Source of the DNA: Escherichia coli
GTDB taxonomy: Bacteria > Pseudomonadota > Gammaproteobacteria > Enterobacterales > Enterobacteriaceae
Strand: one strand, 5' to 3'
Length of the DNA stretch: 64,000 nt
NCBI RefSeq assembly: GCF_016903815.1
Contig: NZ_CP069973.1
In this document: one piece after another, positions 1 to 64,000 of the stretch
Position numbering within the stretch: position 1 is the stretch's first letter
Layout: every line of letters begins with the position of its first letter
Position numbers and translations under genes: made by a program
Notes under the pieces: generated by a model
Database searches by the model: none
Seen by the model: the letters and a program-made list of their open reading frames with translations, nothing else
What the model was told of the DNA's origin: nothing

Positions 1-20648: not shown

Positions 20649-22148
20649 ATGCTACATTTGTTTGCTGGCCTGGATTTGCATACCGGGCTGTTATTATTGC
20701 TTGCACTGGCTTTTGTGCTGTTCTACGAAGCCATCAATGGTTTCCATGACACAGCCAACGCCGTGGCAACCGTTATCTATACCCGCGCGATGCGTTCTCA
20801 GCTCGCCGTGGTTATGGCGGCGGTGTTCAACTTTTTGGGTGTTTTGCTGGGTGGTCTGAGTGTTGCCTATGCCATTGTGCATATGCTGCCGACGGATCTG
20901 CTGCTTAATATGGGATCGTCTCATGGCCTTGCCATGGTGTTCTCTATGTTGCTGGCGGCGATTATCTGGAACCTGGGTACCTGGTACTTTGGTTTACCTG
21001 CATCCAGCTCTCATACGCTGATTGGCGCGATCATCGGGATTGGTTTAACCAATGCGTTGATGACCGGGACGTCAGTGGTGGATGCACTCAATATCCCGAA
21101 AGTATTAAGTATTTTCGGTTCTCTGATCGTTTCCCCTATTGTCGGCCTGGTGTTTGCTGGCGGTCTGATTTTCTTGCTGCGTCGCTACTGGAGCGGCACC
21201 AAGAAACGCGCCCGTATCCACCTGACCCCAGCGGAGCGTGAAAAGAAAGACGGCAAGAAAAAGCCGCCGTTCTGGACGCGTATTGCGCTGATCCTTTCCG
21301 CTATCGGCGTGGCGTTTTCGCACGGCGCGAACGATGGTCAGAAAGGCATTGGTCTGGTTATGTTGGTATTGATTGGCGTCGCACCAGCAGGCTTCGTGGT
21401 GAACATGAATGCCACTGGCTACGAAATCACCCGTACCCGTGATGCCATCAACAACGTGGAAGCTTACTTTGAGCAGCACCCTGCGCTGCTGAAACAGGCT
21501 ACCGGTGCTGATCAGTTAGTACCGGCTCCGGAAGCTGGCGCAACGCAACCTGCGGAGTTCCATTGCCATCCGTCGAATACCATTAACGCGCTCAACCGCC
21601 TGAAAGGCATGTTGACTACCGATGTGGAAAGCTACGACAAGCTGTCGCTTGATCAACGTAGCCAGATGCGCCGCATTATGCTGTGCGTTTCTGACACTAT
21701 CGACAAAGTGGTGAAGATGCCTGGCGTGAGTGCTGACGATCAGCGCCTGTTGAAGAAACTGAAATCCGATATGCTTAGCACCATCGAGTATGCGCCGGTG
21801 TGGATCATCATGGCGGTCGCGCTGGCGTTAGGTATCGGTACGATGATTGGCTGGCGTCGTGTGGCAACGACTATCGGTGAGAAAATCGGTAAGAAAGGCA
21901 TGACCTACGCTCAGGGGATGTCTGCCCAGATGACTGCGGCAGTGTCTATCGGCCTGGCGAGTTATACCGGGATGCCGGTTTCCACTACCCACGTACTCTC
22001 CTCTTCTGTCGCGGGGACGATGGTGGTAGATGGCGGCGGCTTACAGCGTAAAACCGTGACCAGTATTCTGATGGCCTGGGTGTTTACCCTTCCGGCTGCG
22101 GTACTGCTTTCCGGCGGGCTTTACTGGCTCTCCTTGCAGTTCCTGTAA
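20649..22148 (+). CDS. pitA: Low-affinity inorganic phosphate transporter PitA
   Basis: 499-aa polytopic ORF with the PiT-family GANDVANA-like motifs ([19 protein letters not shown]). Confidence 0.95.
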
Positions 22149-22165
22149 TCGCACGCACCAAAACG

Positions 22166-22196
22166 AGCGGGTCAGTTTACTGGCCCGCTTTTTTTA
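22166..22196 (+). terminator. Putative intrinsic terminator after pitA
   Basis: agcgggtcag-ttta-ctggcccgct stem followed by a T-run. Confidence 0.5.
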
Positions 22197-22218
22197 TGCG
22201 TTATTTTTGCTGAAGTGC

Positions 22219-22554
22219 TTAATGCCAAATCATCAATGCAATCAGACTGACCACCACCAGACCACACAATGCGCTGGTCAGAATAAACTGCCGACGCACC
22301 CGCTCACAGCGGCGAATAAACTCATCATCGTGATGATCGCGATAACGTTGGGCATAGATATACCAAACGAGACGCACCTGTTTGTTGGGTTGGCCATGTG
22401 AGGTAAAAAAGCCCCCTCCATCAACATATTGATAGAGCAATGGATCGCAGTTACGCAGTACCACTAACAACGCGCGTAGTGATGAGAAATAGCGCGCCAT
22501 GTTAACAATGCAAACGACACATAAAGCCCAAAATAATGCGACGGTGCTTATCAT
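22219..22554 (-). CDS. uspB: Universal stress protein B
   Basis: 111-aa small membrane protein ORF, divergent from uspA as in E. coli. Confidence 0.9.
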
Positions 22555-22944
22555 ACCTCCTCCCCGGCGACCTGCCCGCGGAGTTCCACCCCGGGGCTAC
22601 CGCTCCCGATACGCTGCCAATCAGTTAACACCAGGTCCTGGAGAAACCGCTTTTGTGGTGACCAACATCCGAGCGGCTCTATAGATAGTGTAGGAGATCA
22701 GGTTGTTTTTTTTCCAGAAGGTTAACCACTATCAATATATTCATGTCGAAAATTTGTTTATCTAACGGGTAAGCAAGGCGGATTGACGGATCATCCGGGT
22801 CGCTATAAGGTAAGGATGGTCTTAACACTGAATCTTTACGGCTGGGTTAGCCCCGCGCACGTAGTTCGCAGGACGCGGGTGACGTAACGGCACAAGAAAC
22901 GCTAGCTGGCCAGTCATCGACAACTTTATGGAAGGAGTAACACT

Positions 22945-23379
22945 ATGGCTTATAAACACATTCTCATCGCGGTCGATCTCTCCCCGGAAAGCAAAGTTCT
23001 GGTAGAGAAAGCAGTCTCTATGGCTCGCCCCTACAATGCGAAAGTTTCTCTGATCCACGTAGATGTAAACTACTCTGACCTATACACCGGGCTTATTGAT
23101 GTGAATCTGGGTGATATGCAGAAACGCATCTCTGAAGAGACACATCATGCGCTGACCGAGCTTTCCACTAATGCAGGCTACCCAATCACTGAAACCCTGA
23201 GCGGCAGCGGCGATCTGGGCCAGGTTCTGGTCGATGCAATCAAGAAATACGATATGGATCTGGTGGTTTGTGGTCACCACCAGGACTTCTGGAGCAAACT
23301 GATGTCTTCCGCACGTCAGCTGATCAACACCGTTCACGTTGATATGCTGATTGTTCCGCTGCGCGACGAAGAAGAATAA
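22945..23379 (+). CDS. uspA: Universal stress protein A
   Basis: 144-aa [52 protein letters not shown]... recognisable as UspA. Confidence 0.95.
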
Positions 23380-23403
23380 TCTTCCCTCTACGACGTGTTC
23401 CTG

Positions 23404-23435
23404 AACGCCCGCATATGCGGGCGTTTTGCTTTTTG
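23404..23435 (+). terminator. Intrinsic terminator after uspA
   Basis: aacgcccgc-atat-gcgggcgtt stem followed by a T-rich run. Confidence 0.6.
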
Positions 23436-23694
23436 GCGCGCCTTGTTACCTTGCAGCGTAAACACCTTATCTGGCCTACGGTCTGCGTACGCAATCAAAA
23501 TCCCCTGCCAATACAACATTTAACACCATCATATTTTCCATCATTAGTGTGATCAGCTGGTTATTTTCTGTTGTAATAGTGTATTAATCTATTCACCGCA
23601 TCAATATTAAGAATCTCTGACAGATGAAAACTTTTTCGCGCGTTATCCCTTACGCGTTCATACTTTTCAGGATGGTATTGGAAGGTTAATAAAT

Positions 23695-25164
23695 ATGAAT
23701 ACAACAACACCCATGGGGATGCTGCAGCAACCTCGCCCATTTTTCATGATCTTTTTTGTCGAGTTATGGGAGCGATTCGGCTACTACGGCGTGCAGGGCG
23801 TACTGGCGGTTTTCTTCGTTAAGCAGCTTGGATTCTCGCAAGAACAGGCTTTTGTCACTTTTGGTGCTTTTGCTGCGCTGGTCTATGGCCTCATTTCCAT
23901 TGGCGGCTATGTCGGCGACCACCTGCTGGGGACCAAACGCACCATTGTTCTCGGAGCACTTGTGCTGGCGATTGGCTACTTCATGACCGGCCTGTCGCTA
24001 CTTAAGCCTGACCTGATTTTCATCGCCCTGGGGACTATCGCTGTCGGTAACGGCCTGTTTAAAGCTAACCCAGCCAGCTTGCTTTCGAAGTGCTATCCGC
24101 CGAAAGATCCGCGGCTTGATGGCGCATTTACCCTGTTCTATATGTCGATCAACATCGGCTCGTTGATAGCGTTATCGCTGGCCCCCGTGATCGCTGATAG
24201 ATTCGGTTATTCAGTCACCTACAACCTGTGCGGTGCGGGGTTAATTATCGCGCTATTGGTTTACATCGCCTGTCGCGGAATGGTGAAAGACATTGGTTCT
24301 GAACCCGACTTCCGGCCGATGAGCTTCAGCAAACTGTTGTACGTGTTACTTGGCAGCGTGGTGATGATCTTCGTCTGTGCATGGCTGATGCACAACGTAG
24401 AAGTCGCCAATCTGGTGCTGATTGTTCTCTCTATCGTCGTCACCATCATTTTCTTTCGTCAGGCATTCAAGCTGGATAAAACCGGGCGCAATAAAATGTT
24501 TGTCGCCTTTGTCCTGATGCTCGAAGCGGTGGTGTTTTACATTCTCTACGCCCAGATGCCAACGTCGCTGAACTTCTTTGCCATCAACAACGTGCATCAT
24601 GAAATTCTCGGCTTTTCCATCAACCCGGTCAGCTTCCAGGCACTTAACCCGTTCTGGGTGGTACTCGCCAGCCCAATACTGGCAGGCATTTACACGCATC
24701 TGGGTAACAAAGGCAAAGACCTCTCTATGCCGATGAAATTTACTCTCGGCATGTTTATGTGCTCACTGGGCTTTTTGACGGCTGCAGCTGCGGGAATGTG
24801 GTTTGCGGATGCCCAAGGACTGACATCGCCGTGGTTTATTGTGCTGGTTTACTTATTCCAGAGCCTGGGTGAATTGTTTATTAGCGCCCTGGGTCTGGCG
24901 ATGATTGCTGCCCTGGTGCCGCAGCATTTGATGGGCTTTATTCTCGGGATGTGGTTCCTGACGCAGGCTGCCGCGTTCTTGCTGGGCGGCTATGTGGCAA
25001 CATTTACCGCAGTACCAGACAACATTACCGATCCGCTTGAGACGTTGCCCGTCTATACCAACGTGTTTGGTAAGATTGGCCTGGTTACGCTGGGCGTTGC
25101 GGTGGTGATGCTGCTGATGGTGCCGTGGCTGAAACGAATGATTGCGACGCCCGAAAGCCATTAA
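23695..25164 (+). CDS. dtpB: Dipeptide/tripeptide:H+ symporter (POT family) DtpB
   Basis: 489-aa polytopic ORF with POT-family signatures ([16 protein letters not shown]). Confidence 0.9.
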
Positions 25165-25177
25165 TTATTCTTGCAGA

Positions 25178-25215
25178 AAGCAGGGTAGCGATAACGCTAC
25201 CCTGCTTTACTTTTA
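25178..25215. terminator. Hairpin terminator between convergent dtpB and rsmJ
   Basis: aaagcagggtagcg-ataa-cgctaccctgcttt perfect stem plus T-run. Confidence 0.6.
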
Positions 25216-25965
25216 CACCGGCGTTCCGGCATAAATATCAAAGCGATGCCCTTTGGTCACTACCGCGTTTGGCGTGGCGACATTCGCCAGCGGCGGCGCG
25301 TAGTCCGGGCGCTTTACCACCACGCGTTTGGTCGCCAGCAAGCGTGCAGGCTCTAGTAATCCATCGGCATCAAGATCCGGCCCCACCAGCGACTGAAAGA
25401 CACGCATCTCTTTTTTCACCAGCGCGCTTTTCTGCTTATGCGGGAACATCGGATCGAGATAGACCACCTGCGGGCGTGGGGTAATATCGGTCAGCGCCGT
25501 CAGGCTGGAGGCGTGAATTAACAGCAACCGCTCCTGCAACCAGCCGCCGATTTCCGCATCCGCATAACCACGCGCCAGGCCGTCGTCGAGCAATGCAGCA
25601 ACCACCGGATTACGCTCCAGCATCCGCACGCGGCAGCCGACTGAAGCCAGCACAAAGGCATCGCGCCCCAGCCCTGCGGTAGCATCGACGACATCCGGCA
25701 AATAATCGCCTTTAATGCCCACCGCTTTCGCCACCGCCTCACCGCGACCACCACCGAATTTGCGTCGGTGCGCCATCGCTCCGCCAACAAAATCAACGAA
25801 GATGCCGCCAAGTTTTGGCTCATCACGCTTGCGCAGTTCCAGATGCTCCGGCGTTAATACCAGCGCCATCAGGTTGTCTTCATCGTGCTCCAGCCCCCAG
25901 CGGGCCGCCAGAACAGATAAGGCACCGTCTCCGGTGCCTGTTTCATCAATTAAGCAGATTTTCAC
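25213..25965 (-). CDS. rsmJ: 16S rRNA m2G1516 methyltransferase RsmJ
   Basis: GTG start chosen to give 250 aa ([24 protein letters not shown]...). Confidence 0.85.
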
Positions 25966-25972
25966 TGAATGA

Positions 25973-28015
25973 TCAGCCCTTAATGCCGTAATGCTCCAGC
26001 ATCGCATCCAGCTGCGGTTCACGACCACGGAAGCGTTTGAACAGATCCATCGGCTCTTCTGAACCGCCACGGCTCAGAATGTTGTCGAGGAACGACTGTC
26101 CGGTTTCACGGTTGAAAATGCCCTCTTCCTCAAAGCGCGAGAAGGCATCTGCCGCCAGCACGTCGGCCCACAGGTAGCTGTAGTAACCTGCGGCATAACC
26201 ACCGGCGAAAATATGGCTGAAAGCGTGCGGGAAACGGCCCCAGGATGGAGACGGTACTACGGCAACCAGTTTCTTGATTTCTGCCAGAGTTTCGAGGATT
26301 TTCGCTCCCTGATCCGGGCGGAACTCGGCATGGAGGCGGAAATCAAACAGGCCGAACTCCAGCTGGCGCAGAATAAACAGCGCCGCCTGGTAGTTCTTAG
26401 CCGCCAGCATTTTATCCAGCAGCTCCTTCGGCAGCGGTTCGCCGGTTTCATAGTGACCGGAGATAAACGCCAGCGCCTCAGGCTCCCAGCACCAGTTTTC
26501 CATAAACTGGCTCGGCAGTTCGACCGCATCCCACGGCACCCCGCTGATACCAGATACACCAGCAGTTTCAATGCGGGTCAGCATATGGTGCAGGCCGTGA
26601 CCGAACTCGTGGAACAGGGTGATCACTTCGTCATGGGTAAACAGCGCCGGTTTACCATTTACCGGGCGGTTGAAGTTACAGGTCAGATACGCGACCGGTT
26701 TTTGCAGCGAACCGTCGGCTTTACGCATCTGGCCTACACAGTCATCCATCCACGCCCCGCCGCGCTTGTTTTCACGGGCATACAGGTCGAGGTAGAAGCT
26801 GCCGCGCAGTTCGTTGTTCTCGTCATACAGTTCGAAGAAACGTACATCCGGATGCCAGACATCAACATCTTTACGCTCTTTAGCGGTGATGCCGTAAATA
26901 CGTTTCACCACTTCAAACAAGCCGTTAACCGCTTTGTTTTCCGGGAAGTACGGACGCAGCTGTTCGTCACTGATGCTGTAGAGGTGCTGTTTTTGTTTTT
27001 CGCTGTAGTACGCGATATCCCACGGCTGCAACTCATCCACGCCAAATTCGGCTTTAGCGAAGGCACGCAGTTGCGCCAGCTCTTTTTCGCCTTGTGGACG
27101 CGCGCGTTTTGCCAGATCGGTTAAGAAATCCAGCACCTGCTGCGGGTTTTCTGCCATTTTAGTAGCAAGGGATTTAAAGGCGTAGTTTTCAAAGCCCAGC
27201 AGTTGCGCCAGTTCGTGACGCAGCGCGAGGATCTCTTCCATCACCTTGCTGTTGTCCCACTTACCGGCGTTCGGACCTTGATCGGAGGCGCGGGTGCTGT
27301 AAGCGCGATACATCTCTTCGCGCAGAGCCTGGTTGTCGCAGTAGGTCATTACCGGCAGGTAGCTTGGGATATCCAGCGTCAGCAGGTAGCCTTCAAGTTC
27401 TTTCGCTTCAGCCTGGGCTTTTGCCGCAGCCAGCGCGCTTTCTGGCATCCCCGCCAGCTCCGCTTCGTCGGTAACGAGTTTGGTCCAGCCCATTGTCGCA
27501 TCGAGGACGTTGTTGCTGTACTGGTTGCCCAGCTCGGAAAGACGAGTGGCAATCTCACCATAACGCTGCTGTTTCTCTTTCGGCAGACCGATGCCAGAGA
27601 GTTCAAAGTCGCGCAGTGCGTTATCAACCGCTTTCTTCTGCGCCGTGTTCAGCGTGGCGTAATGATCGCCATCGCGCAGGTCGCGATATGCTTTATACAG
27701 CCCTTCATGTTGTCCTACCCAGGTGCTGTATTCTGACAGCAGCGGCAGGGTTTGTTCGTACGCTTCACGCAGTTCCGGGCTATTTTTCACCGAGTTCAGG
27801 TGGCTGACCGGGGAGAAGATACGCCCCAGCACATCGTCCACTTCCGCCAACGGCTGGCAGAGATTTTCCCAGGTGTACGGTGCCCCTTGCGCTACTACGC
27901 GCTCCACATTTTCGCGGCAGTCGTTCAGCGCCTTAGTCACGGCTGGAACGACATGTTCCGGGAGAATTTTAGAAAACGGAGGCAATTCAAAGGGAGTCAG
28001 TAACGGATTCGTCAT
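25973..28015 (-). CDS. prlC: Oligopeptidase A
   Basis: 680 aa from [15 protein letters not shown]; zinc motif [11 protein letters not shown] (HExxH). Confidence 0.95.
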
Positions 28016-28217
28016 TAGCGCAGTCCTGGTTAAAGAGGTTAAGGAAGCGCTCAACAGGCGCTTTACATAATGTTTGTAGCATGGGGTTAAGTGTAGTGAA
28101 TTTCAATGAGAAACGTTACGCTTTCGCGGCGGCGGCCTCTTTTCGGTATACTGTCCTGATAGGCTTTTGTGCGCCCCGAATACGGGCCGATTTTTACTTA
28201 CCGGAACACCTTTACCC

Positions 28218-29060
28218 ATGCTCAGTTATCGCCACAGCTTTCACGCTGGCAACCACGCCGACGTCCTTAAACATACCGTTCAGAGCCTGATCATCGAGTC
28301 GCTGAAAGAGAAAGATAAACCGTTTCTCTATCTCGATACCCACGCAGGGGCCGGGCGTTATCAGTTAGGCAGCGAACATGCCGAGCGTACCGGCGAATAT
28401 CTCGAAGGTATCGCCCGTATCTGGCAGCAGGACGATTTGCCTGCAGAGCTGGAGGCGTACATCAATGTGGTAAAACACTTCAACCGTAGCGGTCAGTTGC
28501 GTTACTACCCCGGTTCGCCGTTGATTGCTCGTCAGTTACTGCGTGAACAGGACAGCCTGCAACTGACCGAACTGCACCCGAGCGATTACCCGTTGCTACG
28601 TTCTGAATTTCAGAAAGACAATCGTGCGCGCGTCGAAAAAGCCGATGGTTTCCAGCAGCTTAAGGCCAAACTGCCGCCGGTTTCCCGCCGTGGTTTAATC
28701 CTTATCGACCCGCCGTATGAAATGAAAACCGACTATCAGGCGGTGGTCAGCGGGATAGCAGAAGGCTATAAACGTTTCGCCACTGGCACTTACGCACTGT
28801 GGTATCCAGTGGTGTTGCGCCAGCAAATTAAGCGCATGATCCACGACCTGGAAGCGACCGGCATTCGCAAAATTCTGCAAATTGAACTGGCGGTACTGCC
28901 AGACAGCGATCGCCGTGGCATGACCGCTTCCGGCATGATTGTGATTAACCCGCCGTGGAAGCTGGAACAGCAGATGAATAACGTGCTGCCGTGGCTGCAC
29001 AGCAAACTGGTTCCGGCAGGCACCGGGCACGCCACCGTAAGCTGGATCGTGCCGGAGTAA
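28218..29060 (+). CDS. rlmJ: 23S rRNA m6A2030 methyltransferase RlmJ
   Basis: 280 aa from MLSYRHSFHAGNHADVLKH. Confidence 0.9.
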   Translation: MLSYRHSFHAGNHADVLKHTVQSLIIESLKEKDKPFLYLDTHAGAGRYQLGSEHAERTGEYLEGIARIWQQDDLPAELEAYINVVKHFNRSGQLRYYPGSPLIARQLLREQDSLQLTELHPSDYPLLRSEFQKDNRARVEKADGFQQLKAKLPPVSRRGLILIDPPYEMKTDYQAVVSGIAEGYKRFATGTYALWYPVVLRQQIKRMIHDLEATGIRKILQIELAVLPDSDRRGMTASGMIVINPPWKLEQQMNNVLPWLHSKLVPAGTGHATVSWIVPE

Positions 29061-29131
29061 TTGCAGCCATTGCTGGCACCTATTACGTCTCGCGCTACAA
29101 TCGCGGTAATCAACGATAAGGACACTCTGTC

Positions 29132-30484
29132 ATGACTAAACACTATGATTACATCGCCATCGGCGGCGGCAGCGGCGGTATCGCCTCCATCAACCGCGCG
29201 GCTATGTACGGTCAGAAATGCGCGCTGATTGAAGCCAAAGAACTGGGCGGCACCTGCGTGAACGTCGGCTGCGTACCGAAGAAAGTGATGTGGCACGCGG
29301 CGCAAATCCGTGAAGCGATCCACATGTACGGTCCGGATTATGGTTTCGATACCACTATAAATAAATTCAACTGGGAAACGTTGATCGCCAGCCGTACCGC
29401 CTATATCGACCGTATTCATACTTCCTATGAAAACGTGCTCGGTAAAAATAACGTTGATGTAATCAAAGGCTTTGCCCGCTTCGTTGATGCCAAAACGCTG
29501 GAGGTAAACGGCGAAACCATCACGGCCGATCATATTCTGATCGCCACCGGCGGTCGTCCGAGCCACCCGGATATTCCAGGCGTGGAATACGGTATTGATT
29601 CTGATGGCTTCTTCGCCCTTCCTGCTTTGCCAGAGCGCGTGGCGGTTGTTGGCGCGGGTTACATCGCCGTTGAGCTGGCGGGCGTGATTAACGGCCTCGG
29701 CGCGAAAACGCATCTGTTTGTGCGTAAACATGCGCCGCTGCGCAGCTTCGACCCGATGATCTCTGAAACGCTGGTCGAAGTGATGAACGCCGAAGGCCCG
29801 CAGTTGCACACCAACGCCATCCCGAAAGCAGTAGTGAAAAATGCTGATGGTAGCCTGACGCTGGAGCTGGAAGATGGGCGCAGTGAAACGGTGGATTGCC
29901 TGATTTGGGCGATTGGTCGCGAGCCTGCCAATGACAACATCAACCTGGAAGCCGCTGGCGTTAAAACTAACGAAAAAGGCTATATCGTCGTCGATAAATA
30001 TCAAAATACCAACGTTGAAGGTATTTACGCGGTGGGCGATAACACGGGTGCAGTGGAACTGACACCGGTAGCAGTTGCAGCGGGTCGCCGTCTCTCTGAA
30101 CGCCTGTTTAATAACAAGCCGGATGAGCATCTCGATTACAGCAACATTCCGACCGTGGTCTTCAGCCATCCGCCGATTGGGACTGTTGGTTTAACGGAAC
30201 CGCAGGCGCGCGAGCAGTACGGCGACGATCAGGTGAAAGTGTATAAATCCTCTTTCACCGCGATGTATACCGCCGTCACCACTCACCGCCAGCCGTGCCG
30301 CATGAAACTGGTATGCGTTGGACCGGAAGAGAAGATTGTCGGAATTCACGGCATTGGTTTTGGTATGGATGAAATGTTGCAGGGCTTCGCGGTGGCGCTG
30401 AAGATGGGGGCGACCAAAAAAGACTTCGACAATACCGTCGCCATTCACCCGACGGCGGCAGAAGAGTTCGTGACCATGCGTTAA
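29132..30484 (+). CDS. gor: Glutathione reductase
   Basis: 450 aa; FAD-binding GGGSGG and redox-active disulfide motif [13 protein letters not shown]. Confidence 0.95.
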
Positions 30485-30490
30485 ATGTTA

Positions 30491-30521
30491 AAGGGCAAAG
30501 AGTGGTGTGCTCTTTGCCCTT
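30491..30521. terminator. Hairpin between convergent gor and dinQ
   Basis: aagggcaaagag-tggtgtg-ctctttgccctt perfect 12-bp stem; weak U-tract. Confidence 0.4.
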
Positions 30522-30537
30522 AGCTACGTTTCCGCTA

Positions 30538-30621
30538 TCAGTTCAGAAGCTGAAGCAGGAAGCGGATCAGTTCCAGCAGCGCAATTAACGCCCCAAGAAC
30601 GATGATTGCTTTATCAATCAC
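30538..30621 (-). CDS. dinQ: DinQ type I toxin peptide (27 aa, GTG start)
   Basis: Minus-strand translation GTG-IDKAIIVLGALIALLELIRFLLQLLN-TGA. Below the ORF-track length cutoff. Confidence 0.85.
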   Translation of the reverse strand: MIDKAIIVLGALIALLELIRFLLQLLN

Positions 30622-30812
30622 CCGTTTTCTCCATGCTATGGAGTGAGAATGCATCCGCTTACTCATCCACTGCCTGTCACGGCGCATGTCTCATTGTTAG
30701 ATAAGAACTCTCTCACTCCGGCCAGAGCATCAGTTAACGGCACCACCCGTACTTCTGACCAGGACTTTGAAAGCGTTTATGCGCATTACCAGAGTGAAAA
30801 TGCCTCAGAGCT

Positions 30813-30832
30813 AACTGGATAATCATACAGTA
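30813..30832 (-). promoter_or_regulatory. Candidate LexA box (SOS operator) for dinQ
   Basis: aaCTGgataatcataCAGta fits the CTG-N10-CAG palindrome; ~190 bp upstream of the dinQ ORF on its strand. Confidence 0.55.
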
Positions 30833-30895
30833 CATGCAGGTTATAAAACCAGCACGTCCTTGCAATAGTTTCAGTATGGTATTAGCATTGATGCG

Positions 30896-30977
30896 TTAGA
30901 TGATGGCATTCTCACTCCAACCAGAGCCACCAACTCAGGGCTGGAAAGTAAAAAACCGACGCGAAGTCGGTTTTTTT
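30896..30977 (+). ncRNA. agrA: AgrA small RNA (dinQ-related repeat), approximate ends
   Basis: Promoter-like TTGCAA-17-TAGCAT upstream; body ends in terminator aaaaaaccgacg-cgaa-gtcggttttttt. Near-duplicate of the agrB unit. Confidence 0.6.
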
Positions 30978-31129
30978 ACGTCCGGATTCGGACAAGGCTT
31001 GGTACGGCAGCGACCCGATGAAAGTATATAAATCCTCTTTCACCAACATGTATAGCAAACTGTCCCTTCTCCAGCTGAAGAAATCGCTAATTCTTGCAAT
31101 GTTAGCCACTGGCTAATAGTATTGAACTG

Positions 31130-31211
31130 TTAGATAAGAGCTCTCTCACTCCAGCCAGAGCCACCAACTCAGGGCTGGAAAGTAAAAAACCGACGCAAAG
31201 TCGGTTTTTTT
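31130..31211 (+). ncRNA. agrB: AgrB antisense small RNA (repressor of dinQ), approximate ends
   Basis: TTGCAA-17-TAGTAT promoter at 31094..31122. Body is near-identical to the 30694..30727 segment lying antisense within the dinQ transcript region. Terminator at 31185..31211. Confidence 0.65.
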
Positions 31212-31363
31212 ACGTCCTGATTCAGACCTCCTTTCAAATGAATAGCCAACTCAAAATTCACACCTATTACCTTCCTCTGCACATACACATTCGTTAAACC
31301 ATATATGTTTTTGACTTATCCGCTTCGAAGAGAGACACTACCTGCAACAATCAGGAGCGCAAT

Positions 31364-31717
31364 ATGTCATTTCTGTTACCCATCCAACTGTTCAAAATTC
31401 TTGCTGATGAAACCCGTCTGGGCATCGTTTTACTGCTCAGCGAGCTGGGAGAATTATGCGTCTGCGATCTCTGTACTGCCCTCGATCAGTCGCAGCCCAA
31501 GATATCCCGCCACCTGGCATTGCTGCGTGAAAGTGGGCTATTGCTGGATCGCAAGCAGGGTAAGTGGGTTCATTACCGCTTATCACCGCATATTCCATCA
31601 TGGGCCGCGAAAATTATTGAGCAGGCCTGGCGATGCGAACAGGAAAAGGTTCAGGTGATTGTCCGCAACCTGGCTCGACAAAATTGTTCCGAAGACAGTA
31701 AGAACATTTGTAGTTAA
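31364..31717 (+). CDS. arsR: Arsenical resistance operon repressor ArsR
   Basis: 117 aa; metal-binding ELCVCDLC motif in the HTH region. Confidence 0.95.
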   Translation: MSFLLPIQLFKILADETRLGIVLLLSELGELCVCDLCTALDQSQPKISRHLALLRESGLLLDRKQGKWVHYRLSPHIPSWAAKIIEQAWRCEQEKVQVIVRNLARQNCSEDSKNICS

Positions 31718-31771
31718 AAAATTTATCTAAACACATATGGATTTGCACATGTGTTTTTTCCGGGAGGCATT

Positions 31772-33061
31772 ATGTTACTGGCAGGCGCTATCTTTGTCCT
31801 GACCATCGTATTGGTTATCTGGCAGCCGAAAGGTTTAGGCATCGGCTGGAGTGCAACACTCGGCGCAGTACTGGCGTTAGTTACGGGCGTGGTACATCCG
31901 GGTGATATTCCGGTGGTGTGGAATATCGTCTGGAACGCGACGGCTGCGTTTATTGCCGTTATTATCATCAGCCTGCTGCTGGATGAGTCCGGCTTTTTTG
32001 AATGGGCAGCGCTGCACGTCTCACGCTGGGGCAATGGACGCGGTCGCTTGCTGTTTACCTGGATTGTCCTGCTCGGTGCTGCCGTTGCAGCTCTGTTTGC
32101 CAATGATGGCGCGGCGCTTATTTTGACACCGATTGTCATCGCCATGCTGCTGGCTTTAGGGTTCAGTAAAGGCACGACGCTTGCGTTCGTGATGGCGGCC
32201 GGGTTCATTGCCGATACCGCCAGCCTGCCGCTTATTGTCTCCAACCTGGTGAATATCGTTTCCGCAGATTTCTTTGGCCTCGGCTTTCGCGAATATGCCT
32301 CGGTGATGGTGCCGGTGGATATCGCCGCGATTGTTGCCACGCTGGTGATGTTGCATCTCTATTTCCGCAAAGATATTCCGCAGAACTACGACATGGCGCT
32401 GCTGAAATCTCCCGCAGAAGCGATTAAAGATCCTGCTACGTTCAAAACTGGCTGGGTTGTTTTACTGCTTCTGCTGGTGGGATTTTTCGTTCTGGAACCG
32501 CTCGGCATTCCGGTCAGCGCCATTGCGGCAGTGGGCGCGCTGATATTATTTGCCGTCGCTAAACGCGGTCATGCAATTAATACGGGTAAGGTGCTACGCG
32601 GTGCGCCCTGGCAGATTGTCATCTTCTCGCTCGGCATGTATCTGGTGGTTTATGGCCTGCGCAATGCCGGACTAACGGAATATCTTTCTGGCGTACTCAA
32701 CGTGCTGGCGGAAAACGGCCTGTGGGCCGCGACGCTCGGCACCGGATTCCTCACCGCCTTCCTCTCTTCTATTATGAACAATATGCCGACGGTACTGGTT
32801 GGCGCGTTGTCCATTGATGGCAGCACGGCATCTGGCGTTATCAAAGAAGCGATGGTTTATGCCAACGTGATTGGCTGCGATTTGGGGCCGAAAATTACCC
32901 CAATTGGTAGCCTGGCTACGCTACTCTGGCTGCACGTTCTTTCGCAGAAGAATATGACTATCAGCTGGGGATATTACTTCCGTACAGGGATTATCATGAC
33001 CCTGCCGGTGCTTTTTGTGACGCTGGCTGCGCTGGCGCTACGTCTCTCTTTCACTTTGTAA
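31772..33061 (+). CDS. arsB: Arsenite/antimonite efflux pump ArsB
   Basis: 429 aa from [10 protein letters not shown] after GGGAGG RBS. Confidence 0.95.
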
Positions 33062-33073
33062 TGAGATATTGAT

Positions 33074-33499
33074 ATGAGCAACATTACCATTTATCACAAC
33101 CCGGCCTGCGGTACGTCGCGTAATACGCTGGAGATGATCCGCAACAGCGGTACAGAACCGACCATCGTCTATTATCTGGAAACCCCACCGACGCGTGATG
33201 AACTGGTCAAACTCATTGCCGATATGGGGATTTCCGTACGCGCGCTGCTGCGTAAAAACGTCGAGCCGTATGAGGAACTGGGCCTTGCAGAAGATAAATT
33301 TACTGACGATCGGTTAATCGACTTTATGCTTCAGCACCCGATTCTGATTAATCGCCCGATTGTGGTGACGCCGCTGGGAACTCGCCTGTGTCGCCCTTCA
33401 GAAGTGGTGCTGGAAATTCTGCCAGATGCGCAACAAGGCGCGTTCACCAAGGAAGATGGCGAGAAAGTGGTTGATGAAGCGGGTAAACGCTTGAAATAA
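33074..33499 (+). CDS. arsC: Arsenate reductase (glutaredoxin-coupled) ArsC
   Basis: 141 aa; MSNITIYHNPACGTSRNTL contains the catalytic Cys. Confidence 0.95.
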   Translation: MSNITIYHNPACGTSRNTLEMIRNSGTEPTIVYYLETPPTRDELVKLIADMGISVRALLRKNVEPYEELGLAEDKFTDDRLIDFMLQHPILINRPIVVTPLGTRLCRPSEVVLEILPDAQQGAFTKEDGEKVVDEAGKRLK

Positions 33500-33529
33500 A
33501 GCGGCGATATCCACTGCCCATAGTTGGTA

Positions 33530-33640
33530 AAGTGCGCTTTGTTTATGTCGGATGCGACGCTAACGCGTCTTATCCGACCTACAAAACCGTGCATGGCATG
33601 AAATCTGTAGCGCGTAGCGCATCAGGCAATTTTGCTATTT
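33530..33640. repeat. REP (repetitive extragenic palindromic) elements
   Basis: gtcggatgcgacgctaacgcgtcttatccgacctaca and gcgtagcgcatcaggca resemble enterobacterial REP units. Confidence 0.55.
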
Positions 33641-33918
33641 ACGCAGCACTCCTCGCGTAAGAATTCAATTATCGCTTCCAGCATTGCGTATTGCGAAACA
33701 CACATCAGCGTTCGACTCTCACGGTTTTGTTTGACCAGCCCTACCGATACCAGTGCTGAAATATGGTGACTGAGTGTAGAGCCGGGTATCCCAAGCTGCT
33801 TTTGCAACTCACCGACCGGCAAACCTTGTTCCCCCGCTTTGACCAGGTGTTTGAATATGAACAAACGGGTCGGGTGACCTAGCTCTTTCAGCGCTTTAGC
33901 AACTTCTTCCAACTGCAT
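33622..33918 (-). CDS. Second ArsR/SmtB-family metalloregulator with C-terminal Cys cluster
   Basis: 98 aa; winged-HTH segment GELQKQLGIPGSTLSHHISALVSVGLV; cysteines at ...LMCVSQ... and ...REECC near the C-terminus. Confidence 0.8.
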   Translation of the reverse strand: MQLEEVAKALKELGHPTRLFIFKHLVKAGEQGLPVGELQKQLGIPGSTLSHHISALVSVGLVKQNRESRTLMCVSQYAMLEAIIEFLREECCVNSKIA

Positions 33919-34025
33919 ATGACACCCCCTTTGTCTGGTTGATATTTCGATAATACCAGAAATATCTTGATCTGAATTTCATTTCGATTATTCTGGAAAT
34001 ATAGATTTATTCAATGAGGTTACGT

Positions 34026-35027
34026 ATGAGTAGTTGGCTTGCGATGCTGCAAGATGCCGCAGAGATGTTTGTGTTTCTCGCCGTTGAGCTTTCTTTGCTG
34101 TTTATAGTGATTAGTGCCGGTGTGAGCCTGATAAGACAAAAGGTGCCAGACCATAAAATCCAGCAGATGATGGGGGCCAGAAAAGGGAGAGGTTATCTCC
34201 TGGCTGCTCTGTTGGGAGCCGTTACCCCGTTCTGTAGTTGCTCGACAATACCCATGTTACGTGGATTGTTGTCAGCGAAAGCCGGGTTTGGTCCAACCCT
34301 TACTTTTTTATTTGTTTCACCGCTACTTAATCCCATTATCGTCGGACTAATGTGGGTGACCTTTGGCTGGAAAGTGACCTTGTTGTACGCGATTATCGCC
34401 GCCGGCGTCTCCGTACTTGCCAGTATTATCCTGGATTCTCTGGGATTTGAACGTCATATTATTGCCAGTAAAAGCTCATCAGCAAATTGTTGTGCTCCAG
34501 CCAAAACTTCGCCGGGGACGACATATACGCCAATAAAAGTGAGTTGCTGTAGTCCAGCGGCTAAAGCCATTGAGAAACCTGTAGTAAACTGTTGCAGTAC
34601 CAAAGCTGTGGTAAGTATTAATCCCATAAAACTAGCCACCAAAGATGCGTTGCAACAGTTTAAAGATGTACTGCCATATCTTTTGTTAGGGGTATTAATA
34701 GGCTCTTTTATTTATGGCTTTATTCCCTCAGAGTGGATTGCCGCTCATGCAGGGGCAGATAATCCCTTCGCCATCCCATTGAGCGCCGTTGTCGGTATTC
34801 CGCTATATATCCGGGCAGAGGCGGTTATCCCTCTGGCATCTGTTCTGATGACAAAAGGAATGGCTCTGGGAGCATTAATGGCATTAATCATCGGCAGTGC
34901 CGGCGCAAGCCTGACGGAAGTGATATTACTTAAATCAATGTTCAGAATACCGATGATAGTTGCATTCCTGACGGTTATATTAGGTATGGCTATCTTGATG
35001 GGCTATTTGACTCAAATGCTATTTTAA
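34026..35027 (+). CDS. arsP: ArsP-like (DUF318-type) permease, candidate organoarsenical efflux permease
   Basis: GAGG RBS 6 nt before ATG 34026. Contains the TPFCSCS motif (AVTPFCSCSTIPM) and a Cys-rich central loop; divergent from the ArsR-family gene. Confidence 0.65.
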   Translation: MSSWLAMLQDAAEMFVFLAVELSLLFIVISAGVSLIRQKVPDHKIQQMMGARKGRGYLLAALLGAVTPFCSCSTIPMLRGLLSAKAGFGPTLTFLFVSPLLNPIIVGLMWVTFGWKVTLLYAIIAAGVSVLASIILDSLGFERHIIASKSSSANCCAPAKTSPGTTYTPIKVSCCSPAAKAIEKPVVNCCSTKAVVSINPIKLATKDALQQFKDVLPYLLLGVLIGSFIYGFIPSEWIAAHAGADNPFAIPLSAVVGIPLYIRAEAVIPLASVLMTKGMALGALMALIIGSAGASLTEVILLKSMFRIPMIVAFLTVILGMAILMGYLTQMLF

Positions 35028-35607
35028 ATAGATGCCAGCAGTAAACTATAAGGAGCATTGTGAGTGCCTTATCCTTCTGAGTAGAAAATCATAGATAGGA
35101 TAATCTTTAAAAATCACAAATAACTTAACTAATGCTTTGAGAATGATGACGGATCCGTCAGTAAGTCATCAATCGACAATCACCACGCAATCATGCTTCT
35201 CTGACATTTTATCGGAGAAGCAATGTCTCTTTGTTTCAGTGCTATCCCCCCTTTTAAAGGGCAGATTTCAGTCGCCAATACAACACATTTTTAAATACAC
35301 TTTAACCTGGTTCATTATTACACATCTAAAACATCACAAAAATATCACTTCACACACTATCGGTGAACATCATAACTTTTTAAAATGAGCGCTTTTTGAT
35401 AGTTGTTAACGTTTTCCTTTACGATACTATCACTGCCCTTTTTTTATACACAAATATTACCGGGTGGAGATAAAAGGGAAATCAAAGGTAATTATATCAG
35501 GAAGAGATAACGCATTACATTTATTGTGTGTAGAAGAAAATCCATTCCTGTTCTAATTATCCAATTTAAACATCTTAGCATAAAACAAATGATGAATAAG
35601 GAATTTT

Positions 35608-36831
35608 ATGTCAATTGACTTTACCCCAGGTATAATAAATACATATCACGGCGATATTTATAACTGCACAACAAATACCGATAATGCTAAAACGCCAGAC
35701 ACACCGAAGTGGCCTTGCGATAATTTGGAAGAACAACAACCCATTAATTCCACATTCTCTGGAGAAGGATATACCTCTGATCAATATGATTTAGCGCAAC
35801 ACCAACTTCAACAAATTAATGCGTGCCACACGAACACTACATATACAAATGCAGAATACTCAAAAGTTGTGACTCAACTTGTAAGTCTTATTACTAACAT
35901 TGAAACGATAAGTTCGACACCACTTACGCAACAGACACAATCAATACTTAATCAGATTAATAACATTAGATACGAAAAAAACAAAAGTGCTGAATGTCGA
36001 ATCATTGTTGTCGCTAATCCTAAACCCGACAAGGCAATCATAACTAAAATTAGCGTAGAAGAGGGAATACCAGTAAGATTCAGTGTCCAAACCATGTTTT
36101 CAGATACTAATTTTATTGCTGAACAACGAGCTGACTTACCGACTAATATAAAAGATATTCAAAACCTGTATCAAAAAATGACGAAGTTATATATTGAGCA
36201 CAGTGAAAATAAAAACAGGATGAAAGTCTTTGCCGGAACCAACTTTATTGATTTCAATATGACAGGACAGAACCTGTCCGGGTTCGTTCTAACCTTGTCA
36301 AGGTTTTATTTCGAAGATCTACTTAATATAAATTTCACTGACGCAAATTTAGGTGACACTATTTTTTCACATAAAGAACACCCTGCCCCAAAATTATATA
36401 AAGACGAACAATATCTTGACAAACAAATCGAAGGTTTATTTTCAACATTATTAACCATTAATGACAACTTTTTACGAGCAAAAGCGGAAATTGCTTCGAC
36501 AATAATTAAATTCTTAGAGGCCAGGATAACCAATATTTCATACAATGACATATTAAAATATCAGCAAGAATTCAAAAAACAATGTTATAAGCAAGTTAAA
36601 GCCTTTACGACACTCTCCCGATACAATAAAATTCAAACATGGGCAGAAATGTCTGAATATCAATTCGAAGTATTTCAACGCGAGACGCTTAACCCAAAAA
36701 AAATGTCATGCGCACCTTATTTAAAGAGATCGCTACCTGATGAAAAAACTATAAATTATGGGGTGGAAATAGAAACACCAACTGGCAAAAGAATTCGCTT
36801 ATCAAATCATTACCAGAATATAATCCCATAA
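35608..36831 (+). CDS. yhiS: YhiS, uncharacterised protein (intact 407-aa form)
   Basis: AT-rich ORF in the arsC-to-slp position. Confidence 0.7.
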
Positions 36832-37075
36832 TATGAACATTAGCACTTTATAATCATTGAATAAAAATAGATTTTATGTACCTTTAAAAAAAGGCTATTT
36901 TATGGGGCGATGGATACTCATGTCACGCCCCAAAATTAACAGAATTAAACTAAACAGAAGGGATATAAACATCAGACAGGTTTACGTTACTATCAGGCAT
37001 ATCGCCTCAGAATCAGATGAAAACTATAAAGAAATATCTATTATGGTTTTAATATTTGTTGATAAGGATAGTAAC

Positions 37076-37642
37076 ATGAACATGACAAAAGGTGCACTCA
37101 TCCTCAGCCTTTCATTTTTGCTTGCCGCATGTAGTTCAATTCCGCAAAATATCAAAGGCAATAACCAACCTGATATTCAAAAAAGTTTTGTTGCTGTTCA
37201 TAACCAGCCGGGGTTATATGTTGGTCAACAAGCGCGCTTTGGTGGGAAGGTTATCAACGTTATCAATGGCAAAACGGATACGTTGTTAGAAATCGCTGTA
37301 TTACCGTTGGATAGCTATGCGAAGCCTGATATTGAAGCCAACTATCAGGGCCGACTGCTCGCCAGACAAAGCGGCTTCCTTGATCCAGTGAACTATCGTA
37401 ATCACTTTGTTACCATCCTCGGTACCATTCAGGGTGAACAACCTGGCTTTATCAATAAAGTCCCGTATAACTTCCTCGAAGTGAATATGCAGGGCATCCA
37501 GGTGTGGCATTTGAGAGAAGTGGTTAATACCACCTATAACCTGTGGGATTACGGCTATGGTGCATTCTGGCCGGAACCGGGCTGGGGTGCGCCTTACTAC
37601 ACCAACGCGGTGAGTCAGGTAACACCTGAGCTGGTCAAATAA
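37076..37642 (+). CDS. slp: Starvation-inducible outer membrane lipoprotein Slp
   Basis: 188 aa from internal Met (MNMTKGALILSLSFLLAACSS, lipobox LAAC). The track ORF begins 73 codons upstream, which is unlikely. Confidence 0.9.
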   Translation: MNMTKGALILSLSFLLAACSSIPQNIKGNNQPDIQKSFVAVHNQPGLYVGQQARFGGKVINVINGKTDTLLEIAVLPLDSYAKPDIEANYQGRLLARQSGFLDPVNYRNHFVTILGTIQGEQPGFINKVPYNFLEVNMQGIQVWHLREVVNTTYNLWDYGYGAFWPEPGWGAPYYTNAVSQVTPELVK

Positions 37643-37794
37643 CACCACCGAAAGATGCAGATGCTTTCTCAGCATCTGCATCATGCATTACATCAAATTA
37701 ATACACAGCCAGCTAACTATTATTATAAGCCCTGTCCTGTTAATTACCTTTGGCAAACTGATTATAAAGTTAATGTCCGCACCAGGAGTCGGTT

Positions 37795-38325
37795 ATGTTT
37801 CTTATAATTACCAGGGATACGATGTTCTTCACTGCGATGAAAAACATTCTGAGTAAAGGTAATGTCGTTCATATACAGAACGAAGAAGAGATCGACGTAA
37901 TGTTGCATCAGCATGCCTTCGTCATTATTGATACATTAATGAATAATGTATTTCATTCTAATTTGCTCACTCAGATTGAACGATTAAAACCTGTCCATGT
38001 GATTATTTTCTCTCCCTTTAATATTAAACGCTGCCTGGGGAAAGTACCGGTGACCTTTGTTCCGCGAACTATCACCATCATCGACTTTGTCGCACTCATC
38101 AATGGCAGTTACTGCTCTGTGCCTGAAGCGGATGTGTCCCTTTCGCGCAAGCAGCATCAGGTTCTGAGCTGCATTGCGAATCAAATGACAACGGAAGATA
38201 TTCTGGAGAAACTGAAAATATCGCTAAAAACGTTCTACTGCCATAAACACAATATCATGATGATCCTCAATCTTAAGCGGATCAATGAGTTGGTACGCCA
38301 TCAGCATATTGATTATCTGGTGTGA
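37795..38325 (+). CDS. dctR: LuxR-family transcriptional regulator DctR (YhiF)
   Basis: 176-aa ORF with C-terminal LuxR-type HTH. Confidence 0.9.
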   Translation: MFLIITRDTMFFTAMKNILSKGNVVHIQNEEEIDVMLHQHAFVIIDTLMNNVFHSNLLTQIERLKPVHVIIFSPFNIKRCLGKVPVTFVPRTITIIDFVALINGSYCSVPEADVSLSRKQHQVLSCIANQMTTEDILEKLKISLKTFYCHKHNIMMILNLKRINELVRHQHIDYLV

Positions 38326-38385
38326 TCGATTGATTAATATAAAGAGGCCCAGCAATAAATAGCCAGACCTCCCTTTAATTATACG

Positions 38386-39414
38386 TTATGCAGTAACGCC
38401 TTCCGGTATCAGCGAAGCAATTTGCTTACGCCATTGCGCTTGCTCCTGTTCGCCTTCTGTACGTTGACCATAAAGTTGCGCTATCTGCGTACCATCATGG
38501 GCAAACAATTCCAGACTGGTCACATAACCGTCACTAGCAGGTTTACGGGTTACCCAGGTTTCAGCAATGCTCTCTTCTAATAGATGAAGAGTAAACGTCG
38601 GGTTAAAAATATTCAGCCAACCTTTCATTGGCACCACTTTTTCTACCACGCCAGTGAAAATCTGTACGCAGCCACGGTTGCCAACAAACACCATGATTTC
38701 ATTGCCATCCTGCTGTGCAGATTCAAGAATTTGCGCCAACGCACTGTTGGATACTTTGCAGGCCAAATCGTCTGCCACCAGATTGAACGCCTGTTGGCGC
38801 GTCAGGTTGTGGCGCTTGAGCAACGTAAAAAACTGATGAACGTCGGTCATCGCCCGCCACTCTTGCTCGACCACACTGGCATCGGCTCGCATTTGAACGA
38901 CTGGCGCATCAACGGCTTTTAACTCAAGCGGCGTATTCTCATCAGTGATAAACCGTGCCAGAAGCTCACTCCATGCCGCCATATCGGTATTGTCGGTGGC
39001 ATAAACTTTTAGTAATGCATCGCCCTGATGATCAAAGAACTGAATACTCTGGCGTTCGCCACGAGTCGTATTTTCTTTAATGTGAAAAACACTGGCCCAT
39101 TGATTGAGAAACAGACGCAAATCCAGCGCGCGTGGATTGAGGATCAATCCGGCATGTCCGTTCAAATGCTGGTTTGTGAACGCACCAACTTGCTCATGGA
39201 CTGCATATTCATTACGGCAAATACATTTGGTCTCGCCAACACTTTCGAGCGCCGCCAGAATTTCACGGATATCGCCGCGCATCCGCCACGCATCGTGCGT
39301 GACGCGTGCAAATGCCAGTTCTGCTTCGCTAATATTCATTAAACCTGCGATGTCACGCGCGTACTTTCCGGGATTTTGTTCTTTTAACTCAAGCCAGCGT
39401 GTGTAGTGGTTCAT
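38386..39414 (-). CDS. chuS: Haem utilisation / haem-degrading protein ChuS (HemS/ShuS family)
   Basis: 342-aa ORF directly downstream of chuA on the same strand. Confidence 0.9.
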   Translation of the reverse strand: MNHYTRWLELKEQNPGKYARDIAGLMNISEAELAFARVTHDAWRMRGDIREILAALESVGETKCICRNEYAVHEQVGAFTNQHLNGHAGLILNPRALDLRLFLNQWASVFHIKENTTRGERQSIQFFDHQGDALLKVYATDNTDMAAWSELLARFITDENTPLELKAVDAPVVQMRADASVVEQEWRAMTDVHQFFTLLKRHNLTRQQAFNLVADDLACKVSNSALAQILESAQQDGNEIMVFVGNRGCVQIFTGVVEKVVPMKGWLNIFNPTFTLHLLEESIAETWVTRKPASDGYVTSLELFAHDGTQIAQLYGQRTEGEQEQAQWRKQIASLIPEGVTA

Positions 39415-39462
39415 TGTCTCTCTTCCTTCCAGATAAATGCCCCGAAATATCGGGGCAGATGA

Positions 39463-41445
39463 TTACCATTGATAACTCACGAAAATTTTTCCATTACGAC
39501 CATCCTGTGGGATGCCTTGTGGCGACCAGTACTCTTTGTCGAAAGCGTTACCCAACACCAAAGTAGTGGTCATACCTTTGAGCGCCTGTTGTCCTTGATA
39601 ACTGACGTAGAAATCATTCACGCCATAGCCTGGTTGTTTGCTGTAACTGCTGCTGATATGTGTTGAGCGATCGGCAAACGTACCAACCCACCCAACAGAG
39701 AAGCCACTGTGAGCGATCGGAATATTCAGGGTACTGGTAACGGTATCCGGGTTAATGCTGGAGATATATTCCCCAGTATCGGTGTCTTTGCCGCGGGTAC
39801 GGTTATAGGCCACATCAAGGCTAAACAGATCAGTGGTATATTTCGTCATTACATCCCAGCCCCAGATTTTGGCGTTCGGGACGTTATACGACATAGTTGT
39901 CGCCGCCGCGAAATCGACGGTCGTGGAGATGTAATCCTTCGCTTTGGTATCAAAGTAGCTGGCTTTAAATTCCAGGGTATCATTGGACAACATCAGGTCA
40001 TCAAAACGCAGCCCAAAACCGTACTCCTGAGTTTCGTTAGTTTCCGGACGTAAGTTCGGGTTTGGCACCCAATAGTTGGTATAGAAGCGACCAATCGAGA
40101 AGTGCTTAGAATCGTTATACATTTCGCCCATCGTCGGGGCGCGGAATGCCTGGGCATATGAGCCAAATAACATCAGCCAGTTAGTCGGATTGATAGTCAT
40201 CCCCGCACGAGATGACCATTTGTCGGCATCAACATCTTTGTAACCGTCACTGCTACCGCGATAACTGTCATAGCGGGTTCCGCCAAGCAGGGTAATCGGC
40301 AGATCGCGTAAGGTGATCTCATCCTGTAGCCAGCCGGAGCTAAAATCGATTTTTGCTTGCGGGAAGCCCGTCGTCGCGCCGCCCGGATGTTGTTCCTGAC
40401 GATAATACTCACCGCCATATGTCAGTAAGTGAGAAGCGAAACTGTCGGCAAAGAGAGTGGAACGGTTCTCCAGCCTGGCTCCTTTTGTTATCTGTTCACG
40501 ATACTCGCCGGAACTCCCCGTGTTTTGCGCATTAATACGGACTTCCGACCAGTAAATTTTTGCATCTGCATTTAACCAGTCGTTGCCCTGCGGGGCGAGT
40601 TTATAAGAAAGCTGCGCATCGCGTTGAATTGTTGAACGATCAACCATCGGGTTGCTGCTATCAGAAGCCTCAACAGTCTGCGGATTTTTTGGTTCACGCG
40701 CGTCGTTGTTGTAGTAACGCACTAAACCGCTCAGAGACTGGGCTGAATCAATTTGCCAGGTCCCTTTCGCCAGCATGTTATTAATGGACTCGTCATTCGG
40801 CGCGGTTTCACCATTGCTCTGGCGTAAATCACCCCGACCGCGACTGGACCAGGCCACAATACCATCCAGATTTTCAGTTCGCCCAAACGCGCTCGCGCCT
40901 AATCCCAGGCTATGGTCCCCCGTGCCGCCAGTACCAAAGACACGAAAACCACTGCTTTGTCCTTCCTGCAATAAATCTTTTGCATCGACCGTATCGTAGG
41001 AGATCACTCCACCCAGCGCACCACTGCCATACAGTAATGCTGAAGGTCCGCGAACAATCTCAACACGCTTGATCAGCGCCGGATCGAGAAAAGTGCCATT
41101 CAGGTGTCCGGTATCCGTTCCCTGGCGAACACCATCGACAAGAACCAGCACGCCGCGATGATCATAGCCACGCATATTTACATCCTGACCGTTGGTTCGT
41201 CCGGTACCATCAAGAGTAATTCCAGGAACATGACGCAGCAAATCAGTGGCTGAAGTAGCCGTTTGATTTTCAGGAGCGGAAGTGTCGATGACGCTGACCA
41301 TCATAGGCGCTTCGAAGGAACTACGGGCATTCCCCGTTGCCGTAACGGTCATGGTTTCAGTAGCAAAAGCAAACGTTGGCAAGGTGGCAGAAACAGCCAA
41401 AGCCAACAAACTCAAACGCAACGAGGTAAATTGCGGACGTGACAT
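39463..41445 (-). CDS. chuA: TonB-dependent outer membrane haem/haemoglobin receptor ChuA
   Basis: 660 aa; signal peptide, TonB-box-like ETMTVTA, plug and beta-barrel, C-terminal ...VSYQW. Confidence 0.95.
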   Translation of the reverse strand: MSRPQFTSLRLSLLALAVSATLPTFAFATETMTVTATGNARSSFEAPMMVSVIDTSAPENQTATSATDLLRHVPGITLDGTGRTNGQDVNMRGYDHRGVLVLVDGVRQGTDTGHLNGTFLDPALIKRVEIVRGPSALLYGSGALGGVISYDTVDAKDLLQEGQSSGFRVFGTGGTGDHSLGLGASAFGRTENLDGIVAWSSRGRGDLRQSNGETAPNDESINNMLAKGTWQIDSAQSLSGLVRYYNNDAREPKNPQTVEASDSSNPMVDRSTIQRDAQLSYKLAPQGNDWLNADAKIYWSEVRINAQNTGSSGEYREQITKGARLENRSTLFADSFASHLLTYGGEYYRQEQHPGGATTGFPQAKIDFSSGWLQDEITLRDLPITLLGGTRYDSYRGSSDGYKDVDADKWSSRAGMTINPTNWLMLFGSYAQAFRAPTMGEMYNDSKHFSIGRFYTNYWVPNPNLRPETNETQEYGFGLRFDDLMLSNDTLEFKASYFDTKAKDYISTTVDFAAATTMSYNVPNAKIWGWDVMTKYTTDLFSLDVAYNRTRGKDTDTGEYISSINPDTVTSTLNIPIAHSGFSVGWVGTFADRSTHISSSYSKQPGYGVNDFYVSYQGQQALKGMTTTLVLGNAFDKEYWSPQGIPQDGRNGKIFVSYQW

Positions 41446-41450
41446 AGCGA

Positions 41451-41466
41451 TTCTCCATGAGGAAAA
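41451..41466 (-). promoter_or_regulatory. Candidate FourU-type RNA thermometer hairpin masking the chuA Shine-Dalgarno
   Basis: Minus-strand RNA reads UUUUCC-UCAU-GGAGAA immediately 5' of the chuA AUG; UUUUCC can pair with GGAGAA. Confidence 0.4.
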
Positions 41467-41734
41467 TAAAAAATGCTGGCTGCCTGGGTTAATACCGGGG
41501 TGGCTGGCGAAAAATAAATTTATTTAAAATTCAGAGCGATAATATTCGCCGGGTGAGTTTACAGGCGTTTATATCCCATGAAATTGCCTGGTATCTCGGC
41601 AAATACGCAAAAGCACGCCCTCTTTGTCAGGCAAAACGATATGCCCCATCAGGAGTGAAGAGCGCTGTGCGTTATCCCTTGCAAATGCTATGGTTTTGTT
41701 ATCCATATGGTCGTGTTTTGTTAAGCGCGAACGT

Positions 41735-41753
41735 GATAATGAGAATTATTATC
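41735..41753. promoter_or_regulatory. Fur-box-like site in the chuA upstream region
   Basis: GATAATGAGAATTATTATC resembles the Fur consensus GATAATGATAATCATTATC. Confidence 0.5.
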
Positions 41754-42083
41754 GATCAATTTTTTATGATCAAGCTTTTTTTTAACCGCCATTAACACAA
41801 TAAACAGGGGGTTATGAAACTTATCCTGCGCCCTGTAAACCACTTTGTTTTTATGGTTATTCCCCCATGACCTCATTACTAAACTTTGTCGTTAGCAGTG
41901 ATAATTTTCTCTTCGCTTTGCTCTGCAAGCCTCGATATCTGTGGGTTCTCAGCTTTTTCCCGCGCTGAAATTTAGTCGGTAACAAGAACGTTAGCTGACG
42001 AAGCATCTTGATAAAAATCAAAAATAAATACGCTTGTAACGCCTTGCGTATTGAATCGACGGTTGTATTTCATATATAACTCA

Positions 42084-42105
42084 AATGATAATAATGATCA
42101 TTCTC
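42084..42105. promoter_or_regulatory. Fur-box-like site at the chuT operon promoter
   Basis: AATGATAATAATGATCATTCTC, shortly upstream of the chuT start. Confidence 0.55.
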
Positions 42106-42128
42106 AATTTGATAAGAGTTCTCATATT

Positions 42129-43043
42129 ATGCCAAGGATCATCACCAGGCCGTTTCTTTTTTCCCCACTAACGTTATGTATTTCAGCCGTGGCCTCTGCC
42201 GCGAAGACCGCGGTAAAACGAAAAAAAATGTTTACGGCAGTACTGGCTCTTAGCTGGGCTTTTAGCGTAACGGCTGCCGAACGTATCGTGGTCGCAGGAG
42301 GATCGCTGACGGAGCTAATCTACGCGATGGGCGCTGGCGAACGCGTGGTTGGTGTCGATGAAACGACATCTTATCCACCAGAAACCGCCAAACTGCCGCA
42401 TATTGGCTACTGGAAACAACTCAACAGCGAAGGCATTTTGTCACTTCGCCCGGATAGCGTAATTACCTGGCAGGATGCCGGGCCACAAATTGTGCTCGAC
42501 CAACTACGAGCGCAGAAAGTCAACGTCGTTACCCTGCCGCGTGTGCCTGCCACCCTTGAGCAGATGTACGCCAACATTCGCCAACTGGCAAAAACGCTAC
42601 AGGTTCCTGAACAAGGCGAGGCGCTGGTGACACAGATCAACCAACGCCTGGAGCGAGTACAGCAAAACGTGGCGGCCAAAAAAGCCCCGGTTAAAGCCAT
42701 GTTTATTCTCTCCGCAGGCGGAAGTGCGCCACAGGTTGCCGGTAAAGGCAGCGTCGCGGACGCCATTCTTTCGCTTGCCGGAGCAGAAAACGTCGCAACC
42801 CACCAGCAGTACAAAAGCTACAGTGCAGAATCACTGATTGCGGCCAATCCAGAAGTGATTGTCGTAACCTCACAAATGGTCGATGGCGATATTAATCGGC
42901 TACGTTCTATTGCCGGAATTACCCACACTGCCGCATGGAAAAACCAGCGCATTATCACCGTTGATCAAAACCTGATTCTGGGAATGGGTCCGCGTATTGC
43001 TGATGTCGTTGAGTCTTTACACCAGCAGCTTTGGCCGCAATAA
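42129..43043 (+). CDS. chuT: Periplasmic haem-binding protein ChuT (ABC transporter substrate-binding)
   Basis: Start taken at MPRIITRP (42129) just after the Fur-box-like site. An internal Met at 42228 begins a signal-like MFTAVLALSWAFSVTAA; the track start at 42051 is unlikely. Confidence 0.8.
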   Translation: MPRIITRPFLFSPLTLCISAVASAAKTAVKRKKMFTAVLALSWAFSVTAAERIVVAGGSLTELIYAMGAGERVVGVDETTSYPPETAKLPHIGYWKQLNSEGILSLRPDSVITWQDAGPQIVLDQLRAQKVNVVTLPRVPATLEQMYANIRQLAKTLQVPEQGEALVTQINQRLERVQQNVAAKKAPVKAMFILSAGGSAPQVAGKGSVADAILSLAGAENVATHQQYKSYSAESLIAANPEVIVVTSQMVDGDINRLRSIAGITHTAAWKNQRIITVDQNLILGMGPRIADVVESLHQQLWPQ

Positions 43044-43062
43044 ATGGATTTAAATCAGACGA

Positions 43063-44400
43063 ATGAACGCAAATAACACCCTGGATCTCACGCCACATTT
43101 TGCTTTAGACGGTGATCAGCCATTTAAAGACAGGCGCGCCATGATGCCGTTTCGTGGAGCCATTCCGGTTGCCAAAGAGCAACTGGCACAGACCTGGCAA
43201 GAGATGATCAATCAAACGGTATCACCACGTAAGCGACTGGTTTATCTACACATTCCTTTTTGTGCGACACACTGCACGTTTTGTGGTTTTTATCAGAACC
43301 GTTTTAATGAAGATGCGTGTGCTCATTATACCGACGCCCTGATTCGTGAAATAGAAATGGAAGCGGACAGCGTATTGCATCATTCTGCCCCCATCCACGC
43401 GGTCTATTTCGGTGGCGGTACGCCTTCCGCGCTTTCGGCACACGATTTGGCCAGAATCATCACCACATTACGAGAAAAGCTGCCACTGGCCCCTGATTGT
43501 GAAATCACTATCGAAGGCCGGGTACTGAATTTTGACGCTGAGCGAATCGATGCTTGCCTTGATGCAGGAGCAAACCGCTTCTCAATTGGTATTCAGTCGT
43601 TTAACAGCAAAATCCGTAAGAAAATGGCCCGCACCTCGGATGGCCCAACCGCCATTGCGTTTATGGAAAGCCTGGTCAAACGCGACCGTGCTGCGGTGGT
43701 CTGTGATCTGCTGTTTGGCCTGCCGGGTCAGGATGCGCAAACCTGGGGAGAAGATCTGGCTATTGCTCGCGATATCGGTCTCGACGGCGTCGATCTCTAT
43801 GCGCTCAATGTCCTGCCCAATACACCGCTGGGCAAAGCCGTGGAAAATGGGCGCACTACCGTGCCCTCTCCGGCAGAACGTCGCGATCTTTATCTGCAAG
43901 GGTGTGATTTTATGGACGATGACGGTTGGCGCTGCATCAGTAACAGCCACTGGGGCCGTACCACACGCGAACGCAATCTCTATAACCTGCTGATAAAACA
44001 AGGTGCCGATTGTCTGGCCTTTGGTTCCGGAGCCGGCGGTTCGATTAATGGTTACTCCTGGATGAACGAACGCAATCTTCAGACCTGGCATGAATCCGTC
44101 GCGGCAGGCAAAAAACCGCTGATGATGATCATGCGTAACGCCGAACGTGATGCGCAATGGCGTCATACCTTGCAGTCAGGTGTTGAAACAGCGCGTGTAC
44201 CGCTGGATGAACTTACGCCACATGCCGAAAAACTCGCGCCGTTACTGGCTCAATGGCACCAAAAAGGCTTAAGCCGCGATGCGTCAACTTGCCTGCGGCT
44301 GACTAATGAAGGTCGTTTCTGGGCAAGCAATATTTTGCAGTCTCTTAATGAACTAATTCAGGTACTTAATGCGCCAGCGATTGTGCGTGAAAAACCATAA
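43063..44400 (+). CDS. chuW: Radical SAM haem-degrading enzyme ChuW (HemN-like)
   Basis: 445 aa; radical SAM Cys motif HIPFCATHCTFCGF. Confidence 0.9.
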   Translation: MNANNTLDLTPHFALDGDQPFKDRRAMMPFRGAIPVAKEQLAQTWQEMINQTVSPRKRLVYLHIPFCATHCTFCGFYQNRFNEDACAHYTDALIREIEMEADSVLHHSAPIHAVYFGGGTPSALSAHDLARIITTLREKLPLAPDCEITIEGRVLNFDAERIDACLDAGANRFSIGIQSFNSKIRKKMARTSDGPTAIAFMESLVKRDRAAVVCDLLFGLPGQDAQTWGEDLAIARDIGLDGVDLYALNVLPNTPLGKAVENGRTTVPSPAERRDLYLQGCDFMDDDGWRCISNSHWGRTTRERNLYNLLIKQGADCLAFGSGAGGSINGYSWMNERNLQTWHESVAAGKKPLMMIMRNAERDAQWRHTLQSGVETARVPLDELTPHAEKLAPLLAQWHQKGLSRDASTCLRLTNEGRFWASNILQSLNELIQVLNAPAIVREKP

Positions 44401-44412
44401 CAGGAGTGATTT

Positions 44413-44907
44413 ATGAGCCATGTCTCGTTACAAGAATTTTTGAAAACGGAGCCGGACGGTACGCTGGAGGTGGTAGCCGAACAATACAACACCACACTGC
44501 TGGAAGTAGTGAAAAACCTGCCCTCCTCAACCATAGTGTCAGGCGATAAATTCGATACTGTCTGGGATACCGTCTGCGAATGGGGCAACGTCACCACGTT
44601 AGTACATACTGCCGATGTTATCCTCGAATTTAGCGGCGAACTGCCTTCGGGTTTCCACCGCCACGGCTATTTCAACCTACGCGGAAAGCACGGCATGTCC
44701 GGGCATATCAAAGCAGAAAACTGCACGCATATTGCCTTGATCGAACGTAAATTTATGGGCATGGACACCGCCTCTATTCTCTTTTTCAATAAGAAAGGCA
44801 GCGCCATGCTGAAAATCTTCCTCGGCAGGGATGACCATCGTCAGCTCCTGAGCGAACAAGTCAGCGCCTTCCATGCTCTGGCAGCATCGTTAAAGGAACA
44901 CGCCTGA
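44413..44907 (+). CDS. chuX: Haem-binding protein ChuX
   Basis: 164-aa ORF in the chuTWXYUV order; stop overlaps the chuY start. Confidence 0.85.
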   Translation: MSHVSLQEFLKTEPDGTLEVVAEQYNTTLLEVVKNLPSSTIVSGDKFDTVWDTVCEWGNVTTLVHTADVILEFSGELPSGFHRHGYFNLRGKHGMSGHIKAENCTHIALIERKFMGMDTASILFFNKKGSAMLKIFLGRDDHRQLLSEQVSAFHALAASLKEHA

Positions 44908-45530
44908 TGACACCGTGGCTACTCTTTGGCGCAGGCGGAAAAGGTGTGGGTGCCAGAACGCTTGAACTGGCGCTGGCAGAGCAACGTCCGGTCGTTGCTG
45001 TCGTTCGTCATGCCGATGCCGCCACGAAACTGGCGCAACAAGGCGTACAGTTTTTTACAGGCGACGCCTGTGATGCCAGCGTAGTCGCGGATGCTTGCCG
45101 CGCAGCTGGCCCGGATGCGCTTATCATCTCAACAATGGGCGGAGCTCAGGATTATCTGGCGCACAGAACAGTGATTGATGAGGCCGAAAAGGCCGGCATT
45201 AGTCGCATGATTCTGGTGACCTCTTTGGGATGCGGCGATAGCTGGCCGTTTTTATCGGAGCGAGCAAAGGCTGCGTTTGGTCAGGCGGTACGGGAAAAAA
45301 CGCTGGCGGAAAGCTGGTTGCAAACCAGCCAGCTTGATTACGCCATTCTCCGCCCTGGCGGTCTGCTTGATGGGGCGGCAACGGGCAAAGCACAACGGAT
45401 ACAAAATCAGGAGTGTCATGGTTTTGTTAACCGTGCCGATGTCGCCGCACATATCCATGAACTGGCAAATGCGCCAGCACTTAACCAGCAGGTCTACAGT
45501 CTGATTGAACCGGACCTGAAACCGGCGTGA
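44907..45530 (+). CDS. chuY: NAD(P)-dependent reductase ChuY
   Basis: 207 aa; Rossmann-type N-terminus LLFGAGGKGVGART. Confidence 0.85.
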   Translation: MTPWLLFGAGGKGVGARTLELALAEQRPVVAVVRHADAATKLAQQGVQFFTGDACDASVVADACRAAGPDALIISTMGGAQDYLAHRTVIDEAEKAGISRMILVTSLGCGDSWPFLSERAKAAFGQAVREKTLAESWLQTSQLDYAILRPGGLLDGAATGKAQRIQNQECHGFVNRADVAAHIHELANAPALNQQVYSLIEPDLKPA

Positions 45531-45578
45531 TCCCCCGGCGCGGAATCTCCGCGCCGTAATGTCGTAACGGAGTTTTGC

Positions 45579-46571
45579 GTGCTCAAGGATTCACTCTCTT
45601 CCGCCAGGGTCTTTATGGGGCTATCACTATTATTGCTCGCTCTGGTGCTGTTCGGTGCCAGTCAGGGAGCGTTAAAGATCAGTTTTGATGCTCTTTTTGA
45701 TGAGGAATACCGCGATATCTGGCTCAATATTCGTCTACCACGGGTTTTGCTGGCGGTGCTGGTAGGTGCAGCGTTGGCAACCGCAGGGGTAATTATGCAG
45801 GGGCTTTTTCGCAACCCAATGGCTGACCCAGGATTACTTGGCGTCAGTAGCGGTTCTGCATTAATGGTTGGCGTTGCTATTGTGCTACCGTTCTCCTTCC
45901 CAGTGGTGCTGGTGCTCTATGAGCAAATGGTGTTTGCCATTGCCGGAAGTTTAGTGGTCTGCACCATCATTTTTCTCATCACGCAGCGCCATCGCGATGG
46001 CAGCATGATGCAATTATTACTCGCCGGTATCGCCATCAATGCCCTGTGCGGCGCAGCGATCGGCATCCTGAGCTATATCGGCGATGAGCAGCAGCTACGA
46101 CAACTCACATTGTGGATGATGGGCAATCTTGGACAGGCGCAATGGCCGACGTTATTGGTTGCCAGTTCATTCATCCTACCGGCCATTATCGCAACAACTT
46201 GTCTCGCCGGAACGCTGAATTTACTGCAGCTCGGTGATGAAGAAGCCCACTACCTCGGCGTGAACGTTAAGCGTAAACGCCAGCAATTACTGTTAGTGAG
46301 CTCACTGCTCGTTGGTGCCGCCGTATCGGTAAGCGGCATTATCGGCTTTATTGGCCTGGTGATCCCGCATCTGATTCGTATGACTACCGGGGCAAATCAC
46401 CGCTGGCTAATCCCTTGCTCCGCCCTCGCCGGAGCCTGTTTATTGCTGATGGCAGACACGCTTGCCCGCACGCTGGTACAGCCAGCAGAAATGCCCGTGG
46501 GATTATTAACCAGCCTGCTTGGTGGCCCTTATTTTATGTGGTTGATTCTGCGCAACCGGAGGATCACATGA
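45579..46571 (+). CDS. chuU: Haem ABC transporter permease ChuU (FecCD family)
   Basis: 330-aa polytopic ORF, GTG start; stop overlaps the chuV ATG. Confidence 0.9.
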
Positions 46572-47338
46572 TCAGCGCCCAGAATCTGGTTTATAGCCTT
46601 CAGGGGCGGCGTCTGACTGATAATGTCTCGCTGACTTTTCCCGGTGGGGAAATCGTTGCCATTCTCGGCCCTAATGGTGCGGGAAAATCTACGCTGCTTC
46701 GCCAGTTAACCGGCTATCTTCAACCTGATAGCGGCGAATGTCGGTTGTTTAATAAGCCATTAAATGAATGGTCGATTACTGAACTGGCGAAACACCGGGC
46801 CGTGATGCGTCAAAATAGCCACATGGCGTTTCCATTCAGCGTACAAGAAGTTATCCAGATGGGGCGGCATCCGCATCGCACTGGTAATCAGGATAATGAA
46901 ACAGCACAAATAATGGCGTTATGTGACTGTCAGGCGTTAGCAAACCGCGACTATCGGCAATTATCCGGTGGTGAACAACAGCGCGTGCAATTAGCGCGCC
47001 TGCTGGTGCAACTCTGGGAACCTACTCCCTCACCGAAATGGTTATTTCTTGATGAACCAACTTCGGCGCTGGATATTCACCATCAGCAGCACTTGTTTCG
47101 TTTATTACGCCAGCTAGTTCACGAACGGCAGTTCAATGTTTGCTGCGTATTGCACGATCTAAATCTTGCCGCGCGTTATGCAGACCGTGTTGTATTAATG
47201 CAAAAAGGAAAGGTTATCGCAAATGGTAAACCACAGGACGTATTGACACAGCAGGCGCTGACCATGCTTTACGGCGCGGATATTACCGTACTTAAAGATC
47301 CTGCCAGCCATTCCCCCCTGATCGTCCTCGATCATTAA
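46568..47338 (+). CDS. chuV: Haem ABC transporter ATPase ChuV
   Basis: Start at [12 protein letters not shown]; Walker [10 protein letters not shown] and ABC signature LSGGEQQR. The track start at 46415 lies inside chuU and is rejected. Confidence 0.9.
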
Positions 47339-47389
47339 AACCAACAGGAGTACCGCTCTGGTACTCCTGTGAATAAATAACTATAAAGA

Positions 47390-48037
47390 TTAGCTAATTG
47401 AAACGCCTTTCACCCCTGCCATACCTTTTAATAATCGCAACAGGTCTTCTATCGACGTTGTGGCATGAAGCTGGATATCAATGGCGACCACTTCATGATC
47501 TTCATTTTCCTGCAACGAAACTAAATCAGTTTTTATTTTTTGCTGCTTAAACCAGTCGAGCATTGATACCGTATTACCGTTCACTAATGTCAGCTGTAAA
47601 TGGTAATTTTTGTTCATCAGGCGGAAGGTTAATTGATGGAAGACTTCCAGCACCAGCAAGGTCATCACTGAACCATAAATGCCCAGTTCGTACATACCAC
47701 TGCCAATAACCATACCTATAGCGGCGGTCACCCAGATATCCGCTGCCGTCGTCAGACCTACAATATTTTGGTTACGAACGAGAATGTTACCTGCGCCGAT
47801 AAACCCGACGCCCGTCACCACCTGAGCAGCAATACGGCTGGGGTCCAGTCCGACGTGATCTAAAGACAGCACGTCAGCAAAACCATATTTCGAAACAATC
47901 ATAAACAGGGCGCTTCCCATGCCAATTAATACATGTGTGCGTAACCCTGCTCCTTTGCCGCGCATTTGCCTTTCCATGCCAATAGCGCCACAGGCAATTG
48001 CTGCGAGTATAAGACGTATAATAAATTCTGCTGTCAT
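47390..48037 (-). CDS. yhiD: MgtC-family inner membrane protein YhiD
   Basis: 215 aa from ATG 48037 (MTAEFIIRLILAAIACGAIGMER). Confidence 0.85.
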   Translation of the reverse strand: MTAEFIIRLILAAIACGAIGMERQMRGKGAGLRTHVLIGMGSALFMIVSKYGFADVLSLDHVGLDPSRIAAQVVTGVGFIGAGNILVRNQNIVGLTTAADIWVTAAIGMVIGSGMYELGIYGSVMTLLVLEVFHQLTFRLMNKNYHLQLTLVNGNTVSMLDWFKQQKIKTDLVSLQENEDHEVVAIDIQLHATTSIEDLLRLLKGMAGVKGVSIS

Positions 48038-48100
48038 ATAAAAATGCAAAAAGGAGCAGCAAGATGGCTCAACTTGCTACTCCTTTTTACTTGTACCTCA

Positions 48101-48427
48101 TTAATTCGGCAAGTCATTAGATGCTTGATTTTTGAAGGTATACAAATTTTTCTGCGGGTTTTTCTTGCAGTATTCGATCACTTTAGGAATTTGAGTGAGA
48201 TCGGTTTCATTTAAAGTAACGGTATCGCCACCTTTATATACTGTCTCTTCATGCAGCATCCACCATGCAACCGGTGTCATTGCTTTTGGATTCAGATCAA
48301 TAAATTCCTGGCAGGTCATATCTTTAGCGGATTCATTGGCTGCCAGCGCAGATTGTGCGTTCACCAGTGACAAAGCCGCTACAGCGCCCATAAAAATAAA
48401 CGCTTTACGGAGAGATGAAATATTCAT
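48101..48427 (-). CDS. hdeB: Periplasmic acid-stress chaperone HdeB
   Basis: 108 aa from MNISSLRKAFIFMGAVAALSLVNAQSALA. Confidence 0.9.
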   Translation of the reverse strand: MNISSLRKAFIFMGAVAALSLVNAQSALAANESAKDMTCQEFIDLNPKAMTPVAWWMLHEETVYKGGDTVTLNETDLTQIPKVIEYCKKNPQKNLYTFKNQASNDLPN

Positions 48428-48542
48428 TTTGTAACCCATTCAATATAGAGATTATATATGAACAGGAGGAATAGCTGCTTTTAAAGAAGATATTCCGGCC
48501 TGTTCAATATGCAAGGAAGTACGATGTAACGCATTCCCGGAA

Positions 48543-48875
48543 TTACATATCTTTCTTAATTTTGTCCCATTCGCCTTTAACTTTATCTTTAAAGTTGGCT
48601 TGTTTATCCTGAGTACAAGCCTGAACGATAGCTGGGGTTACGGTTGCAATACCCTGAACATCTAAAACCGCATCTTCTGGTTTATCTTTGTTGTTCAGCG
48701 CTTCAGCAAAACCAACTGCAGTTGGCTGGAAGGATTCGTCCACAGCCAGGAAATCTTCACAGGTCCAGGAGTTGACCGGTTTTTTGTTATCAGCTGCTTT
48801 TTGCGCATCCGCTGCATTGCTCACAACTGGCAGAAGAAGCAGACCACCAAGAATAACGCCTAATACTTTTTTCAT
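48543..48875 (-). CDS. hdeA: Periplasmic acid-stress chaperone HdeA
   Basis: 110 aa MKKVLGVILGGLLLLPVVSNAADAQKAADNKKPVNSWTCEDFL... Confidence 0.95.
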   Translation of the reverse strand: MKKVLGVILGGLLLLPVVSNAADAQKAADNKKPVNSWTCEDFLAVDESFQPTAVGFAEALNNKDKPEDAVLDVQGIATVTPAIVQACTQDKQANFKDKVKGEWDKIKKDM

Positions 48876-49129
48876 CGTAATATCCTCAACTATAAAGTGA
48901 AAGAGCCGTCACGAATCAATTTCGACACTGAGGTTATAACCTGGTTTTCTGTATATGTCATGTTGATGGAAAATATCAAAATCAGATATTTTTATTTCAA
49001 TACAATGAGTTACAGATGCATCAGATACTGTAATTAGGAAATTTTTATTAAATCGACTGCATTCTTAGACGCGTTTTTGGCATAGATTGATAGCAGGGGA
49101 TTTTCTTCTTAATTTTATAGGGTGGTTCT

Positions 49130-49702
49130 ATGTTATATATAGATAAGGCAACAATTTTGAAGTTTGATCTGGAGATGCTGAAAAAGCATCGCAGAGCAAT
49201 CCAGTTTATTGCCGTGTTGCTGTTTATCGTCGGGTTGCTGTGTATCAGTTTCCCGTTCGTCTCTGGCGATATTTTAAGCACGGTAGTGGGTGCATTATTA
49301 ATCTGCTCGGGCGTTGCGCTTATTGTCGGGTTATTCAGCAACCGCAGTCATAATTTCTGGCCGGTATTATCCGGTTTCCTCGTCGCAGTCGCCTATTTAT
49401 TGATCGGCTATTTCTTCATCCGCGCACCGGAGCTGGGCATTTTTGCCATTGCGGCATTTATTGCCGGTTTGTTCTGTGTTGCAGGGGTTATTCGCCTGAT
49501 GAGTTGGTATCGTCAGCGTTCAATGAAAGGCAGCTGGCTACAGCTCGTTATTGGTGTGCTGGATATCGTCATTGCATGGATATTCCTTGGTGCAACGCCG
49601 ATGGTGTCTGTAACTTTGGTTTCCACACTGGTGGGTATTGAACTGATATTTAGCGCCGCCAGCCTGTTCAGCTTCGCCAGTTTGTTCGTTAAGCAGCAAT
49701 AA
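49130..49702 (+). CDS. hdeD: Acid-resistance membrane protein HdeD
   Basis: 190-aa membrane ORF divergent from hdeAB. Confidence 0.9.
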   Translation: MLYIDKATILKFDLEMLKKHRRAIQFIAVLLFIVGLLCISFPFVSGDILSTVVGALLICSGVALIVGLFSNRSHNFWPVLSGFLVAVAYLLIGYFFIRAPELGIFAIAAFIAGLFCVAGVIRLMSWYRQRSMKGSWLQLVIGVLDIVIAWIFLGATPMVSVTLVSTLVGIELIFSAASLFSFASLFVKQQ

Positions 49703-49720
49703 TTATTCTTGTTGTCACCC

Positions 49721-49751
49721 GGATCATAGTCACTTGATGTGACTATGATCC
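49721..49751. terminator. Perfect 13-bp hairpin after hdeD (putative terminator)
   Basis: ggatcatagtcac-ttgat-gtgactatgatcc; no strong U-tract. Confidence 0.35.
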
Positions 49752-50500
49752 GATTAATACTCTCTCCGCTACACAGCGTTGTAGATCAATTGCGCACTAT
49801 CATTGAAATAATTACCTGCTGATGATTATTTCAACCTACTGAATTTCATCTAATTTTTTTCATTCCATGGCAAATTAGCCATTTCAAACATTATCATGGC
49901 TGATATTTTCCGTAGTCAGGTTTAATGTTTTAAAAGTGCTGTGGGAAAGTGAACAAAGAGTTCCGTAAGCGTTGATGCTATGGGCGGTTAAATAAGTAAT
50001 CCGGGTTCATTTTTTTGCAACAGGCGTTGATTACATTGCATAAATATCCGTGTCTCCAGACGCTATATAAAAACCTGAAGACATGAATGCGTTATTTACT
50101 CAGGTAATTTCAATGCGTTAAAAGAAAGCTGGCAATCCAATTGCCAGCTTAAGTCGAAACAAGGAGACTCGATATTTAAATCGGATTACATTTTAACTTT
50201 AGTAATATTCTTCAGAGATCACAAACTGGTTATTGATAACTTATTCTTGGGCAGTAATCCGCAAACGTTAACTTTTTGTTTACCATTTACAAATTGATAA
50301 CAACCAGGAATCTTACTTAGGATCAATATATGGAGTGCGTGATGGATAAATCTGAAGTATTGATTAGTGTTAATAGACGTATTAGTTCACGAAGGGCAAA
50401 GTTCTTATAGGCGTTTACTATATTGAACAACGATTCGGACAAGGATGTAAATAATGAAAAGGATGACATGTTCGAAACGATAACGGCTAAGGAGCAAGTT

Positions 50501-51028
50501 ATGATTTTTCTCATGACGAAAGATTCTTTTCTTTTACAGGGCTTTTGGCAGTTGAAAGATAATCACGAAATGATAAAAATCAATTCCCTGTCAGAGATCA
50601 AAAAAGTAGGCAATAAACCCTTCAAGGTTATCATTGATACCTATCACAATCATATCCTTGATGAAGAAGCGATTAAATTTCTGGAGAAATTAGATGCCGA
50701 GAGAATTATTGTTTTGGCACCTTATCACATCAGTAAACTAAAAGCTAAAGCGCCTATTTATTTTGTTAGTCGCAAAGAAAGTATCAAAAATCTTCTTGAG
50801 ATTACTTATGGTAAACACTTGCCCCATAAGAATTCACAATTATGTTTTTCACATAATCAGTTCAAAATTATGCAACTGATTCTGAAAAATAAAAATGAAA
50901 GCAATATCACGTCGACGCTCAATATTTCGCAACAAACATTAAAGATTCAGAAATTCAACATTATGTACAAGCTGAAACTAAGACGTATGAGCGACATCGT
51001 CACCCTGGGTATCACATCTTATTTTTAG
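50501..51028 (+). CDS. gadE: Acid-resistance transcriptional activator GadE (LuxR family)
   Basis: 175 aa from MIFLMTKDSFLLQGFWQLKD. The track ORF starts 26 codons upstream. Confidence 0.9.
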   Translation: MIFLMTKDSFLLQGFWQLKDNHEMIKINSLSEIKKVGNKPFKVIIDTYHNHILDEEAIKFLEKLDAERIIVLAPYHISKLKAKAPIYFVSRKESIKNLLEITYGKHLPHKNSQLCFSHNQFKIMQLILKNKNESNITSTLNISQQTLKIQKFNIMYKLKLRRMSDIVTLGITSYF

Positions 51029-51366
51029 TCAGGACATAAGCAACTGAAATTGATGGCTGGCATGACGAGGGATGCAGATGCTGATTTCATTACCCCCGGT
51101 GATTACTAAAGGAGAGGCGAAAACGACTTTATTCCCCTGGTATATGTATCCACCAGTAGAACCCTTCGTTGCCCGAATGCTGGCAGGAACTGTTGGCAGA
51201 ACGGCAACATTTTTTTTGTCGTTGACCTCACCATGTCGATCACTATGCCTGTATCCCACCTTACTGGCTGACAACCCCACTATGCCGCTGGTCTGTAAAT
51301 CCCTCATATCTCTCCTCGCGCGCAATTTAAAGAACCGTTATTTCTCAAGAATTTTCAGGGACTAAA

Positions 51367-52524
51367 ATGAACAGAAGAAGAAAGCTGTTAATACCGTTGT
51401 TATTCTGCGGCGCGATGCTCACCGCCTGCGATGACAAATCGGCGGAAAACGCCGCCGCCATGACGCCTGAGGTCGGTGTCGTCACGCTCTCCCCCGGTTC
51501 GGTCAATGTGTTGAGCGAATTACCCGGTAGAACCGTTCCTTATGAAGTTGCCGAGATACGTCCCCAGGTGGGCGGTATTATCATTAAACGCAACTTTATC
51601 GAAGGCGATAAAGTGAACCAGGGCGATTCGCTGTATCAGATTGATCCTGCACCTTTACAGGCCGAGCTGAACTCCGCCAAAGGCACGCTGGCGAAAGCGC
51701 TCTCTACCGCCAGCAATGCCCGCATCACCTTTAACCGCCAGGCATCGTTGCTGAAGACCAACTACGTTAGCCGTCAGGATTACGACACCGCGCGCACCCA
51801 GTTGAATGAAGCAGAAGCCAATGTCACCGTCGCCAAAGCGGCTGTTGAACAGGCGACTATCAACCTGCAATACGCGAATGTCACCTCGCCGATTACGGGC
51901 GTCAGCGGGAAATCGTCGGTGACCGTCGGCGCACTCGTTACCGCTAATCAGGCAGATTCGCTGGTTACCGTACAACGTCTGGACCCGATTTATGTCGATC
52001 TCACGCAGTCGGTGCAGGATTTCTTGCGCATGAAAGAAGAGGTCGCCAGTGGGCAAATCAAACAGGTTCAGGGCAGTACGCCAGTACAGCTCAATCTGGA
52101 AAATGGTAAACGTTACAGCCAGACCGGCACGCTGAAATTCTCCGACCCGACGGTGGATGAAACCACGGACTCCGTGACGTTACGGGCGATTTTCCCCAAC
52201 CCAAATGGTGACTTGCTGCCTGGCATGTATGTCACGGCATTAGTGGATGAAGGTAGCCGCCAGAATGTATTACTGGTGCCGCAGGAAGGCGTCACCCACA
52301 ACGCCCAGGGTAAAGCAGCGGCGCTCATTCTGGATAAAGACGATGTCGTGCAGCTACGCGAAATTGAAGCCAGCAAAGCCATCGGCGACCAGTGGGTTGT
52401 CACCTCTGGCTTGCAGGCTGGCGATCGGGTGATCGTTTCCGGTTTGCAACGCATTCGTCCGGGTATCAAAGCACGAGCAATTTCCTCCAGCCAGGAAAAC
52501 GTCAGCACCGAATCGAAACAATAA
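51367..52524 (+). CDS. mdtE: RND efflux membrane fusion lipoprotein MdtE
   Basis: 385 aa; lipoprotein signal MNRRRKLLIPLLFCGAMLTACDDK. Confidence 0.95.
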   Translation: MNRRRKLLIPLLFCGAMLTACDDKSAENAAAMTPEVGVVTLSPGSVNVLSELPGRTVPYEVAEIRPQVGGIIIKRNFIEGDKVNQGDSLYQIDPAPLQAELNSAKGTLAKALSTASNARITFNRQASLLKTNYVSRQDYDTARTQLNEAEANVTVAKAAVEQATINLQYANVTSPITGVSGKSSVTVGALVTANQADSLVTVQRLDPIYVDLTQSVQDFLRMKEEVASGQIKQVQGSTPVQLNLENGKRYSQTGTLKFSDPTVDETTDSVTLRAIFPNPNGDLLPGMYVTALVDEGSRQNVLLVPQEGVTHNAQGKAAALILDKDDVVQLREIEASKAIGDQWVVTSGLQAGDRVIVSGLQRIRPGIKARAISSSQENVSTESKQ

Positions 52525-52548
52525 CGTTGCAGGCTTAAGGGGGCTTTC

Positions 52549-64000: not shown

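Follow-up and report, generated by a model that had tools for sequence, protein, structure and literature searches.

The window analysed here, a 64-kb stretch of Escherichia coli DNA, carries gor (glutathione reductase; 29132–30484, + strand), a 450-aa ORF annotated as gorA in a genome that is 100% identical here, and arsR (31364–31717, + strand), an ORF likewise annotated in a 100%-identical genome. Between them lie an ORF for the small peptide DinQ on the − strand and two sRNA genes, agrA and agrB, on the + strand. The gor–arsR interval is almost certainly the published chromosomal dinQ-agrAB type I toxin–antitoxin locus of E. coli (Weel-Sneve 2013, PMC3567139; Kristiansen 2016, PMC5066626); dinQ, agrA and agrB are already known and well studied, as a textbook SOS-regulated system. 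E. coli chromosomes on which RefSeq places dinQ between gorA and arsR match it at 100% identity, and the K-12 interval aligns with it and has agrA and agrB annotated at homologous positions. The first-pass annotation, which had recognized a dinQ type I toxin locus with agrA and agrB from the DNA letters, agrees with RefSeq, the K-12 annotation, Rfam RF02891 and NCBIfam NF041472, and no sequence feature in the locus contradicts this identity. The sequence elements, curated-family matches and predicted pairings described below are established in the present analysis; LexA control, transcript ends, processing, toxicity and AgrB-specific repression are taken to hold here by analogy with experiments in K-12.

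The toxin ORF (ORF V; 30538–30621, − strand) reads GTG ATT GAT AAA ... TGA and encodes (M)IDKAIIVLGALIALLELIRFLLQLLN, a 27-aa peptide with a GTG start, as had been proposed for this position between gor and arsR, and with a single transmembrane segment. The peptide scores 54 bits against the equivalog model NF041472 (toxin_DinQ; cutoff 30) and has the small, hydrophobic, single-transmembrane form of about 27 aa that characterizes toxins of the DinQ/AgrB family. Two synonymous differences are all that separate the ORF from that of K-12, and the encoded protein is identical. DinQ is invariant across the sample: all sampled RefSeq genomes but K-12 have it annotated as WP_001295215.1, K-12 has the same sequence under a separate accession, and E. 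albertii encodes the same peptide. Type I toxin–antitoxin behaviour has been shown in K-12, where a stop codon at K4 suppresses the UV sensitivity of a ΔagrB strain (PMC3567139, PMC5066626).

Given the near-identity to K-12 and the numbering of PMC5066626, the full-length (+1) dinQ transcript would occupy 30485–30815 on the − strand, about 331 nt, with +1 placed at 30815 by counting back from the Shine–Dalgarno (SD) nucleotides G184–G187. Processing of the mRNA to its translatable form leaves a 5′ end that was mapped in K-12 to +44 (PMC3567139) and that transfers by the same numbering to a probable position at 30772. At the other end, a perfect 12-bp inverted repeat between the convergent gor and dinQ genes (30491–30521) forms a hairpin that is the likely dinQ terminator on the − strand, where the RNA has a predicted fold of −20.9 kcal/mol (z = −4.7). 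This hairpin lies just left of 30538, outside the interval first annotated; the dinQ terminator has been placed just downstream of the gor stop codon (PMC3567139).

A putative LexA operator overlaps the dinQ start. The bare CTG-N10-CAG site, CTGGATAATCATACAG at 30815–30830, is not significant in itself, with 26 occurrences in the 64-kb window against about 14 expected from composition. The 20-mer that contains it, AACTGGATAATCATACAGTA (30813–30832; TACTGTATGATTATCCAGTT when read on the − strand), is the top LexA consensus match (15/20), both among these 26 sites and among all 20-mers of the window, and does not differ from the K-12 operator, which bears out the LexA-box-like operator suggested earlier upstream of dinQ. 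The 20-mer spans −17 to +3 and covers both the dinQ −10 element (TATGAT, 30822–30827) and +1, the overlap of operator and promoter that, judged by sequence, would place dinQ in the SOS regulon. For K-12, the operator has a reported HI of 4.83, a second, weak operator has been reported for dinQ with an HI of 13.82, and UV induction of dinQ was seen by Northern blot (PMC3567139).

Downstream of +1, the dinQ 5′ UTR carries the four elements of the published translational switch (PMC5066626), all with their published sequences apart from C28U in element 1, where U28 in place of the K-12 C28 yields a G·U pair. Element 1 (UUUUCACUCUGGU, 30788–30800) is predicted from sequence and fold to lock element 2 (GCCGGAGUGAGAG, 30710–30722) in the +1 transcript. 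Element 2 sits inside the predicted AgrB-binding site, G88–A119 (30697–30728), which is the dinQ-internal repeat copy and is placed by repeats, pairing and PMC5066626. Element 3, the anti-SD UUCUCACUCCAU (30638–30649), is supported by an inverted repeat of 14 nt (30639–30652) that is 100% complementary to the agrA copy, making it a fourth, inverted and partial copy of the repeat core. Element 4 (AUGGAG, 30629–30634) includes the SD GGAG, 7 nt upstream of the GUG (sequence; PMC5066626). Predicted duplex energies are −18.3 kcal/mol for 1:2, −16.9 for 2:3 and −6.9 for 3:4. The 1:2 duplex is complete, with 13 of 13 pairs, in the predicted minimum free energy (MFE) fold of the +1 RNA, and blocking the AgrB site lets the +44 RNA, in prediction, fold into the 3:4 SD hairpin. 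When the +1 and +44 RNAs are folded without constraint, their MFE structures do not reproduce the 3:4 and 2:3 pairings that were published; element 3 pairs there with nucleotides 146–154, so the in silico support for the switch is partial.

On the opposite strand, agrA (30896–30979) and agrB (31130–31213) give full-length matches to the AgrB family RF02891, as two 84-nt sRNAs scoring 99.7 and 108.1 bits, respectively (gathering score 40). They lie 81 and 315 nt upstream of the dinQ +1, divergent from it and non-overlapping, and begin at the same positions as the K-12 ncRNA annotations; the agrA start was determined by primer extension in K-12 (PMC3567139). That each gene has its own promoter and terminator, as first proposed, is supported by TTGCAA, a 17-nt spacer and TAGCAT at 30860–30888 for agrA, with +1 7 nt downstream, and by TTGCAA, a 17-nt spacer and TAGTAT at 31094–31122 for agrB, both matching the consensus at 8/12, and by an 11-bp terminator hairpin followed by a U-run in each. 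Each RNA thus has the organization of an AgrB-type sRNA: a 5′ antisense tail, a stem-loop and a rho-independent terminator. The first 31–32 nt of agrB are antisense to the dinQ 5′ UTR, and its fold has z = −4.95. Stem-loop 1 is weakened in agrA (−22.9 kcal/mol against −30.1 in agrB) by a strain-specific G to A change. A consensus promoter and terminator scan (promoter threshold 9/12) recovered none of the three promoters and three terminators of the locus; the promoters were missed because they match at 8/12, and the agr terminators because A/U pairs lengthen their stems until no T-run remains beyond them. The sole + strand ‘promoter’ that the scan did return, at 30794–30823, is no more than chance would give (1 found, 1.3 expected). 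Weak Rfam matches to AgrB on the − strand, Spy779816 and ncr952 (E = 0.2–1) were likewise set aside as terminator-driven chance.

The agr genes and the dinQ 5′ UTR share a repeat that is confined to this locus. The pattern TTAGAT-N8-TCTCACTCC-NN-CCAGAG has exactly three matches in the window, at 30697, 30896 and 31130, with 0.00 expected, and the core TCTCACTCC occurs 4 times in the 64 kb, always within the dinQ-agrAB locus, with 0.19 expected. The element of about 35 nt that had been noted three times here is therefore found, as a 31-nt repeat. Its copies had been described as one in dinQ and two on the opposite strand, which holds for the direction of transcription only, all three being direct repeats on the + strand. 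Aligned over 31 nt, the 30896 copy is identical to the dinQ copy at 23 positions and the 31130 copy at 29, the latter being the closer match as first reported; a repeat search, treating the family as 34 nt long, gives identities of 74% and 94%.

Together with the published work, these elements suggest the following mechanism. LexA bound to the operator over the dinQ −10 and +1 would keep transcription low until DNA damage. The primary 331-nt mRNA would be inert, with element 1 pairing with element 2 while element 3 (UUCUCACUCCAU) sequesters the SD in element 4. Loss of the first 43 nt would free element 2 to capture element 3, opening the SD for synthesis of the 27-aa DinQ, which would enter the inner membrane, cause depolarisation and lower ATP. 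AgrB, presumably a constitutive 84-nt RNA encoded about 400 bp off on the opposite strand, also has ‘UCUCACUCC’ in its 5′ tail; by pairing with some 32 nt of the dinQ 5′ UTR, including element 2, it would both let the SD hairpin re-form and create an RNase III substrate.

This assignment of AgrB as the repressor, already suggested by the first-pass annotation, holds for the window strain by predicted pairing and agrees with experiments in K-12, where AgrB alone blocks +44 dinQ translation and DinQ toxicity, ΔagrB is UV-sensitive and AgrB directs RNase III cleavage (PMC3567139, PMC5066626). Over 31 nt, agrB and dinQ mRNA form 29 Watson–Crick pairs, 1 G·U pair and 1 A·C mismatch (predicted −58 kcal/mol), the extended complementarity of about 31–34 nt between sRNA and toxin 5′ UTR that is typical of the DinQ/AgrB family. 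The corresponding agrA duplex has 23 Watson–Crick pairs, 4 G·U pairs and 4 mismatches (−41 kcal/mol), its mismatches and G·U pairs clustering in a variable decamer. AgrA pairs poorly with this dinQ allele and would therefore be at most a weak modulator here. That both RNAs are working antitoxins in this strain, redundant or additive, is unlikely, even though agrA retains its promoter, full Rfam match (99.7 bits) and terminator, deletion of agrA in K-12 raised full-length dinQ RNA 3-fold (PMC3567139), and the copy at the agrA position is the better dinQ match in many other E. coli. Besides the poorer pairing and the weakened first stem-loop, AgrA was without effect on SHAPE reactivity, +44 translation or toxicity in K-12 (PMC5066626), where agrA is slightly better matched to dinQ than in the window (24 Watson–Crick pairs of 31 against 23; 25/31 complementary as counted in PMC3567139).

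It is far less probable that the repeats are inert remnants of local duplication with no regulatory role, such as debris left when a tandem duplication took in part of gor, and the hydrophobic ORF a product of chance. A gor pseudo-fragment between the agr copies does show that duplication or insertion shaped the region, and the loss of both promoters in about 15% of E. coli genomes implies that the locus is dispensable. Such a reading would leave unexplained a DinQ peptide that is invariant in the sampled genomes, K-12 and E. albertii, a dinQ target and one agr copy that change together across strains, and the matches to curated family models (RF02891, NF041472); for K-12, it is already refuted by direct genetics and biochemistry (PMC3567139, PMC5066626). 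The translated product, too, could be read differently: a longer, ATG-initiated ORF of 49 aa (30538–30687) is open in the window strain, and longer forms of DinQ are also toxic when expressed from constructs (PMC3567139). We consider translation of this ORF instead of the 27-aa peptide very improbable, since GGAG lies 7 nt upstream of the 27-aa GTG, in vitro translation of the +44 RNA gives a product that matches peptide V in size, the ΔagrB phenotype disappears when the chromosomal ORF V carries a K4-stop (PMC3567139), and it is the 27-aa form that NCBIfam and RefSeq model.

The closest named system is dinQ-agrAB of K-12 MG1655 (b4613, b4712, b4713), which has the same position between gor and arsR, an identical DinQ and an identical LexA operator. 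The two loci share elements 2–4 of the dinQ 5′ UTR and two agr genes, of which agrB is the better match in both; the agrA promoter hexamers, spacer and leader, the agrB −35 and −10 hexamers and spacer, and the sRNA starts are also identical. Nucleotide divergence is about 3–5% (97% mean column identity in alignment A1; 94.9% identity by megablast), concentrated in the agrA–agrB spacer; the agrA terminator loop has a single substitution, as does the stretch between the agrB −10 and its +1. Within the antisense segment, agrA differs from K-12 at 4 positions, whereas agrB has one extra A to G change that places a G·U pair where K-12 has A-U, giving 29 Watson–Crick pairs and 1 G·U with dinQ in the window and 30 Watson–Crick pairs in K-12.

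As with dinQ, the toxin mRNA of tisB/istR-1 is LexA-repressed and inert until about 42–44 nt are removed from its 5′ end, an antisense RNA that is transcribed divergently and does not overlap the mRNA binds a long way upstream of the SD, leading to RNase III cleavage, and the toxin is a small inner-membrane peptide (PMC3567139, PMC5066626). The likeness drawn is one of architecture. Among the differences, tisB uses a ribosome standby site, as opposed to the four-element anti-SD switch of dinQ (PMC5066626), and has a single functional antitoxin where the dinQ locus has a pair of paralogues. The dql (dinQ-like) loci, including agrB-dqlB of IncX3 plasmids, share the peptide family, the 5′ UTR architecture and an AgrB-like antisense RNA (PMC5066626, PMC12317039), but are paralogues located elsewhere on chromosomes and plasmids, whereas the window holds the orthologous chromosomal dinQ. 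A role in plasmid stabilisation has been shown for agrB-dqlB of IncX3, in which agrA was not found (PMC12317039). Matches to the window dinQ locus on plasmids number 46.

Across E. coli lineages, the dinQ target and the two agr paralogues vary together. The window and K-12 have a ‘B-type’ dinQ target (AAGAACTCTC), for which AgrB is cognate. O104:H4, O157:H7, AR_0077, GF131 and others carry an ‘A-type’ (AATGGCATTC) or ‘C-type’ (GACGACTATC) target, and in these strains it is the dinQ-proximal agrA copy that matches the target nearly perfectly. Counted per identity band in 5426 complete genomes, the 74-nt A-type target is exact in 1802 genomes, with 431 more at 95–99% identity, and the 74-nt B-type target in 1671, with 10 more at 95–99%; the exact A-type target is at least as common as the exact B-type. 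Beyond these band counts, 18 loci were sampled. In a comparison of 10 distinct Escherichia haplotypes, 96.8% of cells stay paired with the dinQ target for whichever agr copy pairs better, and of its 31 pairs 8 have changes on both sides, a number reached in 0 of 500 shuffles, the test favouring pairing in that it took the better of two copies per genome; the other copy keeps 86.2% of cells paired and has 1 pair changed on both sides. Since gene conversion can also move sequence between the repeats, these double changes are not necessarily independent mutations. We tentatively suggest, at somewhat less than even likelihood, that agrA, agrB and the dinQ 5′ UTR copy are a family of three repeats between which a variable 10-nt ‘specificity’ segment is exchanged, such that the cognate agr is lineage-dependent and AgrA is not the degenerate, non-functional duplicate that K-12 suggests. 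No mention of a lineage-dependent cognate copy was found in the literature searched; the pattern may be implicit in T1TAdb, which picks the more stable of the two antisense RNAs per genome. In E. albertii and Escherichia sp. E1V33, the agrA-position copy is the only one and is cognate, so this position may be the ancestral one, with agrB added later. A strict agr pattern, which detects Escherichia-type agr genes and to which distant dql loci are out of reach, found 7 loci in genome contigs, 3 of them on contigs with non-Escherichia labels that are probably contamination.

The agrA–agrB spacer holds a decayed copy of gor codons ~362–379 (gor′; 31002–31054, + strand), identical to gor 30217–30269 at 44 of 53 positions, with a core of 25/26 (E = 5e-7). 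The fragment is also found in K-12, where it is less well preserved than in the window, and in E. albertii, as two pieces. It may stem from a cassette that was inserted with a replacement gor 3′ end, or from a tandem duplication that later decayed. A repeat pair at 30535–30555 and 31060–31080 (71%) is at best a weak candidate for a dinQ′ remnant following gor′, the similarity being too slight; a genuine remnant would support tandem duplication of gor3′-dinQ-agr. In E. albertii, a BLAST search of the sequence downstream of agr gave nothing resembling dinQ.

In about 15% of E. coli genomes, a repeat-mediated deletion removes both promoters. All three promoters of the locus have apparently been lost from a sizeable share of strains, among them Nissle 1917 and ATCC 25922, and RefSeq still annotates dinQ in them. 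The allele swap, the promoter-loss deletion and the gor 3′ fragment may be new observations. Because the dinQ target and the agr paralogues change together across lineages, the conclusion drawn from K-12, of AgrB as the antitoxin and AgrA as dead, may not carry over to A-type strains, including EHEC O157 and O104:H4.

The dinQ-agrAB locus of the window, between gor and arsR, is an already known feature. Many complete E. coli chromosomes, that of strain 7/2 among them, carry the 1 kb at 30400–31400 with 100% identity, and 5422 of the 5426 complete genomes of E. coli contain a match to it. The 100%-identical records are annotated in the order gorA, dinQ (‘damage-inducible type I toxin DinQ’) and arsR-arsB-arsC, and the K-12 MG1655 interval additionally carries the ncRNA genes agrA (b4712) and agrB (b4713). 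Mean column identity between the window and the K-12 interval is 97% in our alignment (A1), and 94.9% by megablast. At the sequence level, the matches to toxin and sRNA models, the complementarity of the antisense RNAs, the position in the genome and the LexA operator all place the locus in the DinQ/AgrB family. The observation made in the first-pass annotation is confirmed and its interpretation supported, with toxicity, SOS induction and antitoxin activity expected here by analogy with the K-12 work. Among non-relatives, the closest analogue is tisB/istR-1; the dql loci, one of which is the IncX3-plasmid module agrB-dqlB (PMC12317039), are related paralogues.

Starting from the toxin gene, the DinQ reading frame (30538–30621, − strand) opens with a GTG that has a GGAG 7 nt upstream, and encodes the 27-aa peptide (M)IDKAIIVLGALIALLELIRFLLQLLN. 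The peptide matches NCBIfam NF041472 ‘toxin_DinQ’ at 54 bits (cutoff 30). The proposed frame is real, and two synonymous substitutions are all that separate the gene from its K-12 counterpart. A bare CTG-N10-CAG motif has little meaning by itself (26 in the window versus approximately 14 expected). The one at 30815–30830 lies within the 20-mer AACTGGATAATCATACAGTA (30813–30832), which is the best match to the LexA consensus in the window (15/20) and is identical to the K-12 operator, with a published heterology index of 4.83 (PMC3567139), bearing out the LexA-box-like site suggested earlier. Counting back from the Shine–Dalgarno (SD) sequence, G184–G187 in the numbering of PMC5066626, would put the dinQ +1 at 30815; the operator would therefore span −17 to +3 and cover the −10 hexamer TATGAT (30822–30827, − strand), which is read directly from the sequence. 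Just left of the interval first annotated, at 30491–30521, a perfect 12-bp hairpin forms the dinQ terminator.

The pattern TTAGAT-N8-TCTCACTCC-NN-CCAGAG has three exact matches in the 64 kb (30697, 30896 and 31130), with none expected, and a repeat search of the window returned the same 34-nt family. The first-pass annotation was right about three copies with one in dinQ, but not about two lying on the opposite strand: all three share one orientation, on the + strand, and it is agrA and agrB that are oppositely transcribed. As dinQ is read from the − strand, its mRNA holds the complement of the repeat, and agrA and agrB, read from the + strand, are antisense to it. Once the three copies are aligned, the 31130 copy is indeed the closer to the dinQ copy, with 29/31 identities versus 23/31 for the 30896 copy. 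The predicted AgrB–dinQ duplex has 29 Watson–Crick pairs, one G·U pair and one A·C mismatch (approximately −58 kcal/mol), and the AgrA–dinQ duplex has 23 Watson–Crick pairs, four G·U pairs and four mismatches (approximately −41 kcal/mol). The window has four occurrences of the core TCTCACTCC, every one in this locus, against 0.19 expected. The fourth copy, partial and inverted within the dinQ mRNA (inverted repeat I2, 30638–30649), had been overlooked; it is ‘element 3’, the anti-SD sequence of the published RNA switch, and ‘element 1’ (30788–30800) is a degenerate fifth relative.

Both sRNA genes match Rfam RF02891 (AgrB) end to end on the + strand, agrB (31130–31213) at 108.1 bits and agrA (30896–30979) at 99.7 bits (gathering score 40), and the whole-window Rfam scan gave no further AgrB match. 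The predicted structure of each RNA is a stem-loop, then an 11-bp hairpin terminator and a U-run, with a folding energy of −30.1 kcal/mol for agrB (z = −4.95) and −22.9 kcal/mol for agrA (z = −2.27). The lower stability of agrA comes from a G to A change peculiar to this strain, by which a pair of the first stem is lost: at 30920–30921 it has CUCCAACC in place of the CUCCAGCC of most strains, and Rfam flags the lost stem-loop 1 pair. Upstream of each gene, TTGCAA and TAGCAT or TAGTAT, separated by a 17-nt spacer, end 7 nt before the mapped start, in agreement with the claim that each has its own promoter and terminator. A simple promoter scan missed these promoters because they score 8/12, under its threshold of 9/12; it missed the terminators of the locus as well. 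Elsewhere in the window, Rfam matched the sRNAs GadY (56997–57110, + strand, 150 bits) and ES205 (51146–51217, + strand, 105 bits) and the shuA/chuA 5′ UTR thermoregulator (41443–41474, − strand, 60.1 bits, gathering score 58), which implies that the strain carries the chu haem-uptake locus.

The mechanism was established in K-12 and is transferred here from the published accounts (PMC3567139, PMC5066626). LexA would repress dinQ (PMC3567139), and the 331-nt primary transcript would be translationally inert (PMC3567139, PMC5066626), with element 1 (U16–C28) pairing with element 2 (G94–G106) and element 3 (U167–U178) sequestering the SD (element 4). Loss of 43 nt would yield the processed +44 RNA, where pairing of element 2 with element 3 leaves the SD open. 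AgrB would bind G88–A119, including element 2, so that the 3:4 hairpin re-forms, and the duplex would be an RNase III substrate. DinQ made from the open RNA would locate to the inner membrane and depolarise it, with a fall in ATP (PMC3567139, PMC5066626). K-12 AgrA has none of the activities of AgrB in vitro and does not protect cells (PMC3567139, PMC5066626). All four elements are present in the window, where the sole change, C28 to U, keeps a G·U pair. The fold of the full-length +1 RNA contains the 1:2 duplex complete with its 13 pairs, and the +44 RNA forms the 3:4 SD hairpin once its AgrB site is blocked. In unconstrained minimum free energy folds of the window RNAs, 3:4 is absent from the +1 RNA and 2:3 from the +44 RNA, and the in silico support for the four-element switch is therefore partial.

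The spacer between agrA and agrB holds a decayed piece of gor (31002–31054), identical at 44/53 positions to gor 30217–30269 (codons ~362–379), with a core of 25/26 (E = 5e-7). A spurious ORF at 31018–31116 arises from this fragment and echoes a stretch of the Gor protein. K-12 has the fragment in a more decayed state, and E. albertii has, past its single agr, two gor-like pieces matching 30216–30234 and the gor 3′ end at 30455–30484 (E = 1.5e-5). Displaced duplication of the final ~270 nt of gor therefore predates the E. coli/E. albertii split, which suggests that the dinQ-agr module was either inserted with a replacement gor 3′ end or duplicated in tandem together with it.

The locus is polymorphic among complete E. 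coli genomes. An agrB unit is present in 3841/5426; O111:H8 and RIVM_C029670 have a single agr, in the agrA position, and so do E. albertii and Escherichia sp. E1V33, where it is cognate to their own target. A deletion that joins the repeat copy inside dinQ to one in an agr gene, the product of recombination between these repeats, is found in 841/5426 genomes, including Nissle 1917 and ATCC 25922. Lost with it are the promoters of dinQ and of the agr gene, the LexA box and the 5′ UTR up to nt ~88, and the RefSeq dinQ annotation persists in these genomes. In ATCC 25922 (junction at 513–597 of sampled locus L005), arsR and arsB are absent too. In a species-representative genome collection, E. 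coli-type dinQ/agr also appears on short contigs assigned to unrelated taxa, namely a 424-bp contig labelled Acinetobacter haemolyticus (L017) and metagenome bins (L018 and L020), one labelled Lachnospiraceae; contamination or mis-binning most likely accounts for all three.

The variable decamer of the dinQ target (30697–30728, − strand) has at least four forms: the ‘B-type’ AAGAACTCTC of the window and K-12, the ‘A-type’ AATGGCATTC, and third and fourth forms, GACGACTATC and GTGGGCATTC. Exact 74-nt target segments are B-type in 1671 genomes and A-type in 1802, with 431 more A-type at 95–99% identity, making the A-type at least as common among complete E. coli genomes. All 18 sampled loci that retain the target have one agr copy with 28–30 Watson–Crick pairs of 31 (counts tabulated for 14 of the 18), and in the 13 with two copies the second reaches only 23–27 of 31. 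The repeats compared were window 30697–30727 against 30896–30926 and 31130–31160, and those of loci L003–L015, L016, L019, L021 and L022. The arsR-proximal agrB provides the good match in the window, K-12, 6EVA, 2021CK-01784 and FXCREC043, and the dinQ-proximal gene, in the agrA position, does so in O104:H4, O157:H7, Ec1117, 1943, WP8-S17, GF131, AR_0077 and E69. The published account regards agrA as a degenerate duplicate (PMC3567139), and we found no report in the literature searched of a lineage-dependent switch of the cognate copy.

Across 10 distinct haplotypes, the better agr copy has 96.8% of cells paired and 8/31 pairs changed on both sides, a result reached by 0/500 shuffles; the other copy has 86.2% paired and one both-sides change. 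The A·C mismatch at repeat position 24 (30720 in the dinQ copy, 31153 in agrB) is conserved in 8/10 haplotypes, and stays even where the remaining duplex has co-varied. Gene conversion among the repeats could yield the double-change pattern without independent compensatory mutations. The covariation test picks the better copy in each genome, a choice that by itself biases the result towards pairing.

Follow-up and report, generated by a model that had tools for sequence, protein, structure and literature searches.

An SpArsR-like regulator and an ArsP-family permease beside the Escherichia coli arsRBC operon: a probable sensor and efflux module for trivalent organoarsenicals

The locus and its divergent promoter region

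The window considered here, by which we mean the whole 64,000-nucleotide stretch of Escherichia coli DNA that was analysed, matches E. coli strain 7/2 (NZ_CP023820) at 100% identity. The gene order around its ars locus is gor – dinQ – arsR – arsB – arsC, followed by the two genes of interest and then by a gene for a hypothetical protein of 407 aa, slp and dctR (Table 1). The preliminary description of this DNA had placed a divergent ArsR/SmtB regulator and ArsP-family permease directly after arsC, and this is indeed what the locus contains, both open reading frames having Pfam matches. The regulator ORF (33622-33918, minus strand) encodes 98 aa; it is convergent with the arsRBC operon and divergent from the permease gene. 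The longest permease ORF (34014-35027, plus strand) would encode 337 aa, and RefSeq starts the gene at the ATG at 34026, giving a protein of 333 aa. This ATG is the likelier start, because a GAGG Shine-Dalgarno sequence lies 5 nt ahead of it and RefSeq annotates it. The RefSeq labels for the two products are nothing more specific than “permease” and “ArsR/SmtB family transcription factor”, and a literature search on four RefSeq accessions (those of the pair and of its plasmid version) found no mention of them.

Table 1. Features of the ars locus in the window, in order of position (strand given as. where none applies).
Feature	Position	Strand	Basis or remark
Canonical arsR-arsB-arsC operon	31364..33499	+	Directly upstream of the pair; RefSeq annotation of identical record
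arsR	31364-31717	+	NCBIfam PRK10141, 231 bits
arsB	31772-33061	+	RefSeq annotation of identical record
arsC	33074-33499	+	RefSeq annotation of identical record
REP-type repeat	33529..33585	.	Between arsC stop and regulator stop; many matches per genome
SpArsR-type ArsR/SmtB repressor gene	33622..33918	-	HTH_20, NF033788, identity to SpArsR
Regulator Cys92	33643-33645	-	Invariant in 50 diverse homologues
Regulator Cys91	33646-33648	-	Invariant in 50 diverse homologues
Segment absent from E. coli of the K-12 and O157 types, ~1.6 kb	33692..35298	.	blastn
Regulator Cys73	33700-33702	-	Invariant in 50 diverse homologues
Operator site 1, GATATTTCGATAATACCAGAAATATC	33941..33966	.	Perfect 8-10-8 palindrome; predicted
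Operator site 2, CATTTCGATTATTCTGGAAATAT	33980..34002	.	Direct-repeat family plus inverted repeats; predicted
ArsP-family permease gene (PF03773, TC 2.A.119), 333 aa	34026..35027	+	RefSeq CDS WP_001521528
TPFCSCS motif, residues 67-73, predicted TM2	34224..34244	+	Cys-x-Cys conserved family-wide
Central hydrophilic loop TM4-TM5, residues ~136-211	34431..34658	+	Hydropathy, alignment

The intergenic region contains two predicted operator sites. Site 1 adjoins the putative permease -35 element, TTGATC (33963-33968), and over most of its length (33946-33966) 21 of 21 positions agree with part of the validated arsP promoter of S. putrefaciens. Between E. coli and Aeromonas the site does not change, in contrast to its flanks. 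Among the best 80 loci, which come from 80 mostly marine species, the core TTTC-N10-GAAA is found upstream of the permease in 68, and its density there is 4.75 per kb vs 0.043 per kb elsewhere, an enrichment of ~110-fold. Site 2, conserved in the intergenic alignment, shares positions with the putative -10 element of each divergent promoter; these elements were assigned from promoter-like hexamers. To judge from their sequences, the divergent arrangement and the operators match the validated Shewanella arsP promoter. The operators, the Shine-Dalgarno sequences and the catalytic cysteines are all conserved from E. coli to Aeromonas.

The regulator and its cysteines

The regulator matches the Pfam families HTH_20 (2.4e-14) and HTH_5 (1.3e-6) as well as the NCBIfam model NF033788 (61.9 bits, cut-off 55). 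Its AF2 model (pLDDT 95) has the order alpha1-alpha2-alpha3-alphaR-beta1-beta2-alpha5, which is that of the ArsR/SmtB winged helix-turn-helix, and a fold search of the PDB gave 74 matches at E <= 1e-3, with all 50 of those listed being ArsR/SmtB-family or ArsR-like regulators. It shares 27% identity with the canonical ArsR encoded in the same window. The C-terminal cysteine cluster that had been pointed out earlier (CVSQ...REECC) is present: the protein carries the motifs ...LMCVSQ...REECCVNSKIA, with C73, C91 and C92 as its only cysteines, and after the vicinal pair there are just six residues (VNSKIA), none of them cysteine, before the stop. In the AF2 model Cys73 is in the wing strand beta2 just before alpha5, and the Cys91-Cys92 pair caps the opposite end of that helix.

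The preliminary description likened this cluster to those of As(III)-binding regulators, a comparison that did not survive closer inspection. The best PDB neighbour of the regulator by both sequence (E 5e-10) and fold (Foldseek TM 0.88) is AfArsR of Acidithiobacillus ferrooxidans (PDB 6J05), at an identity of only ~30%. The AfArsR residues Cys95 and Cys96, at the end of alpha5, align exactly with the vicinal pair of the regulator, but the type-2 As(III) site of AfArsR also includes Cys102, which has no equivalent here, and AfArsR has a Tyr where the regulator has its invariant wing Cys73. Regulators selective for the toxic organic arsenical methylarsenite, MAs(III), show just this pattern, with equivalents of Cys95/Cys96 but none of Cys102 (PMC13236881, PMC11868830). 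The absence of this third cysteine rules out an AfArsR-type (type 2) As(III) site. An ArArsR-type site (Cys41/Cys80/Cys82; PMC11868830) is ruled out too, the regulator having neither an N-terminal cysteine nor a C-x-C in the wing. The persulfide sensors BigR, YgaV and SqrR appear among the PDB and NCBIfam matches, but their scores are far under the cut-offs (38.5 vs 155 bits). The BigR/SqrR sensors use a cysteine of helix alpha2, and this residue has no counterpart among the C73, C91 and C92 of the regulator.

We have also compared the regulator with SpArsR (Sput200_1227) of Shewanella putrefaciens 200, the sequence of which was rebuilt from the supplement of PMC12124457. The two align over 92 aa without gaps, with 58% identity and 75% positives (E 3e-41), and C73/C91/C92 fall on C83/C101/C102 of SpArsR. 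They belong to the same length class, they have the same three cysteines and neither has a cysteine after the pair; as judged by this alignment, the E. coli protein is the orthologue of SpArsR. SpArsR has been characterised experimentally as a repressor that acts on the arsP promoter and is selective for MAs(III) (Chen, Nadar and Rosen 2017, as cited in PMC11868830 and PMC13236881), with C101/C102 as the MAs(III) ligands and no response to As(III) because there is no third cysteine (PMC13236881, PMC11868830). A biosensor built from SpArsR and the arsP promoter gave 73% of its maximum at 1 uM MMAs(III) vs 9% at 50 uM As(III), and derepression by MAs(III) rather than As(III) is known for SpArsR and NdArsR only (PMC12124457).

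The likeness between the E. coli pair and SpArsR-arsP (Sput200_1227 / Sput200_1226) extends to the ATATTTC-N10-GAAATAT operators, which occur in both E. coli and Shewanella. There are also differences. The Shewanella intergenic region is ~220 bp long and that of E. coli only 107 bp; the E. coli pair abuts the canonical arsRBC, whereas the orthologous locus of S. xiamenensis stands alone; and the loop of the E. coli permease has three CC pairs. The S. xiamenensis orthologue of SpArsR is 88% identical to SpArsR itself, and the permease paired with it is 49% identical to that of the window. At 58% identity between the regulators, the effector selectivity of the E. coli protein may perhaps have drifted.

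The permease and its family

An HMM comparison bears out the placement of the permease in the ArsP family: the match to ArsP_1 (PF03773; 2.8e-52) is full-length, residues 13-334 covering model positions 3-293 of 294. PF03773 is the Pfam of the ArsP family (TC 2.A.119), which was founded on C. jejuni ArsP (PMC7176098). Hydropathy analysis gives four hydrophobic segments on either side of a 76-residue loop, and such a 4+4 TMS topology with a variable central loop is the pattern of the ArsP family (PMC7176098, PMC2963123). The loop is Cys-rich, as had been noticed, with vicinal CC pairs at 155/156, 174/175 and 189/190. Both its length and its cysteine content are hypervariable between homologues, the count of CC pairs going from 0 to 7 in relatives, and a Kyte-Doolittle profile together with the positive-inside count is ambiguous on which side of the membrane the loop faces.

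The preliminary description also cited the TPFCSCS motif, taking it as a mark of methylarsenite efflux. The motif is certainly there, and P68-F-C70-S-C72-S73 is invariant in the permease alignment, but its diagnostic value has to be abandoned. It is found in nearly all PF03773 representatives, down to ~30% identity, and the CSC core is common to the SO_0444 Cu/Zn exporters and to SaoE (10.1101/2022.07.06.499078); a motif that is so generic to the family is uninformative on the substrate.

Direct transport data for MAs(III)/Rox(III) efflux come from C. jejuni ArsP only (TC 2.A.119.1.1; Chen et al. 2015, as cited in PMC6205960). The window permease resembles it in its Pfam/TCDB family (PF03773; PMC7176098), in its location in an ars operon and in the conserved cysteine pair that transport requires, the equivalent in the family motif being C70/C72. 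However, arsP is the first gene of arsP-arsR-arsC-acr3 in C. jejuni, where it is induced by As(III)/As(V) via a conventional ArsR (PMC3598800), whereas the window permease has its own divergent SpArsR-type regulator. The clusters of ten 50%-identity representatives contained no Campylobacter members, and a search of the PDB for sequence relatives gave none, even at E <= 1.

SO_0444 of Shewanella and SaoE share with the permease the PF03773 superfamily, the CSC motif and a variable central loop. Membership of either group is ruled out by the curated cut-offs: the permease scores 109.2 bits against the SO_0444 model NF033936 (cut-off 300) and 87.6 bits against the SaoE model NF040736 (cut-off 325). 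All of the relatives tested against the former gave 84-126 bits, so that none of them is an SO_0444 equivalog. Moreover, SO_0444 has MerR-type ZntR regulation and a Zn/Cu phenotype (PMC3219624), and the regulator that adjoins our permease is ArsR-type. SaoE is always found with Sao ABC importer genes (10.1101/2022.07.06.499078), and the neighbourhood in the window has no Sao genes.

Distribution, history and proposed function

With respect to other bacteria, in about 90% of the species loci surveyed (again the best 80) the pair has no arsenic gene within 9 kb. Elsewhere the linkage to arsenic genes takes several forms. The pair comes after a prophage arsRDABC in Citrobacter and likewise after the ars operon in Salmonella (arsRDABC-arsH), where arsH follows the regulator; in IncHI2 and pESI-like plasmids arsH-sigZ-arsD-arsA comes after the regulator and is read from the same strand; the order in Endozoicomonas is arsR-acr3-arsD-arsA-permease-regulator; arsH-sigZ adjoins the pair in Pseudoalteromonas; and Halomonas has a copy in a gapdh-arsJ/aioAB/arsC/arsH island. 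Since ArsH is an MAs(III) oxidase (PMC6205960), its repeated adjacency suggests organoarsenicals rather than arsenite. Hundreds of enterobacterial plasmids carry the module at ~75-80% amino-acid identity, among them Salmonella Infantis pESI-like and IncHI2 plasmids from chicken and turkey meat. The IncHI2 and pESI-like multidrug plasmids are associated with both poultry and swine. In some lineages the pair is commonly accompanied by an ECF238 (CorE-like, SigZ-like) sigma factor, which has an E-C-C C-terminal motif of its own.

Within E. coli, 2221 of the 5426 complete genomes carry the pair and ~59% are without it. As the preliminary description had it for K-12, the pair is absent from K-12 derivatives, and the same is true of O157:H7. 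The missing ~1.6 kb takes in most of the regulator gene, the operators and the entire permease gene. When the window is compared by blastn with the pair-less strain 10R, positions 33400-33691 align at 82% and 35299-35700 at 96%, and nothing aligns between them; the coverage classes are 61% and 58%. Pair-less E. coli keep ~70 nt of the 3' end of the regulator gene at ~82% identity, and, this remnant aside, the REP-type repeat is the sole high-identity K-12 match in the interval (query 33500-35140). E. fergusonii has the pair at the same site after arsRBC. The remnant and the E. fergusonii copy indicate that the K-12 state results from a deletion and not from a gain in the present strain. On these alignments the pair is thus ancestral at the ars locus, and to call it “appended” to arsRBC, as was done initially, reverses the history.

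What, then, does the pair do? Our preferred reading, to which we give a probability of roughly two in three, is that it makes up an independent, self-regulating unit for the detoxification of trivalent organoarsenicals: MAs(III) and probably also aromatic compounds like reduced roxarsone. The orthology to SpArsR, the operator match and the recurrent ars/arsH linkage support the earlier proposal that the pair extends the ars locus to organoarsenicals, and it is probably a trivalent-organoarsenical sensor and efflux module that has been unannotated until now. A ligand-free regulator dimer would bind both of the ATATTTC-N10-GAAATAT palindromes that lie in the 107 bp between the divergent genes and, once bound, would repress both its own gene and that of the permease. 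MAs(III) has just two free coordination positions. The vicinal Cys91-Cys92, which caps helix alpha5 at its C-terminal end, could capture it and would thereby distort this dimerisation helix and release the DNA. Inorganic arsenite would be left to the neighbouring canonical ArsR/ArsB, because the regulator is without the third cysteine used by AfArsR. The derepressed permease, presumably a 4+4-TMS transporter of the ArsP family with an essential Cys-x-Cys in TM2, would then extrude the organoarsenical with the proton-motive force as its energy. We infer that the E. coli proteins keep the specificities of their relatives (the MAs(III) selectivity of SpArsR and the MAs(III)/Rox(III) efflux of C. 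jejuni ArsP), and likewise that the invariant Cys73 and the Cys-rich loop have roles.

If the organoarsenical reading is true, some two-fifths of the complete E. coli genomes possess a dedicated trivalent-organoarsenical sensor and pump, and the finding bears on how arsenical feed additives may co-select multidrug plasmids. It also bears on the idea that methylarsenite serves as an antibiotic within microbial communities, the gut included, where ArsP and ArsH activity is yet to be evaluated (PMC6953987). K-12 serves as the reference strain in arsenic biology and is usually the host for arsenical biosensors and ArsP assays, and it lacks the pair because of the deletion. An MAs(III)-type sensor native to E. 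coli, together with its operator, may be usable for biosensor design. A more ambitious reading, which we offer tentatively and hold to be a good deal less probable, is that Cys73, the vicinal cysteines of the permease loop and the SigZ/ECF238 sigma factor form an undescribed multi-layer metalloid-sensing circuit, and that the module is an unannotated methylarsenite/roxarsone resistance determinant in ~40% of E. coli and on IncHI2/pESI-like plasmids. Were this so, arsenical feed additives, and possibly methylarsenite from gut anaerobes, would be tied to the co-selection of antibiotic-resistance plasmids.

Alternatively, the pair could be a back-up for inorganic As(III)/Sb(III), in which As(III) is three-coordinated by Cys91-Cys92 and the Cys73 of the other subunit and the permease exports arsenite, possibly energised by ArsA where arsDA adjoins. 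We think this unlikely, although Cys73, invariant as it is in 50 diverse homologues, could in principle provide a third ligand across the dimer interface. Such an intersubunit site is geometrically conceivable in the AF2 model, which puts Cys73 and the vicinal pair at opposite ends of alpha5, given the alpha5-site architecture of ArsR/SmtB proteins with their antiparallel alpha5 helices. Some Vibrio and Shewanella homologues even have an extra cysteine 4-5 residues after the pair, as in AfArsR. In Endozoicomonas arsD-arsA lies immediately ahead of the permease, on plasmids it comes downstream of the regulator, and an ArsA-ArsP coupling and co-evolution has been proposed by Castillo and Saier (PMC2963123). 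Against this, SpArsR, with the same three cysteines, is barely responsive to As(III) in the biosensor cited above (PMC12124457), C. jejuni ArsP does not transport As(III) according to the account given in PMC6205960, and at every locus where the pair is linked to ars genes, arsenite is already served by ArsB or Acr3.

Slightly less likely still, in our estimation, is an efflux system for soft metals (Cu/Zn/Cd/Hg) like SO_0444 and Shew_3410, with the ars adjacency explained by hitch-hiking in enterobacterial metal-resistance islands. The nearest curated NCBIfam model of the permease is that of the SO_0444 Cu/Zn efflux family, though the score is far under its cut-off, like those of the relatives, and mutants of SO_0444 and Shew_3410 are sensitive to Zn/Cu (PMC3219624; 10.1101/072470). 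Most homologous loci are without ars genes, Cys-rich loops also bind Cd, Hg and Cu, and the characterised members of ECF238, to which the associated SigZ-like factor belongs, respond to Cu or Cd/Zn (PMC7826278). However, SO_0444 is under a MerR-type ZntR and not an ArsR (PMC3219624), the orthologue of our regulator has a measured effector, MAs(III), and neighbour clustering revealed no mer, czc, znt or cop genes recurring beside the pair. A paralogous pair with 48.5% identity does occur beside silE on IncF plasmids, but an ISL3 element sets it apart from sil and its N-terminus is nearly identical to that of the Halomonas arsenic-island copy.

Finally, it is highly improbable that the pair has lost its function in E. 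coli and is decaying towards the loss seen in K-12: it has been deleted in ~59% of the complete genomes and the central loop varies in length between permease alleles of 322 to 358 aa, but in every sampled genome that carries the pair the two ORFs are unbroken and are annotated as such, the conservation of operators, Shine-Dalgarno sequences and catalytic cysteines reaches as far as Aeromonas, and the module is carried by hundreds of enterobacterial plasmids.

The regulator and the divergent promoter

The two open reading frames that the preliminary description placed directly after arsC were both recovered, as a protein of 98 residues on the minus strand and one of 337 on the plus strand, and the motifs it quoted (Cys73, Cys91 and Cys92 of the regulator; TPFCSCS and the three vicinal Cys pairs of the permease loop) are all present. 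Given the GAGG upstream of it, we use 34026 as the probable permease start. E. coli strain 7/2 (NZ_CP023820) is 100% identical to the window, and its RefSeq gene order is gor, dinQ, arsR, arsB, arsC, regulator, permease, a 407-aa hypothetical, slp, dctR.

Coordinates of the features discussed (window positions; loci with an L prefix have their own numbering)
Feature	Position	Strand	Remarks
Regulator ORF, 98 aa	33622-33918	minus	RefSeq 'ArsR/SmtB family transcription factor', WP_001175589
Permease ORF, longest form, 337 aa	34014-35027	plus	
Permease, RefSeq form, 333 aa	start 34026	plus	'permease', WP_001521528; GAGG 5 bases 5' of start
TPFCSCS motif	permease residues 67-73		
Cys-rich central loop, 76 residues	34431-34658	plus	three vicinal Cys pairs
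Putative operator 1	33941-33966		GATATTTC-N10-GAAATATC, perfect 8-10-8 palindrome
Putative operator 2	33980-34002		CATTTC-N10-GAAATAT palindrome
Regulator remnant, K-12 type	33622-33691		against L097:1040-1113
407-aa hypothetical ORF	35608-36831		yhiS position
chuS-chuA	~38386-41140		by offset; L001:10887-13641, chuA cut at locus end
SigZ-family sigma genes	L011:5208-5753, L012:5207-5752, L009:1357-1899, L088:7790-8404, L092:15688-16287		in Vibrio, e.g. L041:7886-8485
Second PF03773 subfamily	L009:1-1159, L017:7924-8982, L020:2168-3193, L092:14586-15593		
Paralogous pair, E. coli E69	L015:8599-9999		
Remoter paralogous pair	L013:2709-4169		IncF plasmid NZ_OK236218
Halomonas sp. ALS9 copy	L092:8488-10023		arsenic island

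The regulator matches Pfam HTH_20 (2.4e-14) and passes the NCBIfam ArsR/SmtB model (61.9 bits, cut-off 55). In its AlphaFold model (pLDDT 95) the elements follow the canonical ArsR/SmtB order, with Cys73 within wing strand beta2 and the Cys pair directly after helix alpha5. The top PDB sequence match is AfArsR, the As(III) repressor of Acidithiobacillus ferrooxidans (6J05, E 5e-10), which also ranks first in Foldseek (TM 0.88, E 9e-9); the next protein trails it by some three orders of magnitude. The alignment places the regulator's E-E-C-C on E-N-C95-C96 of AfArsR. However, the As(III) ligands of AfArsR are Cys95, Cys96 and Cys102, and the regulator, whose chain ends six residues past the Cys pair, has no Cys102 equivalent. 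The C-terminal cysteine cluster of the preliminary description is real, but the likeness that it drew to As(III)-binding regulators fails, since this third Cys is missing.

SpArsR, the methylarsenite (MAs(III))-selective arsP repressor of Shewanella putrefaciens 200, forms a two-coordinate MAs(III) site from Cys101/Cys102 and is unresponsive to As(III) (PMC13236881, PMC11868830); the regulator shares this Cys pair, again without a third downstream Cys. In a biosensor built on SpArsR and the arsP promoter, 1 uM MMAs(III) restored 73% of the unrepressed signal and 50 uM As(III) 9% (PMC12124457). We have taken the SpArsR sequence from the synthetic gene printed in the supplement of that paper together with a 222-bp stretch of the S. 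putrefaciens arsP promoter. The gene text is short of two bases and its reading frames were stitched into a protein of 105 aa, whose cysteines (83, 101 and 102) agree with the published numbering. Against this rebuilt SpArsR the regulator is 58% identical over 92 residues with zero gaps (BLASTP, E 3e-41), C73/C91/C92 pairing with C83/C101/C102, as compared with only 27% identity to the window's canonical ArsR. By sequence, then, the regulator is an orthologue of SpArsR, a characterised methylarsenite sensor. All three cysteines are invariant across 50 diverse homologues, ars-linked loci included. Moreover, the printed sequence of NdArsR, a second published MAs(III)-selective repressor (Nd-ars-gBlock, PMC12124457 supplement), reads ...RCR...RCC..., a wing Cys plus C-terminal CC pattern common to SpArsR and our regulator, though it is only ~35% identical. 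Rather than being a bystander, the invariant wing Cys may contribute to the MAs(III)-selective design. Alternatively, the pair could be an As(III)/Sb(III) system in which Cys73 supplies a third, intersubunit ligand, but against this possibility stands SpArsR, which ignores As(III) although it carries the equivalent Cys.

The 107-bp divergent region consists of two tandem 37-nt units with one palindrome each, and both palindromes flank or overlap promoter-like hexamers of both genes. When the promoter regions of E. coli, E. fergusonii, a second E. coli locus, three plasmid/island copies, Citrobacter and two Aeromonas were aligned, the two palindromes were essentially invariant and the flanks divergent. 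We have also scanned one genome per species, calling ORFs and clustering neighbours at the closest 80 loci (47-74% identity, mostly marine Gammaproteobacteria). In 68 of these 80 the 260 bp preceding the permease contain TTTC-N10-GAAA, usually as two sites ~50 bp apart, and its density there is 4.75 per kb, versus 0.043 per kb in the remainder of the loci. The experimentally used S. putrefaciens arsP promoter carries TTCGATAATACCAGAAATATC, identical at 21/21 positions to window 33946-33966, and a second site, ATATTTCCATAATTCCAGAAAT.

The permease and the proposed mechanism

The preliminary description considered the permease ArsP-like, and an HMM search bears this out with a full-length match to PF03773/ArsP_1 (Pfam 2.8e-52). 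In Pfam, PF03773 represents the ArsP family (TC 2.A.119), of which C. jejuni ArsP is the founder (PMC7176098); according to a summary within PMC6205960, the latter exports MAs(III) and trivalent roxarsone, not As(III). In the hydropathy profile four hydrophobic segments stand on either side of a hydrophilic loop (4+4), a layout that fits descriptions of the family (PMC7176098, PMC2963123). The TPFCSCS motif, although present as claimed, is not diagnostic, being found in nearly all PF03773 representatives, down to ~30% identity. The central loop is hypervariable among homologues in length and in CC-pair number (0 to 7), and charge counts on it give ambiguous sidedness; it behaves like a low-complexity insert in rapid evolution. 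Even between alleles from E. coli and from plasmids its length is polymorphic (322- to 377-aa proteins; homologues P0001-P0058), with CC-containing units gained or lost.

The CSC core is the most conserved motif between the SO_0444 Cu/Zn exporters and SaoE, two other PF03773-type families (10.1101/2022.07.06.499078). A soft-metal exporter like SO_0444 is nevertheless a weakened alternative: the permease scores of 109 bits for SO_0444 and 88 bits for SaoE lie well under the respective cut-offs (300 and 325), so that it belongs to neither family, the regulator class differs, and recurrent metal genes are absent nearby. The same holds for the scores of eight relatives. At a Shewanella xiamenensis locus (L057) the regulator is 88% identical to SpArsR, which makes this locus orthologous to Sput200_1226/1227; the permease encoded there shares 49% identity with that of the window.

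The best-supported mechanism, and the one we prefer, combines a SpArsR-type repressor with ArsP-type organoarsenical export. A SpArsR-type dimer on the two palindromes would repress both divergent promoters; MAs(III), bound by Cys91-Cys92 at the alpha5 end, would release the repressor; and the ArsP-type permease would export the trivalent organoarsenical, inorganic arsenite being left to the adjacent ArsR/ArsB/ArsC. Effector and substrate are here transferred from the orthologues, and we infer the roles of Cys73 and of the permease loop. The pair is a previously unannotated SpArsR-arsP member, not a new kind of system; the present data show its gene structure, its orthology and synteny, and the conservation of its operators. 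Its protein accessions gave no hit in the body of literature that was searched; a review states that ArsP and ArsH activities in gut bacteria are yet to be evaluated (PMC6953987).

History in E. coli and contexts elsewhere

Among 5426 complete E. coli genomes, 2221 contain the pair and the sequence on either side of it. The others, K-12 derivatives and O157:H7 among them, give two alignment pieces covering 58-61% of the 4.1-kb query. In a pair-less strain the arsC-proximal piece extends to 33691, taking in the final ~70 bp of the regulator gene (82% identity), and alignment restarts at 35299; the K-12-type remnant after arsC corresponds to the degraded last ~23 codons of the regulator. This remnant and the synteny of E. 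fergusonii (gor-dinQ-arsRBC-[pair]-treF) show that the pair is ancestral here and that what K-12 has is the scar of a deletion; the derived state is thus that of the reference strain. K-12 does lack the pair, as the preliminary description stated, but nothing was appended: K-12 has lost it. This corrects a K-12-centred view of the E. coli ars locus. An ArsP homologue of E. coli had already been listed, in an ars/arsA context, by Castillo and Saier in 2010 (PMC2963123). That the pair is itself a decaying remnant is contradicted by its intact genes and conserved signals.

Further along, the 407-aa ORF has zero NCBIfam matches and is intact in the window, whereas sampled K-12 derivatives have IS5 in the same interval. 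The haem-uptake genes chuS-chuA directly follow dctR, and the acid-fitness-island layout is therefore unlike that of K-12; this order marks a non-A/B1 phylogroup background.

Elsewhere the pair follows a prophage-borne arsRDABC in Citrobacter and lies on a mobile island in Salmonella (arsRDABC-arsH-[pair]). IncHI2 and pESI-like plasmids have the order regulator-arsH-sigZ-like sigma-arsD-arsA on a single strand, with the permease divergent from it. By tblastn the permease occurs on 1001 plasmids, the best match having 60-90% identity in 635; sampled enterobacterial plasmid copies are ~75-80% identical. Widespread multidrug plasmids from food animals are thereby flagged as carriers of a probable organoarsenical determinant.

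Among the 80 closest species loci the regulator is the only consistently conserved neighbour (61-62 loci, median distance 128 bp, divergent in 53), followed by a SigZ-family ECF sigma factor (14-15). Arsenic genes lie within 9 kb in ~8, in independent lineages and with differing partners: arsR-acr3-arsD-arsA-permease-regulator in Endozoicomonas; arsH-sigZ adjoining the pair in Pseudoalteromonas luteoviolacea; gapdh-arsJ, aioAB, arsC, arsH and acr3 on a Halomonas island; acr3 at +8.5 kb in a Marinobacterium MAG; and, at two loci, ArsR with two tandem PF03773 genes, one of these loci also with CcdA and thioredoxin-like genes. In ~90% of the 80 the pair stands alone; the module is accordingly autonomous in the main, with repeated recruitment into ars clusters. 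ArsH is an MAs(III) oxidase (PMC6205960). Its recurrence beside the module fits an organoarsenical role. It also agrees with the SpArsR paper, in which SpArsR orthologues reportedly control both arsP and arsH.

Accompanying genes and paralogous pairs

The SigZ-family sigma factor (~180-205 aa) that accompanies the module is placed between arsH and arsD on the IncHI2/pESI-like plasmids. Its C-terminal Cys motif is conserved, as ECC...C..C in Vibrio and ...VCC in the copies from plasmids and Halomonas. The factor belongs to ECF238 (CorE-like), a group in which metals activate the protein via a Cys-rich tail (PMC7826278); a metalloid-responsive ECF sigma, if true, would be new.

Members of a second, distant PF03773 subfamily (25-31% identity to the window permease) turn up repeatedly in ars contexts, sometimes in tandem with a window-type permease. 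A small thioredoxin-like 'redox-active disulfide protein 2' often follows them, in agreement with the ars-associated redox genes noted earlier (PMC2963123).

Some E. coli chromosomes (E69) carry a second, paralogous regulator/permease pair elsewhere, its permease 74% identical, with an ABC/HlyD-type transporter cluster on one side and a 1965-aa protein on the other; ars genes are absent nearby and the same two operators are present. A remoter pair (48.5% identical) lies by silE on IncF plasmids, an ISL3 transposase separating it from sil. The N-terminus of its permease is almost identical to that of the copy in the Halomonas sp. ALS9 arsenic island (gapdh-arsJ, aioAB, arsC, arsH), which suggests that the IncF pair may derive from a Halomonas-type arsenic-island copy.

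Follow-up and report, generated by a model that had tools for sequence, protein, structure and literature searches.

An uninterrupted allele of yhiS upstream of slp in Escherichia coli, with the K-12 IS5 target site unoccupied

The open reading frame at positions 35608–36831 (+ strand) of the window, i.e. of the whole 64,000-nt stretch of E. coli contig NZ_CP069973.1 analyzed here, is almost certainly an uninterrupted allele of yhiS (K-12 b3504, UniProt P37635), as regards both its identity and its state, and the overall explanation of the locus developed below is one that we hold with high confidence. The gene, its disruption by IS5 in K-12 and its uncharacterized status are already present in the standard annotation and in published papers; what is added here is a census of inactivating lesions, evidence that this orphan gene is real, though under weak constraint, hypervariable and subject to recombination, and the description of a sub-threshold pentapeptide module. 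The significance of an intact yhiS is modest. Annotation copied from K-12 would mislabel the complete 407-aa gene as a pseudogene, and intact alleles such as that of the window are the right material for studying the function of YhiS.

The reading frame and its gene model

In the list of open reading frames the coding sequence extends over 407 codons from an ATG to a TAA stop (36829–36831), and the gapless alignment to K-12 described below supports the same limits; the statement of the preliminary description that yhiS is intact at 407 aa is thus exact, as is the position between the ars cluster and slp that it gave for the gene. The same reading frame is annotated as a hypothetical protein (WP_001521529.1) in E. 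coli strain 7/2 (NZ_CP023820.1; human faeces, Sweden), whose copy is 100% identical and which differs from the window by 1 base over three stretches covering ~62.7 kb of the 64 kb. A putative Shine-Dalgarno sequence, AAGGA, can be read at 35598–35602 (+ strand), 5 nt 5' of the ATG. The reading frame is AT-rich (34% GC), and when it was shuffled 2000 times, the longest run without a stop codon across all six frames was 77 codons on average and 166 at most, which argues that a frame of 407 codons is not due to chance; stop-free runs on the reverse strand of the real sequence do not exceed 84 codons. A scan of the whole window with Rfam found no RNA family within or adjoining yhiS, and promoter-like sites were not enriched relative to shuffled sequences (13 found, 11.8 ± 3.5 expected).

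Identity with K-12 yhiS and the empty IS5 site

In the RefSeq annotation of MG1655, yhiS (b3504) appears as a pseudogene in two fragments (3651291–3652036, 746 nt, and 3653236–3653713, 478 nt), with IS5T (insH11) between them. When joined, the fragments amount to 1224 nt, which is exactly the length of the reading frame in the window, and the alignment to them that had been proposed beforehand as a check is gapless, with 39 nucleotide differences (96.8% identity) and 24 amino acid differences (383 of 407 residues identical). Both copies occupy the same position upstream of slp, and the order arsC...yhiS-slp-dctR is conserved across the loci examined, the window having two extra genes between arsC and yhiS. 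The assignment of the frame to yhiS is therefore borne out by the alignment over both K-12 fragments and by the shared arsC...slp position.

The K-12 junction reads ...AAATTTAG, IS5, TTAGGTGACAC, while the window reads ...AAATTTAGGTGACAC. The K-12 element has the ends GGAAGGTGCG...CGCACCTTCC and carries TTAG on either side, whereas in the window one TTAG (36349–36352, + strand) is followed directly by GTGACAC. A duplicated TTAG, which would be the scar of an IS5 insertion, was looked for at 36349–36352 and none was seen. The single TTAG therefore represents an unoccupied IS5 target site; IS5T (insH11) inserted in K-12 at this tetranucleotide, after nt 745 of the reading frame, duplicating the target, while in the window the site is empty. 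That K-12 yhiS is split by IS5, as the preliminary description states, is documented by the MG1655 annotation, by the TTAG duplication and by the literature, where yhiS::IS5 figures among the catalogued IS5 insertions of K-12 (PMC11677980, PMC1174868). As one of the IS5 sites used as markers of K-12 (11 copies in MG1655/BW25113), it is unoccupied in the window, which makes the marker negative, i.e. the strain is not K-12, and not positive.

Two other readings of the locus were considered, namely that the frame is not an orthologue of K-12 yhiS, or that IS5 was once present and its precise excision restored a K-12-like allele. Taken together, they have a negligible probability. The former is ruled out by the gapless alignment over both fragments at 96.8% identity and by the same position. 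The latter is ruled out by the 39 substitutions and by two larger differences, a 1.5-kb segment upstream (with an ArsR/SmtB regulator and a permease) and a chu cluster downstream, both of which are present in the window and absent from K-12; these differences also imply that the window is not derived from K-12. Moreover, an empty site is what E. coli commonly has, and a divergent Escherichia lineage has it as well. The route by which IS5 in yhiS mediated a deletion of the acid fitness island of K-12 in laboratory evolution (bioRxiv 10.1101/063271) is not available to strains whose site is empty.

Inactivating lesions of yhiS among E. coli genomes

The distribution of the gene was analyzed in 5426 complete E. 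coli genomes. Some match to the yhiS reading frame was found in 5414 of them, and a match over at least 80% of its length in 3993. The K-12 IS5 junction (a 120-nt query composed of 60 nt of yhiS and 60 nt of IS5, with at least 80% coverage) is present in 354 of the 5426 genomes; the four full-length matches listed comprise three laboratory or collection strains and one strain recorded as coming from a pig.

Two frameshifts in homopolymeric runs are frequent. The window carries a run of six T followed by C at 36362–36367 (+ strand) where K-12-type alleles have seven T, as seen in the allele alignments, and loss of one T from the T7 run (nt 761 of the reading frame) shifts the frame to a stop at codon 282. 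This variant was read in O111:H11 and in strains 165 and PK-F-10132, and an exact 62-mer finds it in at least 1114 of the 5426 genomes. The second run, of eight A, lies at 36696–36703 (+ strand), and in O157:H7 one A has been lost from the corresponding run near nt 1090, which leads to the 371-aa product of the annotated CDS; an exact 60-mer detects this deletion in at least 295 genomes. The O157:H7 EDL933 gene Z4907 (read here from strain BB24-1) is the orthologue at the same position, with about 94.7% nucleotide identity, but its 371 aa end in an altered C-terminus, whereas the window allele encodes the full 407 aa. Z4907 has been cited as an ‘unknown gene’ at the border of the acid fitness island (PMC9729726), and a literature search by the O157 locus tag returned nothing beyond this mention.

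Larger lesions occur as well. In Nissle 1917 (B2 type) a deletion of 913 bp has removed the interval that corresponds to 35987–36899 of the window: homology ends at 35986 and resumes at 36900 according to blastn, from which the boundaries were taken, global MAFFT alignment of the remnant having given misleading ones. The remnant in Nissle is annotated as a pseudogene, and a similar pattern, with 30% coverage, was seen in 7 of 40 systematically sampled genomes. One sampled genome has a disruption associated with IS1. The gene has thus been broken in at least five different ways, independently, across E. coli. The window allele has neither IS5 nor the loss of T at nt 761, the loss of A near nt 1090 or the 913-bp deletion, and none of the features by which a pseudogene is recognized (frameshift, premature stop, insertion sequence, truncation) was found in it.

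Subtraction of both frameshift classes from the 3993 full-length matches leaves 2584 genomes (47.6%) as an upper bound, so that the frame is open in at most about 48% of the 5426 genomes. Eight of nine translated 1224-nt alleles without a length change are open, and the true share of open frames is probably 40–47%. Neither length nor automatic annotation is a safe guide to the state of the gene. In FXCREC004 (NZ_CP196743.1; positions 301–1524 of locus L015) the loss of one T at nt 761 is accompanied by an extra T at nt 898, giving a total of 1224 nt, yet the stop at codon 282 lies between both changes and the second does not rescue the frame; equal length is therefore no guarantee of an intact yhiS. 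Conversely, isolate NRZ14408 (NZ_LT599825.1; positions 301–1524 of locus L014) is labelled ‘frameshifted’ by PGAP and given a shortened CDS, but its sequence translates as 407 open codons; the label looks like an annotation artefact, possibly arising from comparison with the 371-aa form, and shows that the PGAP flag for yhiS is not always reliable.

The most divergent allele found, with 63% amino acid identity, is an open reading frame at the same site; the lineage that carries it has an arsC with only 92.6% identity to that of the window. The open state of this allele and the restriction of the IS5 junction to 354 of the 5426 genomes indicate that the open frame is ancestral and the K-12 state derived.

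It follows from the census that the intact gene, which had been proposed as a useful strain marker, serves this purpose only moderately well. By its state, yhiS sets K-12 derivatives, O157:H7, Nissle-type B2 strains and the one-T-deletion group apart from other E. coli, and an open frame rules out all four, including the large one-T-deletion group. On the other hand, an open frame is specific to no strain, being ancestral and present in up to about 48% of genomes. It is the K-12 insertion that is derived and informative, and the sequence of the window allele, found at ≥99% identity in 101 of the 5426 genomes, is more discriminating than the openness of its frame.

Selection, variability and recombination

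Divergence of yhiS between E. coli strains reaches 21% per 200 nt, against 0–5% over most of the flanks, where local peaks of ~10% or more occur directly downstream of the permease and, in a single strain, in the vicinity of arsC. The former peak corresponds to the non-coding positions 35005–35304 of the window, which differ by about 10% from several strains and may mark another recombination boundary; a terminator-like hairpin (35194–35222) lies in the same region. Within yhiS, 14 E. coli alleles contain 274 polymorphic sites, for which the four-gamete test of Hudson and Kaplan gives Rm = 21, a minimum of 21 recombination events, and a PHI-like permutation test gives p < 0.001. These results indicate that the alleles are mosaics produced by intragenic recombination.

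The ratio dN/dS (Nei-Gojobori) among E. coli alleles of yhiS is 0.42–0.57, compared with 0.02–0.08 for arsC and the permease, and decreases to 0.25–0.36 in comparison with the divergent lineage. Synonymous divergence is also high, with dS of 0.17–0.29 in yhiS, 0.09–0.15 in arsC and the permease, and 0–0.025 in slp. The excess of synonymous changes is significant (Fisher p = 1e-6 for the window against SX23), and when the 121 or 172 observed substitutions were placed at random, the frame stayed open in 1e-3 and 5e-5 of the simulations, respectively. The lowest dN/dS within the protein, 0.14–0.39, belongs to the pentapeptide segment described below. Such a pattern argues that yhiS is a genuine protein-coding gene under weak but real purifying selection.

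Could the frame be open and the gene nevertheless functionally dead, its selective value lost and no disabling mutation having struck yet? A dN/dS of 0.42–0.57 is high for E. coli, at least five independent lesions are known and at most about 48% of frames are open, all of which would fit this possibility. So would the data on regulation in K-12, where the regions arsC/yhiS and insH11/slp are among the H-NS-bound ‘promoter islands’ (PMC3661553), yhiS is named among the loci bound by StpA/H-NS (bioRxiv 10.64898/2026.02.10.705075), and overexpression of YdeO induces slp-dctR, not yhiS (PMC4222967). Likewise, a study that calls yhiS an uncharacterized pseudogene reported that neither the Keio deletion, which removes an already IS5-disrupted gene, nor a plasmid-borne copy changed the MIC of chlorhexidine (PMC8170033). 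However, dN/dS is significantly below 1 and is lower still at the deeper comparison, the frame has been kept across 121–172 substitutions against the simulated odds, the pentapeptide segment is selectively conserved and a properly spaced putative Shine-Dalgarno sequence is present. We therefore consider a dead gene with an open frame unlikely, and prefer the interpretation of yhiS as a coding gene under weak constraint.

Protein features, taxonomic range and possible function

YhiS is a protein of 47 kDa with a pI of 6.2. No signal peptide and no membrane segment were predicted, the highest 19-residue Kyte-Doolittle average being 0.9. The scans against Pfam and NCBIfam identified no significant family, PADLOC gave no match and the best PHROGs hit had an E-value of 0.3, so that no relationship to anti-phage or phage proteins was indicated. 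In a word-indexed search of a collection of 5.8 billion proteins the named homologs were only ‘hypothetical proteins’ of E. coli and Shigella (63–94% identity), and an exhaustive HMMER search of 1.84 billion cluster representatives returned one full-length cluster along with fragments from E. coli. The gene is thus confined, in database searches of this breadth, to Escherichia/Shigella. The exhaustive search (phmmer) reported in addition four weak matches (E-values from 1e-6 to 5e-4) of query residues ~204–285 to large proteins, which Pfam confirmed to be pentapeptide-repeat proteins.

Analysis of the register revealed a pentapeptide-repeat-like stretch of about 10 pentads in codons 204–258 (36217–36381, + strand). 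Ten consecutive pentads (aa 207–256) have F, F, M, L, L, F, L, F, L and F in register, and Asp or Asn precedes the pentad centre in 6 of 9 cases, i.e. YhiS exhibits the tandem A(D/N)LXX pattern with a hydrophobic centre every 5 residues. In this respect, aa 204–258 resemble the pentapeptide-repeat proteins (PF00805, Rfr32), with Phe, Leu or Met occupying every fifth position, but the similarity covers about 55 of the 407 residues, with the remainder resembling nothing known, and the match of YhiS to PF00805 is below the threshold (score: 11.8 bits, gathering cutoff: 20.2, E-value: 0.18). A sub-threshold match to this family was obtained for 17 of 18 alleles (best E-value 0.037). The PDB, searched by sequence and by profile, yielded weak pentapeptide hits and no others. 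A profile search identified Rfr32 (2f3l) on aa 202–257 with an E-value of 0.006, and the matches of the same residues to TL15 (3n90) and QnrB1 (2xty) had non-significant E-values. This short putative repeat stretch is the sole recognizable feature of YhiS. AlphaFold2 was run twice, with alignments of 18 and 92 sequences, and gave models with mean pLDDT of 36.5 and 34.6, in both of which the pentapeptide segment is below 50. The first ~55 residues are polar and rich in Thr, Asn and Pro, and were modelled without secondary structure at very low confidence.

From these features a functional sketch can be drawn, which we offer tentatively. YhiS would be a soluble ~47 kDa protein lacking a signal peptide or membrane segment, in which aa 204–258 are predicted from sequence to form a pentapeptide-repeat β-helix of roughly 2.5 turns with helical flanks, and it would most likely be a binding or scaffold protein and not an enzyme. 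Located directly upstream of slp-dctR, where the acid fitness island has its left edge, the gene would be silenced as xenogeneic DNA by H-NS/StpA (the binding being known from K-12 and not from this strain) and would be conditionally useful, its soluble product acting via the short β-helical surface. Poor expression combined with conditional dispensability would probably account for the repeated loss of yhiS. Against this sketch, the PF00805 match of 11.8 bits remains below the threshold of 20.2, the AlphaFold2 models are unusable at such low pLDDT and lend no support to the β-helix or to its helical flanks, and a dN/dS near 0.5 together with the loss of the gene in at least half of the genomes also fits decay.

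Or could an exported, effector-like or surface-interacting role have placed YhiS under diversifying or balancing selection, its mosaicism and loss resulting from antagonism with a host, phages or competitors? In favor of this, yhiS shows extreme divergence and recombination for a chromosomal gene of E. coli, and its dS, roughly double the values for arsC and the permease and no less than tenfold the value for slp, points to old allele classes. Furthermore, the N-terminal ~55 residues are polar and modelled (at very low confidence) without secondary structure, and some of the distant pentapeptide matches are to proteins that contain autotransporter-passenger or dockerin modules. However, when dN/dS was calculated by region, no segment of yhiS was consistently above 1, the protein has no signal peptide or hydrophobic segment, and sequence searches of Pfam, NCBIfam and the PDB revealed no similarity to known effectors, which makes this scenario highly improbable. 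A related and likewise improbable, if slightly less remote, idea is that YhiS could be a pentapeptide-repeat protein specific to Escherichia, with balancing or antagonistic selection maintaining its old, recombining allele classes and with knock-outs being adaptive in some niches; if this were true, the acid fitness island would have at its left border a small arena of conflict and not a decaying orphan gene. The soluble, silenced and conditionally useful binding protein sketched above is the version that we retain, tentatively, for the locus.

Neighborhood of yhiS in the window

The two genes situated between arsC and yhiS (33622–35027), which were overlooked in the preliminary description and which K-12 lacks, belong to a 1.5-kb segment (33508–35003) and are divergently oriented: one encodes a regulator of the ArsR/SmtB family (33622–33918, - strand) and the other a Cys-rich ‘permease’ (34014–35027, + strand). 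The segment is absent from K-12, O157:H7, Nissle and the divergent lineage (L011), and is present in many other E. coli, including SX23, 500111, O111:H11, 165 and PK-F-10132.

On the other side of yhiS, inside the acid fitness island, a chu/shu haem-uptake cluster extends from 38386 to about 47340 between dctR and yhiD, a position at which K-12 has nothing. It comprises chuS, chuA, shuT, hutW, hutX, chuY, shuU and an ATPase gene, and Rfam identified a member of the shuA thermoregulator family in the 5' UTR of chuA (41443–41474, - strand; 60.1 bits, gathering score 58). The other RNAs identified by Rfam, all on the + strand, are two AgrB-family antisense RNAs beside dinQ (30896–30979 and 31130–31213; agrA and agrB in K-12), the sRNA ES205 (51146–51217) and GadY (56997–57110).

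At the beginning of the window (1–6000) there is an Rhs element with NTF2-fold immunity genes, in which two pseudogene fragments (3849–4088 and 4128–4214) are annotated as ‘pentapeptide repeat-containing protein’; they are positionally unrelated to yhiS. Downstream of the Rhs region the window contains a copy of IS1 (7236–7933) and a truncated ISAs1 transposase gene (8115–8513).

Follow-up and report, generated by a model that had tools for sequence, protein, structure and literature searches.

The genes dctR and yhiD are contiguous in Escherichia coli K-12 and are separated by a block of haem-uptake genes in the 64 kb stretch of E. coli DNA analysed here (the window), which raises the question of whether the block was gained by the lineage of this strain or lost from K-12-like strains. 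Judged from its sequence, the block is almost certainly a complete, intact chu locus (the equivalent of Shigella shu) for haem acquisition and utilisation, which lies between dctR and yhiD within the acid fitness island (Table 1). The locus is well known and ordinary, and its identification is not new. This high confidence belongs to the explanation as a whole, comprising identity, regulation, an old chromosomal locus and loss in K-12-like strains; within it, the parts reached by deduction are whether the strain uses haem, whether the hairpins act as terminators, and which way the gain or loss went.

Table 1. Coordinates of the chu genes, the variable segment and the associated sequence elements in the window.
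Feature	Position	Strand	Details
chuS, cytoplasmic haem-degrading/haem oxygenase protein	38386..39414	-	342 aa; two HemS/ChuX domains
chuA, TonB-dependent outer-membrane haem/haemoglobin receptor	39463..41445	-	660 aa
chuT, periplasmic haem-binding protein	42129..43043	+	304 aa; Pfam PF01497; 100% identity to RefSeq ShuT/ChuT
chuW, radical-SAM methyltransferase, anaerobic haem ring opening	43063..44400	+	445 aa
chuX, cytosolic haem carrier	44413..44907	+	164 aa; TIGR04108, 208.6 bits (cut-off 110)
chuY, NAD(P)H-dependent anaerobilin reductase	44907..45530	+	207 aa; Pfam PF13460
chuU, haem ABC permease	45579..46571	+	330 aa; GTG start; 100% identity to RefSeq ShuU/ChuU
chuV, haem ABC ATPase	46568..47338	+	256 aa; NF010068, 396.8 bits (cut-off 261)
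chu presence/absence segment	38326..47386		9,061 bp; GC 50.3%; base-by-base comparison with E24377A
Fur box (predicted) overlapping chuA promoter	41735..41753		2 mismatches to 19-nt consensus
chuA promoter-like site	41773-41745	-	-35 TTGATC, -10 AATAAT
Fur box (predicted) at +1..+19 of chuT transcript	42087..42105		3 mismatches to consensus
FourU RNA thermometer (predicted), chuA 5' UTR	41443..41474	-	Rfam RF02597 shuA_thermo
GC-rich hairpin followed by T-run, 48-nt chuA-chuS spacer	39438..39457	-	terminator-like scan
11-bp-stem hairpin between convergent chuV and yhiD	47344..47370		terminator-like scan

Eight genes, all intact, occupy positions 38386–47338: chuS and chuA on the minus strand, divergent from chuT, chuW, chuX, chuY, chuU and chuV on the plus strand. 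A first-pass annotation of the window had reported these genes with this order, orientation and position between dctR and yhiD, and the open reading frames (ORFs) and the RefSeq annotation of identical genomes bear it out in full. The ORFs of chuS, chuA, chuW, chuX, chuY and chuU lie exactly at the coordinates in Table 1. The longest ORFs of chuT and chuV begin too far upstream (TTG at 42051 and TTG at 46415, respectively); in 100%-identical genomes RefSeq places the starts at ATG 42129 (304 aa) and ATG 46568 (256 aa). Both gene overlaps noted in the annotation can be read in the sequence: the chuX stop and chuY start share one nucleotide at position 44907 (TGATG), and those of chuU and chuV share four at 46568–46571 (ATGA). 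None of the eight full-length ORFs contains an internal stop or frameshift.

All eight products are named as Chu proteins by curated models, solved structures and the RefSeq annotation of 100%-identical genomes. When the translated products were compared with the Chu families, as the annotation had proposed, matches were found among curated models, Pfam domains and PDB entries. Family-model E-values reach 1e-176, the best among the eight products, and at least 40 complete genomes match the DNA at 100% identity; chance can therefore be set aside. ChuS contains Pfam domain PF05171 in two stretches (270.8 bits), matches PDB 4CDP/1U9T (E=2e-227), retains His193 and Arg100, and is 100% identical to the RefSeq ‘hematinate-forming heme oxygenase ChuS’; it differs from the crystallised O157 ChuS at 9 of 342 residues. 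ChuA scores 588.8 bits against TIGR01785 (cut-off 316.85), has the FRAP and NPNL motifs at residues 434 and 462, and is 100% identical to RefSeq ChuA. ChuW matches the TIGR04107 equivalog (568.9 bits, cut-off 400) and has a CxxxCxxC motif at residue 67, a Pfam domain was also found in ChuX, and ChuY, like ChuS, is nearly identical to its solved structure (PDB 5GUY/5FFQ, E about 1e-133) and appears under the RefSeq name ‘anaerobilin reductase’. ChuU matches BtuC/FecCD-type permeases and ChuV carries Walker A and the LSGGE signature; by domain and motif matches, all components of a periplasmic-binding-protein-dependent ChuT/ChuU/ChuV ABC importer are present. Gene order and model matches place chuW, chuX and chuY between chuT and chuU.

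The functions assigned to these proteins are taken from the published chu/shu system. TonB-powered ChuA would bring in haem through the outer membrane from host haemoproteins, ChuT would carry it through the periplasm, and ChuU with ChuV would import it across the inner membrane. With oxygen present, haem would be degraded by cytoplasmic ChuS; without oxygen, the radical-SAM protein ChuW would open the ring to yield anaerobilin, with ChuX carrying the haem and ChuY acting as reductase. Iron would be released by the aerobic (ChuS) and the anaerobic (ChuW/X/Y) route alike. The strain thus carries a complete and apparently functional haem-iron system, of the kind typical of extraintestinal and enterohaemorrhagic lineages, and presumably uses haem itself.

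Regulatory elements of the published system are also recognisable. The whole 64 kb contains only two strong Fur-box matches, both in the divergent chuA-chuT region, where they form an inverted pair. The position of the chuA promoter-like site would give a leader of roughly 290 nt, in agreement with the 293-nt chuA 5’ UTR used previously (PMC3660397). On the other side, a 42-nt chuT leader separates the transcription start site, at the start of the Fur box, from ATG 42129; this Fur box agrees in location and in number of mismatches with the shuT site mapped by experiment, where 42 nt likewise separate the transcription start from the start codon (PMC5458455). The Rfam RF02597 match in the chuA leader scores 60.1 bits (gathering threshold 58; E=1.6e-7), and the predicted hairpin pairs UUUUCC with the GGAGAA Shine-Dalgarno sequence (-8.2 kcal/mol, z=-1.9). 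A FourU thermometer has been demonstrated experimentally for shuA/chuA (PMC3660397). The chuT leader has the expected 42-nt length; its predicted fold is weak (-5.8 kcal/mol, z=+0.7) and no better than shuffled sequence, so the case for a chuT thermometer comes entirely from experimental work on the shuT leader of S. dysenteriae (PMC5458455). In the resulting model, Fur-Fe2+ would act through a Fur box to repress each of the two divergent promoters, of chuAS and chuTWXYUV, and a leader element on each mRNA would limit translation below host temperature. Production of the system would thus be confined to iron-poor conditions at about 37 C.

Two hairpins may shape the transcripts further. The gene chuS lies directly downstream of chuA. 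The spacer between them shows 100% conservation in the E. coli lineages compared, and its hairpin is possibly a partial terminator or a site of processing within the chuAS unit. The hairpin between chuV and yhiD is a likely terminator, with its T-run scored on the minus strand, the direction of yhiD. Promoters, Fur boxes and thermometer are conserved among the compared lineages. Together with the eight full-length ORFs, the retained key residues and the identical sequence of 40 or more independent complete genomes, this conservation makes it extremely improbable that the locus is a decaying, non-functional remnant in this strain, a reading for which no supporting evidence was found.

The locus corresponds closely to E. 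coli chu (the O157:H7 O-island; chuA of uropathogenic strains) and S. dysenteriae shu, which have the same eight genes, order, orientation, overlaps and site, and likewise the same Fur boxes and chuA/shuA FourU thermometer, with no difference of substance. The hemPRSTUV/hmuRSTUV systems of Yersinia type, widespread in Enterobacterales, have a homologous receptor, HemS-type protein and ABC transporter, and their counterparts in more than 100 species representatives are 62–85% (ChuS) and 59–89% (ChuA) identical. However, in these systems R, S, T, U and V form one co-directional operon, whereas in Escherichia chuAS is divergent from the chuT–chuV genes, and T is separated from U by chuWXY. With the T proteins of more than 100 hem/hmu operons, ChuT shares just 31–39% identity, even where A and S exceed 80%. 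These three differences rule out a Yersinia-type hemPRSTUV operon. Homologues of W, X and Y (52–62%) are found upstream of hemR in Yersinia. ChuW and ChuX also satisfy the HutW and HutX equivalog models of the Vibrio/Plesiomonas hutWXZ systems. The third gene of those systems encodes HutZ, and its position is held here by ChuY, an NAD(P)H-binding Rossmann protein (PF13460).

Positions 38386–47338 are bounded by the stop codons of chuS and chuV, and the segment that is actually present or absent is larger. Its first base directly follows the dctR stop and its last lies 3 nt short of the yhiD stop, and the blastn alignment to K-12 breaks at 38325/47387. The contiguity of dctR and yhiD in K-12, as the first-pass annotation had it, is confirmed in MG1655, where dctR ends at 3655213 and yhiD runs from 3655255, leaving a gap of only 41 bp. 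E24377A has the same short gap, and every chu-negative genome listed has an identical 1,781-bp span at dctR-yhiD. The 38-bp spacer of the chu-negative strains (K-12, E24377A) is unrelated to the island ends, and comparison with E24377A revealed no remnant of it on either side of the island or within it; this indicates replacement and not a clean insertion. At the locus, the annotation of identical genomes includes no integrase or transposase, positions 30000–56000 contain no tRNA, and the island borders have no direct or flanking repeats. The locus thus lacks these hallmarks of a classical mobile genomic or pathogenicity island. The claim that the block was “inserted between dctR and yhiD” therefore holds for its location, while the implied direction is not supported, given the replaced spacer, the missing signs of mobility and the occurrence of the junction in other Escherichia.

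Recent horizontal acquisition, in which the chu block entered a K-12-like spacer in an ancestor of this lineage, would account for several features. The locus is found in 2,238 of 5,426 complete E. coli genomes (about 40%) and is absent from 59%. A donor pool exists, with relatives of ChuA and ChuS of up to 89% and 85% amino acid identity in Citrobacter, Enterobacter, Pseudocitrobacter and others. The GC content of the island exceeds the 44–47% of the AT-rich acid-fitness-island flanks, which fits an origin separate from the rest of that island; it is close to the average of a typical E. coli genome, about 50.7%. Nevertheless, recent acquisition is distinctly improbable. First, no halves of the K-12 spacer flank the island, and the machinery and sites of integration are missing. 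Second, all copies are chromosomal, none of the 5,426 complete genomes carries the locus on a plasmid, and the 2,234 near-full-length copies (96.8–100% DNA identity to the window) all lie at the dctR-yhiD site. Third, L019 and L081, two further lineages of Escherichia at species level, have a dctR|chuS junction of the same sequence, with species-level chu divergence (91.5% and 94.7% nucleotide identity); this is the left-hand junction, and the right-hand chuV|yhiD junction was seen in E. coli only. Fourth, E. albertii chuAS has 89.4% nucleotide identity, in a compared sequence too short to span the junction, and across E. coli lineages the genes of the island are about as divergent as those of its flanks.

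The shared junction, E. albertii chuAS and the similar divergence of island and flanks indicate that presence is old. The chu-negative clade, comprising phylogroups A, B1 and C, is derived within E. coli, so ancient presence followed by loss in K-12-like strains is the simplest reading. Most likely, then, the chu locus has long been part of the Escherichia chromosome and is not a recent mobile insertion, and the K-12-like state most likely reflects a secondary loss in a single event that replaced the locus with the 38-bp spacer. The literature places the chu locus inside the O157:H7 acid fitness island. A published analysis reported it inside the acid fitness island of E. albertii and has already raised the same point of presence and loss (10.1101/188599). 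That an ‘island relative to K-12’ need not mean ‘inserted’ is a useful caution for annotation; it is not a new question.

It is also possible that the island has been transferred between lineages by homologous recombination through its conserved flanks. In its strongest form, chu and the 38-bp spacer would be old alleles exchanged repeatedly through the acid-fitness-island flanks, with no single gain or loss. Both the original and later literature have termed the distribution ‘puzzling’, with mention of gene conversion or horizontal transfer (10.1101/188599), and junctions are uniform in both states, as expected if each state arose once and then spread. The similar divergence of island and flanks is equally compatible with vertical descent. 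Moreover, chuA status follows the phylogroups closely enough to serve as an established typing marker, which argues against frequent exchange. Repeated exchange without a single gain or loss is thus unlikely.

Ancient presence followed by loss can be extended, tentatively and with slightly less than even confidence, to the assembly of the locus itself. The chuAS module, related to Citrobacter/Enterobacter-like hemRS, attains the identities given above, whereas chuT-WXY-UV is more distant from the same operons (T 31–39%, U 57–73% and V 45–65% identical) and would have a different ancestry. The two modules may have been assembled once, as a mosaic inside the acid fitness island, in an ancestor shared by E. 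coli and E. albertii, with the K-12-like state produced by one precise replacement by the 38-bp sequence. If so, the K-12 acid fitness island is a derived form, and haem uptake was part of the ancestral island.

For the strain itself, the practical value of these results is small and consists of its confirmed chuA-positive status. In agreement with the lineage marker proposed in the first-pass annotation, the Clermont chuA PCR, run in silico, yields its expected 288-bp amplicon at 40923–41210, the product size and reverse primer agreeing with PMC7026060. Being chuA-positive, the strain does not belong to phylogroup A, B1 or C. Its allele belongs to a clonal group that numbers about 96 genomes, with identities of at least 99%. 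The window has no IS200C element; in the sister genome FDAARGOS_1279, one adjoins chuV.

The eight-gene haem-uptake island reported by the first-pass annotation between dctR and yhiD is real and the account is essentially correct; the corrections concern the likely direction of the event, the exact borders and the start codons. An ORF map of window 35000-50500 agrees exactly with the annotated gene coordinates, the six plus-strand genes starting after a 683-bp chuA-chuT gap and the last one ending at 47338. The longest ORFs of chuT (TTG 42051) and chuV (TTG 46415) are too long; for a 100%-identical genome, RefSeq places the two starts at ATG 42129 (304 aa) and ATG 46568 (256 aa), respectively. 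Both start/stop overlaps that had been described can be read from the sequence: chuX and chuY have 1 nt in common at position 44907 (TGATG), and chuU and chuV have 4 nt in common at 46568-46571 (ATGA).

Features of the chu locus and its surroundings, with window coordinates
Feature	Position	Strand	Details
yhiS-like ORF	35608-36831	+	intact, 407 aa, no Pfam domain
chuS	38386-39414	-	342 aa; ORF map of window 35000-50500
chuA	39463-41445	-	660 aa; ORF map of window 35000-50500
shuA/chuA 5'-UTR thermoregulator	41443-41474	-	Rfam, 60.1 bits vs gathering 58
Predicted Fur box	41735-41753		2 mismatches; overlaps minus-strand promoter-like site
Predicted Fur box	42087-42105		3 mismatches; coincides with mapped shuT Fur site
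ES205 sRNA (RF02754)	51146-51217	+	Rfam, 105 bits vs gathering 86, full length

The protein identities proposed from the sequence alone are borne out by NCBIfam, Pfam and PDB matches and by RefSeq, in which the best-matching genomes carry the same name for every gene. ChuA (TIGR01785, 588.8 bits versus a curated cut-off of 316.85), ChuW (TIGR04107, 568.9 versus 400), ChuX (TIGR04108, 208.6 versus 110) and ChuV (NF010068, 396.8 versus 261) all score above their NCBIfam thresholds, while ChuU matches BtuC/FecCD-type permeases and ChuT matches periplasmic binding proteins, with a Peripla_BP_2 domain in Pfam. NCBIfam returned no match for ChuY and only a below-threshold HutX match for ChuS, and both were resolved by Pfam and PDB searches: ChuS has two HemS/ChuX domains and 9 differences from the solved O157 protein (4CDP/1U9T, E about 1e-227), and ChuY has an NAD_binding_10 domain and is near-identical to 5GUY/5FFQ (E about 1e-133). 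None of the eight chu genes contains an internal stop. ChuS retains His193 and Arg100, ChuA the FRAP/NPNL motifs, ChuW a CxxxCxxC motif, and ChuV Walker A and LSGGE. The flanking genes are dctR (GerE/LuxR domain) and yhiD (NF007431, 401.7 bits).

The chu locus is textbook material, and chuA is a standard phylotyping marker; in-silico Clermont chuA PCR yields one product of 288 bp (40923-41210), with product size and reverse primer confirmed in PMC7026060. The island is present in 2,238 of 5,426 complete E. coli genomes, chromosomal in every case, and all near-full-length copies (n=2,234) occupy the dctR-yhiD site, as in the window. Copies are 96.8% to 100% identical to that of the window, with at least 40 genomes at 100%. 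Among the chu-negative genomes listed, the junction span is a uniform 1,781 bp, so that the chu-present and chu-negative states each appear to have arisen once.

The island lies within the acid fitness island (slp, dctR, [chu], yhiD, hdeBA, hdeD, gadE, mdtEF, gadW, gadX, gadA). As claimed, dctR and yhiD are contiguous in K-12, lying 41 bp apart in MG1655, with the same gap in E24377A. Base by base, similarity to the chu-negative sequence ends right after the dctR stop and restarts 3 nt before the yhiD stop, which places the polymorphic segment at 38326-47386: 9,061 bp at 50.3% GC, versus an unrelated 38-bp spacer. Spacer-like sequence is found neither at the island ends nor inside it, and the borders carry no direct or inverted repeats, the only meaningful repeat being the inverted pair formed by the two Fur boxes. 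No tRNA lies in window 30000-56000, and the annotation shows no integrase or transposase. A deletion scar was also considered, and comparison of the 41-bp chu-negative spacer with the whole island, and of the island ends with each other, gave chance 7-9-mers only. Over all of its 64 kb, the window matches E. coli FDAARGOS_1279 collinearly, at 99.998-100% identity, except for one IS200C in that genome. This element (711 bp extra; 11340-12101 of the FDAARGOS_1279 locus, window 47339-47389) lies between chuV and yhiD, and is missing in the window, as it is in at least 39 more genomes of this clone.

Comparisons beyond E. coli bear on whether the island was gained or lost. Relatives were found by one plain-pattern scan of species-representative genomes with a ChuS motif whose conservation extends to Yersinia HemS. 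This gave 110 loci, among which the three Escherichia loci are those of E. albertii NBRC 107761 (L007), a representative labelled E. coli (L019) and Escherichia sp. MOD1-EC7003 (L081). First, across their chu DNA these three show 89.4%, 91.5% and 94.7% identity to the window, respectively, a divergence that, judged from sequence identity, is at the level of separate species. Second, a xenoGI study (10.1101/188599) reports that in O157:H7 and also in E. albertii the eight chu genes lie within the acid fitness island. Third, dctR is convergent with chuS in L019 and L081, the loci that reach far enough, and their 60-bp dctR-chuS junction can be aligned with that of the window, the differences being a 4-bp indel and a few substitutions; the spacer of chu-negative strains gives no such alignment. 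For E. albertii, the absence of yhiD has been reported. Fourth, divergence among E. coli lineages is similar for the genes of the island (95.4-99.6%) and those of its flanks (97.2-99.6%). Phylogroups A/B1/C, which are chu-negative, are a derived clade within E. coli. Given the common junction, the species-level and flank-like divergence, the xenoGI report and the derived position of A/B1/C, chu presence is most likely the ancestral condition, and the state of K-12 a replacement that arose secondarily. "Inserted" holds only as a description relative to K-12; as the direction of the event, it is opposed by the common junction and the flank-like divergence.

Outside Escherichia, the ChuS motif always lies within a co-directional hemR-S-T-U-V operon (L006-L115, the species-representative loci). 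The hemRS genes of Pseudocitrobacter, Enterobacter and Citrobacter reach 89% (ChuA) and 85% (ChuS) identity, whereas across these operons T is 31-39%, U 57-73% and V 45-65% identical to the Chu proteins. Some Yersinia (e.g. L078, L084) carry ChuW/X/Y homologues (52-62%) upstream of hemR. The low T versus high A and S identity, together with the W/X/Y placement, suggests that the Escherichia arrangement may be a mosaic of two modules, a modest evolutionary point. One 555-kb contig labelled Chryseobacterium sp. 18061 (L076, CACSKA010000003.1) carries an enterobacterial-type hemS-T-U with ChuS at 75% identity; this assembly is probably contaminated or mislabelled.

In the predicted thermoregulator hairpin, the GGAGAA Shine-Dalgarno is paired to UUUUCC, in agreement with PMC3660397. 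Scanning the whole window with a 19-nt consensus gave only two strong Fur sites, and the position of the first, with its promoter-like site, implies a chuA leader of ~290 nt. In shuT, a Fur site has been mapped experimentally at +1..+19, with transcription starting 42 nt 5' of the start codon (PMC5458455). In silico, only a weak fold is predicted for the 42-nt chuT leader, so the published chuT thermometer is not confirmed computationally. Hairpins followed by T-runs occur between chuA and chuS and past chuV. Within the locus, conservation is lowest in the divergent spacer and over most of the chuA leader, where identity falls to 81-90% in E. coli strain S2; the promoters, Fur boxes and thermometer are conserved across the compared strains. 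The leader itself (41446-41738) is just 81% identical in S2, with thermometer and promoter/Fur box kept, and that of L081 has about 122 bp extra relative to 41570-41572. Other candidates were rejected: the RfaH ops element (GGCGGTAGnnTG) has no match in the chuA leader even with 1 mismatch, and only chance-level matches across the window; the 683-bp chuA-chuT region, searched for a hidden gene or constrained element, gave only short unsupported ORFs; and Rfam hits to mir-761, ceN63 and Hammerhead_HH9 score far under their gathering thresholds.

The inventory of genes and elements is observed directly, and from published chu/shu work we infer how the intact locus may act in this strain. TonB-driven ChuA would import haem across the outer membrane, and ChuT with ChuUV would transfer it into the cytoplasm. 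There, ChuS would degrade haem aerobically and ChuW, ChuX and ChuY anaerobically via anaerobilin, with Fur and the leader thermometers likely limiting synthesis to low-iron, 37 C conditions.

Other features of the window are polymorphic or notable in their own right. The ES205 sRNA lies between gadE, just upstream, and mdtE, downstream. The yhiS-like ORF is annotated in K-12 as a two-piece pseudogene, which we take to be split by IS5, and is frameshifted in E24377A and KE55. Between arsC and yhiS, a permease gene and divergent ArsR/SmtB regulator (~33622-35027) form another presence/absence polymorphism: 2,222 of 5,426 genomes match the query over its full length, and in many others the match is confined to the yhiS half. 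L081 lacks the whole arsRBC/permease/yhiS block beside slp (window 30651-36716). By collinearity with FDAARGOS_1279, window ~1-9000 holds an Rhs core protein, immunity-gene remnants, IS1 and a truncated ISAs1 transposase, and a 468-bp internal repeat (676-1143 / 5527-5993, 94.7% identical) lies at the window start.

Follow-up and report, generated by a model that had tools for sequence, protein, structure and literature searches.

The analysed window is a 64,000-nucleotide (nt) stretch of Escherichia coli DNA, in which positions 41446..42128 (683 bp) correspond exactly to the chuA–shuT intergenic region in the RefSeq annotation of an identical record. On the minus strand, chuA (39463..41445; from the open reading frame (ORF) list and DNA match) encodes the 660-residue TonB-dependent haem/haemoglobin receptor ChuA/ShuA, and chuS lies at 38386..39414 (RefSeq annotation of the identical record). 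On the plus strand, shuT, also called chuT (42129..43043), encodes the periplasmic haem-binding protein; its start at 42129 is that of the identical RefSeq record and the ORF list, and 3′ of it RefSeq annotates, in order, hutW, hutX, chuY, shuU and an ATPase gene. Strain 7/2 matches positions 41300..42300 at 100% DNA identity and carries the RefSeq chuA annotation, and on this match and the annotation of the identical record the gene identities given in the original prediction, chuA and chuT, are right. Positions 41300..42300 were found in 2,236 of 5,426 complete E. coli genomes, and in 1229 genomes the whole intergenic region is only 90–95% identical. A 51-codon minus-strand ORF between the two promoters (41721..41876) was rejected as coding, as it is broken by a 1-nt deletion in an O145:H28 strain.

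The intergenic region had been predicted to contain two Fur-consensus-like sites. We searched the 64-kb window with the 19-bp consensus GATAATGATAATCATTATC, allowing up to three mismatches. The first site is present as predicted at 41735..41753 (Fur box 1, GATAATGAGAATTATTATC), matching 17 of 19 positions with two mismatches. The second, predicted at 42084..42105, is also present, with its core at 42087..42105 (Fur box 2, GATAATAATGATCATTCTC; 16/19, three mismatches on either strand); the predicted range adds 3 nt of a weaker overlapping register (42081..42099, 14/19). These are the only places in the 64 kb with three or fewer mismatches, as compared with a chance expectation of 0.04 from dinucleotide shuffles, and the four strand-matches to the consensus were reached by 0 of 100 such shuffles. 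The next best Fur-like sites anywhere in the window, in the full ranking, reach only 14/19.

Fur box 1, the putative chuA operator, covers a −10-like hexamer and the probable transcription start. A consensus scan identified a promoter-like pair on the minus strand (−35 TTGATC, 17-nt spacer, −10 AATAAT; 41773..41745) that is overlapped by the box, and its position fits the published start site from another strain: the 291-nt chuA leader mapped by dRNA-seq in enterohaemorrhagic E. coli (EHEC) (PMC9002310) would place the start here at about 41736, within Fur box 1. The box is 100% conserved among four E. coli lineages. In most of 78 orthologous loci a Fur box lies at −291 to −362 from the ATG, and in six loci with insertions it lies further upstream. 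The recurrence of a Fur box at about −300 in most ChuA-orthologue loci indicates that site 1 is conserved in position as well as in sequence.

Fur box 2 is, judged by its sequence, the published shuT operator, spanning +1 to +19 of the shuT transcript. PMC5458455 describes a shuT Fur site at +1 to +19 with three differences from the consensus and a transcript that begins 42 nt 5′ of the start codon; it reports that this site is sufficient for Fur-dependent iron regulation, using reporters and a fur mutant, and that it was examined by EMSA, in a passage in which Fur shifted the non-specific control fragment too. Fur- and iron-dependent repression of shuA/chuA is likewise cited in PMC5458455 and PMC9002310. 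Fur box 2 lies in transcribed DNA, within the shuT leader, and not over a promoter, which corrects an earlier note on this DNA. With the start sites taken from other strains, both Fur sites are positioned to block initiation or early elongation.

Immediately 5′ of chuA, the mRNA (41474..41443, minus strand) reads 5′-AUUUUUUAUUUUCCUCAUGGAGAAUCGCUAUG-3′ and folds into a hairpin with a 7-base pair (bp) stem, in which AUUUUCC (41467..41461) and GGAGAAU (41456..41450) are joined by a UCAU loop (41460..41457). The 3′ arm holds the Shine–Dalgarno (SD) sequence, and the stem is followed by CGCU and then AUG (41445..41443), which thus begins 4 nt past the stem. In both the minimum free energy (MFE) and centroid structures, the four uridines pair with A, A, G and A of the SD, as the original prediction had proposed. 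Its assignment of this element to the FourU thermometer of the Shigella shuA leader also holds: the 32 nt score 60.1 bits against Rfam RF02597 (shuA_thermo; gathering score 58), align over model positions 1–32 of 32, are identical to the consensus and are the same as the experimentally tested sequence. A permissive Rfam scan returned no FourU family besides RF02597. Its sub-threshold hits, to hammerhead HH9 (42182..42257; 19.7 bits as compared with 52), a plant-virus pseudoknot and a group II intron fragment, were discarded as chance.

The calculated free energy of the hairpin is −8.4 kcal/mol at 25 °C and −6.1 kcal/mol at 37 °C. By itself this stability is moderately unusual at most (z = −2.83; 5 of 200 shuffled sequences reach it), and the hairpin stands above chance because it is consensus-identical to RF02597 and nearly invariant across chuA-positive E. 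coli, the 80 nt at −65 to +15 being at least 99% identical in 2189 of 2235 chuA-positive complete genomes. In the full leader, the hairpin accounts for a probability of about 0.97 of the ensemble. Folding at 25 °C versus 37 °C had been suggested as a check. The stem is weaker at 37 °C, but no switch appears: the hairpin is predicted to be folded throughout 20–45 °C, and at each of 25, 37 and 42 °C the predicted pairing of the SD exceeds 99% (its unpaired probability rises only from about 0.002 at 25 °C to about 0.009 at 37 °C). Because the predicted SD pairing hardly changes, folding cannot decide on thermosensing, and the predicted tie between chuA translation and host temperature is instead backed by published reporter and mutation data on the identical sequence. 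In reporters with the S. dysenteriae shuA or the uropathogenic E. coli (UPEC) chuA leader, this sequence makes translation respond to 25 versus 37 °C, and a shift from 25 to 37 °C raises the reporter output of both leaders (PMC3660397). The U-19C mutation stabilized the hairpin and lowered output at 37 °C, the U-19A mutation destabilized it and raised output at 25 °C (PMC3660397), and in EHEC chuA the U273A mutation increased expression 2.6-fold at 25 °C (PMC9002310).

A second thermometer, absent from the earlier note, lies on the other side of the region. The 42-nt shuT leader together with the AUG (42087..42131, plus strand; 45 nt) folds into one hairpin of 14 pairs, exactly two of them G–C, with internal loops and a 10-nt terminal loop, in which the ribosome-binding site AAGAG is paired with U15, U16, C17 and U18. 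Its free energy is −9.0 kcal/mol at 25 °C and −5.8 kcal/mol at 37 °C. In Wei et al. 2017 (PMC5458455), the 42-nt shuT leader is described as a non-FourU, hsp17-like RNA thermometer, with U15 and U16 mutated. The leader in the window agrees with that text on the 42-nt length, the Fur site, the single hairpin, the two G–C pairs and U15/U16 facing the ribosome-binding site. Its fold also shows the four published hsp17-like features: a short 5′UTR forming one hairpin with an internal loop, a large terminal loop, few G–C pairs and a fully paired SD. The window strain has A at shuT +7, as compared with C in three other E. coli lineages, and the predicted stability is unchanged. The same 19 nt therefore have two roles, forming a Fur operator at the DNA level and the 5′ arm of a thermometer once transcribed.

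Taken together, these features identify the 683-bp stretch, with very high confidence, as the divergent control region of the E. coli/Shigella haem-uptake locus, working in layers. In this mechanism, iron-bound Fur would sit on the 19-bp operator over the −10 element and start of the chuA promoter, and on the second operator at +1..+19 of the shuT transcript, blocking transcription in both directions. When iron is scarce, chuAS would be transcribed with a 291-nt leader, the last 32 nt of which would form the 7-bp hairpin that places four uridines on the SD; the weak A–U/G–U stem would be shut at about 25 °C and open enough at 37 °C for ribosome loading, and the 42-nt shuT leader would do the same job with a different hairpin. 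Sequences, rarity, folds, family membership and conservation were obtained here, and the dependence on Fur and temperature is taken from the cited papers on other strains. Further inputs to the chuA leader have been reported: activation by CyaR, which base-pairs immediately 5′ of the hairpin; repression by RyhB and Esr41, which act at the ribosome-binding site; and termination by Rho within the leader, for which +177..+217 is needed (PMC9002310). Layered control by iron (Fur) and temperature (RNA thermometers) would confine haem uptake to the warm, iron-poor host, a textbook-level case. The features in the original prediction and their interpretation are both correct and both already published, with an Rfam family and three primary papers, and the strain of the window has the standard, intact version of the known chuA/shuT control region.

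Conservation extends 5′ of the chuA hairpin into a C-rich stretch (41469..41508, minus strand), in which GCCAGCC (41508..41502) and CAGCCAGC (41482..41475) form a motif like the HmuP-responsive element (HPRE). The arrangement GCCAGCC-N19-CAGCCAGC, at −63..−30 of chuA, is unique in the window (expected 0.01), and the core of the stretch is invariant in 70 leaders from many genera. In all 70 distinct leaders, GCCAGCCACCC(A/C)GG is followed, after a short gap that varies, by CCCAGGCAGCCAGC, then by a tract rich in U and by AUGGAGAG. The motif resembles the Chromobacterium violaceum chuR HPRE, CCCGCAAGCCAGCCGACAGCCAGCCAGCG, quoted in PMC9131926, and is by sequence a candidate element of this kind; the HemP-family protein ChuP of C. 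violaceum has been proposed to act post-transcriptionally through such elements (PMC9131926). The motif also overlaps the CyaR pairing site. When a 22-nt sliding duplex of the Rfam-confirmed CyaR was scanned along the 291-nt leader, the best site on all 291 nt was −43..−24 (41488..41469; CCCAGGCAGCCAGCAUUUUU), with a duplex energy of −18.1 kcal/mol, in agreement with the published site about 15 nt upstream of the SD (PMC9002310). Unrestricted RNAduplex runs of CyaR against the leader gave meaningless 80-nt duplexes, and the sliding version was used instead.

A scan of genomes with ChuA yielded 80 loci from many enterobacterial genera, and from 78 of them the start codon and leader were extracted. 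In 74 of the 78 loci, all outside Escherichia, an intact gene for a small protein, hemP, lies between the Fur box and the receptor gene, its product ending in ...IDSKxLLGxEGRVIIEHDGQHYLLRQTxAGKLILTK, and its stop codon lying 69–106 nt before the receptor start in most loci. Three representative ORFs match Pfam hemP (PF10636) at E values of about 1e-17. By contrast, only short ORFs, which differ between lineages, occupy the hemP position in the window and in the four loci from Escherichia, E. albertii among them. We detected no hemP-like DNA in the 5,426 complete E. coli genomes and no hemP gene in the window, and the absence of hemP from the shu locus has been noted in the literature (PMC6158557). 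The RF02597 threshold is passed only in the four Escherichia loci and in 0 of 16 other genera.

Folding of these leaders suggests, in most of them, an extended hairpin that would sequester both SD and AUG, with GGCA/UGCC pairing across the start codon, AGC(G)/(U)GCU, and CUUUUC/GGAGAG. It is compatible with 91.3% of alignment cells, as compared with 46–54% in slid controls, and the proximal FourU pairing with 87.5%. A single two-sided change, from C–G to U–A, is seen in seven sequences, which belong to Escherichia and to at least one further lineage. When RNAalifold was run on the alignment of 70 leaders, just the outer 4-bp helix came out, the inner ones being blurred by shifts of register and by indels in the loops. 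Given this weak covariation and the recovery of the outer helix only, we treat the extended hairpin across genera as a modelled, hypothetical structure. For Escherichia, the mutations back the published proximal stem, since the alternative has position −19 in its loop.

These observations invite another explanation, in which the SD-sequestering structure is chiefly an inherited switch of the hemP–hemR operon and temperature sensing in Escherichia is secondary. In the relatives, the small haem-binding regulator HemP would open the structure through GCCAGCC/CAGCCAGC; in Escherichia, which is without hemP, that role would fall to CyaR, pairing at the same place. The intact hemP directly upstream in 74 loci of other genera, the motif and SD region conserved in 70 of 70 leaders, the excess compatibility of the extended hairpin (GGCA/UGCC plus AGCG-CUUUUC/GGAGAG-UGCU) over slid controls with its one compensatory pair, and the location of the best CyaR duplex on the 5′ arm of that hairpin are all consistent with such a switch, as is the proposal that HemP/ChuP acts post-transcriptionally via such elements (PMC9131926). 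Yersinia enterocolitica hemR1 has a FourU-like hairpin without thermoregulation (PMC6158557). However, the mutations at U-19 and U273, in the proximal stem, alter temperature behaviour and are direct evidence for a thermometer in Escherichia/Shigella, and CyaR activation has been reported to be independent of the FourU hairpin (PMC9002310). The covariation is also thin, with most pairs invariant or changed on one side and RNAalifold retaining the outer helix only, and HemP–RNA binding in enterobacteria is itself hypothetical. We therefore consider it unlikely that the inherited switch is the chief role of the structure in Escherichia.

A more local question is which arm holds the SD in vivo: within the extended hairpin, this could be mainly the U6 run located upstream (AUUUUUUAU, 41473..41465), and not the proximal UUUUCC. 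The MFE fold of a 48–62-nt context at 20–37 °C is the U6 structure, the run occupies the ancestral anti-SD position (CUUUUC in other genera), and the compensatory change, at pair 47–78, supports this register. The U6–SD pairing takes 20–35% of the ensemble in a short, 62-nt context; however, longer flanks give the proximal hairpin a probability of about 0.97, and as the U6 structure leaves position −19 in its loop, it would not account for the published stabilizing and destabilizing mutation effects. We regard this pairing as improbable as the main in vivo state, and retain the proximal FourU stem as the operative one. A further reading, in which both the Fur-like sites and the hairpin arose by chance in AT-rich intergenic DNA and are functionless in this strain, can be set aside as extremely improbable. 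The hairpin z score is modest and an AT-rich region favours Fur-like words, but the Fur matches are expected 0.04 times and seen only here, and Fur box 1 keeps its position from genus to genus. The hairpin has the very sequence of an element tested by experiment and is nearly invariant in 2189 of 2235 genomes, and published reporter and mutational data on the identical sequence contradict this reading.

Primary papers call the 291-nt chuA/shuA leader unusually long and its function unknown. The body of the leader (41541..41706, minus strand) occupies the position of hemP in other Enterobacterales, as placed by the comparative loci. It holds a 45-codon ORF (41706..41569, minus strand) that has no hemP match and is not conserved among Escherichia lineages. 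The Escherichia stretch measures 207 nt as compared with 201–211 nt in the hemP-bearing relatives, keeps the hemP consensus start tATGGATAACA at the same offset and in register, has TAAATAAA where hemP stops, and is flanked on its 3′ side by clearly homologous sequence. Within E. coli, no segment diverges faster than the leader body, which this strain shares with a B2-like one at 74.9% identity, as compared with 100% for the promoter and 93.7–100% for the last 95 nt.

Direct searches for hemP remnants in the leader gave little signal. Searching five HemP proteins against it with tblastn yielded only matches at E = 0.009–2, partly out of register; an nhmmer profile built from the final 165 nt of hemP had no match in the leader; and local and global pairwise alignments of the leader body with hemP gave z scores of about 0 relative to dinucleotide shuffles. 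An nhmmer profile including the hemP 5′ end produced a weak in-register match of 4.9 bits (E = 0.56 for the full 64 kb and 0.0014 for the leader by itself), and no match elsewhere in the window ranked higher. On evidence that consists mainly of position, length and conserved flanks, hemP probably decayed in place in the Escherichia lineage; replacement of hemP by unrelated DNA of similar length is the alternative, which we do not prefer.

We tentatively advance a fuller account, for which we judge the odds to be somewhat short of even: the 291-nt leader is hemP decayed in place, and the HemP-answerable stem of its spacer has been re-tuned to temperature and CyaR. Decay would have kept the old promoter and Fur box, ATG GAT AAC, the stop region TAAATAAA and the whole hemP–hemR spacer, including its HPRE-like motif, and randomized the coding middle. 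The ancestral stem over SD and AUG, once answerable to HemP, would have been re-tuned such that the proximal UUUUCC arm senses temperature, and its 5′ arm would have become the CyaR site. If true, this would explain the length of the leader, the conservation of only its last ~95 nt and the 'additional repressive element overcome by CyaR'. Full-text literature searches found no papers linking hemP to the chuA leader. The value of the hemP-slot observation is modest: it offers an evolutionary account of the long leader and a link to the HemP/HPRE system of other proteobacteria.

Comparison with known systems places the layered-control region as follows. The Salmonella agsA and Yersinia lcrF thermometers are the founding FourU class. 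Like the chuA hairpin, they place four consecutive uridines on the SD in a short, weak stem melting near 37 °C, without sequence homology to it; the chuA element differs in belonging to an iron-uptake receptor gene rather than a heat-shock or virulence regulator, and in ending a 291-nt leader. The agsA thermometer was used as the positive control for chuA (PMC3660397). The element of Rfam RF02597 and Kouse et al. 2013 (PMC3660397) has the same 32-nt sequence, structure and position before the chuA AUG, with no detectable difference from that in the window.

The Yersinia-type hemPRSTUV operon offers a comparison at the level of the locus. In the genera fetched, its HemR orthologues are 57–88% identical to ChuA, the Fur box lies at the same distance from the start codon as in chuA, and the loci share the ~95-nt spacer with the GCCAGCC...CAGCCAGC motif and an SD-sequestering stem; hemP is present in these loci, whereas the Escherichia window is without it. 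A divergent chuT occurs only in the Escherichia loci (92–94% identity to the window ChuT), whereas in the other genera HemT is encoded downstream on the same strand, in hemPRST order, and is only ~33% identical to ChuT. The second Fur box and the shuT thermometer are thus specific to the Escherichia/Shigella arrangement, and the chu locus appears to be a mosaic.

Only in the Escherichia loci (L040, L050 and L061 of the ChuA-orthologue loci found in the genome scan, compared with L007–L085) is chuT, at window 42129..43043, divergent from chuA, whereas in other genera the genes are ordered hemP-hemR-hemS-hemT and all run in one direction. The receptors are 57–88% identical, and the HemT proteins of the other genera are only ~33% identical to ChuT. 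Two haem-uptake modules appear to be combined in the chu locus, which has a mosaic look.

The body of the 291-nt chuA leader (41541..41706, minus strand) sits where other genera carry hemP, which encodes a small haem-binding regulator; an intact hemP (Pfam PF10636) occupies this position in 74 loci of other genera within L007–L085. The Escherichia leader body is equal in length to that of the hemP-bearing loci and retains the hemP start ATGGATAAC and stop-region TAAATAAA, with no significant hemP similarity between the two. The Escherichia leader body may be a decayed hemP. The same stretch contains a putative 45-codon open reading frame (MDNKTIAFARDNAQRSS...; 41569..41706, minus strand), which runs from 31 nt into the chuA transcript to +168, just 5′ of the +177..+217 segment reported to be required for Rho termination on the chuA leader (PMC9002310). 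Among Escherichia lineages, its N-terminal half is alignable and the remainder is frameshifted.

In L041, L044, L045, L053, L072 (Buttiauxella) and L006 (Escherichia sp.), the Fur box lies 420–515 nt 5′ of the receptor start, compared with the usual ~300 nt, a distance that points to insertions within either the leader or the hemP–hemR spacer. At L005 (E. coli WP4-S17-ESBL-03, ~2231..3000), the match to the region starts only at window 41716, within the leader, and this boundary adjoins an IS26 transposase gene. Both chuA and chuS are missing there, indicating that this strain has lost the receptor and retained chuT onward. The window's other Rfam matches above threshold, to GadY sRNA (56997..57110), two AgrB antisense RNAs (30896..30979 and 31130..31213) and ES205 sRNA (51146..51217), all on the plus strand, are consistent with the chu genes being flanked by dctR/slp and yhiD/hdeB in the acid-fitness island.

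The 42-nt leader of shuT/chuT forms one weak hairpin (42087..42131, plus strand) in which the ribosome-binding site is paired, and this predicted fold fits the published hsp17-like shuT RNA thermometer (PMC5458455). The same 19 nt therefore double as a Fur operator in DNA and a thermometer arm in RNA. The original prediction did not include this thermometer. Position +7 of the leader is A in the window strain and C in three other E. coli lineages, with predicted stability unchanged. Within 42129..42230 (plus strand), the annotated start gives ShuT a 33-residue N-terminal extension (MPRIITRPFLFSPLTLCISAVASAAKTAVKRKK) followed by the signal-peptide-like MFTAVLALSWAFSVTAA; an in-frame ATG lies at 42228, and alignments with HemT relatives start only at residue 34–52. 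The published start-site mapping of shuT was based on the upstream ATG (PMC5458455).

Across genera, chuA-type leaders have the predicted potential to adopt an extended hairpin reaching over the AUG as well (candidate at 41443..41488, minus strand; GGCA/UGCC, AGCG/UGCU and CUUUUC/GGAGAG). In an alignment of 70 leaders upstream of ChuA orthologues, its pair-compatibility is 91%, with one compensatory change, C-G to U-A. An upstream U6 run in E. coli provides an alternative anti-Shine–Dalgarno, which is the minimum free energy fold in short contexts and occupies only ~2% of the ensemble with the full leader.

Directly 5′ of the FourU hairpin lies GCCAGCC-N19-CAGCCAGC (41475..41508, minus strand), which occurs once in the window (0.01 expected) and is invariant in 70/70 leaders from many genera. 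The best pairing site for the sRNA CyaR (41469..41488) overlaps this motif, which resembles the HmuP-responsive element given for chuR of C. violaceum (PMC9131926).
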